A DNA stretch of 64,000 nucleotides. Source: a virus. The notes beneath the pieces are model-generated. The model saw only the letters and a program-made list of their open reading frames with translations, did not search any database and was not told the origin of the DNA. Shown here in pieces: positions 1 through 64,000 of this stretch. The position numbers were made by a program, and so were the translations under genes. Within the stretch, counting starts at the first letter, position 1. Every line of letters starts with the position of its first letter. Where the stretch lies: the IMG/VR virus record IMGVR_UViG_3300027763_000034, positions 1 to 64,000 of that record; one strand, written 5' to 3'.

Positions 1-529
1 ATGGTGCTTCATCTTTTGCCAATGGAATGATTGTGTAACTTGTGTCTGTCTTTGTTCCAGAACGCTTTACACGCCACATCAAATTAGTGATGCTTCCCAT
101 TTCGCCAGCATATTCAATTAATGTTGGAGTAATTGTTTTACCGCTTGAACCCTGAGAAAGAATAGCCACGTATGGATCTTCTTTGCCATCGTCAACAAGA
201 ACATTAATGTAAAGTCGTGAACGACCCTTCCATCCAGCCTTGTAATCTTTACGGTGTTGTTCGCATCCGTAGCACTTGCCTTGGTCTTCCATTGTGCAAA
301 GTCCTTTACGGCGATAATCTTTTGGATTTGTATGCTCTACGGCAATAAATCCAAGCCCAGCCTTTTCGCTGTATGTTGGTGAGTCTGGATCAAGTTCTTG
401 CAAGAAGCGAATCTTGACGCTCTCTGCATCTTCTAGCTTTACCCAGCGACCTTTTGTACCTTCGCCACCACTTGATTGTGGCTTGTCCATAACTTTATTA
501 AGATCTTTTAGACCTTTTACTATTCCCAT
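1..529 (-). CDS. single-stranded DNA-binding protein (gp32-like), 3' end runs off the window
   Basis: Hand translation MGIVKGLKDLNKVMDKPQSSGGEGTKGRWVKLEDAESVKIRFL...EH...C...CYGC...LYINVLVDDG. AGGAG SD upstream; next to primase and helicase. Confidence 0.75.
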   Translation of the reverse strand, partial: MGIVKGLKDLNKVMDKPQSSGGEGTKGRWVKLEDAESVKIRFLQELDPDSPTYSEKAGLGFIAVEHTNPKDYRRKGLCTMEDQGKCYGCEQHRKDYKAGWKGRSRLYINVLVDDGKEDPYVAILSQGSSGKTITPTLIEYAGEMGSITNLMWRVKRSGTKTDTSYTIIPLAKDEAP

Positions 530-571
530 ATTTTTCTCCTTTGTAGTTGATGGTATAAATCCATCTGTTTA

Positions 572-1576
572 TTATTTTTGATGGGTCCAAGATTGATATT
601 CAATATTGGAAACTGCGTTTTTAATACAGGCTTTAATTTCCTCTTCGGTCAAATCGCCAGCATCTTTTGCATCATGTGGATATATCTTACCATATTCATA
701 CGAAGCCCACAAGAGGTCTTTATTCTTTAATCTAGATGCTATGCTGTTAGCAAGCTCACGCCCAGCATGGTCCGCATCGGTCATTAAGGTGACCTTATTA
801 AAATATCTATTTATTAATGCCAAGTTTTCTGTGGATATATGGCCACCAAGTGTTGCAATAACATTGGGGAACCCAGCCTGATGCACACGGATTGCATCAA
901 AGCTAGACTCTACAATAATAACATTGTCACCTATTTTTTTAGCACGGTGAATGTTAAACATAGTTTTACTTCTTGGCAAATTAGTACTGTTCTTAAATTT
1001 CTTTTCTGATATTGATCGGCCAACAATACCAACTGCGAGTCCGTCTGGACTGTGTACTGGAACTGTAACCATGTCTTGTTTTGGAGAGTAGCCCAAAGAA
1101 AAATGAGCAATTGAAGACATATCAATGCCTCTAGACTTAAAATAATTTTGTGCCTCTTGGCTAGAAACCAAATCATTATATAAACTCTTTAATATCTCTT
1201 CTGGGAATTCTACAAAGTCTGGCTTATCTTCCATCACATCGCTTAGCAGGTCGTCAAAATTTTCTAATGTCTCGGCTTCTTTTGAATAAACATATCTCAT
1301 TGCTTCAAAATCATTCTTGTGTAAAACTCTTTTAACTATCTCTATCAATGATCCAGTTTCACCACATGCTGGATTAAAACACAACCATGCTCCAGTTGTT
1401 TTACTTATACTACAGCTTGCACTATGTCTGTTGGAATGAAATGGGCAGTAGAAAGAGATCTCTATATCTGTTTCACCAGCTACCTGTAAGCCAAGGCTTT
1501 TTACAATTGCCTTTATATGCTGCTTAGAGTATTGCGTGGTATCAGCTTTCCTTGCGTAATTGCTTCGTGCCGCCAT
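572..1576 (-). CDS. DNA primase (zinc finger + TOPRIM)
   Basis: CPFH..C..C zinc finger, YFKSRGI, TOPRIM VIIVESSFDAI and LMTDADHAG, DAGD. The ORF extends to 1627, but the start at 1576 is more likely. Confidence 0.92.
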   Translation of the reverse strand: MAARSNYARKADTTQYSKQHIKAIVKSLGLQVAGETDIEISFYCPFHSNRHSASCSISKTTGAWLCFNPACGETGSLIEIVKRVLHKNDFEAMRYVYSKEAETLENFDDLLSDVMEDKPDFVEFPEEILKSLYNDLVSSQEAQNYFKSRGIDMSSIAHFSLGYSPKQDMVTVPVHSPDGLAVGIVGRSISEKKFKNSTNLPRSKTMFNIHRAKKIGDNVIIVESSFDAIRVHQAGFPNVIATLGGHISTENLALINRYFNKVTLMTDADHAGRELANSIASRLKNKDLLWASYEYGKIYPHDAKDAGDLTEEEIKACIKNAVSNIEYQSWTHQK

Positions 1577-1803
1577 GCCGTCTTCTTTCCTACATATGTT
1601 CCATAGAGTGTCATTAAGAACATCCATGTCGTGCCGTCAAATTCTACCGAAAAATTAGTATCTATGTCAAGCACCCTAAGATACCCTTTGTCTCTCATTT
1701 GGTGCGTAAGCATGCTTTCATATTGATGCTTAATGCGAACCATATCAGAGTCGTCAAGGAATTCAACTCTAACCTGGAATCTTTTTATCGGTTTGTGATT
1801 CAT
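1513..1803 (-). CDS. hypothetical protein between helicase and primase
   Basis: ORF MNHKPIKRF... overlaps both neighbours, as expected in an operon. Confidence 0.6.
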   Translation of the reverse strand: MNHKPIKRFQVRVEFLDDSDMVRIKHQYESMLTHQMRDKGYLRVLDIDTNFSVEFDGTTWMFLMTLYGTYVGKKTAWRHEAITQGKLIPRNTLSSI

Positions 1804-3031
1804 TATTTTGGAACGGATTCTCATAAATCTCTTTGACGATACCTTTGTTGATATCCCAATCTAAGTATAAACCAAATTCATGCCCATGTCGATTTTTTCT
1901 TGAGACAATCTCAATCATATTAGTGCCTGGGTATTTATGTACTGCCATAGCCATATCGGCATCGTATTCAATAGCCTTTGACCAAGCAACCTGTGACATC
2001 ATTGGTGGATTGTCTTGGTCTGAGACATCGTCCGCTGTCGCTGCAGTAATATCAATGATAGGAATGTTGTTTGATACTGCAAGCATCTTAAATTCACGAG
2101 AAACATTTCGGTTTCTTTCAACTTCAGAATTGCTTCTCTTGTTGTCGTTAAACAGCTGATGGTAGTCAAGGATAACTAGGTCTGGCTTATGCTGATCTAT
2201 CTTGCCTTGAATAGTTGCTGGGGTAACTTCTGTATTGCCCTCGTTTGAAATAAGAATAAAACTATTTTTATCTGCAAACTTTTTTGTAGACCATGATCGG
2301 AAATCATCAATATTGATATCCCCCCTAGAGAAATCAGAAGCTTTAAATAAACCAGATCCAAGCATTGTGTAAATGCGATCACGCATATTTTCTGGTGACA
2401 TCTCAAGAGAAACAATCATTGGTTTAAATCCTTGCTCCCAAGCTTTGCATGCAAGGTAAGAAGTGAACCAAGTCTTTCCACGACCTGGCCAACCAATTGC
2501 AACAATCAAATGTCCTGGGGCCATTCCAGTTGGGTATGCCAAATCAATTGCCTCAAACCCTGTTTTAATTCCTGGTGAGCCACCCATTTCTGCGGAGCGC
2601 TCTCTCAACAATTCCATATATCTAATTGCAGACTCTGCATCTGTAATATCTAAGTCTCGAACGTTATTAGTAAACCTGCTTAATCCAGCTAATTGTGACT
2701 GCATGTTTTCAAGAACTCTTGATGCGGCATCTTCTTTGAGTGATGATCCTGCACGAAGAATAATAGTCTTAAGTTTGTTAGAGATAAATTCATTCTTAAG
2801 TGTATCTAGGTAGTATCCAGTTTGTCCTTTAACATCTACTGGCTCAAAGTCTTTAAATTTTTCCTGTAAGATTCCAGCCTCTGGAACTGCTTTAAACTTA
2901 TAGTAATAAGACTTTAGCCCATCCCAAATGTCTTTATGTGATGTAAATAGGTCGTCTACGTTATCTGCAAGTAGTGTGCTTATATCTTTATTTTTACATA
3001 CCGCTGAGATTAGTTCCGCTTCTGTATTCAC
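1769..3031 (-). CDS. dnaB: replicative DnaB-like (SF4) helicase
   Basis: IKTGF..ID, Walker A GWPGRGKTW, SLEMS, Walker B LVILDY, IEYDAD, KNRHG. Confidence 0.95.
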   Translation of the reverse strand: MNTEAELISAVCKNKDISTLLADNVDDLFTSHKDIWDGLKSYYYKFKAVPEAGILQEKFKDFEPVDVKGQTGYYLDTLKNEFISNKLKTIILRAGSSLKEDAASRVLENMQSQLAGLSRFTNNVRDLDITDAESAIRYMELLRERSAEMGGSPGIKTGFEAIDLAYPTGMAPGHLIVAIGWPGRGKTWFTSYLACKAWEQGFKPMIVSLEMSPENMRDRIYTMLGSGLFKASDFSRGDINIDDFRSWSTKKFADKNSFILISNEGNTEVTPATIQGKIDQHKPDLVILDYHQLFNDNKRSNSEVERNRNVSREFKMLAVSNNIPIIDITAATADDVSDQDNPPMMSQVAWSKAIEYDADMAMAVHKYPGTNMIEIVSRKNRHGHEFGLYLDWDINKGIVKEIYENPFQNNESQTDKKIPG

Positions 3032-3351
3032 TCTACTCCGCCTTGCTCTACCATCTTCTTCGTTTCTTCTAGTAACAAACGACGCTTCTCTTTATCTTTT
3101 TCAATTTCGGTTCTTACAATATCCATTTTATCAAAGTTGTATAGAAAAAACTGTATAGTGTGGGCATGCTTTGTTAAATGAAAATAGTATTCAAGCAACT
3201 CTTTTGCACGGTTAAATCCTACACTATCAATGACATCTTGCATAGCCCACTTTTCACGGAATTTGTTAATTGATGCTTCTTTGCCATATTTCTCTTTATA
3301 TAAATTTTGAAATAAGCTAAGTAGGATATAGGGCTCTTTGCTATTTGCCAC
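3028..3351 (-). CDS. hypothetical protein (replication operon)
   Basis: 107-aa ORF with ATGA-type overlap with the helicase start. Confidence 0.65.
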   Translation of the reverse strand: MANSKEPYILLSLFQNLYKEKYGKEASINKFREKWAMQDVIDSVGFNRAKELLEYYFHLTKHAHTIQFFLYNFDKMDIVRTEIEKDKEKRRLLLEETKKMVEQGGVE

Positions 3352-3544
3352 GCTTTAGCTCTTCCTCGACCTCTTCTGTTTTTTGAATTAATTTATTCTC
3401 AACAAAAGCATAGACTCGCTCTGTGGCTGCGTCTACAGTTTCTCCTTGTCTTACATCATCTTCAATGCCCACGCCAATTTTAATGCTCTCATAGTTACCA
3501 AGATTTCTAGTAAATGAAAGATCTACTTTTACTCTCGTTGTCAT
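3341..3544 (-). CDS. hypothetical protein
   Basis: 67-aa ORF with motif TRNLGNYESIKI, overlapping its neighbours. Confidence 0.65.
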   Translation of the reverse strand: MTTRVKVDLSFTRNLGNYESIKIGVGIEDDVRQGETVDAATERVYAFVENKLIQKTEEVEEELKRGK

Positions 3545-3654
3545 TTGTGTTCCGCCTTCTTATGTCTATTAAGTGTATCGCTAGCAAATATGCCCCAACG
3601 AACCTCTACGTCCCGATTACAGATATCGCAAGTAACTACTCTACTTTTTTCCAT
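3541..3654 (-). CDS. 37-aa single C2H2-type zinc finger microprotein
   Basis: Hand translation MEKSRVVTCDICNRDVEVRWGIFASDTLNRHKKAEHK. Coupled by TAATG upstream and ATGA downstream; fills the gap exactly. Confidence 0.7.
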   Translation of the reverse strand: MEKSRVVTCDICNRDVEVRWGIFASDTLNRHKKAEHK

Positions 3655-4139
3655 TACTCCGCCTTCCATACTGGAACAAATTTTCCGTCTTCGGTCTTAG
3701 TATACAACACTAAGTTGTTTTTGAGAAGAGCTTGAACCTCTGCTTTTGAAGGAATTTCTTTTGAGTGTCCTGAATCTAATATATGTTGATGTATGTCCAA
3801 TATGTTCTTTTGATTAAACATATACTGAGACCAGTTTTCACTATCTGGTTGTCCTATAGGATATATCTTTTGAGGGGTAGCAACCTTCTCATTCAATATA
3901 TATTCTTGTATAGTTACCCTATGCTTATTAAGCATATAGGCAACTTCTACAACAGTGTATGCAGTCTCCATATTCTTTTTAACTTGAGAATATGAATACA
4001 TAACTCTCTTCTTGTCTGGGTAGCACCAAGCAATCATTTCATCCTTTGATCTGGATGCTTTTAAAACCTTATGTATCTTATCGTTTAAGAAGAAATACCG
4101 TAAGCTTTTTGATTTGCCGTCTCTTTTAATTCCAGCCAT
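3654..4139 (-). CDS. putative HTH DNA-binding protein
   Basis: YTVVEVAYMLNKHRVTIQEYI resembles an excisionase/MerR-type HTH. Confidence 0.55.
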   Translation of the reverse strand: MAGIKRDGKSKSLRYFFLNDKIHKVLKASRSKDEMIAWCYPDKKRVMYSYSQVKKNMETAYTVVEVAYMLNKHRVTIQEYILNEKVATPQKIYPIGQPDSENWSQYMFNQKNILDIHQHILDSGHSKEIPSKAEVQALLKNNLVLYTKTEDGKFVPVWKAE

Positions 4140-4270
4140 TTTCCGAAAGCACTCGTTTCTTTATTGCACATCCAGCGTTTGCCGCACATGATACAAAATA
4201 ATTCCATATGTAGTTTTTGAGAAAAAACTCTATCTACAAAAACTCTACCGTTGCATTTTCCACACCACAT
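4085..4270 (-). CDS. small zinc-ribbon protein
   Basis: MWCGKCNG...FCIMCGKRW (two CxxC). TAATG coupling to the upstream gene places the start at 4270. Confidence 0.7.
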   Translation of the reverse strand: MWCGKCNGRVFVDRVFSQKLHMELFCIMCGKRWMCNKETSAFGKWLELKETANQKAYGISS

Positions 4271-5070
4271 TATAAAGTAAACAACTTTCCATCTACAACG
4301 CAGGAATAATCTGGTGCAATATGAATCATTTGAATATGTGGGTAGTCGTTGACGATATGTGCAACAGCAAATCCTTTTTGCCAATCATGGTGTTGACTAT
4401 ATTTCATTCCGTCACTCTTTTCATCACACATGTGTCCAATTTCATAGCCACGAAGAGTCTCTCCCTCGCCACCGTTTCTAAGTTCATATGTTACCATATG
4501 CGAAGCAATTCTGTGTGAGTGTCCACGAATAAGGGAAACCTGTAAGTCTTCCATGTCTTTTCTAACTGATCCTGATGCTGCAATTGAGAGGCCGTGGTGT
4601 ACGTGGATGTCTCCGAAGCGTCGTTTAGGTAGTTCATTATAATAAATGTATTCATATCCTAAAGAGTCTAAGCTCCACAAAGATTCTGGCGTAACCTCAC
4701 TAATATATTCTGGAAGCTTGGCATCTACATAATTAAAAACTCTAATGTCATGATTACCCAATGCAGAAAATAGTTGAGCGTCTGGGAGCATCTCTCTTGT
4801 CTTTGCATAAAAATCTCTAGCGCCTTTTGCTTCGTGACGCATCATTGGAACAATTAAATCACCGCTTTCAGTCTTATGATAATTTAAAAACTCTGCCGAT
4901 CTTCCTTCTGTATACTTACTGTAACACGCCTGATCATCCGTATCGCCTAGGTAATCAACAACGTCTGGCTTAAACCATTTCATTACTTTGAACCACAGGG
5001 CAATCATCTTATCATCTTGATACGGGAACTGCTGATCGGATGAAAGCATCCATTTTAAATCGTTGCTCAT
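4270..5070 (-). CDS. calcineurin-like metallophosphoesterase
   Basis: SDQQ, LGDTDD, GNHD, HHG and GHSH motifs. Confidence 0.88.
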   Translation of the reverse strand: MSNDLKWMLSSDQQFPYQDDKMIALWFKVMKWFKPDVVDYLGDTDDQACYSKYTEGRSAEFLNYHKTESGDLIVPMMRHEAKGARDFYAKTREMLPDAQLFSALGNHDIRVFNYVDAKLPEYISEVTPESLWSLDSLGYEYIYYNELPKRRFGDIHVHHGLSIAASGSVRKDMEDLQVSLIRGHSHRIASHMVTYELRNGGEGETLRGYEIGHMCDEKSDGMKYSQHHDWQKGFAVAHIVNDYPHIQMIHIAPDYSCVVDGKLFTL

Positions 5071-5087
5071 TTTCTACCTTAATACGT

Positions 5088-5152
5088 AAAAAAGTCACGG
5101 GTACGTGACTTTGATGTTACAGTAATTGTAACATATTGGTATGGCTTGTCAA
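5088..5152 (-). promoter_or_regulatory. sigma70-type promoter with overlapping palindrome and downstream hairpin
   Basis: TTGACA (5152-5147), 16-nt spacer ending TGT, TACAAT (5130-5125). Inverted repeats ATGTTACA-N5-TGTAACAT (5114-5134) and AAAGTCACG-N4-CGTGACTTT (5091-5112). Confidence 0.6.
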
Positions 5153-5161
5153 TAGGCTTAC

Positions 5162-5608
5162 TTAAGCCTGTGTGTTATTATCTACGTTTCCTACTGCAAT
5201 CCATCTTATTACTAGGCCGTCGGTGCCAGTCATTAAAGATGATGGTATAAGCAAACATTTAAAGCCTAGTTTTGTAGATTCAGTTAAATATACTGCATGC
5301 AGGGACTTAACACTGGCATTTGGATTTTCTATTTGTAGTGTAACTGAAGGAATATCTGTGAATGTGACATTTTCGTAAGTCACTGTATAGGGAACAGTTT
5401 TTTTAGCTTCCGCTTTTGCCGTAAATGAACTATGCAAGGTTGTATTGGCTGATTTTAGTACAGATGTTCCAGTTGTATTTGAAATATTAATTACAGTAAT
5501 TTTTTCTCCAAGAGCAACTTTAGCTATATTAGAGTTCATTCTTTGAATTACTTCAGCTGAAACTGGGTCTCCGTCATTAATTACTACTGGATCTATATTG
5601 ATTGCCAT
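5162..5608 (-). CDS. tail fibre-associated protein (H-type lectin/gp53-like C-terminal fold)
   Basis: FTDIPSVTLQ...GF...RWIAVG C-terminal pattern typical of fibre tip domains. Confidence 0.55.
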   Translation of the reverse strand: MAINIDPVVINDGDPVSAEVIQRMNSNIAKVALGEKITVINISNTTGTSVLKSANTTLHSSFTAKAEAKKTVPYTVTYENVTFTDIPSVTLQIENPNASVKSLHAVYLTESTKLGFKCLLIPSSLMTGTDGLVIRWIAVGNVDNNTQA

Positions 5609-5763
5609 TATTTTTCCTTCTCAGTTGAATTTAATTTATTTGATAATTCTGTAATTTCTGCACGAAGAACTGCAATGTGTATCTCATATTGTGAGACAAT
5701 TTCTCCAATTCTTTGCTGAAGTGCTTGTGTGATTAGTTCTGTTTTTTCTATTGCATTGCTCAT
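5608..5763 (-). CDS. small coiled-coil protein
   Basis: Hand translation MSNAIEKTELITQALQQRIGEIVSQYEIHIAVLRAEITELSNKLNSTEKEK; TAATG coupling downstream. Confidence 0.6.
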   Translation of the reverse strand: MSNAIEKTELITQALQQRIGEIVSQYEIHIAVLRAEITELSNKLNSTEKEK

Positions 5764-5765
5764 GG

Positions 5766-6071
5766 CTATTCCTTTTCTTCAAAATATCTTTTCATAAGTA
5801 AAAAAGATTCATAGTTTATTCTGTGTTTAATAAAAGCTATGTCAGCATTATTTAATGCTTGCCCATAAATAATATCTATATCTTCTAGCAAAGATTGTTT
5901 TGATATTTGAATAAAATCAGCTAGATCATTTTCTGTTATTTGATTTAAAATAGATTTAAATGACATTGGAGCTTTATCAAATAATACATTATTATCATCA
6001 TAATAAACAATGGTTGGCCTATAAGACCCGTATGCGCTTGGGTCTATTTCAAACTCAATTTCTTTTTTCAT
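5766..6071 (-). CDS. hypothetical protein
   Basis: 101-aa ORF with TATAAT 6 nt before the ATG (leaderless). Confidence 0.6.
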   Translation of the reverse strand: MKKEIEFEIDPSAYGSYRPTIVYYDDNNVLFDKAPMSFKSILNQITENDLADFIQISKQSLLEDIDIIYGQALNNADIAFIKHRINYESFLLMKRYFEEKE

Positions 6072-6109
6072 ATTTACATTATATCCTTTGGAATTAATTT
6101 AGTCAAGCA

Positions 6110-8599
6110 CTAAAACTGATTATTTGATGTATTAAGAGCTATCCAATTTAAATACACTCCAGTAGAGCTAAATTGAAGACCTGCACGGTGGAACATTTCA
6201 ACCGTTGCGGTAGTGCTGGTTCTACTTCTAACTGAGCATACAAGGTCATATGTTGGGTCTTCTGGGGTAACAACAATTGTACAGTTAGCATTTCCTAAAT
6301 TATGAGTAATTGTTATTGTTCTTGTATTCTGATTTGAGAATGTAAATGGACCAGATCTTCCTCTATATATTGCTGCTGCATACAAGCCTTGAGTTAAATT
6401 AGTTCCAGTTGTTGGTGATATTGAAATAGAATTACCAGCTATAAGGGTTAAATATTCTCCTCTCATTCTTATGCTATTTGTGTTTTTAGAAAAGTCAATA
6501 TAGTTATAGGTCCAATCTGTTCCAACTTCCATATCGTTACTACTATATGAAGCAACCCACCCAGCAACAGAGTGATCTTTTCCATAAACAAGAAGACCTG
6601 GCATATTAGATTGTCCAGTAACCGCACTTTGAGTTAATGCCACTCCTCCATTTATAAAATTAAGTCCGTATGATGGATGATATCCTTGATAAATTTCTTT
6701 TCCATATATGTATGATGCAACTATATAGTCTGCCCCAACTGTTCCTTCAACAAGAAGGGAACCAGAAATTTTTGCAGTATTTGTAATGCCAAGAGATGCA
6801 TTTATTTTTCCTATTATAGCTGCTGCACTAAATGATGTGCTAATTTTATTGTCAACTGTATCTGAGGTAACTTTAGTATTTAAAGAATCTATTAAAGAAG
6901 CCATGCTACCGTAGCCAGTAATAGATGCACCACTTAATGCTCCAGAAAATGTTCCATTAGATTGCAAAGCATTATCTGCTTTTTGTTTTATATCTCCAAT
7001 TGTTGAACCGTCCGAAAATGAAGATCCAATATCTATATTATTTAATGTTGCGCTTGTAGCATATAATTTTCCACCAGATGTTACTCTAAAAGCTGCAGTT
7101 GTGGGATCATTGCTTCCAATCCACATTCTGTATGTGTTTCCATCTGAAGAAGATGTTTCTGATGATGACATTTTTATGATAGTTCCAACATTTGAGTTTC
7201 CAAGCTGTATGTATCCAGAGCTATCAAGCACAGCATTATTTTTAGAAATCTGAGTTCCACTTAAAGACCAATTACCGATGCTTCCAGCATTTGCAGTTAT
7301 TGTTCCTGTTGCTGCATCCAATGTTACTGAGTTAGATCCATTTGCTACCTTAAGTCCAGTTGAATTAAGAGCAAAACCATTGCCTGCAAGTGTTCCATTT
7401 GGATTAATTGAACCATTGTAAATTGATGCCCCAGATGTAGAAAGATTAATATTACCACCAATGGTTGCAGTTCCTGTTGCACCTATGTTTCCATCTATGC
7501 TTAAAGTTTCGCCGTCCCATTTAATATAATTTGATGTCGGTCCACCAACTTTAAATTCTGCTGTGCTACCAGAATTTATATACCAATAATTACTTGAGTT
7601 AAATAAAAGACCACGTTTTCCGCTTACAACCCCATCACCAAATTTAAATGCACCAGCAGATATGTATCCGTTCATTACTGGTGTTCCTGGAATTTCTAGT
7701 GTGCCACCAGAAACATAACCAGACGTTGTGTTATTGTATTGATCATATGTTGCAACTGCAAACTCGTATGTTACTCCAACACCAAGTCCTTCTAGCTTGT
7801 ATGATGTGCCAGAACCAGGAGAATCGGCATATGAATATACAGAGCCTCCGACAGGCTTAAATCTTATTCTGTACCCTCGAATGTCGCCAGATGTAACCGC
7901 ACCCCAGTTTATGTTTGCATAGCCATTAAACCCAAGATATGCGTCAGGATCAATTCCACCACTAACTGATGCAGATCCAACTGCTGGGGGGCCAGTTATA
8001 TCAACAACAATAGGATCCACTGGTTTTATTGGACCCCTAATTACAAATTTATTTGCGCTAGTTGTATTTGAATGAAAAAATTTATCTCTATGTAATATTT
8101 TAATATATCTATCTGCTGTGCTTGATGCAAGAATGTTAGCCTGTGTTCCAGTTCCAGTCCAAACTACTGGCTCGGAGCCATTAAAGGAACTTGATGTGCC
8201 TTCCCATATTATAGTATCCGTATAGTTTGTCCATACTGGCTTGTCCCATGTAACCTGATATGACAGAACTCCGCCTGTTGCTACAACATTTGTTGGTGCT
8301 TCTGTATAGTCAGGGATTGCTGCTGCAACTTGAGCTTGTGTTACAACAAATCGTGGTGATGGTGGACCAACTACAATTGTAGTATCTTGAGGATCATCAT
8401 TAGACAATATATAAGAAAATACAAAACCATAATCTTTATATAAATTTAAATCTATATTTTCTATTATAACTTCATAAGAATTTTGAGACCCAGATACAAC
8501 TGCATTGGCAGCTTGTACAGCGGTAATTGAAAGGTCTGGGGCAGCAACTTGTTGTGAAGGCTGGTATCCTCCTGAATCTAGGTAGTCAGGTAAACGCAT
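6110..8599 (-). CDS. minor tail / tail fibre protein with FN3 domains
   Basis: FN3 signatures (W..VTSGDIRGYRIRF...YEFAVATYDQYNN), G/S/T-rich beta repeats, C-terminal ITHNLG...WIAL; tail-tip position. Confidence 0.75.
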   Translation of the reverse strand: MRLPDYLDSGGYQPSQQVAAPDLSITAVQAANAVVSGSQNSYEVIIENIDLNLYKDYGFVFSYILSNDDPQDTTIVVGPPSPRFVVTQAQVAAAIPDYTEAPTNVVATGGVLSYQVTWDKPVWTNYTDTIIWEGTSSSFNGSEPVVWTGTGTQANILASSTADRYIKILHRDKFFHSNTTSANKFVIRGPIKPVDPIVVDITGPPAVGSASVSGGIDPDAYLGFNGYANINWGAVTSGDIRGYRIRFKPVGGSVYSYADSPGSGTSYKLEGLGVGVTYEFAVATYDQYNNTTSGYVSGGTLEIPGTPVMNGYISAGAFKFGDGVVSGKRGLLFNSSNYWYINSGSTAEFKVGGPTSNYIKWDGETLSIDGNIGATGTATIGGNINLSTSGASIYNGSINPNGTLAGNGFALNSTGLKVANGSNSVTLDAATGTITANAGSIGNWSLSGTQISKNNAVLDSSGYIQLGNSNVGTIIKMSSSETSSSDGNTYRMWIGSNDPTTAAFRVTSGGKLYATSATLNNIDIGSSFSDGSTIGDIKQKADNALQSNGTFSGALSGASITGYGSMASLIDSLNTKVTSDTVDNKISTSFSAAAIIGKINASLGITNTAKISGSLLVEGTVGADYIVASYIYGKEIYQGYHPSYGLNFINGGVALTQSAVTGQSNMPGLLVYGKDHSVAGWVASYSSNDMEVGTDWTYNYIDFSKNTNSIRMRGEYLTLIAGNSISISPTTGTNLTQGLYAAAIYRGRSGPFTFSNQNTRTITITHNLGNANCTIVVTPEDPTYDLVCSVRSRTSTTATVEMFHRAGLQFSSTGVYLNWIALNTSNNQF

Positions 8600-9577
8600 T
8601 TAGAAACTAAGTCCAAGCTTATACTCTATATCCATTTGTTTTCCAGAAACTTTTGTTATAGGAGAAGATAAAACTGATCTGCTTATTAATCCGTATATTG
8701 GATCAAAGGAATCTTCATCATTAATTTTTAGACCATCCATGTAAACAGTAGTTCCAGATATTGTTTTTGATTTTGCCCCAACTAGTATTTTATTAATTGA
8801 AGTTGCATCGGGTGTACCAGACTTATACAAAGATCCAAAAAGTTCTGACAGCGAGTTACTTTTAATTTTATTTGGGCTTTCTGGTGATGTTATTGAAGAA
8901 TCACCAATAATTCTAGTCTCAAAGTAATCAGTATTACCACTATAAAATCTAATATAAATATAATCTAAATTAGTATCCGCTTGTCTAAATGCTAAAGTTA
9001 AACTGTCATAGATACTGTACCCAGATAAATCAAAGCTAGCATTAAACCAATATTCTTTTGTAGAATAAGTTGATGGAGAAGTGACTACTGGTGTAGTCAA
9101 TTTAAATAGAGATGCTCCTAGTCTTGGCTCTGGTGTTGTTACAAGAACTGGATTATCTCCTAATGAATCAACCCAAGGCAAAGCATTTTCAAATGAGCTT
9201 ATGTATCTGTCTGAATAATCTTTTTTATTTGTTGATTGTGATGGAAATAATCCAACTTCTTTAATTAAACCAACAACATCATTTGGTAAAGATGTTTTAT
9301 ATATAACAGAATATGTAGTTATTCCAGTAATTGAATTTGTCTCTATATTTGGAGAGTTTACTTCTACGGGTGCTTTATAAAATTCAAAATCAAGTCTTGT
9401 ATCATCTACTGTTGCTTCATTTGATCCTATTCCTATAGCAATAGCTTTGCTTGTAAATCCTAATGTGCCAGCTAAATAGTTTGTTAAAAATCTTTTTCCA
9501 AATTTAGTTAAAATATTATTTTGTCTATGAACTTCTACGCCGTCTTCATAAAATATATACGTTCCTTTTAATTCCAT
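8600..9577 (-). CDS. minor tail / baseplate protein
   Basis: N..T..GK..L..YLAG...IAIG.G....DT.L..E...IKEVGLF pattern typical of tail collar/baseplate proteins. Confidence 0.65.
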   Translation of the reverse strand: MELKGTYIFYEDGVEVHRQNNILTKFGKRFLTNYLAGTLGFTSKAIAIGIGSNEATVDDTRLDFEFYKAPVEVNSPNIETNSITGITTYSVIYKTSLPNDVVGLIKEVGLFPSQSTNKKDYSDRYISSFENALPWVDSLGDNPVLVTTPEPRLGASLFKLTTPVVTSPSTYSTKEYWFNASFDLSGYSIYDSLTLAFRQADTNLDYIYIRFYSGNTDYFETRIIGDSSITSPESPNKIKSNSLSELFGSLYKSGTPDATSINKILVGAKSKTISGTTVYMDGLKINDEDSFDPIYGLISRSVLSSPITKVSGKQMDIEYKLGLSF

Positions 9578-9957
9578 TATCCACCAACTCCTTTGACGCC
9601 ACGAACTGCATCAGCTGCATTATTTTTTACTGTAAATTTAAATCTTATTTTTGAACTTTTATTTATGTCTTGATATATTTCTATATTTTTTAAGCTTATG
9701 TCTGATAATGTAGGGAATGGTCTTTGATCTGATGTGTCATCAGTAATTAGAATATCTTCACCTTTTGAGTAATTGCTAGAGCCTGATTTGCTATTTGGTA
9801 GAGTTAAAATAACGCTTCCATCTAACTGTGCTGTAATAACTAAATCATAGTACTGGCTTTTTAATATGCCTACAAGGGGATCATCTGCGGGAAGTTGAAT
9901 TTTTTGCTTAGTAGTAAAACCACTAAACTTTATCTTATTATTATCTACAGTTGCCAT
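9577..9957 (-). CDS. minor tail protein (hypothetical)
   Basis: Position within the tail-tip operon; leaderless start. Confidence 0.5.
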   Translation of the reverse strand: MATVDNNKIKFSGFTTKQKIQLPADDPLVGILKSQYYDLVITAQLDGSVILTLPNSKSGSSNYSKGEDILITDDTSDQRPFPTLSDISLKNIEIYQDINKSSKIRFKFTVKNNAADAVRGVKGVGG

Positions 9958-9974
9958 TTTATTATTCTACCATT

Positions 9975-12900
9975 TCATCCAGTATAAATCGACCTACATC
10001 TTACTGAGGTAGATAAACCACTATCCCAGGAATGCCCTACATCTAATATAACATATTTACTTGCATATTTACCAGATGGAATAGTATCATCTGACGAGTA
10101 TATGGAATTAAATGGGTATGATATTTCAACCATATCTCCTACTTGAATTAATGGGTTTGGGAAACATTGTATATCTATTGCTGTTTGTTGTCTAGACCAT
10201 TGATCTTTCATCCATGTAGATAACTCTTTTGCTTCCCGCTCTTTTTGTATCCAAGTTGAATCAAAACCAATAATTTCAATATCTTTTAATTTTGCAATTT
10301 CTGGATCAATGTACTCGAATGGGTCTGTGGCAACAATCTGATCTCCTATGACCTGGAAGCTTCTTGTTTGCCCATCTGCTAATGGAACAAACGTTCCTGC
10401 ATTATTTAATACATATGCCTCTAGCCCAAAAGAATTTGTAGATGAACCCAATAAGGTAACAAAAGGATTTAAAGTTATTTGTGCAAATCTAGGTTGTCCA
10501 GGCCTTTGTGCATATTTGGCATTTATATACTTTAGCTCTCTTGCTACTGGGCCAAATTCTTTAAAGAAAGTCGGTGCCGAAACTTTAGATCCTTTAGTTA
10601 AAACAAAATCTCCAAAAGATTGAGAGAGATATGATTGTGATCCCAGCATTCCACTATAAGGGTTATAAGTAGTTGTTGATGCAAACTGAGATTCTGATAT
10701 AGCATTACTATATAAATAGTCGTAGCTAATAGATCCCTTTTGTGAAAATAGCCCAACCTTTTCTGTTATTGGAAGAACATAACTAGAACCATTATCTGTA
10801 GCTACAATAGTTGTATTGTCAAAATTAATTTTGAATGTTCTTCTAGATGTGTCATAGTTTACTTTAACATCAAGATTATATAGCTGCCCGCCAGAAACAC
10901 CAGTCACGGTTGTTGAATCTCCTTTTTGAGAGTCAGTTATAGCAACCTGATACGGTTTTGCACCCTTCTTAAATCTCCAAAGAGTAATATTTTTATCAGT
11001 AAGCTTTCCAGTTGCAGTAGTTTGTTCTGTTTTAATTTCAATATAATAGCCTGTTGCACCATTATCTGAAAGGCAAATAGCAAGTCCACCAATTACTTGA
11101 TCTGCCCCAGTAAGTCTTCCATATGAATCTTTTGTTAAAGGAAAATAAAAGCTTGTTCCTACACAAAAATTTTTAGTAGTTGCATCAATAAATTTTGCAT
11201 TAGTTGTTGCAACAGTATAATTTTTATTTAATGACACAGTTCCTGGTTGTGATACCGTAAGCATGGATCTTGCAACATTTTTACCAGAACTATCTGATGC
11301 TTCTATTGATATTTTAGAATTGTCTATTGTTGGAGTTCCTGTAGTTTGTGTTGCTTCAGTTAGCATCCGTACTTCAAAATCTGTTTTGTATCCAGCAATA
11401 TCTATAGTGTGAGCAGATACAGTAGTTCCAAATGCGCCCCTAGCTTTAATTCTATATTCTCCTGTCGGTTTAAAACTATTTACTTGTCCTAAAGCTTGAT
11501 ATTTTTGAAGGTCTACATCTGATTCAATCCATTGGCTTTGAGGTGTACCTGCAGTGTCTATATACGAATATCTAATTGCATCGTATTCTATGACCTCATC
11601 ATTAAGAACAAGAAATCCAGTTTTATTAAGAGCTCTTAAATCAAGCCCATCCATTGTTGTTATTAGATTAATCCAAAGAGATGATCCCGCTAATGCTGTT
11701 GATTCTAAATTTTTTACTAATGCACCAGCTCCAAGAGAATAAACTGGGGACTGCCAAAGTAAATCTGAACTAGCATTGTATGATGAGCTCATTTGTGGCC
11801 TATAAAGAATTTTAACTCCCTGAACTGAAGGGAGGTCCTCTTTAGACATAGATATAATATTTGCTTCTTCTTGTGTAATGCCGCTAGATATTAGAGGGTC
11901 ATATCTAAATGTAAAAGATTTAGTTTTGTTTTTATTATAAATCCACTCTCTTGTATAAAATTGAAGTACATTATCTTCATCAAATGTAGCTACCATTTGA
12001 GTATCTTTACAAAGATCTTGAATACACTCCCATACTGTTTTTGTGTCGTCTGTGTACCAGTAGTAAGGAGTTATTGCAGATTTATCTTTACCATCGGGAG
12101 ACAAATTAAAATTGTAGTTTGTAAATCCTATGCCATCCAATAACCTTTTAATAATTGCAGGTGATGGTGCATCTTTAATTAAAATATCTGGTGCTATTAT
12201 TTTTTGCAGAAGTAGAGCTTGGTCTAATGCTTGAAGATCCACTTGACCAAATTCATCCACATTCCAAGAATCAGCATAAAAATATCCTTGCTTTATTTTT
12301 TCTATAGTATTATCTGATTTTTTAATATTATAAAATGGCTTAAATAATACATTGTTGTAAAAATATGATTTTGTTTTATCAAAAGAAAATGTTTTATCGA
12401 ATGATATCCCAGATCTATCTTCAAAAAATAAATTTGCATTTAAAGAATTTGCTGTTACATTTCCTACTGGAGTGAGGCCATTGGATGAATCAGATGCTCT
12501 TTTTTGAGTACTGAAAGATATTAAGTTATCCGTTAAATCTTTTACATATCTAGCGGATATTTCAATTACCCCAAGATAAGTATCTGCAACGTTAATTGAA
12601 TTAATTTCAACTATTATTGAATCTATGTCTACGGGCGCTGCTGGTGAGGTGCTCCATTCCGTAGTAGACCATGTTGTTCCATTCCAATATAAATTAACAA
12701 CACCATTTGAATCAACATTTCCATTAGTTAAAATTGTTGTAGTTGTTGCACCTTTTGTAATTTTTACTGTCCATGTTACTGGCTTTACATAAGTCATATC
12801 TGACCATACTTTTGATGTACCATTGTCTGAGACTAGGCTTCGCATCCCATATGAAGTTTCAAATTTAATGGCTATTTTATTTGCTACCGCATTTTTTTCA

Positions 12901-13331
12901 GAAGGATACGCAACGGTTAGTTTGCAGTTTGATAAAGAGGTTCCGCTTGATTTTGGCGTTACCCAATATTGATATTTATTTTTTGATCCAGCATAGTACA
13001 TTCTATATGGCTCTTTTATCAAAGTATTGTATGGCAACAAAGCATTATAAGTAATGCCAGAATTACTTGTATTGTTAGATATAAAATATTTAATTCCAGC
13101 AGAAGATGGTCTTTTGGGGCTTATAATACTTGCAAGTGGGAATAACTTTAAAAATGGTTTATACTCTACACCAGCTGCATCTTTTAATGTTACTGTTTCC
13201 CCACCTAAATTTGTAGCAGTAACTCCAGTTATTAAATCGTTCATATTGTACTCTGCCCAAAGACCTGGGGACATTGATATGGTTGAAGACTTTTTAATTT
13301 GATCTAATACGTCTGTTGATGCACTTAACAT
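9975..13331 (-). CDS. large minor tail protein (baseplate hub/Tal-like)
   Basis: Second gene after the tape measure; C-terminal NPLIQVGDMVEI motif. TAATG coupling gives the start at 13331. Confidence 0.75.
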   Translation of the reverse strand: MLSASTDVLDQIKKSSTISMSPGLWAEYNMNDLITGVTATNLGGETVTLKDAAGVEYKPFLKLFPLASIISPKRPSSAGIKYFISNNTSNSGITYNALLPYNTLIKEPYRMYYAGSKNKYQYWVTPKSSGTSLSNCKLTVAYPSEKNAVANKIAIKFETSYGMRSLVSDNGTSKVWSDMTYVKPVTWTVKITKGATTTTILTNGNVDSNGVVNLYWNGTTWSTTEWSTSPAAPVDIDSIIVEINSINVADTYLGVIEISARYVKDLTDNLISFSTQKRASDSSNGLTPVGNVTANSLNANLFFEDRSGISFDKTFSFDKTKSYFYNNVLFKPFYNIKKSDNTIEKIKQGYFYADSWNVDEFGQVDLQALDQALLLQKIIAPDILIKDAPSPAIIKRLLDGIGFTNYNFNLSPDGKDKSAITPYYWYTDDTKTVWECIQDLCKDTQMVATFDEDNVLQFYTREWIYNKNKTKSFTFRYDPLISSGITQEEANIISMSKEDLPSVQGVKILYRPQMSSSYNASSDLLWQSPVYSLGAGALVKNLESTALAGSSLWINLITTMDGLDLRALNKTGFLVLNDEVIEYDAIRYSYIDTAGTPQSQWIESDVDLQKYQALGQVNSFKPTGEYRIKARGAFGTTVSAHTIDIAGYKTDFEVRMLTEATQTTGTPTIDNSKISIEASDSSGKNVARSMLTVSQPGTVSLNKNYTVATTNAKFIDATTKNFCVGTSFYFPLTKDSYGRLTGADQVIGGLAICLSDNGATGYYIEIKTEQTTATGKLTDKNITLWRFKKGAKPYQVAITDSQKGDSTTVTGVSGGQLYNLDVKVNYDTSRRTFKINFDNTTIVATDNGSSYVLPITEKVGLFSQKGSISYDYLYSNAISESQFASTTTYNPYSGMLGSQSYLSQSFGDFVLTKGSKVSAPTFFKEFGPVARELKYINAKYAQRPGQPRFAQITLNPFVTLLGSSTNSFGLEAYVLNNAGTFVPLADGQTRSFQVIGDQIVATDPFEYIDPEIAKLKDIEIIGFDSTWIQKEREAKELSTWMKDQWSRQQTAIDIQCFPNPLIQVGDMVEISYPFNSIYSSDDTIPSGKYASKYVILDVGHSWDSGLSTSVRCRSIYTG

Positions 13332-13792
13332 TATACCTGTTCCAGTGTTAGACTTACATCCCAAAATTCTTGTGGATCTACTCCGCTTACCATTTTGACA
13401 TTTCTCTTATTAACAGTAAAGCTGCAGTTTGTTATCATTACAGAAATTATTTCATCTCTTGCAGAAATTCCGTTATAAGATATTTTTAATTTAAATGCGC
13501 CAGTTCCTTTACCTTTATAAAAAGACCTAATCTGCTCTGCACCGTAACCGCCATCTACTGTCATTGTATCTGTTGATGGAAGTAAAGTCCATGAAACTTG
13601 AACTGATGATTTATCTGCAATAAATATTTTACGCATTGTGCCATTAGCCATGCGCTCTGATCTTTCAATTCTATTTGAATCTATTGATACTGGCTGTCTA
13701 TTATGCTCAGACAACTTGGTCCAGGTGGGAGTAATTGCATTTGTACCTGTGTCTATAAATAGTAGTGAGCCTACTGGTAAAGTTAGTGCCAT
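13331..13792 (-). CDS. distal tail (Dit-like) protein
   Basis: Directly follows the tape measure; RMANGTMR motif, C-terminal WDVSLTLEQV. Confidence 0.7.
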   Translation of the reverse strand: MALTLPVGSLLFIDTGTNAITPTWTKLSEHNRQPVSIDSNRIERSERMANGTMRKIFIADKSSVQVSWTLLPSTDTMTVDGGYGAEQIRSFYKGKGTGAFKLKISYNGISARDEIISVMITNCSFTVNKRNVKMVSGVDPQEFWDVSLTLEQV

Positions 13793-16700
13793 TATGTTCT
13801 CTTTACTCCTACCATTTTTTCATTTTGCTTTAGCGTAGCCTGCAAAAATTCAACTGCAGCAACCTTTGCTTTAGTTATTAATTGAGCTTCATTCATTCCT
13901 GGGGAAGCATGGATATGTTGTGTGTAATTAATTATACCTTGTCCTGCATTTGCATCACGCATTGGCTCAAACATTTTTGCTGCTTGATTAACATCGTATC
14001 TTGGAGATGCATATGGAATCTTTGCCATGTTTGGAATAACCATTCCGCCAAATGCCATTTCTGGGCCACGATCTCCAACAATTGTAGGAACCTTTGGATC
14101 AAGTCTCATTGTTCCATATCCAGCTTTTTTAGTAATAGATAGTCCAGCTCTTCCGCCATCACCAGAGACTACCCATTTTTTACCATCTTTATCCAAAAAC
14201 TCTACGCCAACCCAAGTGCTGCTTCTACCAGATGCATCCATCTTTTGAGTTGCTCCAGCTTTTTGAAGTTCTTGTGGCTGAATAAATGTAGAGCCAGAGT
14301 ATGCTCCATTTCCTGCTGGTATTGTGGTTGGTACCGTTGAAAGTTTTGCCATTCCAGTTGTTTTGCCCATATCAATCTTTTTGCCATTAACTATTAAATC
14401 ACCGTTTAAAGTAATTCCAGATTTTTCTAAAGCAGCTTCAATTCCAGGAGCAACTTTATCAAATAATTCTTGTCCTGCTTTTATGCCAAGATTTCCATCT
14501 TTGTCTTTACTTAATCCTGTTGTATCAACTTTAGCTGCAGTTGCTGCTGCAGTTATAGCTGCAAGCATACCTCTATATTCATCTGTTGTTTTCCATTTAG
14601 CTAAATCATCTTTATGTTTGGTTATAGCCATTTGATAAGCAGTAATTGCTTTATTAAATGCATTCATTGGTGTTTCTAGCTTATCAATTTCCTTAGTAAG
14701 GTCTCCCATTTTTTCGCCAGCCAAAGCAGCAGCATCTCCCATGGCCTGCTGTTTATTACTAATAGCCTCAGCTTGTTTTTTAAGTGGTTCTATATCTGCT
14801 TTTGCTTTTGCATCAATAGCTTTAATTTGTTGATCATATTGTTGCCCTTTAACAAGACCTTCTAAATCTAACCTTGCCTGTTGTGCGCCAGCAGTATTGC
14901 CAGTTGCTTCAGCATTTTGCAATTCAAGCTTTTTAGCTTCAATTGCTCTTCCAGTATCCTCGGTATTCTTTTTATCTTCAAGGGCTTTTTTTCTAGCATC
15001 AGCAAGTTTATTAATTGCATCAATTTGTTTATTAATTGCGGCAAGTCTATCTCTATCTGAAATTTGAGCTGCTACTGATTGGCCTTTCATGGCCTTTGTA
15101 TATTTTTCTTGCAAAGCTTTAAGTTTATCTAATGAATCATATTGTTTTTTTAGAAGACCAACTCTATTTTGTCCCTCAACATTTGCTGCAACTGCTTCCG
15201 CCATCTTATAAAGTGCTGCTGTTTGCTGTGCATTTAATGCAGAAAGGTCTCCAGTATATCCTCTTGCTTCAAGTCTAGTTTTTTGCCATAGACTTAATAC
15301 AGTATCTTGAGTAGTTGCAATTTTTCTAATCTCTGGATTTTCTTTTGCTAGTTCGTCAATTGTTTCTTTTGTTAAAGTTCCCTGTGTTTTAAGCTTTCCA
15401 TTAATAGCATCAAGAGTTTGAGATTCCGCATCTAATTTCATTTGATCTAATTCACCAGTACTAATAAATGAAGGTTTTGTTTTATCCTTTTTTCTTGCTT
15501 TTAGCATTTCATTATATTTAGTTGATATTGCTGTGTCTGTGCCCATCAATGCGGTATTTAATGCATTAGCCTGCTCAGTTGCATCTCTATTTGTTGAAGC
15601 CGCCTTATCGTATGTTCCAATTGCTCCTACTGCTCCAGTAACTGCATCTTTTCTATTTACAAATCGGCTATTGCCAAATGTATATAGTGAGGCAGAGGCT
15701 GCTTTATTTGAAAGCTTATACATAGTATAAATTTTTGCTGTGGCTTGTTCTGCTGACATTCCCATGGCAATAAATTGTTCTTTAAGTCTTACTGCTAAAT
15801 CTGCCTGATCTTTTCCACTTGTTTTATTAATTAAAGCAATTTGATCTTTGTATGTAGACTTAACTTCAGTTTTTAATTTTTTGTATTGCTCAATAGTTAA
15901 TTTAAGTGGGGTGCCAGATGTTGTCATGCTTTCATAAAGCATTTTATTATGCTCAATAACAGACTTAGCATCTGTTACTACATCTTTCATTTTGCCATTA
16001 AAATCAGTAAATTTAAGTCCAGCTTTTTGTGCAGCTTCTGCAGTCATGCCGTATCCAAGTGCATTTAATCTCATACTTTCGTTATGAGCTTTCCATACCT
16101 TAATTCCAATTGTTATTGCAGTCACTGCACCAAATGCAATCAAATTAAATCTTGTCATAGCAAGACCAAGCTTTCCAATAATTCCTTGGAATCTTTTTCC
16201 GCTAGAAGCCATTTCTGTCATTGCAGTTCCATATTTAGTAAGTCCACCAGTTTTTCCAGATATTACCCCAACTGGTGTTGTCATAGAGGCTGGCAACTTA
16301 GACATTAATCTTCCGCCTTTACCACCTTGTCCTAATGTTGCAGACTGCATCATCATTGGCAACATAAATCCTAATTGTTGCACTATCATTGATGCTATTG
16401 GGTTTGCAATCTTACTTGCAATCATTCCTGCTCCAACCATTGCTGCAATACTTCCAGCAATTTGTCCGCCAGCGCCATATTTATTTGGAATAATTCCTCC
16501 AGCATTTCTAGGAACAAATAACTCTGGGCCTTTTTCTCCAACAACATAAGGCTGTCCAGCATTAACTGGTCCGCCCTTTTCTCTTCCTTCTAAACCAAAG
16601 ATAATCTTTTTTAGAGATTCTGTAAGAGGAGTATCTTTTTTAGATTCCCAATTTAAATACTTATTTCTTAAAATGTCTTTGTCTATTGGTGATAGTTGTT

Positions 16701-19700
16701 TTAATACAGACCTATCTCCAATCAAATCTGATGCGGCTGATCTTACAACTGAGTCTAGGATGTCTGGTTCTAGTGCATTTTTTAATGAACCTTTTGCATC
16801 TTTGACATAACCATAAGGCTTTTCTTTTGCAAGAGCTGCTGCAAATTTATCGTAGAATAATTTTTGAGTATGCTTTCTTAATCCAGTATTTGCAAATAAA
16901 GTATTGGCCATTTCAATAGAAAGTGAATTTACACCCCATGGCGCTGACTCATACATACTTGGCTTTGGTGCACCTGTTGGTCCAAATCCTGCACCTATTC
17001 TATGCATTGCTTTACCCTTTAATACGTTACCAATCATTCCACCAATTGCAAATCCATTTGCTGAAGATTTAAATCCAGCATCAGATAGGCTAACAATATG
17101 GCCAGACTGTCTTCTTTTTAATTCTTCTGCCGCTGCAATTTTAGCAAGGGCTGCTGGTGTAAGATTTGTTTCTTTTGATGCAACAACTGCTGAGTGTACG
17201 CCATGAAGTTTATTCCAATTAACATCTCTTGCATCTTCTAATCTTTGAATCATCTTTGCGTAAATAACTTTTTCTTCTTGATTTAGATCAAAACTTCCAA
17301 TAGTCTTTTTTAATCTTGGCAAAGTTGTTTCAATTTCTGAAAGCATTCTTGAGTGATACGCATCCGCTGTCATTCCAGCAGGAATATCCATTGTTGATTC
17401 AGCAAAGAATTTCTTTGCTCCGCTTCCCTTTACTCCAAGCAAATTAATCATAGCTTGATTGCCAACAGATGGCATCATTGCTGAATAGTCTCTTACGCCA
17501 GAAGCAGTTGAAAATACCCCAGCTGTTCCAACATCTGCTAAAACATTTCCAGATAAATTACCTCTGCCTAAATCTTTATCCCCACGAAGTGATGAAGCAA
17601 GCAGCTGTCTAAAATATTGATCTGTTGTAAATTTGCCATCTTGGACTGTGAGTGCCTTATCAAATTGTGATTCAAGAACAAGAAGCTTTCTTAATCCCTT
17701 TGGATCAGTTGGATCACGCATTACATTAACGCTTTGTTTTGGAGCCTTTAGCCCATGTGCTTCACGAGCAATTTGTGTTGCTCTCATTTCAGCAAGTGCA
17801 GCTTTTTCGTCAAGCATTGGTTTAACAAAAACCTTTTCGCCATTTCTTGTATAAACTCCGCCAATTCCAGGAACTGGGAAACTTCTTCCAGATGTAGGCT
17901 CTAATAAATCTCCATACTCTGTTACTGGGTGCCTTGCAAATCTAGAATCTTTTACTGCAAGATCTGCTTTCTCCATTGCTGCTTTCATTGCTCTTTGTTG
18001 TTCTACCTGCTTAATTGTTTTAGGTATACCAAGGAACATTGCTTTTCCTCCGCCAAATAATCTTTGTGCAAATGAACCAGGAATCTCTCCACCCGAATTT
18101 GCTGCAATTTCTCTTGTTAGCGGAAGGGCTCTACCTCTTGTAAGAAGAAGCCTCATCATCTGAGTAATCATATGACCTCTTTGAATTACAGGCATTCTTT
18201 TAATAAGGTTTTGTGCATTTCCATATTTAAGCTCTTTTGCTAGCAAGTCTGCAGTTTCTTTTGCAGCATTTCCAGTCAAAGGTACTCTATCTACAAATTT
18301 ACCCTGTGTCATTGAGGCTAGCCAATTTGTAAAGCTATTAACTTTACTGCTTCCTGCCATTGCCAAATATGCGTTTCCTCTTGTCCTATTACTCTTTAAA
18401 TTTCCATTTTCTGTAGTAAAGAAATTTCTATCCTGATCTAAATGCTCTGAAGCATAATCAAGTTTTCCATTTGATGTAAATGTATTCATTACTCTCTGTA
18501 AAGAAACTTGATCTATGTCTGCTCTGGCCATAAGAGCAGCAACCAAACTTCTAGATGGCTGAACTCTTGAATTTGCCGAAGGCCTTCCACCAGGTTTTAG
18601 TTCTTCTGGTTTATCTTGCCATAATAAATCTTTATATTTTGCTTTTGAGGTTGAACCATCTTTATTTACTACTGTTCGTCCCATTCCCTGCATATCAATA
18701 TACTCTTGCATGCGTCTGGACTGCTCTATTCTAAATCTATTAAAAGCTTTTCTATCTACCTGACCAGTTTTTGGATCTTTAGTTCTTTGCATAGCTTCTT
18801 CAAAATCTCTTTTTGCCATAGAGACTGCTTCGTCTTCACTAAATCCTAAATGATTTAATACTGCTGCATCGTGTAATATGACTCTATTTTTTAAAGATGC
18901 GTCATAGCTAGGATCTGAATTTCTTGTTAGCCAGCCCTTTAATCCAGTAAATAAGTTTTCTGAAAGTCCTCCTCCAAGATTTCTTCCAAGGCCAGATGTA
19001 TTTCCAGGCCCACCATTTAATGCATGCATTAGTGGCATATTGTCTTGTGCAATATCTGCTGGAACGACTGCTTCGCCAGGTGTTAGAACTACTGGTACTT
19101 GACCTCCATCTGCAAATGTTGGGGTTCCGCCAAGAAGATTGCTTATGATTGGCATATTTTCTTGTGTTGATTTTTTATTAATTACAAATGATCCAGCCTC
19201 AGCTGTTGTATGGTATGTATCGCTATTTCCTGTTCCAGGGACTATTCCTCCATCTGCAAACTTAGGTTTTGTTGTTTGAATATTATATCCTGCGCCTGAT
19301 GTTCTAACTCCACCAAGTGCTCTTGCAATCTTATCAACAATATCTTTTGTTGTTCCTTTATGGAACATTTCCTTCATGTTTGATTTTCCAGTTAAAGGGT
19401 CTACCACTGGTTGTGCTGTCAATGGGACTGTAGTTAGATTTGCAACTCTTCCCATGCCAGCTGCAGTCGCTGCTGCAGTTTCGGCAAGCATTGCTTCTAC
19501 GGTTGCATTCATTGAAATAACTTTTGCTCTTGCCTGATCTACCGTTATTTTGCTTGCTTGAAGTTCTGCAACAATTGCTTGTGTTTCAGCTGCTGCAAGT
19601 TGAGTAATCTCAGAAAATTGTGGAAGGAGTGCTTGATATGATTCTGCCAAACTAGATGTAATTGTTCCAGTAGCCATGACTTCTGCTTTTAATGTTTTAA

Positions 19701-21963
19701 TTTCTGCTTCTGACTGCATCGCTATTGCTGCTGTCATTGCATGCCATTTTGCTGCTTCTTGTGCAACAATGCCAGTAGATGTTCCATTTACTGATGTGAC
19801 ACCAGGAATCTTTGGCATATCTTGATTCATATATGCTTGTGGGTTTTTTCCAATTCTTACATTAACTGGGCCTGCTCCAGGAACTGTTCCAAATATTGTT
19901 CCCATTTGTGGGCTTTGTGATGGTATGAGATGCGACATATCTCTTGAATATGGCTGTCCTACTAATGGGTTATTTTTATCTACAACTCTTTGGCCTGCTC
20001 CGCCAGAAGCAATTACTCCACCTGCTACGGTAGATATTGCTGGTTGGACTGCAACTTTTGCTGCATTTGCTTTAATCTCAAGATTATTAAATGATTCTGT
20101 TAAAGTATTTACTGCATTTGATAATACAATTGTTGCTTCTGAATCTGAATAAAATGATGTTGCTAATCCTTTTGCTGCTGCTTCTGCAGCCATTATTTCT
20201 GGTGTTAGTAACTTGAACCCTTGTCCACCCTTTGCAAGTTGTCTTAAATGGAAAATTCCTTTTATAACATAACCAATAAAGTTACCCATAACACCAGCCA
20301 ACATAATGAGTGGTCCAGCAATTGCTGTTATTCCACCTAATGCATTTAAAAATGTTTTAATTGGTCCTGGCAGGTGCTGGAAAAATTTAATAATAGAATC
20401 AACAACTTTTAATACTTGTGTGCTTATTTTTAAGAACTGCTCACCTGTTTGTGCTAAATCTGCTTGTACTGAAGCCCATGCTCTTTTAAACTGTCCAGAG
20501 GCTGACTCTGTCATAAGCTTTAATTCTCGCTCGGATATGCTTGCAAGGTCTACTGCACTTGCTTTCATTAGATCCATAACTTGAAGCGTTTGTGAGCCCT
20601 GTTTGCCTAAGTTTTCAAATAGTGCAGACATTCTTGCAAACTGAAACTTACCAAATAATTGTTCAATTGCTCTTGATTTATCTAATGGATTTAGTTTATC
20701 TAGTGCTGATTGCAGTGCCATGATGGTTCCCGTTAAATCACCAGCATTAGTATTTACTATACCCTTTAAATCAATTCCAAACGATGCAAACTGTTCTGTT
20801 GCAACTTTAGTTGGATTAATAAGTGATGCCATTGCTGACTTGATTGCATTTGCACCTTCGGCAGCATTTACTCCACCTTCTTTCATTGCTGTAAGGTATA
20901 GTGCTAAATCTTTTACATCTCCGCCGAGTGCTTTAATTACTGGGCCAGCTTTTGGAATTGCTTCAGTTAAATCTGCAAGGCTTGTTGATGTCTGGTTTTC
21001 AACTGCGTTGAGGAAGTCAATTGATTGTGTTAATTCTTCTGTGTTTTGTTTAAATGCATTTTGAATAGCAAGAGTTGCTTTCATTGCATCTTGTCTATCA
21101 ACTTCTCCAAGTACTGCAAGTCTTGTTGTTTGCTGTGTGGCCTGAAGTAAATCATTACCTTGTTTACCAGTTGCAGCAAGGTCTGCTGCTAGGGAGATTG
21201 TGTCTTTAAATGCAACACCATATGAACCAGCAATTTCTTTTGCTGTGTCAGAAACATCTTTTCTAACTTTTGCAAGTTCTTGAGATGAAACTGCTGACAG
21301 CCCACCATAAACTTTTGTAAGTCTTACTAATTCTTGATCAGCTTCTTTAAATGCTTTTTGTGCAGCCATTCCAAATGCTGCAAGGGGTACAGTTAATCCA
21401 ACTGTTAATTGGCGACCAGCCCACTGCGTGTTTTTACCCCAGTTAATAAGTTGGTTAGATCCATCAAGCATAACCTTATTCATGATTGCTGCTTCTTGGC
21501 GAGCAAGTGCCATCTTATTTTTTACTTCATCAAGACCTTTTGCAACCATTACGTTATACTGCATTAAGCCCTGTGCATTTTTACCAACAGGTTGAACTAT
21601 TGCTTGCTGCAGCATTACCTGCTGTTTTGCAAGATCTTTAATTAAATTGCTAGTCTTTTTTGTATGGCCATTCCAAGCATTATAATAATCGTTGAGCTTT
21701 AAACGGCCTCTATCTAAGTTCTTTCCGAACTTGTCTACGTCTGAAGATAGTGATACAAAGTGTGAGGAGAACTGGCCAGTTGAGCGCATCGTTTCTGCAA
21801 ACGATTTGTTCATTACTGCAATTTGATTTGCAAGCTTAGCGTTAGTTCCCGCTGTTGTTTCTTGTAATTTTACGAGTTGGGCAGTAACCGCAGCTAGCTG
21901 AGTTCTTAAACTCGTAAAGTCTGCGTGGGCGGTAATATTGGTCGTGATTAAATTATCTGCCAT
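13792..21963 (-). CDS. tape measure protein with inserted cargo domains (including a kinase-like domain)
   Basis: 2723 aa directly after the tail chaperones. TP901-type TMP core (GRQLTVGLTVPLAAFG...EQLFGK), hydrophobic TM-like segments, GGPV...VGEKGPELFVP motif. Confidence 0.95.
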   Translation of the reverse strand: MADNLITTNITAHADFTSLRTQLAAVTAQLVKLQETTAGTNAKLANQIAVMNKSFAETMRSTGQFSSHFVSLSSDVDKFGKNLDRGRLKLNDYYNAWNGHTKKTSNLIKDLAKQQVMLQQAIVQPVGKNAQGLMQYNVMVAKGLDEVKNKMALARQEAAIMNKVMLDGSNQLINWGKNTQWAGRQLTVGLTVPLAAFGMAAQKAFKEADQELVRLTKVYGGLSAVSSQELAKVRKDVSDTAKEIAGSYGVAFKDTISLAADLAATGKQGNDLLQATQQTTRLAVLGEVDRQDAMKATLAIQNAFKQNTEELTQSIDFLNAVENQTSTSLADLTEAIPKAGPVIKALGGDVKDLALYLTAMKEGGVNAAEGANAIKSAMASLINPTKVATEQFASFGIDLKGIVNTNAGDLTGTIMALQSALDKLNPLDKSRAIEQLFGKFQFARMSALFENLGKQGSQTLQVMDLMKASAVDLASISERELKLMTESASGQFKRAWASVQADLAQTGEQFLKISTQVLKVVDSIIKFFQHLPGPIKTFLNALGGITAIAGPLIMLAGVMGNFIGYVIKGIFHLRQLAKGGQGFKLLTPEIMAAEAAAKGLATSFYSDSEATIVLSNAVNTLTESFNNLEIKANAAKVAVQPAISTVAGGVIASGGAGQRVVDKNNPLVGQPYSRDMSHLIPSQSPQMGTIFGTVPGAGPVNVRIGKNPQAYMNQDMPKIPGVTSVNGTSTGIVAQEAAKWHAMTAAIAMQSEAEIKTLKAEVMATGTITSSLAESYQALLPQFSEITQLAAAETQAIVAELQASKITVDQARAKVISMNATVEAMLAETAAATAAGMGRVANLTTVPLTAQPVVDPLTGKSNMKEMFHKGTTKDIVDKIARALGGVRTSGAGYNIQTTKPKFADGGIVPGTGNSDTYHTTAEAGSFVINKKSTQENMPIISNLLGGTPTFADGGQVPVVLTPGEAVVPADIAQDNMPLMHALNGGPGNTSGLGRNLGGGLSENLFTGLKGWLTRNSDPSYDASLKNRVILHDAAVLNHLGFSEDEAVSMAKRDFEEAMQRTKDPKTGQVDRKAFNRFRIEQSRRMQEYIDMQGMGRTVVNKDGSTSKAKYKDLLWQDKPEELKPGGRPSANSRVQPSRSLVAALMARADIDQVSLQRVMNTFTSNGKLDYASEHLDQDRNFFTTENGNLKSNRTRGNAYLAMAGSSKVNSFTNWLASMTQGKFVDRVPLTGNAAKETADLLAKELKYGNAQNLIKRMPVIQRGHMITQMMRLLLTRGRALPLTREIAANSGGEIPGSFAQRLFGGGKAMFLGIPKTIKQVEQQRAMKAAMEKADLAVKDSRFARHPVTEYGDLLEPTSGRSFPVPGIGGVYTRNGEKVFVKPMLDEKAALAEMRATQIAREAHGLKAPKQSVNVMRDPTDPKGLRKLLVLESQFDKALTVQDGKFTTDQYFRQLLASSLRGDKDLGRGNLSGNVLADVGTAGVFSTASGVRDYSAMMPSVGNQAMINLLGVKGSGAKKFFAESTMDIPAGMTADAYHSRMLSEIETTLPRLKKTIGSFDLNQEEKVIYAKMIQRLEDARDVNWNKLHGVHSAVVASKETNLTPAALAKIAAAEELKRRQSGHIVSLSDAGFKSSANGFAIGGMIGNVLKGKAMHRIGAGFGPTGAPKPSMYESAPWGVNSLSIEMANTLFANTGLRKHTQKLFYDKFAAALAKEKPYGYVKDAKGSLKNALEPDILDSVVRSAASDLIGDRSVLKQLSPIDKDILRNKYLNWESKKDTPLTESLKKIIFGLEGREKGGPVNAGQPYVVGEKGPELFVPRNAGGIIPNKYGAGGQIAGSIAAMVGAGMIASKIANPIASMIVQQLGFMLPMMMQSATLGQGGKGGRLMSKLPASMTTPVGVISGKTGGLTKYGTAMTEMASSGKRFQGIIGKLGLAMTRFNLIAFGAVTAITIGIKVWKAHNESMRLNALGYGMTAEAAQKAGLKFTDFNGKMKDVVTDAKSVIEHNKMLYESMTTSGTPLKLTIEQYKKLKTEVKSTYKDQIALINKTSGKDQADLAVRLKEQFIAMGMSAEQATAKIYTMYKLSNKAASASLYTFGNSRFVNRKDAVTGAVGAIGTYDKAASTNRDATEQANALNTALMGTDTAISTKYNEMLKARKKDKTKPSFISTGELDQMKLDAESQTLDAINGKLKTQGTLTKETIDELAKENPEIRKIATTQDTVLSLWQKTRLEARGYTGDLSALNAQQTAALYKMAEAVAANVEGQNRVGLLKKQYDSLDKLKALQEKYTKAMKGQSVAAQISDRDRLAAINKQIDAINKLADARKKALEDKKNTEDTGRAIEAKKLELQNAEATGNTAGAQQARLDLEGLVKGQQYDQQIKAIDAKAKADIEPLKKQAEAISNKQQAMGDAAALAGEKMGDLTKEIDKLETPMNAFNKAITAYQMAITKHKDDLAKWKTTDEYRGMLAAITAAATAAKVDTTGLSKDKDGNLGIKAGQELFDKVAPGIEAALEKSGITLNGDLIVNGKKIDMGKTTGMAKLSTVPTTIPAGNGAYSGSTFIQPQELQKAGATQKMDASGRSSTWVGVEFLDKDGKKWVVSGDGGRAGLSITKKAGYGTMRLDPKVPTIVGDRGPEMAFGGMVIPNMAKIPYASPRYDVNQAAKMFEPMRDANAGQGIINYTQHIHASPGMNEAQLITKAKVAAVEFLQATLKQNEKMVGVKRT

Positions 21964-21972
21964 ATACTTATG

Positions 21973-22347
21973 TTACTCTATAGAGTATCCTAATCCTGCT
22001 CCGATACCAAAACCAGCTTCGCTGGCAAAGGCCCCTTGTAGTGAAACTACATCATCTGCTGATGCATTTATACCAAGTGCTCTTCTTTTAATATCTTCGA
22101 AGGTTGATTCCCCCTCATTTTGATTACTGCTTTCATTTAAATCTACACCCTGAATTGAAGCTAAGAATTTTCTTTTCTCCGACTCAGACTTTTGCATTGA
22201 TTTAAAAGTCTGGATTAACTCTGGCATTGAAAGATTATCTTCTAGTTGTTCGTAATTTATCCAATTACCAAGAAGAAAAACTTCCCCTTCTAAAGCGGCT
22301 AGATCTAGTTCTGACCAGCCAGTACTGCTGCCGCTAGTAGGTTTGGG
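21973..22347 (-). CDS. tail assembly chaperone, -1 frameshift extension (GT-like C-terminal part)
   Basis: The -1 frame is open from the slippery site: PKPTSGSSTGWSELDLAALEGEVFLLGNWINYEQLEDNLSMPEL... to the stop at 21973. Confidence 0.8.
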   Translation of the reverse strand, partial: PKPTSGSSTGWSELDLAALEGEVFLLGNWINYEQLEDNLSMPELIQTFKSMQKSESEKRKFLASIQGVDLNESSNQNEGESTFEDIKRRALGINASADDVVSLQGAFASEAGFGIGAGLGYSIE

Positions 22348-22637
22348 TCGTCCATCTTAATTCCTCCGCAAACTTCTAGAATGCGATTGATAGTTGGAAC
22401 GTCAAGTGTGTCTTCAAATGCGTCTTTATCTGCTACTAGGTCTGGCAGTTGCTTTTTTAGTGCCACTCCACATGCCTCAATAAGAATTGTTAATGTCTCA
22501 TCTTCTGATGTTACTTCTTGTGTTCTTTGAATGACCTTCATAAACTCACGAAGCTCTTTAATTGTTAAAGGCTTGAGTTTAACTGTTGCGCCATTTTGTA
22601 GTTGAATTTCTTCAACATCATATACTGTAGTTGCCAA
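22305..22637 (-). CDS. tail assembly chaperone (G-like)
   Basis: Lies between the major tail protein and tape measure; LKPLTIKELREF; AGGAGG SD. Confidence 0.85.
   Translation of the reverse strand: MATTVYDVEEIQLQNGATVKLKPLTIKELREFMKVIQRTQEVTSEDETLTILIEACGVALKKQLPDLVADKDAFEDTLDVPTINRILEVCGGIKMDDPNLLAAAVLAGQN
22341..22347 (-). other. programmed -1 ribosomal frameshift site C-CCA-AAC
   Basis: X-XXY-YYZ heptamer CCCAAAC in the correct frame (D-P-N), joining the two chaperone ORFs. Confidence 0.8.
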
Positions 22638-22698
22638 TTTAATCCTCCTAGGATTCTGTCTTAATTATTGTATCATATTCAAAATATCATAGCAATAG

Positions 22699-22723
22699 AA
22701 AACCCCCCAATTTCTTGGGGGGC
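22699..22723 (-). terminator. intrinsic terminator after the major tail gene
   Basis: CCCCCCAA-GAAA-TTGGGGGG followed by TTTT on the minus strand. Confidence 0.75.
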
Positions 22724-22745
22724 ATCTATTAATTAATTAAATTAA

Positions 22746-23483
22746 TTATGCTGAAAGAACACGGTCTACAATGAAACCATATTCTGCACCTGAGTGAGCT
22801 GAGTCACCAGATGGAAGCAAACGGAATGTTACTGGGAATGTTGATGCTGCGTTACGAGCCAAAGAGAACTGTGACTGTTGTACAGAAAGAACACGACGTG
22901 CATAGTATACACGCTCAGTCTTAGGATCTGATTCTGAAGTTGGTGCTTGACCAACTGCAATAAGCTGACGCTCTGTTGGTGCTTCACCAAGAGCTCCACC
23001 TGCAAGACCTAGCTTTTTGCCAGAGTCTGTAAGTGTAGTTGATGCCTGACCAAATACAGCAAGAACGTTCTCAAGAGTACCTTCTGCCATTTCTGTTGCG
23101 ATCATAACTTCCATTGTCTCCTTGAATAGCTTTGCTGAGTCAAGAAGCTGATCTACTGTTACTGAACCGTATGATGGGTTGTATGTAACCTGAAGACCGT
23201 TGTTTGTGTAACCTACGTTACGATAAAATGCACCCTTTGTGTCAAGCGCTGGTGAAATTGCACCAGTTGCTGCTGTTGCAGTATCAATCTTGTTCAAAGA
23301 ATCTGTATAAGACTCTCCAGTTTTAAATGCTGGAACTGTCTTGTTCTTGTTTGCTGTGAATGCATTGAGTGTACCAGCTGGTGCTGATGTCACGTAATCT
23401 GGGCTAGTGATGTCATTTACTGAAAGAAACAGTGGTGACGCACCAACGAGAATATTTCTAGCATTACCTGTATTTTGTGCCAT
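22746..23483 (-). CDS. major tail (tube) protein
   Basis: NILVGA, VGYTNNGL...VDQLLD, EGTLEN, FPVTFRLLP; strong SD, own terminator and position. Confidence 0.85.
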   Translation of the reverse strand: MAQNTGNARNILVGASPLFLSVNDITSPDYVTSAPAGTLNAFTANKNKTVPAFKTGESYTDSLNKIDTATAATGAISPALDTKGAFYRNVGYTNNGLQVTYNPSYGSVTVDQLLDSAKLFKETMEVMIATEMAEGTLENVLAVFGQASTTLTDSGKKLGLAGGALGEAPTERQLIAVGQAPTSESDPKTERVYYARRVLSVQQSQFSLARNAASTFPVTFRLLPSGDSAHSGAEYGFIVDRVLSA

Positions 23484-23605
23484 GTTGTAAAACCTCCTGT
23501 TAAATAAATATATATATATTGACTTACATTTTAAATCTAATCAAAGCTGGCTAGGCTCTCTTTTTCCTCTTAGCTAATTTTACTGGATAACTAGACTAAA
23601 AGCAA

Positions 23606-24115
23606 CTAGTTAAATCGACCCTCGGAATCTGTAGTTCTTGAATATTTGACCTCTAGGATTACATCTGTGGACATAAAGCCCTTAAGTTCTGCTGAAGGCT
23701 CTATGGGTGATGTCTCGACTACATGAATGCTGTGGAAAATTAGTTTATTCGTGTCCCTAACTGCATTTGCATCTCTGGCAGACTCGTCCATTCTGCGGAA
23801 CAAGTCCATCATAAGGTTTCTTATTTCATAGACCTCTGTGATGTCTGTCGAGTAAATTGTAAATAGGACTTTTTCGCAGCATATCAACCAAATGTCTTCA
23901 TATGACATTCCGATCTTGTCATAAACAATATGCTTTTTACCATTTAGAAATTGATCCATTTCTGGTGATTGCTGTACTGGTATGATTGGGATTATCTCTG
24001 TTCCAAGATTATCTGAATAGTAATTATAGGGATCAAATATTCCCGCATCTTTTAACTCTTTCCACAAAAATTTACGAAGCTCGAACATTGCGTCTATTTT
24101 ATAATCTACCGTCAT
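23606..24115 (-). CDS. tail terminator / completion protein
   Basis: Last neck gene before the major tail protein. Confidence 0.6.
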   Translation of the reverse strand: MTVDYKIDAMFELRKFLWKELKDAGIFDPYNYYSDNLGTEIIPIIPVQQSPEMDQFLNGKKHIVYDKIGMSYEDIWLICCEKVLFTIYSTDITEVYEIRNLMMDLFRRMDESARDANAVRDTNKLIFHSIHVVETSPIEPSAELKGFMSTDVILEVKYSRTTDSEGRFN

Positions 24116-24900
24116 AGTGAGCCTCCAAATGCTGCCTGTAGTGATGCGTCCGCCTGTGTTCTTATTTTACCAGGGCTGAAGCTATATTGCACCTTCTTTA
24201 TATTCATTGGAAGATTTAGTGCTTTTGTCATTTTTGAATTAAATATTCTTTGTAGTCCAGATGATTTTATTGATGAGTTTACCAACTGCCCACCAAAAAA
24301 TCTTCCATATGACAATGAGAATTGATTTGTGGCCTGTGCTCCACCAGGCCTCTTAACGGTCACTGACGTACCTTTGGGCATGAAGACAGTTTCACCATCT
24401 AGCTCGAATACTAGGCGCTCAGCCGACCTTGGACGGATTACTATGGGCATTCCAGTTTCCATCACAAGAGCTTTGTTTGCAAATATATATTTCTTTTTTT
24501 GTTTTTTATTTTTAGACGGCACGGATGACTTAGATAATTTAAAGTCATAGTTTATTTTAAATGATAAGCCATCTAGATCTAGTCTTGAAAGTTTAAATAG
24601 TCTTGCGGTTGGTACTCCAACCTTATTCCATTCGTATACATGATGTAAAGATCTTGGCTTTACTCTTGACTGCGAATCAATATAGTCGCCAAAGTCTTTT
24701 TCTATTTGATTAAATATTGTTGTTTTAAATAAATTCTTAAACTCAGCATTTGTTGTTAGCTTAGAAAGGACTGCTGCTTCATAATATAAAAATGCAGAAA
24801 CTTGTGCTACTGTGCTATCCCTAAGAATTCCTGGGGCTGATCCAGCCATTAATCTTTCAAGTCCGCTGGCAGTTTGAATTAACGCTACGCTAGAATCCAA
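24112..24900 (-). CDS. neck / tail completion protein
   Basis: Neck-module position; LHHVYEW motif. Likely TTG start at 24900 (the ORF extends to 24954). Confidence 0.55.
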   Translation of the reverse strand: MDSSVALIQTASGLERLMAGSAPGILRDSTVAQVSAFLYYEAAVLSKLTTNAEFKNLFKTTIFNQIEKDFGDYIDSQSRVKPRSLHHVYEWNKVGVPTARLFKLSRLDLDGLSFKINYDFKLSKSSVPSKNKKQKKKYIFANKALVMETGMPIVIRPRSAERLVFELDGETVFMPKGTSVTVKRPGGAQATNQFSLSYGRFFGGQLVNSSIKSSGLQRIFNSKMTKALNLPMNIKKVQYSFSPGKIRTQADASLQAAFGGSL

Positions 24901-25315
24901 TTTCCTGGTTCTCCGATCTCTTTGCAACAGAGTTGTATGCAAGAACATTACCAAATGGATCGGTAATCGGGGTAGAGCTTATGACTTCAAATACTGTTGG
25001 TGTATTATTTGGGTAGTTAATTTCTTTCCAAACAACGTTACCAGACATATCTCTAACATTGGTAATCTTTTCTCTATATGTTATTTGATCAGGTGTTCTG
25101 ATTTCAAGCATTTGTTCATTTGAATACTTATTGTTAAATATCTGCTTGTCGCCGCTTCTTCCAGAACCAGAATTTGAAATTATTCCTTTTGCCGCACATG
25201 GGACAGACCTAGTAAAAATCCATTCTTTTTTAATGGCTCCAGTATTTTCATCTTGAGTGTCTAATTGAAGATAGATATCTAGCTTCATTGGCATTAATGA
25301 AGTTGCTAGGCTCAT
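24890..25315 (-). CDS. head closure / stopper protein
   Basis: QDENTGAIKKEW pattern; follows the connector gene. Confidence 0.65.
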   Translation of the reverse strand: MSLATSLMPMKLDIYLQLDTQDENTGAIKKEWIFTRSVPCAAKGIISNSGSGRSGDKQIFNNKYSNEQMLEIRTPDQITYREKITNVRDMSGNVVWKEINYPNNTPTVFEVISSTPITDPFGNVLAYNSVAKRSENQEIGF

Positions 25316-25316
25316 T

Positions 25317-26303
25317 TTAGAACGCTACCATTCCGTTCAATACATACGGTGCAAGTAGTTGGTCTGCATACAAGTTTCCAGTTCCTCTATGTGCATCCTG
25401 CAAGAATTCAAACTTCCAGTCAAATGTACTAATGTTCTTAACATACTTATCTTTCCATGCACGATCCTGATCAAAGTATTGCTTAATTAATACTATGCAT
25501 GCCTCTTCAACATTATCTGGTATTGAGGACCATCCAAATCTTCCTTGAACAGAATATCTGCGATCTTTTTTAAATGCAGCGGAAAATCCTTGGTCGTTAA
25601 TTGTTGGCTGGACCATTCCGTTTGCAGAATAAATCATGTCGTCCATCATCTGCTGCCTGTTGACTCTGATTCCAAATCCCGATTCAGAAATCATTGGTTC
25701 GTATATCCAGTTTTTAACATTGTTTATATTATCAATTAAAAGGACATCGTTTTCATATACCTCATGAATTTCATTAAGTTTAAATGGCATAGGCAAAATG
25801 TCTGAGCCTGAGCCATAAACAATCTGCTTATCATCGTATAAATGAAAAATCTGATTTGTATAAATTTCAATAAGTTTTCTGGCATACTTTTCAGCCATCT
25901 GTAGCTCGTGATATGATTTATAGTTAGGGTCAGAAGGATCTGTTCCAAAGTTTAAATCATCAATGATGTCTGATAGATTTGCATATGGTGTTACTACGTC
26001 TGTAAAGTATATGTGTGAGGCCTGATTATTATTGACCGTGTACCGCCACTCTACTTTAAATTTTCTATTTCTTCTGCATAAAGATAACGGCAAAACAACC
26101 TGATACGTTCCCATATCAGTTTCTAGTTTTGTAGCAGTAAATGTTCCTACTGGAACTGTTGGGCTAACTGCTGGGGATACTGTATTGTCTTCGGTAATAT
26201 CGTATATAACCGCTGTAACAGATCCATCTGCATCTACTAGTTCTCCACCCCAAAATATTTTTGTTTTAATTGGTGAAGTTTGATCTTTGTATATTTCTGC
26301 CAT
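25317..26303 (-). CDS. head-tail connector/adaptor protein
   Basis: YA...A...IE.YT...GRFGWSSIPDNVEEAC...TGNLYADQLLAPY. Confidence 0.75.
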   Translation of the reverse strand: MAEIYKDQTSPIKTKIFWGGELVDADGSVTAVIYDITEDNTVSPAVSPTVPVGTFTATKLETDMGTYQVVLPLSLCRRNRKFKVEWRYTVNNNQASHIYFTDVVTPYANLSDIIDDLNFGTDPSDPNYKSYHELQMAEKYARKLIEIYTNQIFHLYDDKQIVYGSGSDILPMPFKLNEIHEVYENDVLLIDNINNVKNWIYEPMISESGFGIRVNRQQMMDDMIYSANGMVQPTINDQGFSAAFKKDRRYSVQGRFGWSSIPDNVEEACIVLIKQYFDQDRAWKDKYVKNISTFDWKFEFLQDAHRGTGNLYADQLLAPYVLNGMVAF

Positions 26304-26319
26304 TAACTTATGTTAACGT

Positions 26320-26712
26320 TTAGTTGTAGAAGTCCTGAACTTCCTTTGGTGTCGCTAAACGAAAACCCTCCTCTGTATCAAAGATATTTTGAGCATCTTC
26401 TTCAGACATTGCTACAAAAGGATGATCTTTTGTAAAAGTATATCCGTGGATATCGTATCTGTGATTGTCTCTTGTCATTCTTACAAGTAGGGTATCTTCT
26501 GCCTGAGCTTTTGGATCAAACTTTGGAAGAACTTCAATTTCTTCTGTGTCTCTTTCAATTGCTTCTAACGTGCTTTGATATACACTCCAAGTAACGCCTT
26601 CTTCTGCTAGAGCTGCAATAATGTCTTTTTTATTTTTTAGGCCTTCTGAATCAACTGCAAAATCTGTTGCAATTACTTTTAACTCAGCCACTTTTAATGT
26701 GTCAAACGACAT
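26320..26712 (-). CDS. protein with Rho-N/HeH-like N-terminal motif
   Basis: LKVAELKVIA...GLKNKKDIIAAL; located after the capsid gene. Confidence 0.6.
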   Translation of the reverse strand: MSFDTLKVAELKVIATDFAVDSEGLKNKKDIIAALAEEGVTWSVYQSTLEAIERDTEEIEVLPKFDPKAQAEDTLLVRMTRDNHRYDIHGYTFTKDHPFVAMSEEDAQNIFDTEEGFRLATPKEVQDFYN

Positions 26713-26767
26713 ATTTTATTTCTCCTTTTTCTAGGTCCTTTAATTATAGCATTGTTAAATTTAAATG

Positions 26768-26797
26768 AAAAGCCCCCAAAATTAATTGGGGGCCTTT
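26768..26797 (-). terminator. intrinsic terminator after the capsid gene
   Basis: GCCCCCAA-loop-TTGGGGGC-TTTT on the minus strand. Confidence 0.75.
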
Positions 26798-26819
26798 CTG
26801 TAGTCTAATTCTTAATTAA

Positions 26820-27869
26820 TTAAGAAGCAACCTTAACGTTCTTTACAACTACCCAAGCGTCTGCCTGCTCGATTTGAACGCCAACACGAGTATACATTGT
26901 GTACTCGATTGAGTCCTTACGTGGCCAGAAGAATCGGTAAACAGTAACATCACGCTTGATACCAATAACAACGTTATTTGGGAATGTCAAGTGGATATCT
27001 CCGTGTGAACCTGATGGGCTTGCATATGTACCTGTCTGTGTCTCAGGAAGCAATGGAACTTCAACGATTGGAATACCAAATGCGTATGGAGCTACATATC
27101 CTGCTGGACCTCCAAGAACTGGAACATCACCACGGATGATGCCTGAAGCAATATCCTGTGGAGTAACGTTCTGGATGTTCTGTGAGTTAGAGTATAAGTA
27201 ATCCTGGATCAAGTTTGATCCTGAAAGGAAGCGAAGGTCTGTACGACGTTGCTTGTACTTACGTGGAAGAGCCTTTAGAGCTGAGTTAAATACTGCACGA
27301 GAAATTCCCGCACCTGCAGCATCGACAACACGTCCGTGTGTCTTTGCCTTCTTAACTACACCGTCAAAAGACTTGTATAGTGCATCGCTTGAAAGAGATG
27401 AGTCACCGTTAAGAAGAAGATCTTCGATGTCATTTCCTGCTTGTGTTGCCATCATACGTGCAATGTGATCTTCTAGATCTGCACCTTCAATGTTGTCTTC
27501 TAGAGACTCTGTTGAAAGCTCCCAGTCCATGCGGAGTTTCTTTGTTGAAAGAGAAATTTTTGAGAAAGTAACACCGCTGTTAGCAGCTGTGTTTTCGCCT
27601 TCGGATGCAAGCTTTACAAGCTTTTCTCCTACGGACATACGATCAATTTCTGTTGTGTCGGATTTCATTCGGACTGTACGTGCAACCTTACCAATTACGG
27701 TAGCATCGAACATATAGTCCAAGAATCGTGCTGATTGTTCTGGGTTTAGAAGTCCACCGTTGCCATTTTCTGAAGCAACATGAACGCCTGAACCACCTGT
27801 TGAAGAACCGAACCCAGTTGATACTGTTGCACCAGCTGCTGCGGCCTTTTCTAATAATTCATTACTCAT
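26820..27869 (-). CDS. major capsid protein (HK97 fold)
   Basis: GGLLNPEQS..F, ELSTESLEDNIEG, DIEDLLLNGD, FGIPIVEVP; strong codon bias, SD and terminator. Confidence 0.93.
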   Translation of the reverse strand: MSNELLEKAAAAGATVSTGFGSSTGGSGVHVASENGNGGLLNPEQSARFLDYMFDATVIGKVARTVRMKSDTTEIDRMSVGEKLVKLASEGENTAANSGVTFSKISLSTKKLRMDWELSTESLEDNIEGADLEDHIARMMATQAGNDIEDLLLNGDSSLSSDALYKSFDGVVKKAKTHGRVVDAAGAGISRAVFNSALKALPRKYKQRRTDLRFLSGSNLIQDYLYSNSQNIQNVTPQDIASGIIRGDVPVLGGPAGYVAPYAFGIPIVEVPLLPETQTGTYASPSGSHGDIHLTFPNNVVIGIKRDVTVYRFFWPRKDSIEYTMYTRVGVQIEQADAWVVVKNVKVAS

Positions 27870-27890
27870 TTTTATTTCACCTACCTTATT

Positions 27891-28469
27891 TTAGTTAAAG
27901 ATTTCATTTACGGAACCGAGGAAAGCTCCAGACCATTTTGATTTTGATTTAGTAAATACCTCAGACCCGCCAAGGTCAGAGGACTTCTTAATTGCGGTAT
28001 CGCCTTCTACGGCATCTACCTGCTTTTGAACACCTTCGATGGTGCCCTTTATTTCTGACACAGCATCACTAAGTGCGCTGTGCTTTTCTGCCAACTCAAG
28101 AATTCTAGCATCGACATTTTTGCTGAAGGCTTCGACAGATGTTTTAATTTCTGTAACCTGTGCAGCAGATGCCTCTGTAGCCTTTGTGAGTGTATCGGAG
28201 AAAAAGCCTTTTAGATCGCCTAACATTTTTGCAAAATCAGGTTCATCAACCATAACTTCTACTGTATCGGCTGCTTTTTCAACGTTGTCGGCAGAGGTAT
28301 CTTCAACTGTAGAATCTACAGCTTCCAATGATTTGTCAAAAAGATTGACGTTTGAGTCATTGTTAGCTTCCGCTACAACTGTCTCAACTTCTGGAGTAAC
28401 TTCGGCTGGCGCTTCAACAACTGCTTCTGCAGCTACTTCAACATCATTACCTACATTAAGTTTTTCCAT
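27891..28469 (-). CDS. internally initiated scaffold protein (nested in the protease gene)
   Basis: In-frame AAGGAGGT SD followed by ATG (MEKLNVG...) at 28469. Confidence 0.7.
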   Translation of the reverse strand: MEKLNVGNDVEVAAEAVVEAPAEVTPEVETVVAEANNDSNVNLFDKSLEAVDSTVEDTSADNVEKAADTVEVMVDEPDFAKMLGDLKGFFSDTLTKATEASAAQVTEIKTSVEAFSKNVDARILELAEKHSALSDAVSEIKGTIEGVQKQVDAVEGDTAIKKSSDLGGSEVFTKSKSKWSGAFLGSVNEIFN

Positions 28470-29255
28470 GTCATTACCTCCTTCTACGTTTGCCTGTTTT
28501 GCTAATTGTGTTTCAGGCAACGGTAATCTTGACTTCTTGAATGAAGCAAGAATTTTATCTATTTCTTTTGACTTGTTAATGTCTGAACTTTCTACCCAAC
28601 CGATTAGCGCAGCTGGTTTTCCAGATATTGGTGAATCAAAAGTTTTTTCTGTGGACATAAACACTGAGTCGCTGTCTTCGCAATAAAAAATATTTTCTGT
28701 TACTACACTTGTAGCAAGGCCTTTGTAAATCATTTGCCCATTAACTTTTTCGATTGACAAAATATTACATAGCTCATTTGCTGGTGAGTCAACAATTGAA
28801 AGTTCAACAAGATCATAGTCTTTAATAAATCTAACTGCTTCTCCTGTTGCCTTGTTAACCTCATTGTCTGATTCTTTAATCTTTCCGCCGATTGAAAAAC
28901 CAGAAAGAGTGCCATCAAGAACTTTCTCCCAAGTATCTTGTGCACCCTTTGAAATGTATGAAGTTACATAAACTCCATTGTAAAAAGTTTGAGACTTTTG
29001 GTCATAGTATGTTTCTGGCTTAAATGAAACAACTTTACCAACTGCATTTGACTGATGCATCTCACGAAGGTTGCCTCTAAAGTTTTCAAAAGCTTTTACG
29101 CTTGCTTCTGCTGTGACAACATCTCCTGTTTGGTCAACATTATCTAATGTTGCAAAACCAGATACAGTTCTATTTTCTCGATTAACCTTAGTGAAAGGAA
29201 TCGACAAATGTAGGTTTTCGCCATTACTAGACCAATGGCCTTTTTCAATGTTCAT
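27891..29255 (-). CDS. prohead protease fused to scaffold
   Basis: RTVSGFA...DQTGD...LREMH...GFSIGG...ELSIVDSPAN (HK97 protease), followed by an acidic/coiled-coil C-terminus. Confidence 0.9.
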   Translation of the reverse strand: MNIEKGHWSSNGENLHLSIPFTKVNRENRTVSGFATLDNVDQTGDVVTAEASVKAFENFRGNLREMHQSNAVGKVVSFKPETYYDQKSQTFYNGVYVTSYISKGAQDTWEKVLDGTLSGFSIGGKIKESDNEVNKATGEAVRFIKDYDLVELSIVDSPANELCNILSIEKVNGQMIYKGLATSVVTENIFYCEDSDSVFMSTEKTFDSPISGKPAALIGWVESSDINKSKEIDKILASFKKSRLPLPETQLAKQANVEGGNDMEKLNVGNDVEVAAEAVVEAPAEVTPEVETVVAEANNDSNVNLFDKSLEAVDSTVEDTSADNVEKAADTVEVMVDEPDFAKMLGDLKGFFSDTLTKATEASAAQVTEIKTSVEAFSKNVDARILELAEKHSALSDAVSEIKGTIEGVQKQVDAVEGDTAIKKSSDLGGSEVFTKSKSKWSGAFLGSVNEIFN

Positions 29256-29308
29256 ATGGTCAATTTTAGTGGTTTATCTACTATAACGCAAATAACAGTT
29301 GATTAAAC

Positions 29309-30898
29309 TTATTTGACTTTTGGACCGTCGCCCTTTGGATTTCTAGCTTCTCCGCTTTTATCTGGGGCATTTGCGGATCTTTGCTGATCTCGCTTTTTAT
29401 TGCCCGTCGACTTTGCTTTTTGATCGGCTACTTGCTGGGGCTTTAAATCCACCATTTCGTCTCCGCCTTCAACAGTTGTCATATTCTTTCTAAGACGAAC
29501 TTCGTTAGGGGTAATAACCTGCATTCTCAAATAAATTTCATCAATACGGCTTTGAGTTTCCTCATCAGTAAGACTTAATTCGTTAAACTTTAATTGCACA
29601 ACATCTGTCTTTTCTGCAATTAAATAATTCAATTTCTTTTCAAGTCTATCTTGTGATGGACGGCAAACCTGCTCTTTAAATGTCTTATCAGCATCCCTGG
29701 CAGCGGCTAAATTGATTCCTTCTGGAATACCAATTTTGCTAATTGGAACACGATGAGCTAACAGAATTTCATCTCTATTAGACTTACGATAGATATTAAA
29801 TGAGGACTCTTGTTCTCCTGCTTCAATTGGCTCCATCTTAAATTCAGTTTTTGAATCTGGAGTGTCTGCTGGAAGTGGGATATAAAGAGATCTATGATTC
29901 TTTCCCTTTAATCCGACCTGGAAAAATTCAAGAAGTTTTCTTTCTGATTCTGGGGAAAGCTTTGCTCCCTTTACTGTAATAATATATCTTGGGACCGCCT
30001 TATTTTCAAAGTAGTCTAAGTTATATCTACCAGCAAATTCGTTTCCTGCCAGGGCTTGCTGTGCTGCAATAATATCTGGTACTCCGTAGTAGTTATTCAT
30101 TGGAGTGTATTTCTTTAAATGAATAATCTCATTTGGTCTATCTTCTTGACCAGCAATTGGACTTGGAGTTTCAAGATCACCAAAGTTGCGGAAGTAAACT
30201 GCCTTTCCATAAAGTAGCTGAATAAATCCGTCACGGAATCTACGTACACGCATCGTTTTAGCTGGTATATGGCCTATATAGCCTATATCTCCAGCAGTGG
30301 TACGTCCTATCTCTATGTACCCGTTTCCAGTCGCCTCAAGGTCTGTGTAGGCTTTTATAAGGGTCTCTGTAAATGATTCTTCTTCATTGCAATCATCTAG
30401 CCATTTGTCTAGCTGAGTTTTAATTCTATCAATTTTTGAACGAGCTCTATCTGCCTGTTTTTGATCAGTTATAGCATCCATTGCATCTTTTGCTTTAGAT
30501 GTTTCTGTAAACATATATCCTAGGCCAACAATATTTGAAACCTTAGCATTGATGGCTGCATAGTTATAAGTAGAGACTTCATAAATTTTTGAAAGGTATT
30601 CTAAGTTATATGTTGGCTCTACGAGATCAAATAATGCATATCCGCTAATTGCTTGCTGAAGAAGATTCTGTTGTGTGCCTACGCCAGATGTTCCAACAAA
30701 TGCTTTTGAAAAATCACGATTAATTTTACGTTTAAAATTTGTTCCAAGGCCTCTTAATTTTTTAATTTCTTCTAGACCTATTTTAAATGGATCTTCTGAC
30801 TCTTCTGCTTTTTGAAAATGAAACCAGTCAGATGTATTTGAAATATCTATTGTATTTGATGAATTGTCATCTTCTAAAAATTCTATGTTGCGTGTCAT
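29309..30898 (-). CDS. portal protein
   Basis: DLEATGNGYIEI.R, EIIHLK...YYGVP, YFENKAVP, ILLAHRVP, ITPNEVR. Confidence 0.93.
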   Translation of the reverse strand: MTRNIEFLEDDNSSNTIDISNTSDWFHFQKAEESEDPFKIGLEEIKKLRGLGTNFKRKINRDFSKAFVGTSGVGTQQNLLQQAISGYALFDLVEPTYNLEYLSKIYEVSTYNYAAINAKVSNIVGLGYMFTETSKAKDAMDAITDQKQADRARSKIDRIKTQLDKWLDDCNEEESFTETLIKAYTDLEATGNGYIEIGRTTAGDIGYIGHIPAKTMRVRRFRDGFIQLLYGKAVYFRNFGDLETPSPIAGQEDRPNEIIHLKKYTPMNNYYGVPDIIAAQQALAGNEFAGRYNLDYFENKAVPRYIITVKGAKLSPESERKLLEFFQVGLKGKNHRSLYIPLPADTPDSKTEFKMEPIEAGEQESSFNIYRKSNRDEILLAHRVPISKIGIPEGINLAAARDADKTFKEQVCRPSQDRLEKKLNYLIAEKTDVVQLKFNELSLTDEETQSRIDEIYLRMQVITPNEVRLRKNMTTVEGGDEMVDLKPQQVADQKAKSTGNKKRDQQRSANAPDKSGEARNPKGDGPKVK

Positions 30899-31233
30899 TG
30901 TACTTTACCGCCTCTTAGTACAGAGTCTTTATAGACTCCGATATCGTATGGGTCTGGTGGGAGTCCCCATTTAAGTCGTTGTTCTTGTTCTGCAAGCTCT
31001 TCGTCATCAATCTTTCTGCGCCCAGATAAAAATTTGGGTTCACCCTCATAAATACCATATGAGCGAACTTCTCTAGCCAAAGCATCGATTCTGGATCTAT
31101 TGCCTTTGATTGACGTGATCGAAAGAAAATTCCCATCGTCATCTCCAATCCATCTGCCGTCTGGCATCATCCATACGTATATGCCTAGGGTTGTCTCTTC
31201 GACAATCTTAGTATTTTTCTTTAAGATATCCAT
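30895..31233 (-). CDS. hypothetical protein preceding portal
   Basis: 112-aa ORF, GIYVW.MPDG...DDDGNFL; ATGA overlap with the portal start. Confidence 0.7.
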   Translation of the reverse strand: MDILKKNTKIVEETTLGIYVWMMPDGRWIGDDDGNFLSITSIKGNRSRIDALAREVRSYGIYEGEPKFLSGRRKIDDEELAEQEQRLKWGLPPDPYDIGVYKDSVLRGGKVQ

Positions 31234-31291
31234 AGACCATAATCATACCATTATCTAGTGCCAAAGTCCAGATTTTGTACCAACAATTACA

Positions 31292-33121
31292 CTAAATGGT
31301 TATATTTGAACCAGCTAATTCAATAGAATAAATAGAGTAGGGCAATGAGTCATTACCAGATGCAGACTCTGATATCGATAGTCCTTCTGACCCAACTGAG
31401 TTAGACCAGTTGCCAATATAATAATTATAATGGTTTGTTATTTGGCTTAAAGTTAAGGCTGTTGGATATATGGCAATATTATTATAGTTTGATCCTAGGC
31501 CGTACGACGTGCCAGCAACATTTTGATTAATTTTAATTAAGCCAGAAGTAACGCTTGAAAGAACTAAGACTACGTGATGTGGGAACCCTACTGTAAAGTA
31601 ACTTGAGCAGTTTGTTTGGGAAGTCACATCTTTCCCATTTACGTATACACTTGTAATCCCACTCTTATTTATGGTGCCGTCTGTGAGCCATTCAAATATT
31701 TTTGATCCATTTGAAAATAAAACATTTTTGCCCGATCCTGGGGTATATATCATTTCAATAGACCTAGAGGGTGATGCTGCTTCTATATTGAAACCTCCAG
31801 ATTCATGCATTGATAATCCATTATATCTGCTATATGAAAGTATTCTTTCGTTATACCTAGACAAATCATAGTCTTGGTCTGAGTATATTCTGTCTCCAGA
31901 GTTATCTGCATAGTAGTCCATATTATTAAAAAAATCAATTGAAACGGACTCTATTTTTGGAATATCAAATGATGTATCGGATGAGGACATTGTTGTTCTT
32001 ACATAAACACGTTCATATGTAGTTAAATTATTTTTTGTAAAATAAGGCAATGATTTATTATTGTAACAAGTTTGCCATCCAGATAATCCGTCTAAACTTA
32101 TTTCAAATAATATATTTTCAAAGTCTGGTTCATACTTTAGTTGTGAACTGTTTATTCCAATTCCAGATGGAACAATTATCTCTTGTGTAAAATTAAAACT
32201 GGCTGGGGATGCGGTGTCAGTTTTAGCAAATGTAACATAGTCATGATCTATAGATAGAACTGCATCTCCATTAATTAGATCTGACCATTTAATTGCAGAT
32301 GGGTAGTAGTATTGTTTTACTGGCATTATTTTTGAATGATTCAATGTAAATAAAACTCCACCGTCTGGTTCTACTATCTGTAGGTGATTCAGCTCGTATG
32401 AGCCAGCAGTGTAATGATTTTGTATTTTACTTTCAGAAAGAGAATATCTGTAGAATGCAACACAATCAATTACAAATGGTTCAGATTCATTAGAAGGACC
32501 ACTCATAAATGAAACTGTTAGGTTGCTAAACGGGTACGGCTCGGAAATAGATTTAGTTGATTTACTTACTCCATTAACATATAATATAATTGAAGATCCA
32601 TTGTATACGGCAGAAATGTAAGAAGCGGATGTTTTTTCTATTTTGGCAACTGCAACCGACGAACCTATTTTAAATAAAACATTTCCATTTTTATAAGTTA
32701 AGCCAATTAAATTTGTTGTGTCAAATGCTAAAGGTATTTCATTGGTGGATGTTTGTGGCGGTTTAAACCATAAGTCTATAGAAAATGGATTATTTTTGTA
32801 TGTTGATGTTGCCATTCCTGGAGTTATGTATATAATTTTTGTATCTGAATTCATTTTTGTTCCAGCTATCGATCCAGGAACTAATGGCATTAATACTGCA
32901 TTTGATGAGTTAAACGATACTCCATTATTACTATTTCCAGAATAATCATATATTACCGACCCTCCGAGATTGGCATAAGAAATACCATTATCTCTTAAAT
33001 CAGCGTATGTAGCATATTGTGTTTTAAGGGCATCATATGAAACTGTGGTGCCAGATATTACTTCATCTAATAAATAAAATGATGTTGGGTGGTCATTTAA
33101 GACTACGCTTTTGTATGACAT
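31292..33121 (-). CDS. LamG/concanavalin A-like virion protein
   Basis: YDYSGNSNNG, FSIDLWFKP, LYVNG, ID.VAFYRYSLS...IQNHY; second LamG-like unit at the C-terminus. Confidence 0.75.
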   Translation of the reverse strand: MSYKSVVLNDHPTSFYLLDEVISGTTVSYDALKTQYATYADLRDNGISYANLGGSVIYDYSGNSNNGVSFNSSNAVLMPLVPGSIAGTKMNSDTKIIYITPGMATSTYKNNPFSIDLWFKPPQTSTNEIPLAFDTTNLIGLTYKNGNVLFKIGSSVAVAKIEKTSASYISAVYNGSSIILYVNGVSKSTKSISEPYPFSNLTVSFMSGPSNESEPFVIDCVAFYRYSLSESKIQNHYTAGSYELNHLQIVEPDGGVLFTLNHSKIMPVKQYYYPSAIKWSDLINGDAVLSIDHDYVTFAKTDTASPASFNFTQEIIVPSGIGINSSQLKYEPDFENILFEISLDGLSGWQTCYNNKSLPYFTKNNLTTYERVYVRTTMSSSDTSFDIPKIESVSIDFFNNMDYYADNSGDRIYSDQDYDLSRYNERILSYSRYNGLSMHESGGFNIEAASPSRSIEMIYTPGSGKNVLFSNGSKIFEWLTDGTINKSGITSVYVNGKDVTSQTNCSSYFTVGFPHHVVLVLSSVTSGLIKINQNVAGTSYGLGSNYNNIAIYPTALTLSQITNHYNYYIGNWSNSVGSEGLSISESASGNDSLPYSIYSIELAGSNITI

Positions 33122-33128
33122 CCCAAAC

Positions 33129-34232
33129 CTACTTTTCTTCTAGTGATTTTACTCTTGCTGTAAGTTCTTGTACCGCTTTAATTAATGGAGAAATAAATTC
33201 TTCGTATCTTAATGCTTGTTGTCCTTCTGCATCATTCACATCAGAAATTACCCAGCCGCCGAAGTCAGCAATATTGACTTCATCTAAGACAGACTTTACC
33301 TCTTGTGCAATTAATCCGTAATGTGTTCTATCTCCACCAATTTTATTATATTTAACTGGGTTTAATTTATTAATAAAATTTAATCCAAGGTCAGATGTCA
33401 ATATATTTTCTTTTGTTCTTTCATCTGATATAACAGTTGCTGCTGAGTTTAAATATATGTTTTTCCATCCTCTAGTTACGTTATCTGTTCCAGAGTTAAT
33501 TGGACCAAGCAAACCTAAAGTAAATGTATTTGTTGATAGTGGATACCAGGCAGAGTTGACTCCAGTTGTAGATGTTGCTGTTGTTTGTAGCGCAATTCTT
33601 GTTGCAATTGGATCAATAACAGCATTTGATCCTGCTGCGCCAGTTGCGCCAGTTGCACCAGTTGCGCCAGTATCTCCACGAGGAATTGTAAAATTTAAAA
33701 TAACATTGCTAGATGTTCCAGTATTTGTAACAATAGCGTTTGTTCCTGCTGCACCTGTAGTTACTGGGCTAGCAATAGTAATTGTTGCTGCTGCATCACC
33801 TTTTGGACCAGTTGCTCCAGTTGCTCCAGTTGCTCCAGTTTCTCCAGTTGGTAAAACTAAATTTAAAACTTGAGATGGAGATGTGCCAGTAATTGTTGCA
33901 GAAGCTAGTGCGCCAGATACAACTGTTCCAATTGTTAAAACATTTGATGGACCAGGGCCACCAATTACTCCATCTTGACCTTTTGGAATATTAAATGTTA
34001 AAGATTGTGATGGAGATGTTCCGCTAATAGTTACCGAAGCATTTTGACCAGCATTTATTGTATTTGTTGAAGCAATGGTTAAAACGTTTGAAGGGCCTGT
34101 TGCTCCTTGGGGTCCAGGATGAGCAGCAATATATGTAGCAATATCATTACCTAAAATACCAAGATCTCTAGGTACATCGGGAGAATCCGAGTAACTTGGG
34201 AAGTGCCATCCATTAACGCCTGTAGTTGCCAT
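33129..34232 (-). CDS. collagen-like fibre with C-terminal intramolecular chaperone (peptidase S74)
   Basis: G-X-Y runs ([13 protein letters not shown]); SDERTKENI...L.PV.Y...GLIAQEV...LIKAVQEL. Confidence 0.85.
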   Translation of the reverse strand: MATTGVNGWHFPSYSDSPDVPRDLGILGNDIATYIAAHPGPQGATGPSNVLTIASTNTINAGQNASVTISGTSPSQSLTFNIPKGQDGVIGGPGPSNVLTIGTVVSGALASATITGTSPSQVLNLVLPTGETGATGATGATGPKGDAAATITIASPVTTGAAGTNAIVTNTGTSSNVILNFTIPRGDTGATGATGATGAAGSNAVIDPIATRIALQTTATSTTGVNSAWYPLSTNTFTLGLLGPINSGTDNVTRGWKNIYLNSAATVISDERTKENILTSDLGLNFINKLNPVKYNKIGGDRTHYGLIAQEVKSVLDEVNIADFGGWVISDVNDAEGQQALRYEEFISPLIKAVQELTARVKSLEEK

Positions 34233-34239
34233 TTTTTAA

Positions 34240-34911
34240 TTATACCATTAAGCCTTTATACACAGAAAGGTGTGAGGTATATCTTTTGCCAGACAAAACT
34301 TCATTTACCTTATGAAGATACGGCTCTTGACTTGGAAATATTATTAGGCTGCCCTCTTGTGGCTTTATTGACAAGCCTTGGTTTGGAAACTCTATCTCGC
34401 CACCCTCATAGTCATCATTCAGATAAGCTATCATTGAGAATGCTAGTGTTGTATGTCCGTCATAGTTATCACAATGTGGCCCCATGCCAGAACCTGCTGC
34501 CCATTCTCTAATTGGAATTTCTCCCATTGGAAGTATATAATTTTTTCCGTCAATATTTCTTGACTTTAAATAATTATCAAGACACATTTCAAATGCCATT
34601 TTTAAACTATTACTTATGTAAAGAATTTTTTGATCTAGTCTGGAACCAGAATTATTTTCTTTTATGCTATTAGTTAAAACATTTTTATTTTTTCCGTATA
34701 CAACATTGACATCATCACTTGCTGTCCATGGGCTCCACTGTGTTATTTTTGAATAACTATCTTGGCTTTCATCGACCTCATTGATAAAATCAACTAGTTC
34801 TTTTGGATAGCTTAAAACATTTTTAAAATGCCATATGCCATCTTCTAAAGCATTTGGTATGAACATGTGATACATGTCATTTGGATTAAAATCTTTTTTA
34901 TCTTCTATCAT
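34240..34911 (-). CDS. 2OG-Fe(II) oxygenase, prolyl 4-hydroxylase-like
   Basis: HCD...YLNDDYEGGEI.F...H.V..V.SGKRY. Confidence 0.9.
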   Translation of the reverse strand: MIEDKKDFNPNDMYHMFIPNALEDGIWHFKNVLSYPKELVDFINEVDESQDSYSKITQWSPWTASDDVNVVYGKNKNVLTNSIKENNSGSRLDQKILYISNSLKMAFEMCLDNYLKSRNIDGKNYILPMGEIPIREWAAGSGMGPHCDNYDGHTTLAFSMIAYLNDDYEGGEIEFPNQGLSIKPQEGSLIIFPSQEPYLHKVNEVLSGKRYTSHLSVYKGLMV

Positions 34912-35669
34912 TAGATATTCTCTACTTCTGAGGCTGGGACTGGTGCTCCGTACGGAGTTAGTCTTAATCCTTTGTCACGGATTTCTTTCCATTCTTCTTG
35001 CTCGCCTTTTTGATGTGCTCTGACTTTAGCTAACTCGTCTGCCCATTCATCTCTAATTTCTTGAGGATAATCAGACTCTTCTCTATCGTCCCAAAAAGAT
35101 CCAAGCGTATATCTTGGCGCTCCTTTTACTACGGTAACCTCATGCATGTTTTTATGACCACCATGAAATATTAAAAATGACCCAGCTTTTGGAATAACTT
35201 CAAGTGGGGTTTTTCCATGTCTTGCATCAAACTTTAATGTTCCGCCTTCAAAATCATCATTTAAATATAAAAAACCAGCATATCTACTTCGTGTAAACGC
35301 ACCCATTTTTCCTTCTGAGTCGCTGTTGTCTGAGTGCTTTGGTGCAAAAGCTCCTGGAAGCCATCTTTGCACATGAAAGCTAATCTGAGACATGTCTTCG
35401 AAAGACTTATTTGCTACATCTGCAGCAGCCTGTCTAAATCTATTTTTAAGATCAGTAAACCATGTAGGGCTTAAATTAAATTCAGCAAGCACTGCTTCAC
35501 CATCAAATGGGTATCTGGCAGAGTATGACTCATAAAAAGATATTCCCTTCCAGTAGTCATCGTCAGTCTCAGCAAGTTTTTCTAGCAGCCCAATGACAGA
35601 TTTGCATTCTTCTTTTGATATAAAATCTTCATAGAGATCTATATCTTCTGTTAGTTTAGTAAGCTTCAT
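34911..35669 (-). CDS. 2OG-Fe(II) oxygenase, prolyl 4-hydroxylase-like
   Basis: HSD...YLNDDFEGG...HEVTVVKGAPRYT. Confidence 0.9.
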   Translation of the reverse strand: MKLTKLTEDIDLYEDFISKEECKSVIGLLEKLAETDDDYWKGISFYESYSARYPFDGEAVLAEFNLSPTWFTDLKNRFRQAAADVANKSFEDMSQISFHVQRWLPGAFAPKHSDNSDSEGKMGAFTRSRYAGFLYLNDDFEGGTLKFDARHGKTPLEVIPKAGSFLIFHGGHKNMHEVTVVKGAPRYTLGSFWDDREESDYPQEIRDEWADELAKVRAHQKGEQEEWKEIRDKGLRLTPYGAPVPASEVENI

Positions 35670-36490
35670 TACATACCCCCTGGCCCAGATTTATCTCCAG
35701 ATAGATCATCATATTTGGTCGGAACCCCATCCTGTAAGTATCTCATGTTTCTAGGATTGTCGTGCTTTAATCTTTCAAATTCTTTTTTCATCCAATTAGC
35801 GGCTCCTAATTTCTTTTGATTTTCGAGCCATTCTGGGTGTCCGTCGTAAGGGTACATAACAAAATTTCTTACAAAGAATTTTTCTCCATTATATATTGTT
35901 TTTACGCCATGAAAATATGGTTCATCTGATGGAAAGACAAGGATGTCTCCAGCCTGTGGTTTATGATTTACCCTATCCCCATTAACAAAAAATTCAATAT
36001 CTCCGCCGTCGTAATTATCATTTATATACATTGTGCAGGTTAATTGAAATTTAGATCCTGGCATGTCTCTTTCTGAAATAATAAAATCTGTGTGATATTG
36101 CATAGTCATTTTATTATCTAGGACATCAACTTGATCCGTATACTTTGAAAAAGAACATCCGCTAAAATGCCAATTAGGTTTTAATTCAATGCCGTGCCTA
36201 TTAATATAATCAAGCAATACTGCATCATAGGCGGACTGAATTTGATCCACAAAATCTTTTTCTTCTATAAACATTGGGTCGGACTTTTGAGTATCATCTA
36301 CTTCTAATGAATTTTTTGCTTGGGAATAGGTGCCAAAATGTGCCCAAGGGTCCCAAGTCTTTAAAAGGTACTTGCCTTCAGATGTCTGCTCTGATTTTTT
36401 CATTGTCTCATACAGGGCCTGCGGATCTTTCAAAACATTTCTGTACACATCCACTTTTGGATATAGCTCTACGTATTCTAAATTTGTCAT
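35669..36490 (-). CDS. 2OG-Fe(II) oxygenase, prolyl 4-hydroxylase-like
   Basis: HTD...YINDNYDGG...HGVKTIYNGEKF; ATGA-coupled start at 36490. Confidence 0.88.
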   Translation of the reverse strand: MTNLEYVELYPKVDVYRNVLKDPQALYETMKKSEQTSEGKYLLKTWDPWAHFGTYSQAKNSLEVDDTQKSDPMFIEEKDFVDQIQSAYDAVLLDYINRHGIELKPNWHFSGCSFSKYTDQVDVLDNKMTMQYHTDFIISERDMPGSKFQLTCTMYINDNYDGGDIEFFVNGDRVNHKPQAGDILVFPSDEPYFHGVKTIYNGEKFFVRNFVMYPYDGHPEWLENQKKLGAANWMKKEFERLKHDNPRNMRYLQDGVPTKYDDLSGDKSGPGGM

Positions 36491-37164
36491 GGCTGTCTTT
36501 CTCCTGTGTGTTTCATTATCGTCCAAAAAAATGGCGAAGTAAATCTATTTCCTGCTGTTACTGGTCTTACCCCGTGTGTGTAGTGCATGTCTCCTGGGAA
36601 GAAATATGCTGCGCCTGCTTTTGGCTTAAATTCAATTCCGTGCTGTGGGAAGTATAGCTCTCCGCCTTCATAGTCATCATTAAAATAAAATAGTCCTGCT
36701 AAGTCATACCATGGAAAATCATTTGGTCTTCCCTTTTCTATTCCAGTGTGAAACTCTTTGTCTGCGTGTGGTTCTTGTCTTGCCCCAACTGGCCATCTAA
36801 CAATTGCTGGGCCTGTCTCTTGAGCATCAACAGAAAAAAATTTATCCACTTCAATTTTAAGTCTTGCTATCATTGAGTTAATTAATTCTAATATTGTTGG
36901 GTCAGACTCCATTAAAGAGTTGTGAGTGCAAACCCTATCTTTCCATATATTTGCATCATACAAAACTAATCCGTCTTCATCAACATGAGTTTCGGTTTGA
37001 TCCCAAACTTTATTGTTTAAAGCAAAACTTATAAGCCTTTGCCTTTCATCTTCAGTCAAAAAATTTTCTAGCTCTATAATATTATCTGAGGATGAGCCAA
37101 AGAAACCTGAAGGCGTTATTGACTTCGGTGCATATAGCTGTATGTCTTTATTTGCAATTTTCAT
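36487..37164 (-). CDS. 2OG-Fe(II) oxygenase, prolyl 4-hydroxylase-like
   Basis: HAD...YFNDDYEGGEL...HGVRPVTAGNRF. Confidence 0.9.
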   Translation of the reverse strand: MKIANKDIQLYAPKSITPSGFFGSSSDNIIELENFLTEDERQRLISFALNNKVWDQTETHVDEDGLVLYDANIWKDRVCTHNSLMESDPTILELINSMIARLKIEVDKFFSVDAQETGPAIVRWPVGARQEPHADKEFHTGIEKGRPNDFPWYDLAGLFYFNDDYEGGELYFPQHGIEFKPKAGAAYFFPGDMHYTHGVRPVTAGNRFTSPFFWTIMKHTGERQP

Positions 37165-37208
37165 TAGTTCTCTTTCTGTTAATACTACAATATAATTTTA
37201 CCATGCTA

Positions 37209-37913
37209 TTAATCTTTATTATCAATGACTTTTAATCTTATTGCTTTTACTTGGTGCTTCCCTAAAGATACTCCAAGGTGGTCTGTAGCATTACGGTAAA
37301 AATTAGTCCATTTCCCAACCGCATTTGATTCCGACCCAGCTTTGCTATATTCTTTAGAATCAAATGTTCTTTCTGGCATTTTTGAAGAGTCAAAAAACTC
37401 TATTTCGGAATCCTGCAAAGCTTCAAGGTTTATTGGCATTATTGAAAATATGGGCGTGTTAGCTTTTATTGTTATTTCAACATTTGGCCTAGTTACTCGG
37501 ATCGCACAAGATAAATCTCCACTATAAAAAGAAGAACTCATTATTGTTGTAAATGGCTCATACCCGTCTACAAAATTATTAGGGACTGGCATAGTGAGGA
37601 GGCTGTGGTTTTCATCTGTTTTAAATGTTATGCCAGTGTTAAAACTTACCGTAGCATTTGATCTTTCGGCATAAGCATATTTATCTCCAGATAATATTTT
37701 TACGTGATCTGGTGTGGAATCAGATATTCCGTCCCATATAAAAGTTATATCTTCTGGGAATGAGATAGACCAGCCCATTTGATTTGGTAATCCAACTGGA
37801 AAACATTTATATGCGTGAGCTTCCCAAGTTTCATCCATCCAATCTCTTTTTACTGATAAGGGGAGGACTGTGGCTGAAATATCTTTTGCTCTATAGGCTT
37901 TGAGTTTTACCAT
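37209..37913 (-). CDS. DUF6065-like protein
   Basis: RDWMDET...HAYKCFP...NQMGW...WDG signature. Confidence 0.7.
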   Translation of the reverse strand: MVKLKAYRAKDISATVLPLSVKRDWMDETWEAHAYKCFPVGLPNQMGWSISFPEDITFIWDGISDSTPDHVKILSGDKYAYAERSNATVSFNTGITFKTDENHSLLTMPVPNNFVDGYEPFTTIMSSSFYSGDLSCAIRVTRPNVEITIKANTPIFSIMPINLEALQDSEIEFFDSSKMPERTFDSKEYSKAGSESNAVGKWTNFYRNATDHLGVSLGKHQVKAIRLKVIDNKD

Positions 37914-38565
37914 CGTTTAATCTTTTTTCTACAAGTGCACGATACTCATCATTATGAGTGTTATCGTTATAATCTAGCATTGTAACTATAGAATATTTTT
38001 TGCCTTCTTCTACTGGCATTGCAACATGAGAATAGATATATGTGGACGGGAATATGTATAAGTCACCAGCTTTTGGCTTAATTTTTAAGTCTAATTTTGG
38101 GAACCATAGCTCTCCGCCAGTGTAATCATCATTTGGATACGCTACCAGAGACACCGTTGCTGTATAAGAAAACCCGTGGTCGGCATGCTCTTGAAAATGT
38201 TGTCCTGGACCATAAGAAATAAAATTCATTACTTCCCAAAAATCCATTCTTACGCTATGAAATGAACAATAGTCTTCTGCTGCTGGCCCCTGTGTATCTT
38301 TGGCATCTTGCCATATATCATTTATTCGTCTATCAAAATCATTTCTTATTGTTGGCACTGGGCCTATCTTTACATCTTGGCAATCTCTATAGCTTGGCCT
38401 TGTTTCATCATAGCCAACTGTTGCGCCTCTCCAGTTGTACTGCCCATTGCTTTCATTAACAACAGAGACAAGCCTTTCCATTAAATTTAGTTCTGGCTTA
38501 ACTACGTCTCTATATACCCATAACCCAGGAAATAGGATTTCTTTGCTTGACCAAGTTTGATTCAT
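37891..38565 (-). CDS. 2OG-Fe(II) oxygenase, prolyl 4-hydroxylase-like
   Basis: Y.PGQHF..HAD...YPNDDYTGGEL.F...FPS...SH.A.PV..GKKYSIV. Confidence 0.9.
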   Translation of the reverse strand: MNQTWSSKEILFPGLWVYRDVVKPELNLMERLVSVVNESNGQYNWRGATVGYDETRPSYRDCQDVKIGPVPTIRNDFDRRINDIWQDAKDTQGPAAEDYCSFHSVRMDFWEVMNFISYGPGQHFQEHADHGFSYTATVSLVAYPNDDYTGGELWFPKLDLKIKPKAGDLYIFPSTYIYSHVAMPVEEGKKYSIVTMLDYNDNTHNDEYRALVEKRLNDGKTQSL

Positions 38566-38578
38566 TTTTCTCTTTCTC

Positions 38579-39157
38579 TCATATATAGTTTATCATATCA
38601 TCTGGTAATATGTCAATAATTAAATGCACTCTATCAAAATCAGTTGGGTTAGAAACGGAGTGTGGCATTTGATTATTAATTTCATACCATCCGCCCTCTT
38701 CCATATGTATTGTATTGTCCATTACAGTAAATGTTATTAAATCTTTTGTTATTATGGGTACATGAACTCTTCTAGAATAGTGAAGCAGGGCTCCACCATC
38801 AACATGCTTTGGTATATAAGAATTAGAATTTAATTTAACAAATTCACACCTTATTATTTTGCCAGAATAGTATGACTCTAAATCAATAAAAATTTTTTTA
38901 AGCTCTTGATCTGATAGACTATTTTTAAGAAGATTTACATAATTGGTTTCAACTGGGTCGCCAACAATCCAATCGTAATCTGTTTCACAAATTCTAAACA
39001 TCTGTGTGCTTTTGTGAGTATACCCTTTTTCTTGCCTGCTTTGATCAATCAGCCATTCATTTGAAAAATTAGAAATTTCATCTTTAATATGATTTATTTC
39101 AAAATGACCTAGGTGAAGTATTGACCACTCAGTATTCTTTTTTAATCTTTTGTACAT
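38579..39157 (-). CDS. aspartyl/asparaginyl/prolyl beta-hydroxylase family 2OG oxygenase
   Basis: IPKHVD...RVHVPIIT...G..YEINN..PHSVSN....RVHLIID. Confidence 0.88.
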   Translation of the reverse strand: MYKRLKKNTEWSILHLGHFEINHIKDEISNFSNEWLIDQSRQEKGYTHKSTQMFRICETDYDWIVGDPVETNYVNLLKNSLSDQELKKIFIDLESYYSGKIIRCEFVKLNSNSYIPKHVDGGALLHYSRRVHVPIITKDLITFTVMDNTIHMEEGGWYEINNQMPHSVSNPTDFDRVHLIIDILPDDMINYI

Positions 39158-39836
39158 ATTCGTATACCTCCATGTCCAATAAATTAATTTCTTCTATTCT
39201 ATTTATATGTCTTTTATCAAATTTAATTCCTATATCATAAGAGGAATTTGCTTTGTCGGAATGTTTAAATGTTGAAAATCCAAATTGTTTTAATAAGCTT
39301 TTATTTAAATCTATTTTAAATAAATCTAGTTCTTCTAGCGTATAAGCTTTCATTTTTTCAAGACTTGAAATTACATTTTTTATATCTAATTTATATCCTT
39401 CTAAATACCAACCGCTGCTAACTGTATTTTGAAATTGTAATATATCCTGATTAAATTTTTCTATATTTAATTTACCAGTTAAAAATTTTGACTGCAGGTT
39501 GGATTGCATTTCGCATTCTTCCCCATAAAGCCATCTATCTAATTTTTCTTCAGCTTCTTTTCCCGCTCTTATTGGTCCTGTTGTATATTTAAAATAGCTT
39601 ATAAATCTTTCTACTGGGTCTCTAACTATTGTAAAAATTTCTGGACTGTCCATATAATCTAAAGGCATTAAGCCAAAATGACCACCAACAAACCTACTTT
39701 TTTTTATTTTTTCTACATCTATTTTATTCCTATTGGATATACAATGCTCTACCCCATTTGATATCAAATGGGGTATTACATTATTCTTTATGTATATACC
39801 AGATGTTCTTGGAATATGCAGATGGTATATTGACAC
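39129..39836 (-). CDS. sulfotransferase family protein
   Basis: 5'-PSB motif HLHIPRTSG, 3'-PB motif RDPVERFISYF, C-terminal N.LD..VY. Confidence 0.8.
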   Translation of the reverse strand: MSIYHLHIPRTSGIYIKNNVIPHLISNGVEHCISNRNKIDVEKIKKSRFVGGHFGLMPLDYMDSPEIFTIVRDPVERFISYFKYTTGPIRAGKEAEEKLDRWLYGEECEMQSNLQSKFLTGKLNIEKFNQDILQFQNTVSSGWYLEGYKLDIKNVISSLEKMKAYTLEELDLFKIDLNKSLLKQFGFSTFKHSDKANSSYDIGIKFDKRHINRIEEINLLDMEVYEYVQKIKKEY

Positions 39837-41128
39837 TAAAAAGCTTTACGGTTGTGTACTACTAGATCTCCCGCAATTAAAATATCATTTGGAGAAGCAT
39901 CAAATTCATAAACGGTTCTTTCTTCATTTATAATTTTTGTTGATTCTACTACTACCTCTTCAAAAATATTTTCATTATTTTTTACAAATATTGAATCTCC
40001 TGGTTCAAGAATTCCTGTTGTGCTAAAGAAATATGTGTCATTTTTCTTTGCAAGAATTGTTTGTTCTAGTGAGAATCTCTTAGAAGAGTCATCATTAATA
40101 ATCATAGTTGCATCTTTTATAGAAGGCTTTACGGCTCTAATTTCAGTTTTTACTAGATGTATATTATTAATTGAATCTGTAGACCATGTATAAGGATCGA
40201 TTTCAAATTCATCAAGCAATCCATCCCATGTTGCTGACCATACTTGGTCACCTACTTGAATTTCTTTTGCTTTTTTAAATTCTACTGTGTCATTTGGACC
40301 CACTGTCATTACAAGAGTGTCTTGATCAATGCAATAGAACCCTGGTGGGGCAAAGAACCCTGGTGGGGCAAAGAACCCTGGTGGGGCAAAGAACCCTGGT
40401 GGGGCAAAGAACCCTGGTGGGGCAAAGAATGATGGTGGTGCGAAGAACCCTGGTGGGGCAAAGAACCCTGGTGGGGCGAAGAATGATGGTGGTGCGAAGA
40501 ACCCTGGTGGGGCAAAGAAGCTTGGCGGGAAGAACGGTGCCAATGTTGTAACAGAATTTGATGATGCTGAATATGAAGAGTCTCCGTTACCATTTGTAGC
40601 AAGTACTTGATATGACTGTGCAGTGTTTGCTGTTTCTGGTACAGTGTGGCTTACTCCAGCTATTGAATATATTGGGCCATCGCTTGACTTAAGCTTGTAT
40701 CCAGTTATTGCTTTTCCTCCATCAGCTGGTGCAGACCAGGTAACATAGTCTTGGTTAATCTGTGCTGTAGCTGTTGGTGCTCCTGGGGTAGAAGGAACGG
40801 TTGTTGCGGTAACTGAGGCTGAAGCGGTTGATGGCTCGGAATCTCCAAATGTATTTTTTGCAACAACTGTATAGGTGTAAGGTGTATTAGAAAGAAGACC
40901 AGTGACTGTAATAGGAGAAGAAGTTCCTGTTCCAGTTCGACCTCCTGGGCTAGCTGTTACAACATACTCTGTTGCTGCGTATGGCCCATCTGGTGTAAAC
41001 GATACTGTTGCTGCTCCATCATTAAATGGACGGTTGGTTCCAACATCTGTTGCGCTTACATTGATTGGCTTAAATGGCATCAGGAAGTCATTCGAGCCCT
41101 GGCTCATTCTACCTACTTGTTTTGACAT
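39836..41128 (-). CDS. FN3-FN3-(FFAPP[G/S])10-Hint domain protein
   Basis: Two FN3 domains (TGLLSNTPYTYTVVAKN.FGDS; WSAPADGG.AITGY), a Pro/Phe repeat, and a Hint/intein-like domain from C(40333) to VVHN(39851) followed by RKAF. Confidence 0.85.
   Translation of the reverse strand: MSKQVGRMSQGSNDFLMPFKPINVSATDVGTNRPFNDGAATVSFTPDGPYAATEYVVTASPGGRTGTGTSSPITVTGLLSNTPYTYTVVAKNTFGDSEPSTASASVTATTVPSTPGAPTATAQINQDYVTWSAPADGGKAITGYKLKSSDGPIYSIAGVSHTVPETANTAQSYQVLATNGNGDSSYSASSNSVTTLAPFFPPSFFAPPGFFAPPSFFAPPGFFAPPGFFAPPSFFAPPGFFAPPGFFAPPGFFAPPGFFAPPGFYCIDQDTLVMTVGPNDTVEFKKAKEIQVGDQVWSATWDGLLDEFEIDPYTWSTDSINNIHLVKTEIRAVKPSIKDATMIINDDSSKRFSLEQTILAKKNDTYFFSTTGILEPGDSIFVKNNENIFEEVVVESTKIINEERTVYEFDASPNDILIAGDLVVHNRKAF
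40337..40516 (-). repeat. 10 tandem 18-bp coding repeats (FFAPPG/FFAPPS)
   Basis: + strand units GAACCCTGGTGGGGC(A/G)AA x8 and GAATGATGGTGGTGCGAA x2, with no spacers. Confidence 0.95.
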
Positions 41129-41151
41129 GGTTATTCTCCTTTAATTTTTGA

Positions 41152-43785
41152 TTAAGCTGTTAGGTCTCCGAAGATTAACCATCCAGTTGAAATTTTTAGT
41201 GCAGTTACAACTGAATTGTTAGCTCTGAATTTGCGTCCTGGTGTTCCAATTACTCCATTTGTATCTGCAAACGAAGCTCCTGTTCCAGTTTTTTGCCAGA
41301 AGTCAATTGATTGACCAGTTGAATATCCTGTTGCAGGAAGTGTTACAACAACTGCTCCTGATAGTGGAATAAACTTATCTTGTTCTCCAGCTCCAAGTGT
41401 TACAGAAGAAACAACTTCTGTTGCAATTGTTGTGATAGATGGTACACCTGCCCGTGCCTGTGTGCCATCAGAGAATACGATTCCTGCTGCTGGTAGAGTT
41501 ACTGTTCCAGTAAATGTTGGAGAAGCAAGTGGGGCAAATCCTGCAATGCTTGCTCCTGCTGGTATTGTAACTGTTCCTGTGAATGTTGGGGAAGCAATAG
41601 GTGACTTTGTTGCAATTGAGTTTGTAACTGTTGTTGAGAATGATGCGTCATTTCCAAGTGCAGATGCTAACTCGTTAAGAGTATCAAGTGCTGCTGGTGA
41701 TGCTGCTACTAGATTTGAAACAGCTGTTCCTACGAATGCTGTAGTTGCAACCTGTGTAGTATTTGTACCAGCTGCTGCTGTTGGTGCAGTTGGTGTACCA
41801 GTAAGTGCTGGTGAAGCAAGCGGCGCCCGTAGGGCAATTGATGCAGCTTGTGCTGTTGAAACTGGCTTATCTGCATCTGCAGTGTTATCAACAGATCCAA
41901 GTCCTACCATTGTCTTTGTAATTCCAGACACAGTACCTGTAAATGTTGGTGAAGCAAGATTTGCTTTAAGCGCTAATCCTGAATTAACAGTTGCAGTTAA
42001 TGCAAGTGCTGAGGTGTCTGCAATTCCATGAATATTTGTTGTATCTGCTTCGTGTGATGCAAGTGATGCAGATGAAGCTTTTGTATTTACAGATGTTTGT
42101 AATGTTGCTGCAGCAGTATTTATTGCTGTAACATCTGACTGCAATCCTGTAATTGCATTTTCTGCTGTATTCAAGTCTGTTGTCAGAGTTGAAGTATCGG
42201 TAAACAATGTTGCTATTGATGAGTCGTAGCTTGTAACCTTTGCAGCTAATGCATTTGATACAGTATTAATCTGGTACTGTATTCCAGAAGTAACTCCATT
42301 TACATATCCAAGCTCTGTTGCGCTTACATCACCAATTGTGGTGTCTGTTGGAAGGACAACTGATCCTGTGAATGTTGGAGAAATCTTTGGTGCTTTTCCT
42401 GCAAGATCGCCAGTCAAATTTGCAATCTTTGATTGTGCAATTTCTGCATAATCATTAACGTCTGCGTTGACTATTGTGCCATCTAAAATCATTCCAGCTG
42501 TTACTGTTCCAGATGGAAGAGTTACTGTACCTGTGAATGTCGGTGATGCTTTTGGAGCATATGTTCCTTCTGCTACAGTTGTAGAAAGCTTTGCATCAAT
42601 TTGAGACTGGATACCGCTTGTTACACCTGCTAAACGCTGTATTTCTGCATTTACTACAGAACCAACTCTTAATGAATCTGCGACGAGGCCGCCAACTTCA
42701 AGTGAGTCTTTTGTGTATGTTGTAAAGTCAACAACTGTTGTAGGCTCTGCTGTTACGCCAGAGAATAGTTTCCATACGCCATCTGAGGCATCTCTTACAA
42801 GGCCTGAGTGCTGGTATGTACCGTTATTGAATGCTCCAACTACACCAAGATCAAGAACGTTTGACTGGTTGTTTTCACCAATATAAATCATTGGATCATC
42901 AATTGTAACGTTAGTTGAATTTACAGAAGTTGTTGTTCCATTAACTGTTAGGTTTCCTGAAACTGTAAGCGCTCCAAGAGTTGCTGTGTCTGCCTGTACT
43001 TGATCTACTTGAACAAGAGGTCCAGTAAATTTAGTTGTTGCTGTGATTGTTGGGGACAATGAAAGTATGATGTCTAGGTTATCTGTTGCATCTGTCTTTA
43101 CTATTCCACCTTGTGCTCTAATTGCTGCAGAAACAACTTCTTTGCTTGTTGCGTTATCCCATGTTGAGCTAACTCCTCGTCCAGAAGTAACTGTTGAATC
43201 AATTAATGATGTAACTGTATTTGTAATATCTAGCTCTGAAGCTGGAATTTTACCTGAGTTATTTAATGAAGCAACTCCGCCAGCATTTCCTCTGTCTGCT
43301 AAAGGAATGTAGTCTAGGTCTACTGTATTTCCAAGTGCTGATACAGCTGAATCTACGTAGCCTTTGTTTGCTATGATTGATGTGTCAACAGAAACTGTTA
43401 GCTGGTTTGTTCCGTCATTGTATGACTTAGAAATACCATTTCCTGCTACAAGAGCTGTATTAACTGCATCCTGTGCCATTTCTGTAAAATATGAATCTGC
43501 TACTGCTATTGTAATAGTATTTGCGCCATCGTTGTATGTCTTTGTGAGACCATCTCCTACAACAAGGGCAGCGTTAATTGCATCTTGGGAAATTTCACCA
43601 ATTGCTACGTCTGAATTATTTGCATATGCAAGGGCAGTCCATGTAGAAGATCCGTTACCGAATTTAAATAGGTTTGTGTCTGACTCGACACCCATTTCTC
43701 CTGCTGCCAAAATTGGATTTACTGAGGTCCACTGTGAAGCGGTTCCTCTTCTTACTTGAATTCTTACTGTTGACATATTTGCCAC
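41152..43785 (-). CDS. long fibre protein with Mtd-N/hyaluronidase-type N-terminal domain
   Basis: IQVRRGTASQWTSVNPILAAGEMGVESDT..FKFGNG..W..L.Y; AP.ASPTFTG repeats; APAALDTLNELA motif. Confidence 0.8.
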   Translation of the reverse strand: MANMSTVRIQVRRGTASQWTSVNPILAAGEMGVESDTNLFKFGNGSSTWTALAYANNSDVAIGEISQDAINAALVVGDGLTKTYNDGANTITIAVADSYFTEMAQDAVNTALVAGNGISKSYNDGTNQLTVSVDTSIIANKGYVDSAVSALGNTVDLDYIPLADRGNAGGVASLNNSGKIPASELDITNTVTSLIDSTVTSGRGVSSTWDNATSKEVVSAAIRAQGGIVKTDATDNLDIILSLSPTITATTKFTGPLVQVDQVQADTATLGALTVSGNLTVNGTTTSVNSTNVTIDDPMIYIGENNQSNVLDLGVVGAFNNGTYQHSGLVRDASDGVWKLFSGVTAEPTTVVDFTTYTKDSLEVGGLVADSLRVGSVVNAEIQRLAGVTSGIQSQIDAKLSTTVAEGTYAPKASPTFTGTVTLPSGTVTAGMILDGTIVNADVNDYAEIAQSKIANLTGDLAGKAPKISPTFTGSVVLPTDTTIGDVSATELGYVNGVTSGIQYQINTVSNALAAKVTSYDSSIATLFTDTSTLTTDLNTAENAITGLQSDVTAINTAAATLQTSVNTKASSASLASHEADTTNIHGIADTSALALTATVNSGLALKANLASPTFTGTVSGITKTMVGLGSVDNTADADKPVSTAQAASIALRAPLASPALTGTPTAPTAAAGTNTTQVATTAFVGTAVSNLVAASPAALDTLNELASALGNDASFSTTVTNSIATKSPIASPTFTGTVTIPAGASIAGFAPLASPTFTGTVTLPAAGIVFSDGTQARAGVPSITTIATEVVSSVTLGAGEQDKFIPLSGAVVVTLPATGYSTGQSIDFWQKTGTGASFADTNGVIGTPGRKFRANNSVVTALKISTGWLIFGDLTA

Positions 43786-43837
43786 CCCTTATTTAGACTT
43801 ATTTGGTAATTATAGCATTACAATAATTCCAAAACAA

Positions 43838-44209
43838 TTAGCTAATTGTTCCAGAATCAAAGGTCATGCTGTATGTATCTGTGGAATGATTTCCACCATC
43901 CGCAAATTTTGTAGCTGTAGTATTTACTCCATTTGCAAAAACTGTATATACTGGCTGGCCGTCATAATCTATTGCCAGTCCTATATCCATAAATGTTAAA
44001 GCTCCTAGATCTTCTGCCGCATCTGTAAGGAGGGCAATTTCCTTCCAAGCACCATTAATCTGGATCTTTAATCTTCCAGTTGATGAGTCGAAGGCAAGGG
44101 GGGTTGAATTTAAGACTAAGTTGTCTACATTTACTGCTGCATCAAATGTTGCAGGTCCTGCTACGTTAAGGCCATTTTTAACCTTGAAGTTTTTATTTAC
44201 TATTGCCAT
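43838..44209 (-). CDS. virion fibre-associated protein
   Basis: Starts MAIVNKNFKVKNGL, nearly identical to the N-terminus of the upstream gene. Confidence 0.6.
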   Translation of the reverse strand: MAIVNKNFKVKNGLNVAGPATFDAAVNVDNLVLNSTPLAFDSSTGRLKIQINGAWKEIALLTDAAEDLGALTFMDIGLAIDYDGQPVYTVFANGVNTTATKFADGGNHSTDTYSMTFDSGTIS

Positions 44210-44273
44210 TTAAGTTCACATATCCCCTAATTGTTTTGGTGGGGTTTTGGAAGGACCCCATACCTTTTATTAA

Positions 44274-45815
44274 TTATTTAATTAGTGTTGCATAAACCAT
44301 TACATCTGTTGATGCGTAGGTTGTTGTTACTGATATTGAAACGCTACCTGAAGCATATGCTGCTGATACTGTTCCTAGGTCGGTTCCAGTTGTAATTGAA
44401 CCAAATTCTGTTATTGCTACGTTATTGCTTGTATCAAGTGTTAGGAGAACTTCAGAAACCTGAGTGTTTACTCCATTCTTAAACTTAACAAGTGCCTTTG
44501 CTGTACGGTAGTCAGATCCTGACCATGTTAGAGCATTTACAGTTCCAGCTGAAGAAACTGTTGTGGTTGCTGCCCGTACTGCTGCCACATCATTTACATT
44601 AACTACTGTAAATGGTGTTGTACCATTCTTTACGGCTGTAAGAGCGCTAGCTGCTGTGGCTTCCGCTGAAGCCTGTGCTGCAGACTGTGCAGTTGCAATT
44701 GCTGAGTTACGATCTGTAACTTCACCTGAAATTGCTGTTGAAATTGCTGAATTACGAGCTGTAGCTTCTGCTGCAACTTTAGCTGTAGCGTCTGCTGCTG
44801 CTGTGGCTTCTGCTGCTGCTTTGGCAGCGTTGGCTTTTGTAGTTGCATCTGTTGCTGCTGCAGCTTGTGCTGCGTTAGCCTTTGAAGTAGCATCTGTTGC
44901 TGCAGTTGTGACTGCTGAAGCAATATCTGTTGCAACCTGTGTAGAGTTAGCTTTTGTTGCTAATGCTGTTGTAATAGTAGTTGTGTAATTAGCATCATCA
45001 TTAATTGCTGCTGCTAATTCATTTAGAGTATCAAGTAAAGCTGGTGCTCCGTCTACTACTGCTGAAACTGCTGTTGAAATTGCTGTGTTACGATTTGAAA
45101 CTTCTGTTGAGATTGCTGCGGTAAGTGCTGCTGCTGCTGTAGCCTCTGCTGCTGACCGTGCTGCGTTAGCTTTTGTAGTTGCATCTGTTGCTGCTGCAGA
45201 TATTGCTGCAGACTGTGCTGCGTTAGCCTTAGATGTAGCGTCTGTTGCTGCTGCAGACTGCGCTGCGTTAGCCTTTGAAGTAGCATCAGCGGCTGCTGTA
45301 GCTTCTGCTGCAGTCTTTGCTGTTGCAATTGCAGTATTTCTATCAGCAACTTCTGTTGCAATTGCTGATGCAATTGCTGAGTTACGTGCTGTGGCTTCTG
45401 CTGCTACTTTAGCTGTGGCATCTGTTGCTGCATTTGCCTGTGCGCTTGATGCTGCACCTGCTGCATCGTATGCTGCTGCTGTTGCAGCTAATGCACGAGC
45501 ATTTGTGAAATATAGATTTGATCCTTCTGCAAGATCTCCAGTATCATGGTTTGAAAGACTTGAAACTGTTCCTGTTACGTTACCAGTTAAGTTACCAACA
45601 ATGTTTGCTGTAATTGTGCCTGCTGCAAAGTTTCCTGAGCCGTCACGCTTTACTACAGTATTAGGAGTGTTGGCTGTATCTGCTGATCCGCCGACTGTGC
45701 TGATGATAAAGGCTGTTGATGCCTCTGTTAATACGTTATATCCGTTTACCGTTGCGACGGAACCGTCGACGATAAGACCATTTTTTACTCTAAAGTTTTT
45801 ATTTACTATTGCCAT
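44274..45815 (-). CDS. Ala-rich coiled-coil fibre protein
   Basis: Repeats of AATDAT(S/T)KANAAQ and ATE...RNSAI; EGSNLYFT; GAPALLDTLNELAAA. Confidence 0.75.
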   Translation of the reverse strand: MAIVNKNFRVKNGLIVDGSVATVNGYNVLTEASTAFIISTVGGSADTANTPNTVVKRDGSGNFAAGTITANIVGNLTGNVTGTVSSLSNHDTGDLAEGSNLYFTNARALAATAAAYDAAGAASSAQANAATDATAKVAAEATARNSAIASAIATEVADRNTAIATAKTAAEATAAADATSKANAAQSAAATDATSKANAAQSAAISAAATDATTKANAARSAAEATAAAALTAAISTEVSNRNTAISTAVSAVVDGAPALLDTLNELAAAINDDANYTTTITTALATKANSTQVATDIASAVTTAATDATSKANAAQAAAATDATTKANAAKAAAEATAAADATAKVAAEATARNSAISTAISGEVTDRNSAIATAQSAAQASAEATAASALTAVKNGTTPFTVVNVNDVAAVRAATTTVSSAGTVNALTWSGSDYRTAKALVKFKNGVNTQVSEVLLTLDTSNNVAITEFGSITTGTDLGTVSAAYASGSVSISVTTTYASTDVMVYATLIK

Positions 45816-45838
45816 AATTTATGACTCCTCTTACTGCT

Positions 45839-46393
45839 TTATTTTAACGCTGTTCTGAAATACCTTACAGTTACTTCGCCTGATACTGGTGTGACTGTTA
45901 AACTAATTATACCATTCGCAGATTCAAAAGCTGTCGTTGCAATTGATGAATTAGCGTTTGTTACAATGTTAGACTCTGATACATATATGTCAGAAGATCC
46001 TCTTAATGCGGTTATGTTGGAAAAATATGATTCTCCAGTGGATGCCTTTACAATTTGTAGAGCATATGATGCCGTACGATAATCTGCTGAGGCATATGAG
46101 TCTATAGTCGTCTTGTTTTGAATTCCTGCGATTGTTAGATCGTTATTTCCTTCTAGGCCCATCAAGGTTTCGATGCTTGCCGATGTATTAGCAAGTGTTG
46201 CCACTGAAGTTGATAGCGAATTGATTTTATATGTCAACGAGCCTGAATCTGTGGAGTTTGTTACACCAACCACATTTTCTAATGCTTCAATTGCGTCATT
46301 TGCGTTAGCATGTTGTGCTGCATGTCCAGATAATTCATCCGTAGATGCTGGATTTGTGAGATTGTCTTTGCTTACTGGAAAGTTACTTGCCAC
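45839..46393 (-). CDS. virion structural protein
   Basis: HA.QHANANDAIEALE..VG; its C-terminal DYRTA.Y..QI domain resembles the C-terminus of 44274-45815. Confidence 0.65.
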   Translation of the reverse strand: MASNFPVSKDNLTNPASTDELSGHAAQHANANDAIEALENVVGVTNSTDSGSLTYKINSLSTSVATLANTSASIETLMGLEGNNDLTIAGIQNKTTIDSYASADYRTASYALQIVKASTGESYFSNITALRGSSDIYVSESNIVTNANSSIATTAFESANGIISLTVTPVSGEVTVRYFRTALK

Positions 46394-46456
46394 TATGTCC
46401 TCCTGGCGGTATTGCCTTAGATAATTATACCGTATGTTTTTTATTCAAATAAAGAA

Positions 46457-46687
46457 TTACCATTTTTTAAGTGGGCACTCAGCTCTTAAAAGTTTTGTTT
46501 TTAATGGCATAAAACATCCGCATTGTTTACACTGTTTTGTTAAATCTATTAGTTCTGGGCAGGCCTTGCAAATGTCATATCTTCTTTCAGATTCTGATTC
46601 CTCGGCATATTCGGTATTAGGATTTAATAGATCCCAAGGCCTTGTTTCCCCTAATTTTTCTTTGTACTGCTGCCATCTACTTGTCAT
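46457..46687 (-). CDS. small Cys-rich metal-binding protein (DUF6171-like)
   Basis: R..IC..CP......QC..CGCFM..KT.L....CP..KW. Confidence 0.75.
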   Translation of the reverse strand: MTSRWQQYKEKLGETRPWDLLNPNTEYAEESESERRYDICKACPELIDLTKQCKQCGCFMPLKTKLLRAECPLKKW

Positions 46688-47058
46688 TCATAAACTCCTG
46701 GAATTATGAATTGACCTCCTTGATATAGCCAGCCAGGTTCTGCTCTGTCTGCATGCCTCTGGACATCTAAAGTTACATGTACAATAATTGGGTCTGAAAC
46801 CATAATTGAATATGTTTTTTCATTTGCCATTACAGTTTCACCATCCATATGAAATTCAAATACTTCTGGATCTACTTCTCCAATATCGGTTATAGAAGAT
46901 AAATTTAAAAATTTTTCTGCTAGATCTGGTCTAACTCCAATAAAATCAACAATTGCTCCGTCTATAATTAAAGCTAGCTGTTTAGCTGTATTGCCAGATG
47001 CAATTTGTCTAGACTTTACTCCTTCAAGAAACCAGTCTTCTTCATTTAAATTAATCAT
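46684..47058 (-). CDS. hypothetical protein
   Basis: 124-aa ORF (LALIIDG.IV...SDP.I...GWLY.GGQF) with leaderless start. Confidence 0.6.
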   Translation of the reverse strand: MINLNEEDWFLEGVKSRQIASGNTAKQLALIIDGAIVDFIGVRPDLAEKFLNLSSITDIGEVDPEVFEFHMDGETVMANEKTYSIMVSDPIIVHVTLDVQRHADRAEPGWLYQGGQFIIPGVYE

Positions 47059-47096
47059 AGTTTATTATACCTTTCAATACAGATGGTGTCAATATG

Positions 47097-48647
47097 TTAT
47101 GCATAACAAGTGTCTCTTGATCCGTCTGAGTTATATCGAGCATCGCAAGCACCTACGCTATAGCATGTTGAATAGTTTGTACTTGCTGAGTTTGTTACAT
47201 CGTATGACTTGCAAGCATATTTTCCAGTAGCAGTTTTAGTAACATTTGGACAATTAGCATTTGTAGTTGTTCCGCTTAGTGAACCAGCTCTTGTAGATCC
47301 TCCTGGACAGGACTCTGGTGCAAAGTGATAGCTCATTGTAGGTGTTGTTGTGTAATTACATACACATGCAACATAAGTACATGCTCGTGACTGATAGAAT
47401 GGACCTTGTTCTGTTATAAGTGCTGTTGAGCAGTCTGCATACCGATAAGTTCTTGTTCTTCCAGCGGAAGTTCCGCCTTCTAATGAATTACTTCCACAAA
47501 CGCCAGACCACGAAACATTATATGTGTAGTCCGCATCTACCCAACCTGCAGTACATGTAGGAACACAATATCTTGATGTTGAATATGAACCATATTCCAT
47601 TATATTATCTTGAGTACAATCTGCATATCGATACAGTCTGTATCTCCAGCTATAAGTTCCAGACTCTGAATTGTTTGAGCAGGTTCCGCTCCAAGTTGCT
47701 CCACCGTATGTCCAGTCTGCATCTACCCATGCAGCAGTGCATCCTAAAGTAACAGTAGCAGTACCAGGTGAACCAGTTTTATTAGATGTCATTACAGATG
47801 TTTGTACTCCATAGCCTTGATAAAGGGTAGATCTTGGATAAACAGTAAAATAATTTCCTTCATTTCCAGTAAGAATTGACCATGTGTAATTTAGCTGTGT
47901 TGAGGGAACGTTTATTGTTGTAGTCTCATTATTTCCATATTTAACAACGTCATAAGAAACGGCTCCAGGTGCTGCCGTCCAATACATGTAGACTTGCTTG
48001 TTTGTATTTATTGGAGTTACTGTTACAGTAGCACTGCCAGATGTTCCAGTTCCAGTAAATGCTCTGTTTCCCTGATCTGTAACTGATCCATTGTTTGTTG
48101 TTACAGAATATGTTGTTGCATTTGACGATGCCGTCCAAGAACCGCTATATGAAAATCCAGAATTTGAAATGCTTACAGATGGCTGTGTCGGAGTTGCAGT
48201 TGTTTCTGATGCCGTCATTGTTGATACAACTGGAAGAACTATAGTTCCAATATCTCCAGTTACAGAAACATTTCCTCTACCATTAATTGCAGTGACTGTG
48301 CAACTTAAAATTTGATCAATGTCTGCTACTGCTGCTGTATACGTTTGTGATGTTGCTCCAGATATTGGTGAAGAACCACGCTTCCATTGATATGTATAAG
48401 AAGCTGGGGCGTATGCTGGTTCTGATTTCCATAAAGAGCTAACAGTTAAAACGGCACCAACTTGACCTCTATATGTGGTGCCAGTATGTGTAAATGTTGG
48501 TGTTCCTAATGATTGTGGTAAATTTGGATATGCAAGTTGCCAGCCATTATTATAAACATAGGCTTTTTTAGCAGCAACAAATTGTGATCCAGTATTTATT
48601 TTTAGATCTTTTGCCTCTTGCCAATTTGAGCCATCATTTATTTTCAT
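47097..48647 (-). CDS. Ig/FN3-like virion protein with Cys-rich, thrombospondin-like C-terminus
   Basis: YTYQWKRG..ISGAT..TY.....D....SC.VTA.N (Ig-like); two 62-aa W/C/R-rich repeats plus an 8-Cys tail. Confidence 0.7.
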   Translation of the reverse strand: MKINDGSNWQEAKDLKINTGSQFVAAKKAYVYNNGWQLAYPNLPQSLGTPTFTHTGTTYRGQVGAVLTVSSLWKSEPAYAPASYTYQWKRGSSPISGATSQTYTAAVADIDQILSCTVTAINGRGNVSVTGDIGTIVLPVVSTMTASETTATPTQPSVSISNSGFSYSGSWTASSNATTYSVTTNNGSVTDQGNRAFTGTGTSGSATVTVTPINTNKQVYMYWTAAPGAVSYDVVKYGNNETTTINVPSTQLNYTWSILTGNEGNYFTVYPRSTLYQGYGVQTSVMTSNKTGSPGTATVTLGCTAAWVDADWTYGGATWSGTCSNNSESGTYSWRYRLYRYADCTQDNIMEYGSYSTSRYCVPTCTAGWVDADYTYNVSWSGVCGSNSLEGGTSAGRTRTYRYADCSTALITEQGPFYQSRACTYVACVCNYTTTPTMSYHFAPESCPGGSTRAGSLSGTTTNANCPNVTKTATGKYACKSYDVTNSASTNYSTCYSVGACDARYNSDGSRDTCYA

Positions 48648-48654
48648 TTATATC

Positions 48655-50826
48655 CTAATATTGTATATAAATATCTCCAGCAACCATGCCTGTAGTAGGA
48701 AGTGTGCCAGTATTATTATAGAATGTTTTTGCTCCTGCTGATATTGTTGTTGAGCCTCCAAGTGCTACTGCCGTTCCATTTATAGTAATAGATGAATTTG
48801 CTAACTTATTGTTGGCTATTGAGCCAGCAAGCATTGTATTTGTTACAGTTGCAGAATCTAAAAGTGTAACTGCTGTTCCAGATATTTTAGATTTATCAAT
48901 TGCTGCTGAAGCACTGATATCTGAATTAACAATAGTTCCATCAGCAATCATTGTTGATGTTATTGTTCCAGAAGGAGCAGAAAATGTTCCAGTAAATGAT
49001 GCATTATTAATTGGTGCATAGGCTGCTAAATTAAGAGTTGCCCACGATGGAGATGTACCATCAGTCATTAAATATTTTCCAGCATTGTTAAGTTGTGCTG
49101 GGAGAATTGAAATACCAGATACTGTTGCACCAGAAAAATCTACTGTTCCAGTAAATACTGGTGAAATCTTTGGTGCATAAGTTGATGATGCTGTTGATAT
49201 AGATAATTTAGTATCTAATGCGGATTGTGTAGCAGTTGATATTGGTTTTGATTCATCAGTTGTATTATCTACATTACCAAGACCAATCATTGTTTTTGTA
49301 ATACCATTTACTGTTCCAGTAAATGTTGGGGAAGCAATTGGTGCATATGTAGATGCGGCAGTTGCAGAAGATAATTTAGTTCCAACTAATGTTGTTAATG
49401 CTGTCCCTGCAGATTGATCTGTTGATATGTAATCTGCTATTTCTTTAAGTGTATCAAATGAAGATGGTGCTCCATTTACAACATTTGCTATAGCTGTGGT
49501 TATGTCAGATGTTCTTGCAATTGTTGAAGGTATAACTGTATCTAGTATTTTTCCACTAGATAATCCAATTTTTGCATATCCTCCTGGCAGATCAGCATCT
49601 GCTTCAGAAACATATGCATCTAATGTATTACCAAGTCCTGCTGATGTTAAGAAATGTGAATTTGCATATGCTAATAAATCATCGTTAGCTTGATTTAAAT
49701 TAACATATACATCTGTAAATCTTTGGTTAGTAGCTGAGATTGCTCTTGCATCTGTGAAATAAAGATTATTTGAGCCTTCTGTTATTGCATCTGTTGTCCC
49801 AGAAAATGTTGAACTTCCTGAACCAGCTGGACCCTGTGGACCAGTTGCGCCAGTTAATCCTCGTTCACCTTGTGGGCCTGTTGCGCCAGTGTCGCCTTTT
49901 AATCCCTGTGGACCAGTTGCACCAGTTGCGCCAGTGTCGCCTTTTAATCCCTGTGGACCAGTTGCGCCAGTTGCGCCAGTTGCCCCAGTAGCACCAGTGT
50001 CACCTCTTAATCCTTGTGGGCCTACGTCTCCACGAGGAATTGTAAAATTAAATAACGGTGCAGTTGGTGTTCCAGTATTTGTAATAGAAACAGATGTTCC
50101 TGGGTTTCCAGTTGAAACTGTTCCAAGCGTAATTGTAGATGATGCTCCACCTGAAGACAGTCCAGAAACAGCTGCATTAATTGCAGTATTCCTATTTGTA
50201 ATTTCAGTTGATATTGCTGTATTTATTGCAGTATTTCTATTAGATATTTCTAATGCAATTTTATTATCTGTATAAACATTTGCTGATGAGGTTGCTAATG
50301 TTACTGCTGCTTCGTCTTTAGAATCTGCTGAGGTTCCTGCCGCTGCTAAAGTTTCTATTTTTACTGCAGAAGTTTTGCTACTTGCATCGGCTGCTGCTGT
50401 TGCAATAGCTTCTGATTTGGCAGCAGATATAGCTGTATTTCTATTTGTAACTTCCGTTGCAATTGCTGCAGATATTGATGATGCTACTGCATCTATTGCT
50501 CTTTGGTTTGTAAAATATTTATTGCTACCTTCTGATACAGAGGTTGTTGATAGCGTTGCAATTGCTGTTGCTAAATCTGCAGATACGGACATTGAGTCTG
50601 GAAGTTGTGAGGTGGGTATTTTACCAAGAGCATTTAGTGTTGCTACTCCATTGGCCTCTCCAGCTTTAAATGCATAGGAAGTTGTTGCATTCCATCTTGA
50701 GCCATTACCAATTTTAAACTTTAGGCTGTCTGTCTCAATTCCTAGTTCACCTGATAATAGTATTGGGTTGTTGGACACCCAGTTTGCTGCTGTGTCTCTT
50801 CTAAGTTGTATTCTTAATGATGCCAT
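48655..50826 (-). CDS. collagen-containing fibre protein with Mtd-N-type N-terminus
   Basis: [36 protein letters not shown]; G-X-Y run of about 23 triplets. Confidence 0.8.
49822..50035 (-). repeat. collagen-like Gly-X-Y repeat
   Basis: Repeated [15 protein letters not shown] units. Confidence 0.85.
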
Positions 50827-50827
50827 T

Positions 50828-51286
50828 TTATGAACCTCCTGCATCAACAATTATACCATCGTTGTCTGCAGAACTTCCTCCTTCTAAAACTTCGTCTTGT
50901 ACTACTGTAACGCTGCCTTCTGGGTTTCCGCCATCAAGCAATGTTTGGTTTTCAAATGTTCCGCCTTGGTTTGATGTTGAAGGACTTTGTCCGTCGTATC
51001 CAATTACAAGTGGTAATACTAGATCGGGAGAATCTGAAGTATTTGTTTCCTTAAATGTAATCTTATTCTGAACATCAATTGTATGAACATTTCCATCAAA
51101 TGTGTGAGTATGCATATAAAATGGTGTTGGGTCTGTGCTCGGCGGGGTAAGCTCTACCCAAACCATACCATTGTATATTCTTAAATTCTTACTTACTACA
51201 TTGAAGTATATATCTCCAACAGTGGCTATGTCGGGGTTCTCCATAGAAGTAAGAAGATTAAGTGCAACCTTCATTTGTCTGGACAT
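50828..51286 (-). CDS. virion structural protein (hypothetical)
   Basis: GDIYFN......IYNG..W; acidic DGG repeats. Confidence 0.6.
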
Positions 51287-51290
51287 TTTA

Positions 51291-52490
51291 TTATCCTACA
51301 ACTACTACTTTATATTCTCCAGCTGACGGGGCTATTGCAAAGTCTACTGTTACTGTATTCGAGCTAGTTCTTTTTACATCAGCTTCAACTTGTGCAAACG
51401 GTGATGCTGCTTCAAATATTTGAACAGTTACATCAGTTGTTCCTAAATTGTGTGTTATTGTATAAGATGTGGCAGACGCACCAAGTGTTTCTGCATATTT
51501 TCTAGCAATTGCATGATAGGCTGTTCCATTATTTGTTAATGCCCAGTTGTCTGATGTTTCATTCCATAGGATTTCTACATCTGTCTCTAGTCCACGCTCT
51601 ACTGTTATTCCAGCATCTGTTGTTGGGGTGCCAGCAAAATTGCTATTTAGCTTTACCTTATTATCTTCAATATTAATCTGTGTTGTATTTACAGAGTTAA
51701 CAGTTCCAATAACATTGAGGTTTCCACCAACCTGTAAGTTTCCAGTAATTTCTACATTGTCTGGCAAGCCTACGGTTACCGCTGCGTTGTGTCCGCTATT
51801 TGGAGAAACAGTAATTTCATTTGCTGTTCCTACAATAGTTGCTACATAGTCGCCTGTTGTTTGTGAATCTAAATTAATATCTTTTACAGATACTACGCCT
51901 GCGTTTACATTAAAGTCTGCTGCATCAAAAGAAGCGACACCTTTGTTTGTTGTGCTTGCGTCTTCACCAGAAATTGTAATTGCATTATTTGTTACAGCAA
52001 CATCAATTCCTTCTCCACCATTTACAGTTAATCCTTCTGTAAGTAATGAAATAGATGTATTTCCAGTGTCTCCAGTTATTGCAAGCTCTGTTGCTACATC
52101 AACCTGACCAGCTGCAGTTAATCTACCTTGCTGATCTACTGTGAATGTTGGTATCTTTGTTTGTGATCCGTATGAACCAGTTGTTACTGCTGTATTGTCT
52201 AAATCTATTGTTGTGATTCCTGTAGAATCAACGTATGTTCTTGTTAAGCCAACTCCGCCTTCAATTGAAGCGCCGATTACATCTTGAATTACTTCTTGAG
52301 AACCACTCATTGATTGCCATGGACCGTTTGGTGATGCTAATCCATTGTAGTAGTACATAACATTGTCGCCACTGTTATAGTAAATTTGACCAATTACTGG
52401 GTTTGATGGAGCTGAGCCTAAATTCTGAATTCTAGCATTTAAGAGCTCATTTTTATTGAGATCAATGCTAACTAAAAACTTTTTTGCCAT
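51291..52490 (-). CDS. virion structural / fibre protein
   Basis: IDLNKNELLNARIQNL..APS.PV.GQIYYN; GSYGS...IP.FTVD.QGRLTAA; THNLGT. Confidence 0.7.
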   Translation of the reverse strand: MAKKFLVSIDLNKNELLNARIQNLGSAPSNPVIGQIYYNSGDNVMYYYNGLASPNGPWQSMSGSQEVIQDVIGASIEGGVGLTRTYVDSTGITTIDLDNTAVTTGSYGSQTKIPTFTVDQQGRLTAAGQVDVATELAITGDTGNTSISLLTEGLTVNGGEGIDVAVTNNAITISGEDASTTNKGVASFDAADFNVNAGVVSVKDINLDSQTTGDYVATIVGTANEITVSPNSGHNAAVTVGLPDNVEITGNLQVGGNLNVIGTVNSVNTTQINIEDNKVKLNSNFAGTPTTDAGITVERGLETDVEILWNETSDNWALTNNGTAYHAIARKYAETLGASATSYTITHNLGTTDVTVQIFEAASPFAQVEADVKRTSSNTVTVDFAIAPSAGEYKVVVVG

Positions 52491-52502
52491 TTTCTTTCTC
52501 CC

Positions 52503-52940
52503 TTATGACAGATATGCTGTCCCTGAAAACGGTTGTGCCATAGTCAGTGTTAATATGTTTATACTATTATAGTCTATCCCAGTTTCTAATATATCCCCAG
52601 CACTTGACTTAACAGTCACATTGGGGTGGAACCCAAGGTTATGTGTTATTGGCAACGAGTAAATTCCATTTACTGGACCAACTATCTGTGCTAGTTCCCA
52701 AGAATGAGTCAGTGATATCTGCTTATCTAGAATGAAACTTTGTGCTATATTCCACGTATTTGTCTGTGTGTCTTTTGGACCCCAGAATCTTGTTGTATTT
52801 GTATCAAAATAAAAATCTCCAGGAACTCCAAGAGCATTATTTGGATTTCCTTGTCCGCTTATAATTGTGCGCCCTGGCGCACCAGTAGATCTTACAACTA
52901 CTAGGGGATTATTTTCGGTTACTATTAAACGTGTTGCCAT
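52503..52940 (-). CDS. virion structural protein
   Basis: G.P....G..GDFYFDT.T..FWGPK; ITHNLGF.PNVTV. Confidence 0.65.
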   Translation of the reverse strand: MATRLIVTENNPLVVVRSTGAPGRTIISGQGNPNNALGVPGDFYFDTNTTRFWGPKDTQTNTWNIAQSFILDKQISLTHSWELAQIVGPVNGIYSLPITHNLGFHPNVTVKSSAGDILETGIDYNSINILTLTMAQPFSGTAYLS

Positions 52941-53284
52941 TATACCGTTACTGACCTATTTAGAGTCATGTACCCTTCTAATAATCTTGTCTTATTAACG
53001 CTTGGATCAACTATAACTAGGTCGTATGCAGATTTTGGATAAAACATTTTATTTGTTCTGTCTGAAGAAATAGAGATCTTTAACTTTCCTTCAGTTGGGC
53101 TAATGTTTATTCCATCTTGCTCTGTTAAAGTAAATGCTAATTTTTTACCACCTTGGGTGTCTCTAACTTGAAGTTTGGCGGTGTGAAAGTTTAATTGAAT
53201 TGGGGTTTGGTCTTCGTCCAAATACTGAACTTCAAACGTAAAAGTTGTATTTTGGTCTACTTCAAAATTTTTTTGCGCTGCCAC
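52940..53284 (-). CDS. BppU/Ltf-like virion protein
   Basis: DQNTTF.F...Y.D....PI.L..TA..QVR...YDL......TRLLEG. Confidence 0.6.
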   Translation of the reverse strand: MAAQKNFEVDQNTTFTFEVQYLDEDQTPIQLNFHTAKLQVRDTQGGKKLAFTLTEQDGINISPTEGKLKISISSDRTNKMFYPKSAYDLVIVDPSVNKTRLLEGYMTLNRSVTV

Positions 53285-53301
53285 ATTTACCCCTAAATTA
53301 G

Positions 53302-53333
53302 AAAAGCCCTTATGCCAATTTTAGCATAAGGGC
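53302..53333 (-). terminator. hairpin/terminator after the holin-like gene, with an extended -10 element embedded
   Basis: GCCCTTATGC-TAAAATTG-GCATAAGGGC-TTTT; TGCTAAAATT spans stem and loop. Confidence 0.65.
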
Positions 53334-53352
53334 GTTCCCAATCAACTATAAG

Positions 53353-53592
53353 TTAGGCTTTGTTAACAAATCCAAAACTCTTGTCATTTGGATTTAATGC
53401 CTTTAAAATTACGGGTGCTACTGCTGCGACTCCGCCAAGTAATAAATCTTTAGGATTTGTATTACCTGTCATATATAAGGCTAGTGCTGCTGAAAGAAAT
53501 GCTCTTCCGTAGCTTGCTAGCGCTGCTAGGATCTGTTCTTGCATGCTGACCTTTCCATCTTTGTTTAAATCTGCTTTTGCAAATTTAGCCAT
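53353..53592 (-). CDS. holin-like membrane protein with EF-hand loop
   Basis: Two hydrophobic helices, SYGRAFL...LNPND..FG; N-terminal DLNKDGKVSMQE. Confidence 0.6.
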   Translation of the reverse strand: MAKFAKADLNKDGKVSMQEQILAALASYGRAFLSAALALYMTGNTNPKDLLLGGVAAVAPVILKALNPNDKSFGFVNKA

Positions 53593-53662
53593 TTTATTAT
53601 CTCCTTGTTGGGCAATTTGCCCCTGGAATTTTCGGCCTTAGCCGAATACTATAATTCTACCA

Positions 53663-55597
53663 CTATGCTGAAATATCTACAAGCTCGCAATTACCGTCTG
53701 AGCTACAAGCAAGCGTGGCATTTATGGAAGTACCATCTTCTGTCTCATAAAAAGACAAATCTTCCCAACGAATACTTTTAGGCATTTTTGCCGCTAAGTC
53801 CTCGTACTCTTTTTCTGAAATTTCTTGATATGGTGCCTGTTTATATGTATGCTCTGAATGAGGAAGGAATGATATACCAGACACTTCATCAAAGTTTTTG
53901 TAAACCCAGGCCCCTACTTCCATCCATTCGTCTTCTTTAACTGATACGGTAATGGAGGGCTTATGTTCACACCATGCACGTTGATATACCAGCCAAATAT
54001 TTAAATGATCAATAGCTGTTAAATCACTTCTAACAATTGCACCCTCTGGCGCTTTAATTGGAAATGAGAATACGTATGTATCGTTTGGCTTCATAACATC
54101 ATCTTCTACTGGAATTCCAACTTCCTTCAAAAATGTAGAGATTGGATCTCCCTTTGCTCCACGAACTGTACGAATGTAATATGGCGAATGCCAAGCATGC
54201 ATTCCTGAAGATACCCCGACCAATTGAGATACTGTTCCTGACGGCTTTACGCATGTAATAGCGGCAGACTCAGGAATCCCAATTTTTCCAGCCTCATCTT
54301 TATTTTTTGCTCTTGCTAATTCTCTAAGCGTCATTAAAAAAGCTTCTAGTGAAACAAGGTCTTCTTTACCTGACATAAACTTGTGTCCAAATTGTCCAGT
54401 TAGAGAAACACCTAATAAGCGCTCTTCTTCTGTATTGTCTTTCCATATCTTGCGAAGATATTTAAAGTCTGTAAGAGTTGACTGCCACGTCCCAAGGATA
54501 GTTGCAAGTTCAACCTTACGTTCAATTTCTTTCTTTGTATCATTCTCACGTAGTACCACTTCTGAAAGGTTACAAAACTGATAAGGACGTAGGATAATCT
54601 CTGAGCACGGGTTAGTTCCATAGTGTATATCTGGATCTCTTCTTCCATACTTGGCTGCTTGGGCTTGAGCTGCGGCCACATTGTATATGCCTCGTTCTCC
54701 TGATTTTGAATCATATAGAGATTTCCATTCTGCAATAAATTGCTCCATCTCTGGCTTGCGTGAGTAAGCAACAGAGTTATTAGATAAAGCACGTTGCGTA
54801 TTAGCTTCCCACCAGTTACCTGACTTAGCCTGTGCCATTTCAATATCGTTAATGTTAGAAAGAGAAATCATTGCTGATCGGCGAACTCCGCCTACAACAA
54901 CTACCTCACCAATCTTGCACATAATATCGTGGCATTCAATTGGTTTAAGGTTTCTTCCTGTGGCGCTTTTGAACTTTGCAATTGTAAAATCAAATAGATT
55001 AACAAGTGGTTGTGGACCTGATGATCTTCCACCCATTGTCTTAAGTCTTGCACCTGCTGGCCTTACCTTAGAAACATCAATTGCTGGAATCTGTCCAGAC
55101 CAAAGTAATGCTAGCAACTCACGGTATGCTTTAGCCCAACCTTGCTTAGAATCTTCTACTGTAATTACTGTAGTTGACTTCTCCAGTAACTCTGGGACGG
55201 CAGGAAGTTTATTAATGTACTTGTACTCAACAGAGAATCCAACGCCAGTGCCACACATGAGAATATACATTGTCTCGTCAAATGAACGTGGTGAATCAAC
55301 TGGAAGAAAAGCACAATTGTATCCTGCTACATTATCTCTTTCTAATGCTGGTCCTGAAGTCATTACTGATCTCATTGATGGCATTACATTTCGTTCAAAT
55401 ACAAACTCTTTTAATTCCGCAACTAGCTTTTCATTTGGAATATAATTATGGTTTACCTTTAAATGGTTAGTCATAAACTCAAAATATCTATCTACTGTTT
55501 CTCCCCATGTTTCTCTACGGCCTTCTGCCTGTACCCATTTTGCATATCTGGATAAAGCAATAAAGTTTTCATAAGGATTTTCAATAGTTTGTGACAT
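53663..55597 (-). CDS. nrdJ: class II (adenosylcobalamin-dependent) ribonucleotide reductase
   Basis: RRETW.ETV.RY, MPSMR, YNCAF, GGVRRSA, TNPCSEI, TCVKPSGT, C-terminal CSSDGNC; no small subunit gene nearby. Confidence 0.93.
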   Translation of the reverse strand: MSQTIENPYENFIALSRYAKWVQAEGRRETWGETVDRYFEFMTNHLKVNHNYIPNEKLVAELKEFVFERNVMPSMRSVMTSGPALERDNVAGYNCAFLPVDSPRSFDETMYILMCGTGVGFSVEYKYINKLPAVPELLEKSTTVITVEDSKQGWAKAYRELLALLWSGQIPAIDVSKVRPAGARLKTMGGRSSGPQPLVNLFDFTIAKFKSATGRNLKPIECHDIMCKIGEVVVVGGVRRSAMISLSNINDIEMAQAKSGNWWEANTQRALSNNSVAYSRKPEMEQFIAEWKSLYDSKSGERGIYNVAAAQAQAAKYGRRDPDIHYGTNPCSEIILRPYQFCNLSEVVLRENDTKKEIERKVELATILGTWQSTLTDFKYLRKIWKDNTEEERLLGVSLTGQFGHKFMSGKEDLVSLEAFLMTLRELARAKNKDEAGKIGIPESAAITCVKPSGTVSQLVGVSSGMHAWHSPYYIRTVRGAKGDPISTFLKEVGIPVEDDVMKPNDTYVFSFPIKAPEGAIVRSDLTAIDHLNIWLVYQRAWCEHKPSITVSVKEDEWMEVGAWVYKNFDEVSGISFLPHSEHTYKQAPYQEISEKEYEDLAAKMPKSIRWEDLSFYETEDGTSINATLACSSDGNCELVDISA

Positions 55598-55736
55598 TTA
55601 TTATACGACCTTCTCTCCGCCTTGCGGTGTTAATTTTAAGTGAAGTCCTAGTGTATCAAACTTTTATTTATCAGTCTATGGGTAAAAATATTTTTTATTT
55701 ATCTCATTATGTAAGATAGCATCTTGGTTGACTAAC

Positions 55737-55766
55737 TTGACAGTTGTTTATATTTAATGCTATTCT
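55737..55766 (+). promoter_or_regulatory. sigma70-type promoter for the rightward operon
   Basis: TTGACA, 18-nt spacer ending TGC, TATTCT; AGGAGG SD downstream. Confidence 0.55.
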
Positions 55767-55793
55767 TATAGTTCGTTATCTCTATAGGAGGAA

Positions 55794-56342
55794 ATGCCAA
55801 TGGAGAATATAAAGCAACAGTTTAGCGATTTGGTTCGTGACTGGACAATAATAGCAGTAACAATGTTATTTTTGTTTGGCAACTCAGCAAACGCTTTAAC
55901 TGTAGTAGCACCTTTAGTGAAAACTGAAGCCCAATTAAAGCAAGAAGTCTTAGATAGTTTTAGTAAAGAGATTTACAAGCCATCTGAGATGCTTACAGAC
56001 AAAGAGTTAAAACTATTACTTGAGACTGTAGGATTCGAAGGGTCAGGCCTTAAAAAAGCTTGGTCTATAGCAAAGCGTGAATCTAATGGAAGACCGCTTG
56101 CATATAACGGGAATAGGAATACAGGAGATAGTTCTTACGGATTATTTCAGATAAATATGATTGGAAATCTTGGTCCGCAAAGACTTGAGAAATTTGATCT
56201 ACAGAGTAACAAAGAGTTATTCGACCCAGTAACAAACGCAGAGATAACGTACTATATGACCGATGGCGGCAATGATTGGTCAAGCTGGAAGGGTATGACC
56301 CCAAAAGCTAAGGAATTTTTATTAAAATTTCCGACAAAGTAA
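55794..56342 (+). CDS. lytic transglycosylase / lysozyme-like protein with N-terminal signal or TM segment
   Basis: AWSIAKRESNG, GDSSYGLFQIN, LFDP..NA, W..W. Confidence 0.85.
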   Translation: MPMENIKQQFSDLVRDWTIIAVTMLFLFGNSANALTVVAPLVKTEAQLKQEVLDSFSKEIYKPSEMLTDKELKLLLETVGFEGSGLKKAWSIAKRESNGRPLAYNGNRNTGDSSYGLFQINMIGNLGPQRLEKFDLQSNKELFDPVTNAEITYYMTDGGNDWSSWKGMTPKAKEFLLKFPTK

Positions 56343-56352
56343 AGGAGATGGG

Positions 56353-56568
56353 ATGAGGATACAGTATGTATCAACTTACATCTCCATGTCAGAAGAAGGA
56401 TTGGTTGAAAAGCTTTTATGCCCAGTAGACCAATCCATTCTTTTTTCTAATCAAAGCCTTTTAGATGAAATATACTTATATTGCTTAGAGTGCGATTATA
56501 AAAAGGCTCTTGGAACGGCAAGCTATCAAAAAATAGTTGATGAGGTGAATAAACACAAAAATGTGTAA
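56353..56568 (+). CDS. small zinc-ribbon-like protein
   Basis: CPVD...CLECDY; AAGGAG SD. Confidence 0.6.
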   Translation: MRIQYVSTYISMSEEGLVEKLLCPVDQSILFSNQSLLDEIYLYCLECDYKKALGTASYQKIVDEVNKHKNV

Positions 56569-56671
56569 AGAAAATTGTATTTGTAATTTAGAAAATGATT
56601 CGGTTCCGATACAGGTAACTGACGCAATGGGTAGAGAGGTTTTTTGGTTAGATGCAGGAAGGCCAGAATAA
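56561..56671 (+). CDS. small hypothetical protein
   Basis: Hand translation MCKENCICNLENDSVPIQVTDAMGREVFWLDAGRPE; fills the operon gap. Confidence 0.45.
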   Translation: MCKENCICNLENDSVPIQVTDAMGREVFWLDAGRPE

Positions 56672-56867
56672 TCAAATTTCAAATGATTTAGAAGATAATT
56701 TGCCTATGGTAAATTACATAATGCTTCATAGAATATATGACATGCTTAGCCTTATAGCAAAGGGATCGGTTGGGCAGGAAGAAGTAAGCAAAATGATTGC
56801 TTACCACGAACAGGGATATTTATTGGGCCCATCTCCAGCCTTTACCCCAGGAGATCAAAATGATTGA
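56652..56867 (+). CDS. hypothetical protein
   Basis: LEDNLPMVNYIMLHRIYD...H.QG.LLGP.P; operonic. Confidence 0.6.
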   Translation: MQEGQNNQISNDLEDNLPMVNYIMLHRIYDMLSLIAKGSVGQEEVSKMIAYHEQGYLLGPSPAFTPGDQND

Positions 56868-57063
56868 TCCATTAAAACAAAGAATGATATTAAAAGATAT
56901 GCACAAAAAGTTTCAAGATTTAAGTACTGATCTTGCTAAACTTAATGGCCTTTCTTTAGAAGAAGCTAATATATATGCAGACAACTCAAAAGAATCAACA
57001 TTTTGGCTTTTAGATAAAGTACTTCAAGACATGGTAGAAAAAAAATATATAAAATTTGATTGA
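56860..57063 (+). CDS. hypothetical protein
   Basis: AGGAG SD before the ATG at 56860. Confidence 0.5.
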   Translation: MIDPLKQRMILKDMHKKFQDLSTDLAKLNGLSLEEANIYADNSKESTFWLLDKVLQDMVEKKYIKFD

Positions 57064-57094
57064 CTATTATAGATTCTTGTAATATAATTAAAAC

Positions 57095-57156
57095 TCAGGT
57101 TGAGTTATGCTCCCTGTTAAAACCCTAGTCGGATCCGCCTCTGACTAGGGTTTTTT
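57095..57156 (+). ncRNA. putative ~60-nt small RNA with its own promoter and terminator
   Basis: TTGACT-N17-TATAAT (57060-57088), hairpin CAGG-TTGAG-TTATG-CTC-CCTG, then a 13-bp stem with UCCGCC loop and a U-tract. Confidence 0.5.
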
Positions 57157-57205
57157 AATACCATAGCCGTGATACAATTAGGTTATATTATCAATGGAGG
57201 CAAAA

Positions 57206-58051
57206 ATGTATTTTTATGACAGACCAGATTGTATAAAACTTTCAAGCTACACCGACGCTTATGGAACCCCAAGCGGTATATTTTTGTTTAAAAACATACT
57301 GCCCGAAGAATTAATGTTAGACCTTGAAAACGAGCTGGACTCAATAGACTACCGAGACACCTTTAAATATTCAGGAACACTTATTAGCTGGTATGAGAAT
57401 AAGATGGCCCCTAGACCAAAAAAACTATTAGAGTTTTGGGAATTTATTAGTGAGCTTCTTTATCCACATTATGTTATTCACCCTTCACAATCAATCTTAA
57501 ATATAAGACCTGGGGACGGTGGAATGTTTACACATTCAGATAGTCCTGGAAAGGGTGCTTGCCATCTTTTATCTCAAGACGACAAATATGCAACATGCTG
57601 TGTAATTGACTACGGTCTAGTTGCTTATTTTGGACACTTTACTGGCGGAGAAATATTTTATCCAGACATCAACCCAGATGGAACTATAAAAACTGATGAC
57701 AACAGACAAGCAGGTCAATACGAATACCTTCCTCAGCGTGGAGACATACTTATTCACAGCGCTTTTGATCCATACAGCCACGGAGTAAAAGAAGTTGAAT
57801 CTGGTGTAAGGTATGCGTTTTCAAACTTCTGTTTAAAGACAGAAGACAATCCAGGAACATTCTACAATTACAAAACTCCAGAGTATTACGAACAAATAGG
57901 AAATGGAACAGAGGATGAGCTTGATAAGTGGATGCAGCCATTAAGAGAAAATCCACAGTTCTCAAAAGATAGAATTGCAATTATGCAAGCATCAGGCCTT
58001 GAAGGTAAAGAATTAGCATCTACATTTATGTCCGAATTCAAAGAGCATTAA
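57206..58051 (+). CDS. 2OG-Fe(II) oxygenase
   Basis: MFTHSD...FTGGEIFYP...HGVKEVESGVRY; GGAGG SD before 57206. Confidence 0.88.
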   Translation: MYFYDRPDCIKLSSYTDAYGTPSGIFLFKNILPEELMLDLENELDSIDYRDTFKYSGTLISWYENKMAPRPKKLLEFWEFISELLYPHYVIHPSQSILNIRPGDGGMFTHSDSPGKGACHLLSQDDKYATCCVIDYGLVAYFGHFTGGEIFYPDINPDGTIKTDDNRQAGQYEYLPQRGDILIHSAFDPYSHGVKEVESGVRYAFSNFCLKTEDNPGTFYNYKTPEYYEQIGNGTEDELDKWMQPLRENPQFSKDRIAIMQASGLEGKELASTFMSEFKEH

Positions 58052-58120
58052 GATCATTTAGTGCAAAAGTGAAAAAATTGAAGTGCGGCGGCGGTAGAAG
58101 ATACCATTTGGAGGATATGA

Positions 58121-58279
58121 ATGCCTAGAGACCATTTTAGTAAGATGATGAAGAGCCCATACTTCCAAACAGATCATTTTAAAAATGAATCCCATGAAGC
58201 TTTACTTGAAGCAAAAATAGAAAATGCTATATTTAAATTCTTTAATAGATTTAAACTTAAGCGATACAGGGCCAAATAA
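58121..58279 (+). CDS. small hypothetical protein
   Basis: GGAGG SD; MPRDHFSKMMKSPYFQTDHFKNES... (52 aa). Confidence 0.5.
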   Translation: MPRDHFSKMMKSPYFQTDHFKNESHEALLEAKIENAIFKFFNRFKLKRYRAK

Positions 58280-58472
58280 GGCTCTTTGAGTAAAGTTCTA
58301 CCAGTTACACTGGTTAAATTCTCTGATGGCCTTCTGAGCCATTATAAGACCCATTCTGACAGAATCTGACAGTAGACAATATGAATATATTCTAGTCAAC
58401 TAGGATATATATACACATACTGCATATATAGATATCAATACCCATGAACATATGATTACAGTCTTATAGAAC

Positions 58473-58616
58473 TTAGAGCTGATCATTGTCTATATCCTCA
58501 TTTAGGTCAAAATCAAAGATTTCTTCTTTACCCGCCCAATTTAAAAATCTAGACAATGCAACTCCTGAAAGGATTGCTGTCGCAATTAGACTTACCAATG
58601 CCCATATCTTTTTCAT
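58473..58616 (-). CDS. small membrane protein
   Basis: MKKIWALVSLIATAILSGVALSRFLNWAGKEEIFDFDLNEDIDNDQL. Confidence 0.5.
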   Translation of the reverse strand: MKKIWALVSLIATAILSGVALSRFLNWAGKEEIFDFDLNEDIDNDQL

Positions 58617-58690
58617 TTAATATCATCCCAAAATGCAATAATAGCAATAACTATTGGTCCAAATATAATTGATGCTTGAAGCCAGTTCAT
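58613..58690 (-). CDS. 25-aa single-TM microprotein
   Basis: MNWLQASIIFGPIVIAIIAFWDDIK, with ATGA overlaps at both ends. Confidence 0.5.
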   Translation of the reverse strand: MNWLQASIIFGPIVIAIIAFWDDIK

Positions 58691-59322
58691 AGGTCATACC
58701 CAAATGTATGAAATTCCCATGCCCATTCATATGATATATTCTCCATCTGCTCTTCTGAAAACACATCTTTTGCAGTTATTTCTTTTGGTCTATGAGCTTT
58801 TTGATATACATTTAAATCTAAATGCAATCCTTTGGGCTCTAAAATTTTATTAATTCCTGGCTCAATTCCATCCTCATATTTAATAACATTTTTAACCTGA
58901 ATAACACCATCTTTGGAGTATAACCCTTTTGTACTTTTTAACCACCCACGCCATTCTTCTCTTAAAGTGTTTTCAAAATATCTATTTACAAAATTAGATC
59001 TATCTCCAGATAAATAGTTTTGCATATTACCTGTATACTCTAGCTGCAAAAAGAAATCTGACATGACTGTATCGTATGGGTTTCTGACCACAACGCATGA
59101 GTCTACTTCAGATAAATTTTCAATCAGTGTTTCTAATTCTGAGTATGGGATATGATTAAAAAACTTTTCATCATTTCTTGGACTATGTCTTTCATCTATT
59201 GGATGTACTGGAGTTACAACAGCATCATCGTCCATTATTTGAGATAAACAAATTTCAGTTGAAGACCCTCCAACTTTTTTATTTTTTAAATATAAAAAAT
59301 TATATTTTTTTGAATATATCAT
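58687..59322 (-). CDS. sulfotransferase family protein
   Basis: FLYLKNKKVGGSS, VVRNPYDTVMSDF, C-terminal E...FGY. Confidence 0.78.
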   Translation of the reverse strand: MIYSKKYNFLYLKNKKVGGSSTEICLSQIMDDDAVVTPVHPIDERHSPRNDEKFFNHIPYSELETLIENLSEVDSCVVVRNPYDTVMSDFFLQLEYTGNMQNYLSGDRSNFVNRYFENTLREEWRGWLKSTKGLYSKDGVIQVKNVIKYEDGIEPGINKILEPKGLHLDLNVYQKAHRPKEITAKDVFSEEQMENISYEWAWEFHTFGYDL

Positions 59323-59335
59323 TTAATGCCTCCAG

Positions 59336-59410
59336 TAGGGATACTGGGATTTGAACCCAGAATCTATTGTATATAAGACAAGTGCTTTAACCAGATTAAG
59401 CTATATCCCC
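59336..59410 (-). tRNA. tRNA-Ile (anticodon UAU)
   Basis: GGGGATA-TA-GCTTAATCTGGTTAAAGC-A-CTTGT-CTTATAT-ACAAT-AGATT-CTGGG-TTCAAAT-CCCAG-TATCCCT-A. Cloverleaf with one anticodon-stem mismatch; CCA not encoded. Confidence 0.85.
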
Positions 59411-59416
59411 TAGGGA

Positions 59417-59533
59417 CTAGCGTATTCGGCTTGCTACTAGCTTTTCAATGCAAGATGTGCAAAAGTTTTCAAGTATGCCTTTAGCGTTTATACGCTCTAC
59501 ATACTTTGGGTTTTCACAAAAATCACATTTCAT
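59417..59533 (-). CDS. 38-aa zinc-finger microprotein
   Basis: MKCDFCENPKYVERINAKGILENFCTSCIEKLVASRIR (two CxxC); leaderless promoter TGGTATACT. Confidence 0.6.
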   Translation of the reverse strand: MKCDFCENPKYVERINAKGILENFCTSCIEKLVASRIR

Positions 59534-59553
59534 AGTATTAGTATACCATAATT

Positions 59554-60153
59554 TTAGTTGACTGCAATTTTATATTTGTATTCCCAATATCTATCATAGG
59601 TCTGCTTGACAATGTCGCTTGATTCAACCGCAGCTTTTAATATTGGTTTTTCTGGTGTTCCTATATTTCTATTTCTTCTAGCAAGTGGATAATTTACATC
59701 AGAAAGGTTTGCAACTAACTTTTCATCTACCCATTTATCAGTTACATCAAAATCTACAATAGGTATATTAAACTTATCAGAAATCTTTTGTACTAGATCC
59801 ATTGGATTATTTCTCATATCTTCATACACATAAATTAATACGTTGTCCCTTTCAAAATCATCCATGAAAACGTTGTATAGCGTATTATAATATTTTATTT
59901 TTAGTTTTAATGTATCTGAATTAGATATTTCAAATTCCCGCAAATCTGGAGAATCTATGCCTTGAAAATGTCTTTCTAAGCCTGAGACTATTGCGTAATA
60001 TGGATCTCTAAGTATGTATACCTGATTTCCGCCTTCTGTTAGCAGATGCGGCTGATGTGTTGTTTGAAACCATTTTCCAAAAGCTTTTTGTAAAATAGTG
60101 CTACAATAAGTTGTACCTGATCCTGGGGCTGAGTTTATAATTAAGTCATCCAT
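59554..60153 (-). CDS. sulfotransferase-like P-loop protein
   Basis: IINSAPGSGTTY...TH...ILRDPYYAIVS...YED....P. Confidence 0.7.
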   Translation of the reverse strand: MDDLIINSAPGSGTTYCSTILQKAFGKWFQTTHQPHLLTEGGNQVYILRDPYYAIVSGLERHFQGIDSPDLREFEISNSDTLKLKIKYYNTLYNVFMDDFERDNVLIYVYEDMRNNPMDLVQKISDKFNIPIVDFDVTDKWVDEKLVANLSDVNYPLARRNRNIGTPEKPILKAAVESSDIVKQTYDRYWEYKYKIAVN

Positions 60154-61447
60154 TTATATTTTCCTTTTCTATTTGTTTTTTATACTCCAAAAATAATTCT
60201 TTCATTGGCTCATATTCACGTATTCTATTATTAATAAGGCTCCTTAAAGGATTTATTTTTTTTGGAATTCTTTTTTCAGCAAACTTATCATTTTTCATTT
60301 TATTAATAATAATTTCTTGAATTAAATTTGAATCAAAATCTTTTAGTTTAGCATTAAATTTATTAGAAAATTTATTTAAAAAGTTTTCTGGTGTTTTTGT
60401 TAAAAACTCAAATGTGCACAATAAAGCATGACTACTTTCTTCTTTATTTAATTGATTTAAAAAATACCTATAATCTTTTATACATCTTTCAAACATATCA
60501 TCTAATATAAATCTATCAAATTTTATTTGATTCATAAATCTAGCATTCTCGAGATAGTTAAGTGAACTTGAGTTTTTACTTAAATCAAGTTCTATACAAG
60601 ATGCTATTGATTCGTATGGATCTCTTATTATTGATACATCAAAAATATTTTTATTAAAAGATGTGTAGTCGTGGTGCTGCGATTCGTACCTGGAGTCTTC
60701 AACATATTCATGTAGTAAATTTTCAGCAAAAGTATTTCCACATCCTGGTGGTGATATCAGACTGAACTGAACAGTTTTAATCAAAGATGCTTTTTTAATA
60801 AATAAATCATATATCTTGCTCCAATATTCTCTCTTTAAAGAATCTTGTGGATGAGGGGCCCATGTTGCAGTATCTTCTGGGGTAAATTCAGATAGTCCAA
60901 CTGCCTCTCTAATTTCTAATTGAGTTATCGGTTTAAGCATATTATGATCTCTAACATACTTGTTAAGAGTGCTTATAAATATGCCATTAATTTTTCTTCT
61001 TTCTTCGTAAGTATAGCTTGGAGAAATCCCATCATACTTTAGAAGCATTTCAGTGAATTGCGGAAGTGGTTCTATTAACTGTATTGTTGAGCCCTTAAAG
61101 TATTCTCTAACACGGTCTAAATACTCTATAACTGTTTGCTCTGTATTTTGATGTTTTGGTAGCCACTGTCTAATGTCTACATATCCCAGCCATAACATAA
61201 CTATGTCTGAATCTTTAAATTCGTTAAATGGTCTTACCCAGTAATCTCTTTGCTTTACACAATAATCGCTTCCGCTTTCTATTCCACTGGATTCCGCTTT
61301 TTCTTCCTCAAGTTTTTTTGGATCAAATGCCCATGCTGTCATACCAGCAACTCCCCAGACCTTAAAATCTACTGGGCAATCTTCTGGATTCCAATGCTCC
61401 CATATTCTGGTTGAGTGGCAATCTCCTATAAGGTTTACTGATCTCAT
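60146..61447 (-). CDS. SGNH-like N-terminal domain fused to a sulfotransferase-like domain
   Basis: LIGDCHS...WLGYVDIR...EPLPQ...N (SGNH-like); LISPPGCGNTF...IIRDPYESIAS (sulfotransferase-like). Confidence 0.6.
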   Translation of the reverse strand: MRSVNLIGDCHSTRIWEHWNPEDCPVDFKVWGVAGMTAWAFDPKKLEEEKAESSGIESGSDYCVKQRDYWVRPFNEFKDSDIVMLWLGYVDIRQWLPKHQNTEQTVIEYLDRVREYFKGSTIQLIEPLPQFTEMLLKYDGISPSYTYEERRKINGIFISTLNKYVRDHNMLKPITQLEIREAVGLSEFTPEDTATWAPHPQDSLKREYWSKIYDLFIKKASLIKTVQFSLISPPGCGNTFAENLLHEYVEDSRYESQHHDYTSFNKNIFDVSIIRDPYESIASCIELDLSKNSSSLNYLENARFMNQIKFDRFILDDMFERCIKDYRYFLNQLNKEESSHALLCTFEFLTKTPENFLNKFSNKFNAKLKDFDSNLIQEIIINKMKNDKFAEKRIPKKINPLRSLINNRIREYEPMKELFLEYKKQIEKENING

Positions 61448-61576
61448 ACTTTATTGTATCATTCTATGTATCACTTGATCTTAGGTCTTAGGTCTTATAT
61501 ATTTAATATTTATTATTTATTGATTTACTGACCCCCCGACCCCCCTATTGGAAGTATACTAAATGAAAATTCTATG

Positions 61577-62227
61577 TCAAGGCATTACGGAAACATTACC
61601 AACACGATCAATCCCAAATAATAAAATATTTTTTTGAGATCCTTTTTTAAAAGTAATTACTGGCATATATAAATTTTGTGTATCTTCTGGTATATAGTAC
61701 GCATTGTCTGGTATGTCCGCTTTAAACTCTTTGCAGCTGAAGTCCATGTCACAACTTAGAAATATTGGAGTATCTCGATCTTGATACCAAGAAAACTTAG
61801 CTCCAGGGTTTACATGGTTTTTTGCTATCTGATTATAAAATTGATATAGCCTTAATGTAGACTTATCTGTATAGTCATCATGTGGAGAATCATCTAGAAA
61901 TATCGTATCATACGTCCCAAGGCCATTTAAAGCCTTTTGCCAAGATCCTTCTACAATTATGACTCTATGCCTTTGTTCTCCCGCCCACTTACGAGCCTTC
62001 TGAAGTACCTCTGGGCTACTTTCAATGATGGTGTGTGACTCTATGTCATGCATCTGTATTTCAGTGGCTGAAAACCCCATTCCAAAGCCGATTTCCAAAA
62101 CATGACCTTTGGGATTTAAATTTTTAATAATAGCTTGCATATACGGCTTTTCCCATTCCATCATTACCTGGAAATTATTTTTATCAATTAAAATATCTTT
62201 GTCGTACTGATCTTTTCCGTATTCCAT
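61577..62227 (-). CDS. SAM-dependent methyltransferase (GAMT/RMT2-like)
   Basis: VMMEWEKPYM, VLEIGFGMG, HTIIE, G.WQ..L..L..YD.IF.D. Confidence 0.85.
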   Translation of the reverse strand: MEYGKDQYDKDILIDKNNFQVMMEWEKPYMQAIIKNLNPKGHVLEIGFGMGFSATEIQMHDIESHTIIESSPEVLQKARKWAGEQRHRVIIVEGSWQKALNGLGTYDTIFLDDSPHDDYTDKSTLRLYQFYNQIAKNHVNPGAKFSWYQDRDTPIFLSCDMDFSCKEFKADIPDNAYYIPEDTQNLYMPVITFKKGSQKNILLFGIDRVGNVSVMP

Positions 62228-62363
62228 ATCTTAATTGTAGCATTTGTATTTTAGTCGACTGCTATTTCATATTTCTAAAAATGTTAATATATTTTTATTA
62301 TGTATGATACATACCTAAAAACAAAACGGACATTTGGGATAGACCGCACATATTAAGCGTGAA

Positions 62364-62476
62364 TGTGTCCTATCTCACAGGATAATTCTAAGATTTATTC
62401 CGACACGCCGAGAGATAACTTGATAAATGTCAGTCCCCTAGTGTAGAGTTATCTTATAACAACAAACGAAAGGAGT
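62364..62476 (+). promoter_or_regulatory. composite early-type promoter 1
   Basis: TGTGT-N6-TCACA (62364-79), GACAC (62402-06), TTGATA (62420-25), TGTCAG (62428-33)-N10-TAGAGT, ACAACAAACGAAAGGAG leader. Confidence 0.7.
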
Positions 62477-62482
62477 CACACA

Positions 62483-62659
62483 ATGACTCAACTTACAGAA
62501 ACACTATACAGCACTATTGTGCACGACTTCCATAATGGTGGGGTCAAGTCCTCTTATGGACTCAATGCCTATACACGCAAGGCTCTATTGCGTGACCTAC
62601 TCTCTAGCAAGGCTTGCTATTGCATAGAGTGCGTGTGTGAGGTAACTCACACCGCATAA
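62483..62659 (+). CDS. small hypothetical protein
   Basis: AAGGAG SD; MTQLTETLYSTIVHDFHNGGVKSSYGL...CYCIECVC. Confidence 0.65.
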   Translation: MTQLTETLYSTIVHDFHNGGVKSSYGLNAYTRKALLRDLLSSKACYCIECVCEVTHTA

Positions 62660-62741
62660 GGCTCACGCTACGGCGTGTCGCCTTGATAATGTCAGCCCAC
62701 TAGGCTACAATACTTACTATAACTACTAACGAAAAGGATAG
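62636..62741 (+). promoter_or_regulatory. composite early-type promoter 2
   Basis: TGTGA-N6-TCACA (62636-51), CGGCGTGTCG (62671-80), TTGATA, TGTCAG (62690-95)-N10-TACAAT (62706-11). Confidence 0.72.
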
Positions 62742-62749
62742 AAAATAAA

Positions 62750-62902
62750 ATGAAGATAACTTACTCACTATGGGACGGCGCTCAACTACTAGGCGTGGAT
62801 TTCACCGCTAATAGCGCAGACGAAATGAATAAGGTCGTAGCAGACCTAATGAAAGTTTCTCGTAATGTCGTAGCACATATGCGAAAGGTAGAGCAGAACT
62901 AA
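62750..62902 (+). CDS. small hypothetical protein
   Basis: MKITYSLWDGAQLLGVDFTANSADEM...; first gene of a TAATG-coupled chain. Confidence 0.65.
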   Translation: MKITYSLWDGAQLLGVDFTANSADEMNKVVADLMKVSRNVVAHMRKVEQN

Positions 62903-63084
62903 TGTCATACGCATACTCATACCAAACTAACTCAATAGATAAATATAACTCTATTCAATCAGATGTCGCAGACGCATACGCATACCTTGATGAAGAAGAA
63001 ACAGAGCAACCCCCTGTTGATGATTTTGATGATGTAGATGATGAAGAATTGGCGCAAGTATTCGCACTAAGTTGGGATAACTAA
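62902..63084 (+). CDS. small acidic hypothetical protein
   Basis: TAATG coupled; very D/E-rich. Confidence 0.65.
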   Translation: MSYAYSYQTNSIDKYNSIQSDVADAYAYLDEEETEQPPVDDFDDVDDEELAQVFALSWDN

Positions 63085-63221
63085 TGAACTTAGAACTAAA
63101 CGGATATGGTCTATGCCTAGATAGCGATTGGTTCTATGTCGCACTAGATTGGAAACTAATAACACTAACCGCCCTAGTGGTAATCGCCTATAAGATTTAT
63201 AAGAGAAAGAAGAATAAGTAA
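63084..63221 (+). CDS. small membrane protein
   Basis: MNLELNGYGLCLDSDWFYVALDWKLITLTALVVIAYKIYKRKKNK; TAATG coupled. Confidence 0.6.
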   Translation: MNLELNGYGLCLDSDWFYVALDWKLITLTALVVIAYKIYKRKKNK

Positions 63222-63331
63222 TGACTACTAATCGCCTACTAACTACCCTAGTGCAACTGGGTATTGGTATCCCCGCCCTGCTTATGCTACGCCTTGCTAT
63301 AAAAGACTTCTTAGAGAATGGACTAGATTAA
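63221..63331 (+). CDS. small membrane protein
   Basis: MTTNRLLTTLVQLGIGIPALLMLRLAIKDFLENGLD; TAATG coupled. Confidence 0.6.
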   Translation: MTTNRLLTTLVQLGIGIPALLMLRLAIKDFLENGLD

Positions 63332-63525
63332 TGAAATCGGAATTAGAGAGAGATTTAGAAATCAAAGAAAGTTTTATTGATTTACTAAATGATGTTTATC
63401 CTACTGTAAAAATCGGTTACTCTACATTCACACCCGCCGAGATTTTGGAGTGTTGCGATCCTATCGCTTTTTCTATCGGACTAATTGAGCACCAAGATTA
63501 TTTAGAAGAATTAGAAGAAGAATAA
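63331..63525 (+). CDS. small hypothetical protein
   Basis: F.DLLNDVYP.VKIG..TF.PAEIL.CCDPIAF; TAATG coupled. Confidence 0.65.
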   Translation: MKSELERDLEIKESFIDLLNDVYPTVKIGYSTFTPAEILECCDPIAFSIGLIEHQDYLEELEEE

Positions 63526-63615
63526 CGGCGTGTCGGCTTGACAATGTCAAGCTGGCCCGCAAAGGCACGGGGTCGGGCGTGTCGTTACGGGCTTTGCATA
63601 GAACCCCTAGAATTT

Positions 63616-63728
63616 TGTGATTTTTATCACATAGGTTGAGCGTCTCAGTATTTGGATTTACTGGCTAGTAATTATCTTATGTCAGTGGGTTCGTGTATAA
63701 TGTCTACTATAACAACAACGAAAGAAGG
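63616..63728 (+). promoter_or_regulatory. composite early-type promoter 3
   Basis: TGTGA-N6-TCACA (63616-31), TGTCAG (63680-85)-N10-TATAAT (63696-701), ACAACAACGAAAGAAGG leader. Confidence 0.72.
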
Positions 63729-63735
63729 TCAATTC

Positions 63736-63855
63736 ATGAACCTAGATGAATTCAAGGCGCATGTTATCGCCACCCGTCAAGCAAGCAAGGCAGAAGCCTT
63801 GTCAGTGCTATCTGCTACAATGTCAGTATCAACAACAACGAAAGAAGGAAAGTAA
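63736..63855 (+). CDS. small hypothetical protein (3' half contains promoter 4)
   Basis: AGAAGG SD; MNLDEFKAHVIATRQASKAEAL... Confidence 0.55.
   Translation: MNLDEFKAHVIATRQASKAEALSVLSATMSVSTTTKEGK
63800..63848 (+). promoter_or_regulatory. early-type promoter 4
   Basis: TGTCAG-N10-TACAAT followed by CAACAACAACGAAAGAAGG. Confidence 0.65.
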
Positions 63856-64000
63856 TGTCAGCAAATGTTTACAATGTAACCGATTTACTAATCGGAAAAA
63901 CTTATCGCTCAAATTCCGTAACTGGAGAAATTATCTCAGCGGAAATTCACCCGCAAGCAATTTGGTATGAAGGCGCAGAAGCGTATCGTGTCCAAATTAG
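63855..64000 (+). CDS. hypothetical protein, runs off the window
   Basis: MSANVYNVTDLLIGKTYRSNSVTGEIISAEIHPQAIWYEGAEAYRVQI... Confidence 0.6.
   Translation, partial: MSANVYNVTDLLIGKTYRSNSVTGEIISAEIHPQAIWYEGAEAYRVQI

Follow-up and report, generated by a model that had tools for sequence, protein, structure and literature searches.

The tape measure protein (TMP) of an uncultured 116-kb phage carries, in the loop between its two hydrophobic regions, an array of three modules fenced by copies of a glycine-rich unit. On balance we favor the reading that this TMP is ejected from the tail before the DNA and that its kinase and its exchangeable cassette act in the host cytoplasm. The sequence comes from a complete virus record, and the window (the whole 64,000-nucleotide stretch that was analyzed) contains the following features of the protein.

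13792..21963, minus strand: TMP gene (P0001), a single open reading frame of 2,723 codons plus stop
20251..20355, minus strand: hydrophobic region 1, aa 537-571 (Kyte-Doolittle, 19-aa window, at least 1.5)
19117..19275, minus strand: unit copy 1, aa 897-949, beginning KFADGGIVPG (unit HMM)
18967..19116, minus strand: N-terminal part of unit copy 2, aa 950-999, FADGGQVPVVLTPGEAVVPA...HALNGG, then PGNTSG...NLGGG (unit HMM)
18103..18966, minus strand: variable cassette type A, aa 1000-1287, helical (identity drop against homologues)
18046..18102, minus strand: C-terminal part of unit copy 2 and joint, aa 1288-1306, ANSGGEIPGSFAQRLFGGG, matching the consensus end INSGKIPGFAKGG
17053..18045, minus strand: module D2, HipA/CtkA/PI4K-like kinase domain, aa 1307-1637 (AF2, Foldseek, VIA, catalytic residues)
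17038..17052, minus strand: joint FAIGG, aa 1638-1642 (F and GG invariant; disordered linker in the AF2 model)
16585..17037, minus strand: module D3, aa 1643-1793, the most conserved part (identity across relatives)
16465..16584, minus strand: unit copy 3, GExGPE flavor, aa 1794-1833, REKGGPVNAGQPYVVGEKGPELFVPRNAGGIIPNKYGAGG (matches to PHROG TMP C-terminal ends)
16087..16461, minus strand: hydrophobic region 2, aa 1835-1959, segments 1835-1853 and 1932-1959 (hydropathy scan)
14344..16086, minus strand: long helical distal half, aa 1960-2540, mosaic (identity classes)
14029..14103, minus strand: terminal unit remnant, aa 2621-2645, VGDRGPEMAFGGMVIPN (pattern read from the sequence)

The protein is a TP901-type siphovirus TMP: the Pfam domain PhageMin_Tail (PF10145) occupies aa 238-438 (E=1.5e-27, 97.2 bits against a curated cut-off of 33.2), the gene lies inside a siphovirus-type tail module, and two hydrophobic regions are present. 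PHROG TMP families align with aa 1-850. Upstream of the gene are an Ig-domain protein and a major-head-like protein, and downstream are minor tail proteins (phrog_10359, 9983 and 11445). The TMP of TP901-1 likewise combines an N-terminal PF10145 domain with two hydrophobic regions, and the stretch between these is predicted to be cytoplasmic, although the same paper doubts that both regions span the membrane (PMC5099701). That stretch is 129 aa long in TP901-1; its counterpart in this phage measures about 1,260 aa and contains all three modules.

A preliminary description had read nine GG motifs as the punctuation of a cargo array, and all nine were recovered, at the positions it gave, within one minus-strand open reading frame of 2,723 aa: FADGG at aa 902 and 950, NLGGG at 995, ANSGG at 1288, LFGGG at 1302, FAIGG at 1638, REKGG at 1794, YGAGG at 1829 and MAFGG at 2636. 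The segments that they delimit, put at about 285, 330 and 150 aa, measure 288, 331 and 151 aa and do lie between two hydrophobic regions. The nine motifs are a selection from the 28 GG pairs of the TMP, and bare GG is not enriched (28 against 21.7 in shuffles, P=0.09). The pattern [FY]A.GG occurs three times against 0.14 expected (P=0.0008), and GG.[VI][PG][GNV] occurs five times (aa 905, 953, 1291, 1641 and 1822) against 0.05 expected (0/5000 shuffles).

Judged by sequence comparison, each joint is a full or partial copy of a Gly-rich unit of about 55 aa, with the consensus hydrophobic-A-x-GG-x-V...PGE-A-V-I-P...N-x-G-x-IPG-hydrophobic-A-x-GG. An HMM of the unit, built from distant relatives (best of 1000 shuffles, 5.7 bits), gives 34.9 bits over aa 897-956 and 31.8 bits over aa 955-991. 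This HMM, which is of the PGEAVIP flavor, missed the terminal remnant, which has the GE/D-x-GPE...GG-x-[VI]-IPN pattern of aa 1808-1826. For copy 3, the matches are to the C-termini of PHROG TMP families 1538, 5062, 8892 and 10574. The idea that the motif is usually found once near TMP C-termini is borne out by matches of aa 1794-1841 and about 900-956 to PHROG TMP C-terminal ends, and also by lambda gpH, whose residues 731-794 (FATGG...RGEFVF...YATGG) score 18.2 bits with the HMM against the shuffle maximum. Ordinary TMPs, gpH included, have a single unit just ahead of the hub-binding C-terminal tail, and in gpH a hydrophobic Gly-rich stretch precedes it, which is also true of the terminal copy here. 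Unlike gpH, which has no embedded folded modules, the phage TMP has two copies in tandem (the cassette splits one of them), a GExGPE copy and the terminal remnant, and these fence three domains. Among 115 distant giant TMPs, each has one to five units, and a unit lies within 160 aa of the C-terminus in 97. Pfam has no model for the unit; its Tape_meas_lam_C covers gpH 627-701 only.

Across 107 full-length homologues, the 12 joint Gly-Gly pairs in aa 900-1835 are invariant; in copy 1 these are GG 905/906 and 945/946, and in copy 3 GG 1797/8, 1822/3 and 1832/3. The residues directly before the pairs vary freely in places while the Gly-Gly is kept, and the hydrophobic residue at -3/-4 is invariant as well, even where a joint borders the hypervariable cassette. 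Variable positions among the nine motifs are the third Gly of NLGGG and the second Gly of MAFGG (kept in 76 of the 107). Three to four codons are used for the invariant joint glycines, and their synonymous-site conservation is not above that of other invariant glycines, which places the constraint on the protein.

Alignment shows that related TMPs depart from colinearity: individual modules have been swapped, lost or substituted, and the breakpoints fall at the GG joints, as the preliminary description had anticipated. Overall, breakpoints and abrupt changes in nucleotide identity map to aa ~900, ~999, ~1290-1306, ~1640 and ~1830. P0033, L024 and L036 have a different sequence in place of the cassette, the breaks falling at query positions 999 and 1285-1289; every relative with a swapped cassette has its N-side breakpoint at aa 999-1008. 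L052, L060 and L062 lack D2 through a clean deletion that joins ANSGGEIPGYVGGG directly to AIGNVLKG, and L050-L059 have one other module in place of query positions 1000-1637. A breakpoint at aa 1637-1642, the FAIGG joint, is found in L050-L062. At unit copy 3 the breakpoints fall within aa 1820-1839; in L050-type relatives this copy is followed by an insert of 175 aa. Nucleotide identity to L041, L046 and L008 changes abruptly at codon ~1300, being about 50% before it and 97-100% after it. Between modules of a single pair dS varies many-fold (ten-fold or more), and the modules assort independently among relatives. Identity change-points peak at aa 900-910, 990-1000, 1280-1299, 1630-1649 and 1820-1839, the counts being pairwise over pairs that are phylogenetically non-independent. 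When synonymous sites alone are scored, change-points are also seen outside the joints, at aa 40-60 and 270, and recombination therefore extends beyond the fences. On these alignments, modules are gained, lost and replaced by recombination with breakpoints at the fences. The suggestion that the GG motifs are recombination joints is supported for the exchange of modules and the placing of the breakpoints, but not at the DNA level, where the glycine codons carry no signal.

The joints could simply be flexible Gly hinges from the serial fusion of TMP C-terminal units, with a role in spacing and packing only, and breakpoints could cluster there since recombinants within domains do not survive. Such hinges would be expected where the joints are found, in low-confidence, disordered stretches of both structure models, and the lack of a DNA-level signal and the change-points at non-GG sites agree with this as well. 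Simple linkers, however, tolerate substitution, whereas here both the GG and the hydrophobic -3/-4 residue are invariant. The five occurrences of the extended pattern, against 0.05 expected, and the conservation of the unit between this phage and lambda also speak against it, and we consider a role as linkers only to be rather doubtful.

Identity to homologues drops from 80-95% to about 30% exactly across aa 1001-1300, and unrelated sequence replaces the cassette in relatives that are otherwise 85-96% identical. There are at least five sequence types of cassette, of which C and D show no relationship to A/B/E in hhalign. Because dN/dS within a type is 0.03-0.25, the cassette is, by this measure of selection, a real and constrained domain. 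It has no Pfam, PDB, Atlas or fold match, and its family has a few invariant polar residues (HD, EH, GN...A.AG...N..T). Whole-type replacement combined with purifying selection within types is the pattern of receptor-binding modules, and the cassette could instead belong to the entry apparatus, either contacting a host membrane protein at DNA entry or serving as a target of superinfection exclusion, its replacement then reflecting host switching or escape. The exclusion protein Ltp targets the TMP. Ltp-type exclusion lipoproteins are widespread in Gram-positive phages (PMC3952083), and work cited in PMC5099701 is given there as showing that HK97 genome injection requires inner-membrane PtsG and the chaperone FkpA. 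The cassette was found only inside TMPs, with no stand-alone homologue, as an entry component might be. Its invariant polar residues, though, weakly suggest an active or binding site over a surface patch, and it shares the loop with a kinase that must work in the cytoplasm. A role in entry seems to us possible but somewhat unlikely.

The 330-aa segment that had been called kinase-like from the sequence has a predicted kinase fold with the catalytic residues intact. AF2 models D2 with pLDDT 70-90 across aa ~1316-1600, and every top Foldseek match is a kinase (best E=3e-3). VIA gives moderate Z values for CtkA (9.8; 199 aligned, rmsd 4.3), PI4KIIalpha (8.4), HipA (7.8-7.9) and LepB (7.8). The catalytic set comprises the beta3 Lys, helix-C Glu, catalytic-loop Asp and Asn and DFG-like Asp; K1381, E1392, N1469 and D1477 are kept in 129/129 sequences and D1464 in 128/129. 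Since aa 1306-1642 have no Pfam match even at E up to 5 (HipA_C, PI3_PI4_kinase and Pkinase included), and sequence-level kinase leads came from a language-model search alone, we place D2 outside the named kinase families. It is kinase-like by modeled fold and by residues, and its activity is predicted. D2 occurs in 186 clusters, nearly all of them giant TMP-like proteins of 2,000-4,468 aa.

D3 is present in every full-length relative seen. Its identity is 78-99% in nearly all relatives, including distant architecture variants, and 59-60% in two long variants (P0029 and P0103), and dN/dS is 0.03-0.08 in divergent pairs. It has no Pfam family match and is poorly predicted by AF2. Beyond the second hydrophobic region, the distal half falls into identity classes of about 90, 68, 50 and 40% that assort independently of the N-terminal half. 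A "polymorphic" system, as first proposed, is thus found in the cassette slot (aa 1000-1287), but not in D2, which is optional yet conserved, or in D3, which is always present in full-length relatives. That D2 and D3 are conserved rather than polymorphic counts against the reading that we favor. The label "cargo" is an assumption for the cassette and D3.

In the delivery scheme that we favor, the inter-hydrophobic loop would have grown from about 130 aa, as in TP901-1, into beads on a string: an exchangeable cassette, an optional HipA/CtkA/PI4K-like kinase and a highly conserved domain. The fences would probably be flexible, extended joints, allowing the narrow tail lumen to hold the modules either unfolded or in line, and they may double as processing sites. 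The TMP would exit the tail before the DNA, its hydrophobic regions would enter the cytoplasmic membrane, and the module-bearing loop would face the cytoplasm, where the ATP-requiring kinase and the variable cassette would act on host targets, whether still tethered or once cleaved off. We infer entry of the loop into the cytoplasm from the topology predicted in another phage and from the ATP requirement of the kinase.

Delivery by TMPs has precedents in the T5 pb2C peptidase (PMC10038345) and in the TMP-fused virion RNA polymerase of Thermus phage P23-45 gp96 (PMC10770324). T5 pb2 also has an enzymatic domain beside a hydrophobic stretch that is stored in the tail and expelled at infection, but this is a single C-terminal muralytic domain, periplasmic and cut after Arg1127, whereas the phage TMP has three internal modules between two hydrophobic regions, one of them a kinase. 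Pfam searches found no peptidoglycan hydrolase in the TMP. Gp96, a giant TMP of 5,002 aa, likewise brings a cytoplasm-acting enzyme into the host; unlike here, this is a single N-terminal enzyme, and no motif-fenced array or cassette exchange is described. Mycobacteriophage TMPs (TM4, Rpf-like/peptidase motifs) contain small functional motifs or domains that vary among related phages (PMC1796659), but these are peptidoglycan-hydrolase motifs, and no recurrent fence motif or kinase is described.

Two broader classes were considered. Polyvalent proteins also combine several unrelated domains in one polypeptide that is delivered with the invading DNA, shuffled and sometimes processed (Iyer et al. 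2017, PMC5512222; tape measure proteins are mentioned 0 times in that paper). Their hallmark MPTase, ArdC-N, ParB-like and methylase domains were not found in the TMP by Pfam, and we do not assign it to this class. Polymorphic toxins of the Rhs and CdiA type are defined by a variable C-terminal toxin after a demarcating motif and an adjacent immunity gene; here the variable cassette is internal and the next downstream gene encodes a conserved tail protein.

The TMP could also be a polyprotein, in line with the release sites proposed in the preliminary description, whose GG joints are cut autocatalytically or by a protease of phage or host origin, either in tail maturation or following ejection, to free the cassette, kinase and D3. 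In the lactococcal phages Tuc2009 and TP901-1, the Tal proteins cleave themselves at a Gly-rich site. Processing of lambda gpH takes place within the Gly-rich region directly upstream of the homologous unit and gives the ~14-kDa gpHC, the exact site and the protease both being unknown (PMC12617516), and in T5 pb2 the cut separates the hydrophobic stretch from the peptidase domain, the released piece remaining in the tail tip (PMC10038345). Glycine pairs that are invariant amid varying neighbors, under constraint on the protein, would be expected of cleavage sites. However, searches found no protease domain in the TMP or the neighboring tail genes and no JAB peptidase in the genome, the T5 cut follows Arg and not GG, the conservation spans the ~55-aa unit, beyond the needs of a cleavage site, and no relative carries the modules as separate genes. 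We regard this polyprotein as unlikely.

More specifically, the reiterated lambda-gpH-type unit might itself be the processing signal, with the TMP cut at each fence to free the kinase and the exchangeable effector into the host cytoplasm before the DNA, and with the same unit determining gpH-type TMP cleavage in ordinary siphophages. This we likewise hold to be unlikely, but if it were true the unit would be the long-sought gpH-type cleavage determinant of ordinary siphophages. To return to the delivery scheme, the kinase has all its catalytic residues and the modules are swapped, deleted or replaced exactly at conserved Gly-Gly joints, and the tail ruler is therefore probably also a carrier of putative ready-made proteins into the host.

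The finding is contained in a single open reading frame of 2,723 codons on the minus strand (window 13792-21963), in a virus record of 116,155 bp that is rated complete. Pfam identified a PhageMin_Tail domain at aa 238-438 of the product (E=1.5e-27), nine PHROG families of tape measure proteins (TMPs) align with aa 1-850, and the gene is flanked by those for minor tail proteins downstream and for Ig-domain and head proteins upstream. By tblastn, resemblance to known phages is confined to aa 6-669, at about 33% identity to Streptomyces and Gordonia phage TMPs, and megablast of the gene against the INPHARED phages gave no match. Near the tail module, downstream on the same strand, genes for a DnaG-type primase (Toprim plus zinc ribbon) and a DnaB-like helicase occupy window 572-3031.

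The nine xxxGG motifs of the preliminary description were all placed correctly, and all lie within this one reading frame. The segments between them measure 288, 331 and 151 aa, close to the original estimates of about 285, 330 and 150 aa, and the two hydrophobic regions said to flank these modules were also found.

Layout of the TMP (amino acid positions; all on the minus strand)
537-571: hydrophobic region 1
897-999: two tandem copies of a glycine-rich unit of about 55 aa
1000-1287: cassette, type A in this TMP
1307-1637: D2, kinase-like module
1643-1793: D3 module
1794-1833: GExGPE-flavoured copy of the unit
1835-1959: hydrophobic region 2
2621-2645: terminal remnant of the unit
remaining joints: short remnants of the unit

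The nine motifs are a selection from 28 xxxGG sites, and bare GG is not enriched (28 versus 21.7 in shuffles, P=0.09). Against shuffles, [FY]A.GG is far above chance (3 observed, 0.14 expected), and GG.[VI][PG][GNV] occurs five times, at aa 905, 953, 1291, 1641 and 1822, with 0.05 expected. Twelve Gly-Gly pairs at the joints, between aa 900 and 1835, are invariant in 107 full-length homologues despite freely varying preceding residues. Among these homologues aa 995-996 show four or more different residues, and two of the nine motifs vary, NLGGG in its third glycine and MAFGG in its second (kept in 76 of 107).

The earlier statement that (F/Y)AxGG usually occurs once near TMP C-termini is supported, and unit HMM matches and the lambda gpH sequence identify the motif as the bracket of the unit, which is single in ordinary TMPs. 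Several PHROG TMP families match aa 1794-1841 and about 900-956 of our TMP with their C-terminal ends, and no Pfam model covers the unit. The unit HMM, built on 300 "PGEAVIP" stretches taken from distant relatives, has the consensus KFAAGGVV...PAMLTPGEAVIPA...AINSGKIPGFAKGG. Lambda gpH reads FATGG...RGEFVF...YATGG at the matching positions, immediately past its glycine-rich stretch.

Matches to the unit HMM
TMP of the window, aa 897-956: 34.9 bits
TMP of the window, aa 955-991: 31.8 bits
lambda gpH, aa 731-794: 18.2 bits
Streptomyces phage BoomerJR TMP, aa 1663-1696: 16.4 bits
control, best of 1000 shuffles: 5.7 bits

The second unit copy is split by the cassette, in the order HALNGG / PGNTSG...cassette...AANSGG / EIPGSFAQRLFGGG / KAMFLG(D2); in distant relatives the copy is uninterrupted, reading MIAG / NIPGYAKG / VMLG(D2). 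The annotated TMP of BoomerJR, a cultured actinophage (2,093 aa; our L063), has a second, weak unit-like stretch near its C-terminus (aa 2009-2057) in addition to that at aa 1663-1696, and the sequence between the two may, by eye, be M23-peptidase-like.

More than 536 homologues of the TMP were found, mostly of 2,650-2,790 aa. Their identity to the query (q) is 80-95% over aa 1-1000, about 30% over exactly aa 1001-1300, 70-95% from there to aa 1825, and 30-65% beyond. Some of these homologues (P and L handles) differ in architecture.

Architecture variants among the relatives
cassette swapped for different sequence of about 220-250 aa, with breakpoints q999 and q1285-1289: P0033, L024, L036 and others
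clean deletion of D2, junction ANSGGEIPGYVGGG/AIGNVLKG: L052, L060, L062
one module of about 250 aa in place of q1000-1637, ending KFSGGG/MIGNVLKG: L050-L059
q1003-1596 replaced: L049

The modules assort independently. In P0038 identity to the query falls from 96% (N-flank) to 28% (cassette) and recovers to 91% (D2), and P0010 runs at 91%, 95% and 70% before falling to 40% in the C-terminal half. At codon 1300 or so, the window's nucleotide identity to L041, L046 or L008 rises from about 50% to 97-100%. Pairwise change-points, counted over pairs that are phylogenetically non-independent, peak at aa 900-910, 990-1000, 1280-1299, 1630-1649 and 1820-1839; change-points from synonymous sites only agree at aa ~900, 1290-1320, 1660 and 1790-1830, and also fall at aa 40-60 and 270, which have no GG joint. 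Within one pair, dS differs many-fold between modules (ten-fold or more). The query and L002 have a dS of 0.05 in the units and about 0.5 in the other modules, and L012 and L017 have a dS of 0-0.008 in D3 and the distal half (0 in D3) and 0.88 in the cassette, which points to very recent exchange between co-occurring phages. Variant architectures, identity jumps, change-points and dS differences thus agree that the family is not colinear and that modules have been exchanged at the motifs, as had been proposed.

Mosaicism is also seen in the distal half of the TMP (aa 1960-2540, window 14344-16086, and beyond), where relatives (among them P0029, P0103, P0072, L013, L019, L049 and L061) fall into identity classes of about 90, 68, 50 and 40%. 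Past aa ~2533 some relatives have long extra C-terminal sequence, with totals of 3,000-3,729 aa; in the two scanned, P0029 and P0103, this sequence had no Pfam match. Six relatives (L050, L051, L053, L056, L057 and L059) have a 175-aa insert past the equivalent of YGAGG (q1833) and ahead of hydrophobic region 2, at aa ~1460-1635 of their own TMPs. This site is an additional module slot, empty in the window's TMP.

The clustering of breakpoints could also have been caused by recombination joints in the DNA itself, a role the preliminary description had suggested for the GG motifs. We rejected such a signal: the invariant joint glycines use three to four codons, and their synonymous conservation is no higher than that of other invariant glycines (codon-pair identity 0.44 at joints versus 0.50 elsewhere, P=0.24). 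The constraint on these joints, or fences, is therefore at the protein level, and breakpoints probably gather there because only recombinants at module boundaries survive.

Remote homology links cassette types A, B and E, but not C and D, which are related neither to these three nor to each other. The dN/dS within a type is 0.03-0.25, which marks the cassette as a constrained domain and led us to reject fast positive selection as the cause of its variability; the source is replacement, not rapid change. Across types sharing 25-30% identity, a few polar residues do not vary. Pfam, PHROG and PDB-sequence searches returned nothing usable for the cassette, D3 and eight other cassette types, nor did the ESM Atlas for cassette A. 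The AlphaFold2 model of cassette A is mostly helical (mean pLDDT 62.6 over the entire aa 895-1310 model) and gave no fold match (best Foldseek E=0.7, to a FIC protein; best Z in the wide VIA search 4.2). A search of shorter proteins turned up no free-standing homologue of cassette A. D3 is the best-conserved part of the TMP, with identities of 78-99% for nearly all relatives and 59-60% for the long variants P0029 and P0103. A D3 90% identical to ours is encoded on a short contig (L065, JBBALJ010000198.1, 2,548 bp) that one scan of genome contigs found binned in a Bacteroidia MAG. The contig is probably a phage fragment, and its binning is at best a weak hint, too weak for a host to be named.

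The description of the 330-aa segment, D2, as kinase-like was supported. Its model is confident (pLDDT 70-90), all top Foldseek matches are kinases, and the VIA Z scores are 9.8 for CtkA, 8.4 for PI4KIIalpha and 7.8 for HipA and LepB. All 129 sequences compared keep residues K1381, E1392, N1469 and D1477, and 128 of them keep D1464. From the model and these residues D2 is predicted to be an intact kinase. No Pfam kinase model matches D2; an EcKL kinase match elsewhere in the TMP, at aa 729-788 (E=0.008-0.04), was below the cut-off and was taken as chance. A profile search placed D2 in 186 clusters, nearly all of proteins of 2,000-4,468 aa, and in many of them it lies at aa ~720-1010, directly past a unit. 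P0150, the sole protein tested from these clusters, has the same PhageMin_Tail N-terminus; PhageMin_Tail was the only Pfam match in the three long relatives P0029, P0103 and P0150.

The fences might be cleavage sites at which modules are cut free from the TMP. Such processing is known from other phages: the cut in lambda gpH falls in the glycine-rich region that directly precedes the homologous unit, with site and protease unmapped (PMC12617516), and T5 pb2 is cut after R1127, its freed peptidase domain remaining in the tail tip (PMC10038345). Against cleavage, no peptidase domain was found in the ten genes downstream of the TMP gene and no Prok-JAB peptidase (PF14464) in the genome, nor did we find a relative with its modules split into separate genes. 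Since the fences repeat a unit that is single in lambda gpH, where it adjoins the unmapped cleavage site, multi-copy TMPs offer a direct route to the unit's role, be it cleavage, hinge or docking, and BoomerJR, as a cultured phage, could allow experiments on it.

TMPs are commonly viewed as rulers and DNA conduits. In the TMP of TP901-1, of the same Pfam family as ours, the stretch separating the two hydrophobic regions measures 129 aa and has a predicted cytoplasmic location (PMC5099701); the corresponding loop here, aa 572-1834, is much longer and contains every module. By analogy with that prediction, the loop would be exposed to the cytoplasm, either tethered or released, and such exposure of D2 would fit a kinase's need for ATP. 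TMPs with embedded enzymes are already known from TM4 (PMC1796659), T5 pb2 and P23-45 gp96 (PMC10770324), and the concept of polyvalent proteins, from a paper without any mention of TMPs, is parallel to this array (PMC5512222). We found no paper on TMPs that describes a motif-fenced array of exchangeable modules or a TMP-embedded kinase. A TMP family of more than 500 members with a predicted intact kinase and a swappable cassette points to siphophage tails as possible vehicles for ready-made host-directed proteins, comparable with capsids and their internal proteins. Searches for anti-defence or host-range determinants may find a new target in the exchangeable slot.

Follow-up and report, generated by a model that had tools for sequence, protein, structure and literature searches.

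A battery of 2-oxoglutarate oxygenase genes that covaries with a Pro-Pro repeat protein in freshwater phages: a candidate virus-encoded hydroxylation system

The window analyzed here, a 64,000-nucleotide stretch of a 116-kb virus genome, carries on its minus strand a gene for an FN3-repeat-Hint protein (REP) followed by a battery of P4H-like 2-oxoglutarate (2OG) oxygenases. In relatives the battery was found only with Pro-Pro repeats, and the repeat is therefore a candidate substrate of phage 2OG oxygenases that can be put to the test. Judging from sequence, it is plausible, and worth experiment, that the virus hydroxylates one of its own repeat proteins with enzymes that it encodes. As the best explanation, to which we assign a probability of about one half, we propose that REP is a fibre-type protein with a self-cleaving Hint domain and that the battery hydroxylates the Pro-Pro of its repeat.

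Organization and conservation of the cassette

The genome encodes whiB and its source is lake metagenomes, and the carrier is best explained as a freshwater whiB-encoding actinophage lineage in which the cassette is late and part of the virion module. Tail-fibre genes lie on one side of the cassette, and the portal, protease and major head genes on the other. ORF analysis placed nine co-oriented, tightly packed genes at 34240-41128 (-), in the order REP, sulfotransferase (ST), AspH-like, P4H_a, DUF6065, P4H_b, P4H_c, P4H_d and P4H_e, with junctions that comprise overlaps of 1, 29, 23, 40, 1 and 1 nt and gaps of 13 and 44 nt. The packed nine-gene run described in a first-pass annotation was thus recovered in full, with every reading frame in place and family identities given by Pfam; five of the genes match PF13640 (2OG-FeII_Oxy_3) at 5e-9 to 2e-12. 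The features are as follows.

41152..43785 (-), tail-fibre protein, 877 aa, matching PHROG tail-fibre families, directly upstream of REP
39836..41128 (-), REP, 430 aa (ORF; fn3 Pfam 1.8e-10): conserved N-terminal ~30 aa, FN3, FN3-like, FFPPS plus ten FFAPP[G/S], 165-aa Hint (BIL-like)
40331..40519 (-), tandem DNA repeat for the FFAPP[G/S] units, 18-nt period, 10.4 copies, 87% matches
39129..39836 (-), sulfotransferase (ST), 235 aa, Sulfotransfer_2 PF03567 6e-6
38579..39157 (-), AspH-family 2OG oxygenase, 192 aa, Asp_Arg_Hydrox PF05118 4.4e-11
37891..38565 (-), P4H_a, P4H-like 2OG oxygenase, 224 aa, PF13640 1.6e-12
37209..37913 (-), DUF6065 protein, 234 aa, PF19541 2e-26
36487..37164 (-), P4H_b, P4H-like 2OG oxygenase, 225 aa, PF13640 4.6e-9
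35669..36526 (-), P4H_c, P4H-like 2OG oxygenase, 285 aa, PF13640 3.2e-9
34911..35669 (-), P4H_d, P4H-like 2OG oxygenase, 252 aa, PF13640 5.9e-10
34240..34911 (-), P4H_e, P4H-like 2OG oxygenase, 223 aa, PF13640 3.3e-12
33129..34232 (-), collagen-like fibre with C-terminal S74 self-cleaving chaperone, PF13884 1.3e-12, directly downstream of the cassette

The start codon of P4H_c is TTG, and its real start may lie further in.

The order tail fibre/REP/[ST-AspH]/P4H_a/DUF6065/P4H_b-e/.../portal was kept in all 80 related viral loci first fetched, with REP identity down to ~35%; the genes are thus a conserved co-oriented unit within the virion-gene module. The 877-aa tail-fibre gene adjoins REP upstream in every related locus; the collagen-like S74 fibre is missing from many relatives that retain the battery.

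REP and its predicted Hint domain

The architecture read earlier from the sequence, FN3-FN3-(FFAPP[G/S])10-Hint, stood for the first FN3, the ten units and the Hint domain, whereas the second FN3 (E 3.5e-4, 21 bits) fell under the 25-bit cut-off and is FN3-like only. One FFPPS precedes the ten units, and the tandem DNA encoding them also has a 54-nt higher-order period. Across 556 repeat units F-F and P-P were invariant but position 6 was Gly in only 48%, which argues against X-Pro-Gly as the recognition motif.

The Hint domain was not detected in REP by Pfam or single-sequence PDB searches, while a 30-sequence profile matched the bacterial intein-like (BIL) domain (2lwy, 9e-10) and mini-inteins. 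An AlphaFold model of the region (pLDDT 93.5) resembles BIL, intein and Hedgehog Hint structures, indicating that the C-terminal domain of REP has a Hint fold closest to BIL domains. The domain begins at the Cys in ...PPGFY|CIDQDT and ends at VVHN-RKAF, and the Cys/Ser nucleophile was kept in 106 of 106 aligned orthologues. As in BIL domains, Hedgehog/Hog and Tetrahymena BUBL, a Hint fold with an N-terminal Cys/Ser nucleophile and a C-terminal His-Asn stands at the C-terminus of a secreted or variable structural-type protein; the window REP departs from them in block B, which reads S-L-E-Q in place of the usual TxxH, with Gln for the His (retained in 45/117 orthologues). Since there is neither an endonuclease nor a +1 Cys/Ser/Thr, cleavage or transfer would be expected rather than splicing. 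Natural Hint-less orthologues terminate at ...PPGFWD, right after the repeat and exactly where cleavage would fall, suggesting that the product is probably the FN3-repeat protein in its entirety. REP-type Hint domains form a small, mostly viral family (145 representatives among 1.8 billion) and always follow aromatic/Pro/Gly repeats. The S74 endosialidase-type chaperones likewise place a self-removing domain at the C-terminus of a phage fibre-type protein, but their fold and chemistry are unrelated: S74 is a Ser-Lys protease acting after trimerisation, and REP would use a Hint thioester.

In the mechanism we favour, REP would be a fibre-associated or decoration-type protein built of a conserved peg at the N-terminus, a pair of FN3-type domains and a tail, (FFxPPx)n, that is aromatic-proline and very hydrophobic. 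The attached BIL-type Hint domain would generate the mature C-terminus: at ...GFY|C the Cys (Ser in some relatives) would make a (thio)ester, and Hint would leave by hydrolysis, or REP would possibly be transferred onto another nucleophile. The co-transcribed battery, consisting of five P4H/P3H-like 2OG oxygenases and the dUTPase-fold DUF6065 protein, would most likely hydroxylate the invariant Pro-Pro of the tail, and perhaps further sites, either ahead of assembly or while it proceeds. Such hydroxylation would alter the solubility, polyproline-II stiffness or glycosylation capacity of the tail.

Enzymes of the battery and their relatives

Every oxygenase of the cassette is maintained as a separate set of orthologues, within which HxD...H is conserved at >=95%. 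The earlier reading that all six oxygenases keep HxD...H plus a basic 2OG-binding residue held for the former; the latter is conserved in four P4H-like sets out of five, P4H_e being less uniform. In P4H_a, H127, D129, H180 and K190 are invariant, and the nearest solved structure is Bacillus anthracis P4H (3itq, 4e-5), then LH3 and PBCV-1 P4H. P4H_b (HxD...H...R conserved) matched PiuC, P3H1 and BaP4H, P4H_d was nearest to human prolyl 3-hydroxylase 1 (8k0e, 4e-5), and P4H_e matched PKHD/PiuC-type hydroxylases, BaP4H and PBCV-1 P4H. P4H_c conserves HxD...H...K and has its closest in-genome paralogue at 110704-111537; the AspH-like protein conserves HxD...H in 17 orthologues. The solved relatives, B. 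anthracis P4H, human P3H1, LH3 and PBCV-1 P4H, agree with the prolyl-hydroxylase likeness first noted. The resemblance to collagen P4H/P3H, with P4H_a nearest a bacterial collagen-type P4H and P4H_d nearest human P3H1, extends to the repeat, in which A-P-P-G units give X-Pro-Gly and Pro-(Hyp)-Gly contexts. However, it is confined to the catalytic core (E ~4e-5), Gly follows Pro-Pro in only about half of the REP units, and both Gly-X-Y triple-helix periodicity and a PDI-like subunit are missing here.

Mimivirus L230 is a lysyl hydroxylase/glycosyltransferase that acts on viral collagen. PBCV-1 A085R and L230 are, like the present case, viral 2OG-Fe(II) peptidyl hydroxylases with possible repeat substrates, although the in-virion substrate of the PBCV-1 P4H has never been found. 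The system described here differs in that the carrier is a tailed phage, that five to nine diverged paralogues stand in a row together with AspH-like, sulfotransferase and DUF6065 genes, and that the enzymes would act on an aromatic-proline hexapeptide, in a protein bearing a Hint domain, rather than on collagen or (PAPK)n.

The DUF6065 model (pLDDT 91) shows a dUTPase-like beta-barrel with a C-terminal helical extension, matching dUTPase structures at Z ~10 (rmsd 2.7-3.0 over 109-117 residues; Foldseek 1.6e-4); DUF6065 is, by this model, a dUTPase-like fold and not an oxygenase. Distant DUF6065 relatives are also present at loci without the P4H battery.

ST also matches phrog_3347, Gal-3-O-sulfotransferase (5e-6), its PAPS-binding motifs PRTSG and RDPxxRxxS are conserved in 19 orthologues, and the families to which it is assigned are carbohydrate-type. 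It also adjoins Pro-Pro-less repeats in battery-less phages (L117-L133, L146), and both facts weaken the proposed hydroxylation-then-sulfation order. ST and the AspH-like gene are best explained as an optional add-on pair of the window's sub-clade, for whose acceptor a glycan or Ser/Tyr is as likely as hydroxyproline.

Covariation of repeat and battery, and possible alternative targets

A neighbourhood survey, which the first-pass annotation had proposed as a check, showed that the P4H/DUF6065 battery follows the Pro-Pro repeat among 83 distinct REP orthologues (40 of FFxPPx and 43 of F(G/S)F(S/T)PF type). Five to nine P4H-like and one or two DUF6065 genes lie within 9 kb downstream in 39 of the 40 FFxPPx loci. 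All 43 F(G/S)F(S/T)PF loci have zero to two P4H-like genes and no battery, 42 of them have no DUF6065, and all hold in the same slot one to five paralogues of an unannotated His-rich family, of which none occurs in 33 of 39 Pro-Pro-type loci. A hybrid (L091) inside the window's clade has FGFSPTPPF repeats; P4H_a-d and DUF6065 have been lost from it, and two copies of the His-rich family acquired. In addition, the repeat type of a second, unlinked repeat-plus-Hint protein matches that of REP in 13 of 14 genomes. The covariation fits repeat-matched enzymes, though it reflects just one to three evolutionary events: two changes on the REP N-terminal tree suffice for it, or one if well-supported branches alone are counted, and an independent-pairs test is without power. 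The proposal of a dedicated modification system was supported as to the conserved unit, the hydroxylase likeness and the covariation, and was weakened or found no support as to sulfation order, X-Pro-Gly, RiPP-like release and enzyme exclusivity.

The covariation could also come from a co-inherited single recombination module of repeat, Hint and downstream genes. It is possible, if less probable than the preferred reading, that the battery targets something other than REP, for instance glycans, host envelope proteins or further proteins of the virion, with REP a neighbour because the slot from the fibre genes to the portal gene is an accessory-gene hot spot. The slot is variable (ST/AspH present or not, P4H_a and DUF6065 in one or two copies); some relatives have a class II ribonucleotide reductase there, and others a different gene family. 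Of the 13 P4H-like genes in the genome, seven are not part of the cassette, some of them clustering at 78-81.5 kb. At 109.7-111.5 kb, amid recombination genes, a second DUF6065 adjoins a P4H_c-like gene. Such enzymes clearly have other targets, and exclusivity is weakened; enzyme clusters apart from REP are among the observations that the first-pass annotation had itself listed as refuting its reading. Another protein rich in Pro-Pro, (EPPxx)n with 22 PP, is encoded at genome position 91567-94257, and the few repeat-type switches and the carbohydrate-type ST families point the same way. Multi-copy 2OG oxygenases are also common in aquatic phages, and marine cyanomyoviruses have several PF13640-type genes per genome, of unknown function (PMC3037559); those are dispersed through the auxiliary gene complement and have been considered in connection with 2OG levels or DNA repair, whereas in the present virus one set has a fixed place in the virion module beside a covarying candidate substrate. 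Against targets elsewhere, the alternative gene sets swap exactly with repeat chemistry, the hybrid included, and the unlinked repeat protein follows suit. The fibre proteins tfib877, p513 and p123 occur in both phage types, so they cannot account for the difference and are less likely targets; the S74 fibre is optional, and the collagen-like fibres here have Pro at the X position (G-P-Q), not X-Pro-Gly. What hydroxylation of the repeat leaves unexplained is the presence of five anciently diverged paralogues for a single hexapeptide.

Nucleobases are modified by 2OG oxygenases of the TET/JBP and AlkB families in other phages. It is unlikely that the battery has nucleotides, DNA or a small molecule as its target, with DUF6065 and the oxygenases working together on a nucleotide-like substrate, even though DUF6065 resembles dUTPases in fold and the second DUF6065/P4H_c-like pair adjoins RecA-like, RuvC-like and exonuclease-like genes (107-113 kb). 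The oxygenases fall in PF13640 and resemble solved prolyl/lysyl hydroxylases instead of TET/JBP or AlkB, Tet_JBP matching once only and weakly, in a 176-aa gene of a relative. No dUTPase catalytic motifs were recognised in the DUF6065 consensus inspected by eye, non-enzymatic herpesvirus dUTPase-related proteins are among its fold matches, and the cassette sits in the virion module.

Identical tandem units beside tailoring enzymes, with a self-cleaving domain at the end of the repeat, had also suggested a RiPP-like multicore precursor that is tailored, cut and released as small modified peptides, a reading we consider very improbable. Pfam and PHROG searches of the cassette revealed no protease, recognisable RiPP recognition element or transporter, and the N-terminal part of REP is a conserved FN3-type pair, as is usual for virion decoration, rather than a leader. 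Hint would cut once, at the repeat end, the Hint-less orthologues are plain FN3-repeat proteins, and in relatives the same repeat-plus-Hint module closes structural-looking proteins of 850-1060 aa.

Cassette genes and their predicted products

The nine packed minus-strand genes reported by the first-pass annotation (34240-41128) were all recovered by ORF calling, with neighbours overlapping by 1-40 nt or separated by gaps of at most 44 nt, and their identities were confirmed by Pfam matches to fn3, Sulfotransfer_2, Asp_Arg_Hydrox, 2OG-FeII_Oxy_3 (five genes) and DUF6065. Scans for promoters and terminators performed no better than shuffled expectation. Searches of 50,697 phage records with the cassette, its 430-aa repeat protein (REP, 39836-41128, minus strand) and DUF6065 returned no match by megablast or tblastn. 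No paper was found in the literature searched for DUF6065, FFAPPG, GFSPFG or FFSPPG, and the freshwater actinophage papers checked mention neither oxygenases nor sulfotransferases. The cassette is conserved, and it is undescribed in the literature searched.

The five P4H-like genes (P4H_a to P4H_e) scored 37.5-48.6 bits against PF13640 (cut-off 27 bits), and each forms a separate orthologue set in which HxD...H is kept. The AspH-family gene scored 43.3 bits against PF05118 (cut-off 22.6 bits), with HxD and the distal His conserved in 17 orthologues. The earlier statement that all six oxygenases keep HxD...H plus a basic 2OG-binding residue holds in full for the triad; the orthologue alignments of P4H_a to P4H_d conserve both triad and basic residue at 95% or more, whereas in P4H_e the basic residue is less uniform. 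The nearest solved structures were B. anthracis P4H (BaP4H), LH3 and PBCV-1 P4H for P4H_a, human P3H1 for P4H_d, and PiuC-type hydroxylases, P3H1 and BaP4H for P4H_b and P4H_e; P4H_c had no clear solved relative. Since these similarities are weak (E 4e-5 or worse) and limited to the catalytic core, the predicted activity is assigned no further than "peptidyl hydroxylase-like".

The sulfotransferase (ST) matched PF03567 Sulfotransfer_2 at 27 bits (cut-off 22 bits), and 19 orthologues conserve its PAPS-binding motifs (5'-PSB and 3'-PB), PRTSG and R-x-P-x-x-R-x-x-S. Its family matches are of the carbohydrate type, and phmmer found no solved relative.

DUF6065 scored 93.3 bits against PF19541 (cut-off 26.6 bits), and its model (pLDDT 91) showed the trimeric-dUTPase beta-barrel fold, matching dUTPase structures with Z 9.8-10.1 and rmsd 2.6-3.0 over 109-117 residues (Foldseek 1.6e-4). 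DUF6065 is thus predicted to have a dUTPase-like fold, and it is not an oxygenase. None of the five dUTPase catalytic motifs, the C-terminal Gly-rich motif V among them, was recognised by eye in the consensus, and the Pfam dUTPase model matched one relative only (E 0.055). Among genome contigs, DUF6065 was found on two MAG contigs only, in phage-like DNA.

The virus record, of which the window forms the first 64 kb, is 116,155 bp long and rated complete by CheckV. Its virion module (26-51 kb) lies entirely on the minus strand and encodes the portal (29309-30898), a head protease, the major head protein and several fibre proteins; further on lies an ORF of tape-measure size (2723 aa). The following gene, located in the full genome record (G000:C1), marks the virus as an actinophage.

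G000:C1:90264-90437, WhiB-family gene (1.5e-11)

The head protease shares approximately 44% identity with its counterparts in Streptomyces phages, the nearest cultured relatives; the genome GC content is 37%, and the lineage is present in lake and freshwater metagenomes from at least 10 studies. Taken together, these features make a low-GC freshwater actinobacterium the very probable host. In lake RNA libraries, contigs that come from at least two studies showed zero differences to segments of several enzyme genes, of REP and of the fibre gene upstream of it, covering most of window positions 33000-44000 at 100% identity (approximately 38.9-39.6 kb uncovered); one contig of 3228 nt bridges the upstream fibre gene and REP. 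These contigs would fit transcription in nature but may also stem from DNA carry-over, and they give no ranking of the genes.

Repeat and Hint domain of REP

The architecture FN3-FN3-(FFAPP[G/S])10-Hint proposed for REP was borne out for the first FN3 domain, the repeat and the Hint domain, while the second FN3 domain stayed below threshold. The repeat, approximately 70 aa long and encoded by an 18-nt tandem DNA array, consists of ten FFAPP[G/S] units after an initial FFPPS. In the 80 loci first fetched, F-F and P-P were invariant in the repeats of the FFxPPx kind (PP-type), position 3 was A, S or G, and position 6 was variable (G in 48%, also R, N, Q and L); the repeat in the clade of the window contains neither Asp nor Asn. 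A collagen-like triple helix was considered and rejected, as the F-F-x-P-P-x unit has no Gly at every third position.

The C-terminal 165 residues of REP adopt a predicted Hint fold. The domain escaped single-sequence searches of PDB and Pfam, so a profile was needed; built from 30 relatives, it matched the bacterial intein-like domain 2lwy at 9e-10, together with mini-inteins. The structural model (pLDDT 93.5) matched BIL2, inteins and the Hedgehog Hint domain in Foldseek with TM 0.66-0.80. The first Hint residue is Cys in the window protein, and Cys (86) or Ser (20) in the 106 aligned orthologues, and a terminal His-Asn is common among 117 distinct orthologous domains. In place of the block B TxxH, the window protein reads S-L-E-Q, and the 117 orthologues carry His (45), Gln (47) or Glu (25) at the His position. 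Only 1-4 residues follow the His-Asn (R-K-A-F and then the stop codon in the window protein), which suggested that the Hint domain is a cleaving or transferring rather than a splicing one. Most orthologues have K, G, R or L as the first of these residues. A canonical intein was rejected, there being no Cys, Ser or Thr at +1 and no C-extein for ligation. Hint-less REP orthologues also exist and end in ...PPGFWD, at the predicted N-terminal cleavage junction. This Hint family has few members (145 representatives out of 1.8 billion proteins), which always carry the domain at the C-terminus, preceded by aromatic/Pro/Gly repeats such as FGFSPF, YTFTP and FFPPYFP.

Covariation of repeat type and enzyme set in related viruses

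More than 200 REP relatives were found in IMG/VR. All 80 loci first fetched, with REP identity down to approximately 35%, share the order tail fibre / REP / [ST-AspH] / P4H_a / DUF6065 / P4H_b-e / [collagen-S74 fibre] / p609 / portal, in which P4H_a and DUF6065 are each present in one or two copies, ST-AspH and the collagen-S74 fibre are optional, and p609 is a gene label in this conserved order. Queries with REP of the second kind (FGFSPF-type, with F(G/S)F(S/T)PF repeats and no Pro-Pro) added approximately 100 further loci. For the covariation analysis, we used REP orthologues located behind the tail-fibre gene and with 7 kb or more of sequence available downstream, and counted P4H-like genes within 9 kb.

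Table. Repeat type of REP and associated enzyme genes
FFxPPx: 40 distinct orthologues; P4H-like genes, 5-9 in 39/40; DUF6065, 1-2 in 39/40; His-rich family, none in 33/39
F(G/S)F(S/T)PF: 43 distinct orthologues; P4H-like genes, 0-2 in all; DUF6065, none in 42/43; His-rich family, 1-5 paralogues in 43/43

The results showed that repeat sequence covaries with the enzyme set, a point that the first-pass annotation had proposed checking: the P4H/DUF6065 battery accompanies 39 of the 40 FFxPPx proteins and none of the 43 F(G/S)F(S/T)PF proteins. The remaining PP-type loci, those with a His-rich copy, form one sub-clade (L052, L058, L074, L075 and L079), in which a single such copy accompanies the P4H battery. 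A hybrid locus, L091, with FGFSPTPPF repeats, has kept ST-AspH, lost P4H_a-d and DUF6065, and carries two His-rich copies. Distant DUF6065 relatives are present at loci of both types.

The slot downstream of REP is filled by the His-rich family (approximately 218 aa) in 43/43 FGFSPF-type loci, for example at the following positions (alignment A4).

L130:12119-13410, His-rich family
L135:13415-16222, His-rich family
L093:11331-12619, His-rich family
L091:5807-7155, His-rich family

Invariant in A4 are H18, W-x-N, H-D-H, F-H-G-Y-Y, A-E-P, G-x-x-H (GHPH) and R-I-T. The family matches phrog_2696 and has no Pfam or PDB match, its hhalign probability against P4H families is below 5%, and the window's own genome holds no copy. 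ESM-Atlas feature similarity to PF13759 (2OG-FeII_Oxy_5) makes it possibly an oxygenase, a lead rather than a finding.

ST adjoins FGFSPF-type REP at loci devoid of the hydroxylases, which argues that sulfation would be independent of prior hydroxylation by the battery and speaks against the proposed order of hydroxylation followed by sulfation.

Aromatic-proline repeats of the same kind also occur at the C-terminus of large proteins (850-1060 aa) of some relatives, whose genes lie 6-9 kb upstream of REP; most of these proteins also have a Hint domain, several have Cys-rich segments, and their repeat type agrees with that of REP in 13 of 14 genomes.

L038:1045-3816, large repeat protein
L050:669-3770, large repeat protein
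L073:1556-4729, large repeat protein
L077:2418-5045, large repeat protein
L088:1884-4445, large repeat protein
L142:3165-, large repeat protein
L103:7835-10492, large repeat protein

Candidate targets of the oxygenases

We propose, with a probability of about 0.5, that REP is a Hint-processed virion protein bearing FN3 domains and that the P4H-like/DUF6065 battery hydroxylates the Pro-Pro repeats of its tail. The covariation is a prediction of this substrate hypothesis and would also result if a single DNA block had been inherited. Repeat type changes twice on the tree of the REP N-terminal region and once on well-supported branches, and an independent-pairs test of the repeat/battery association is unable to reach significance. 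The enzymes might instead be aimed at other targets, the match to repeat type arising from linkage, which we consider the main alternative, though a less probable one. A second, unlinked repeat-plus-Hint protein agrees in repeat type with REP in 13 of 14 genomes. Enzyme clusters apart from the repeat protein, which the first-pass annotation had listed, for relatives, among the observations that would refute its proposal, were found in the window's own genome: seven P4H-like genes lie outside the cassette, some in a cluster at 78-81.5 kb and others at 57.2, 106 and 110.7 kb, and a second DUF6065 neighbours a P4H_c-like gene. The regions concerned, a second sulfotransferase-like ORF and other proteins considered as targets are as follows.

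G000:C1:76933-81557, second oxygenase cluster: on the plus strand two ORFs that look like cupin/JmjC, followed on the minus strand by five P4H-like ORFs
G000:C1:109703-111537, second DUF6065 (240 aa) and a 277-aa P4H-like gene, one gene apart
Window 57194-58051, plus strand, weak P4H-like ORF of 285 aa (PF13640 7.6e-4; P4H_e profile 1.8e-16)
G000:C1:91567-94257, minus strand, 896-aa Pro-Pro-rich protein with a long (V/A)(V/E)EPP repeat, (EPPxx)n, and 22 Pro-Pro
G000:C1:95053-95772, plus strand, second sulfotransferase-like ORF, approximately 1 kb from the gene of the 896-aa protein
Window 33129-34232 and 48655-50850, collagen-like fibre proteins with G-A-T/G-P-Q triplets

The second oxygenase cluster is interrupted by a glutathione-peroxidase-like ORF (79736-80245) and has no repeat protein nearby. 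The 277-aa P4H-like gene, closest in sequence to P4H_c, lies with the second DUF6065 among RecA-like, RuvC-like and PD-(D/E)XK-like genes; this proximity suggested that DUF6065 and a P4H-like gene may be a functional pair used at two places. The ORF at 57194-58051 lies outside the cassette and on the opposite strand to it. The 896-aa protein, which has a signal-peptide-like N-terminus, is another possible prolyl-hydroxylase substrate. The collagen-like fibres were rejected as the battery's target: they are optional among battery-keeping relatives, many of which lack the fibre at 33129-34232 with its S74 self-cleaving chaperone domain, and their Pro residues occupy the X position, none preceding Gly, making them poor canonical P4H substrates.

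Release of modified RiPP-like multicore peptides, also suggested by the first-pass annotation, is unlikely. Pfam and PHROGs searches of the cassette found none of the hallmarks, namely leader/core, recognition element, protease or transporter, and the precursor-like gene encodes a 430-aa FN3 protein. Beyond hydroxylation of the Pro-Pro repeat, a more elaborate and decidedly improbable scheme would combine interchangeable, repeat-matched tailoring batteries with a modified repeat polymer ligated to a virion or host-envelope molecule. P4H-like oxygenases and DUF6065 would be paired with FFxPPx and the His-rich family, possibly an oxygenase, with FGFSPF, and the heavily modified repeat, instead of simply being released, would be joined to a second molecule by way of the Hint thioester, a phage-particle step akin to Hedgehog or BUBL protein ligation. 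If this is true, the 2OG oxygenases that are widespread in phages would for the first time have a defined substrate.

Genes for 2OG-Fe(II) oxygenases are abundant in aquatic phage genomes, and their substrates have stayed unidentified for approximately 20 years (e.g. PMC3037559). The cassette makes this question testable by placing one 430-aa protein with a 70-aa repeat beside the candidate enzymes, and natural controls are available in Pro-Pro-less relatives with different enzymes, the hybrid L091 and the Hint-less orthologues. Virus-encoded hydroxylation of a viral repeat protein would resemble that of chloroviruses and mimivirus; this case is unusual in also having a Hint domain, a battery of paralogues, a partner with a dUTPase fold and an alternative set of enzymes. 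If the link between repeat and enzymes is true, phages infecting freshwater actinobacteria, which are very abundant, would carry a novel type of surface protein modified after translation, DUF6065 and the unannotated His-rich family would acquire functions, and viruses would be seen to use Hint domains in a new way.

Other genes recorded in the window and in relatives were as follows.

Window 53663-55597, class II (B12-dependent) ribonucleotide reductase, 12 kb from the cassette
L091:7368-9398, L093:12835-14865 and L130:13642-15672, class II ribonucleotide reductase in relatives
Window 59335-59410, minus strand, tRNA-Ile (anticodon TAT)

In FGFSPF-type relatives, the class II ribonucleotide reductase gene lies inside the slot between REP and portal and is followed by a 176-aa 2OG oxygenase.
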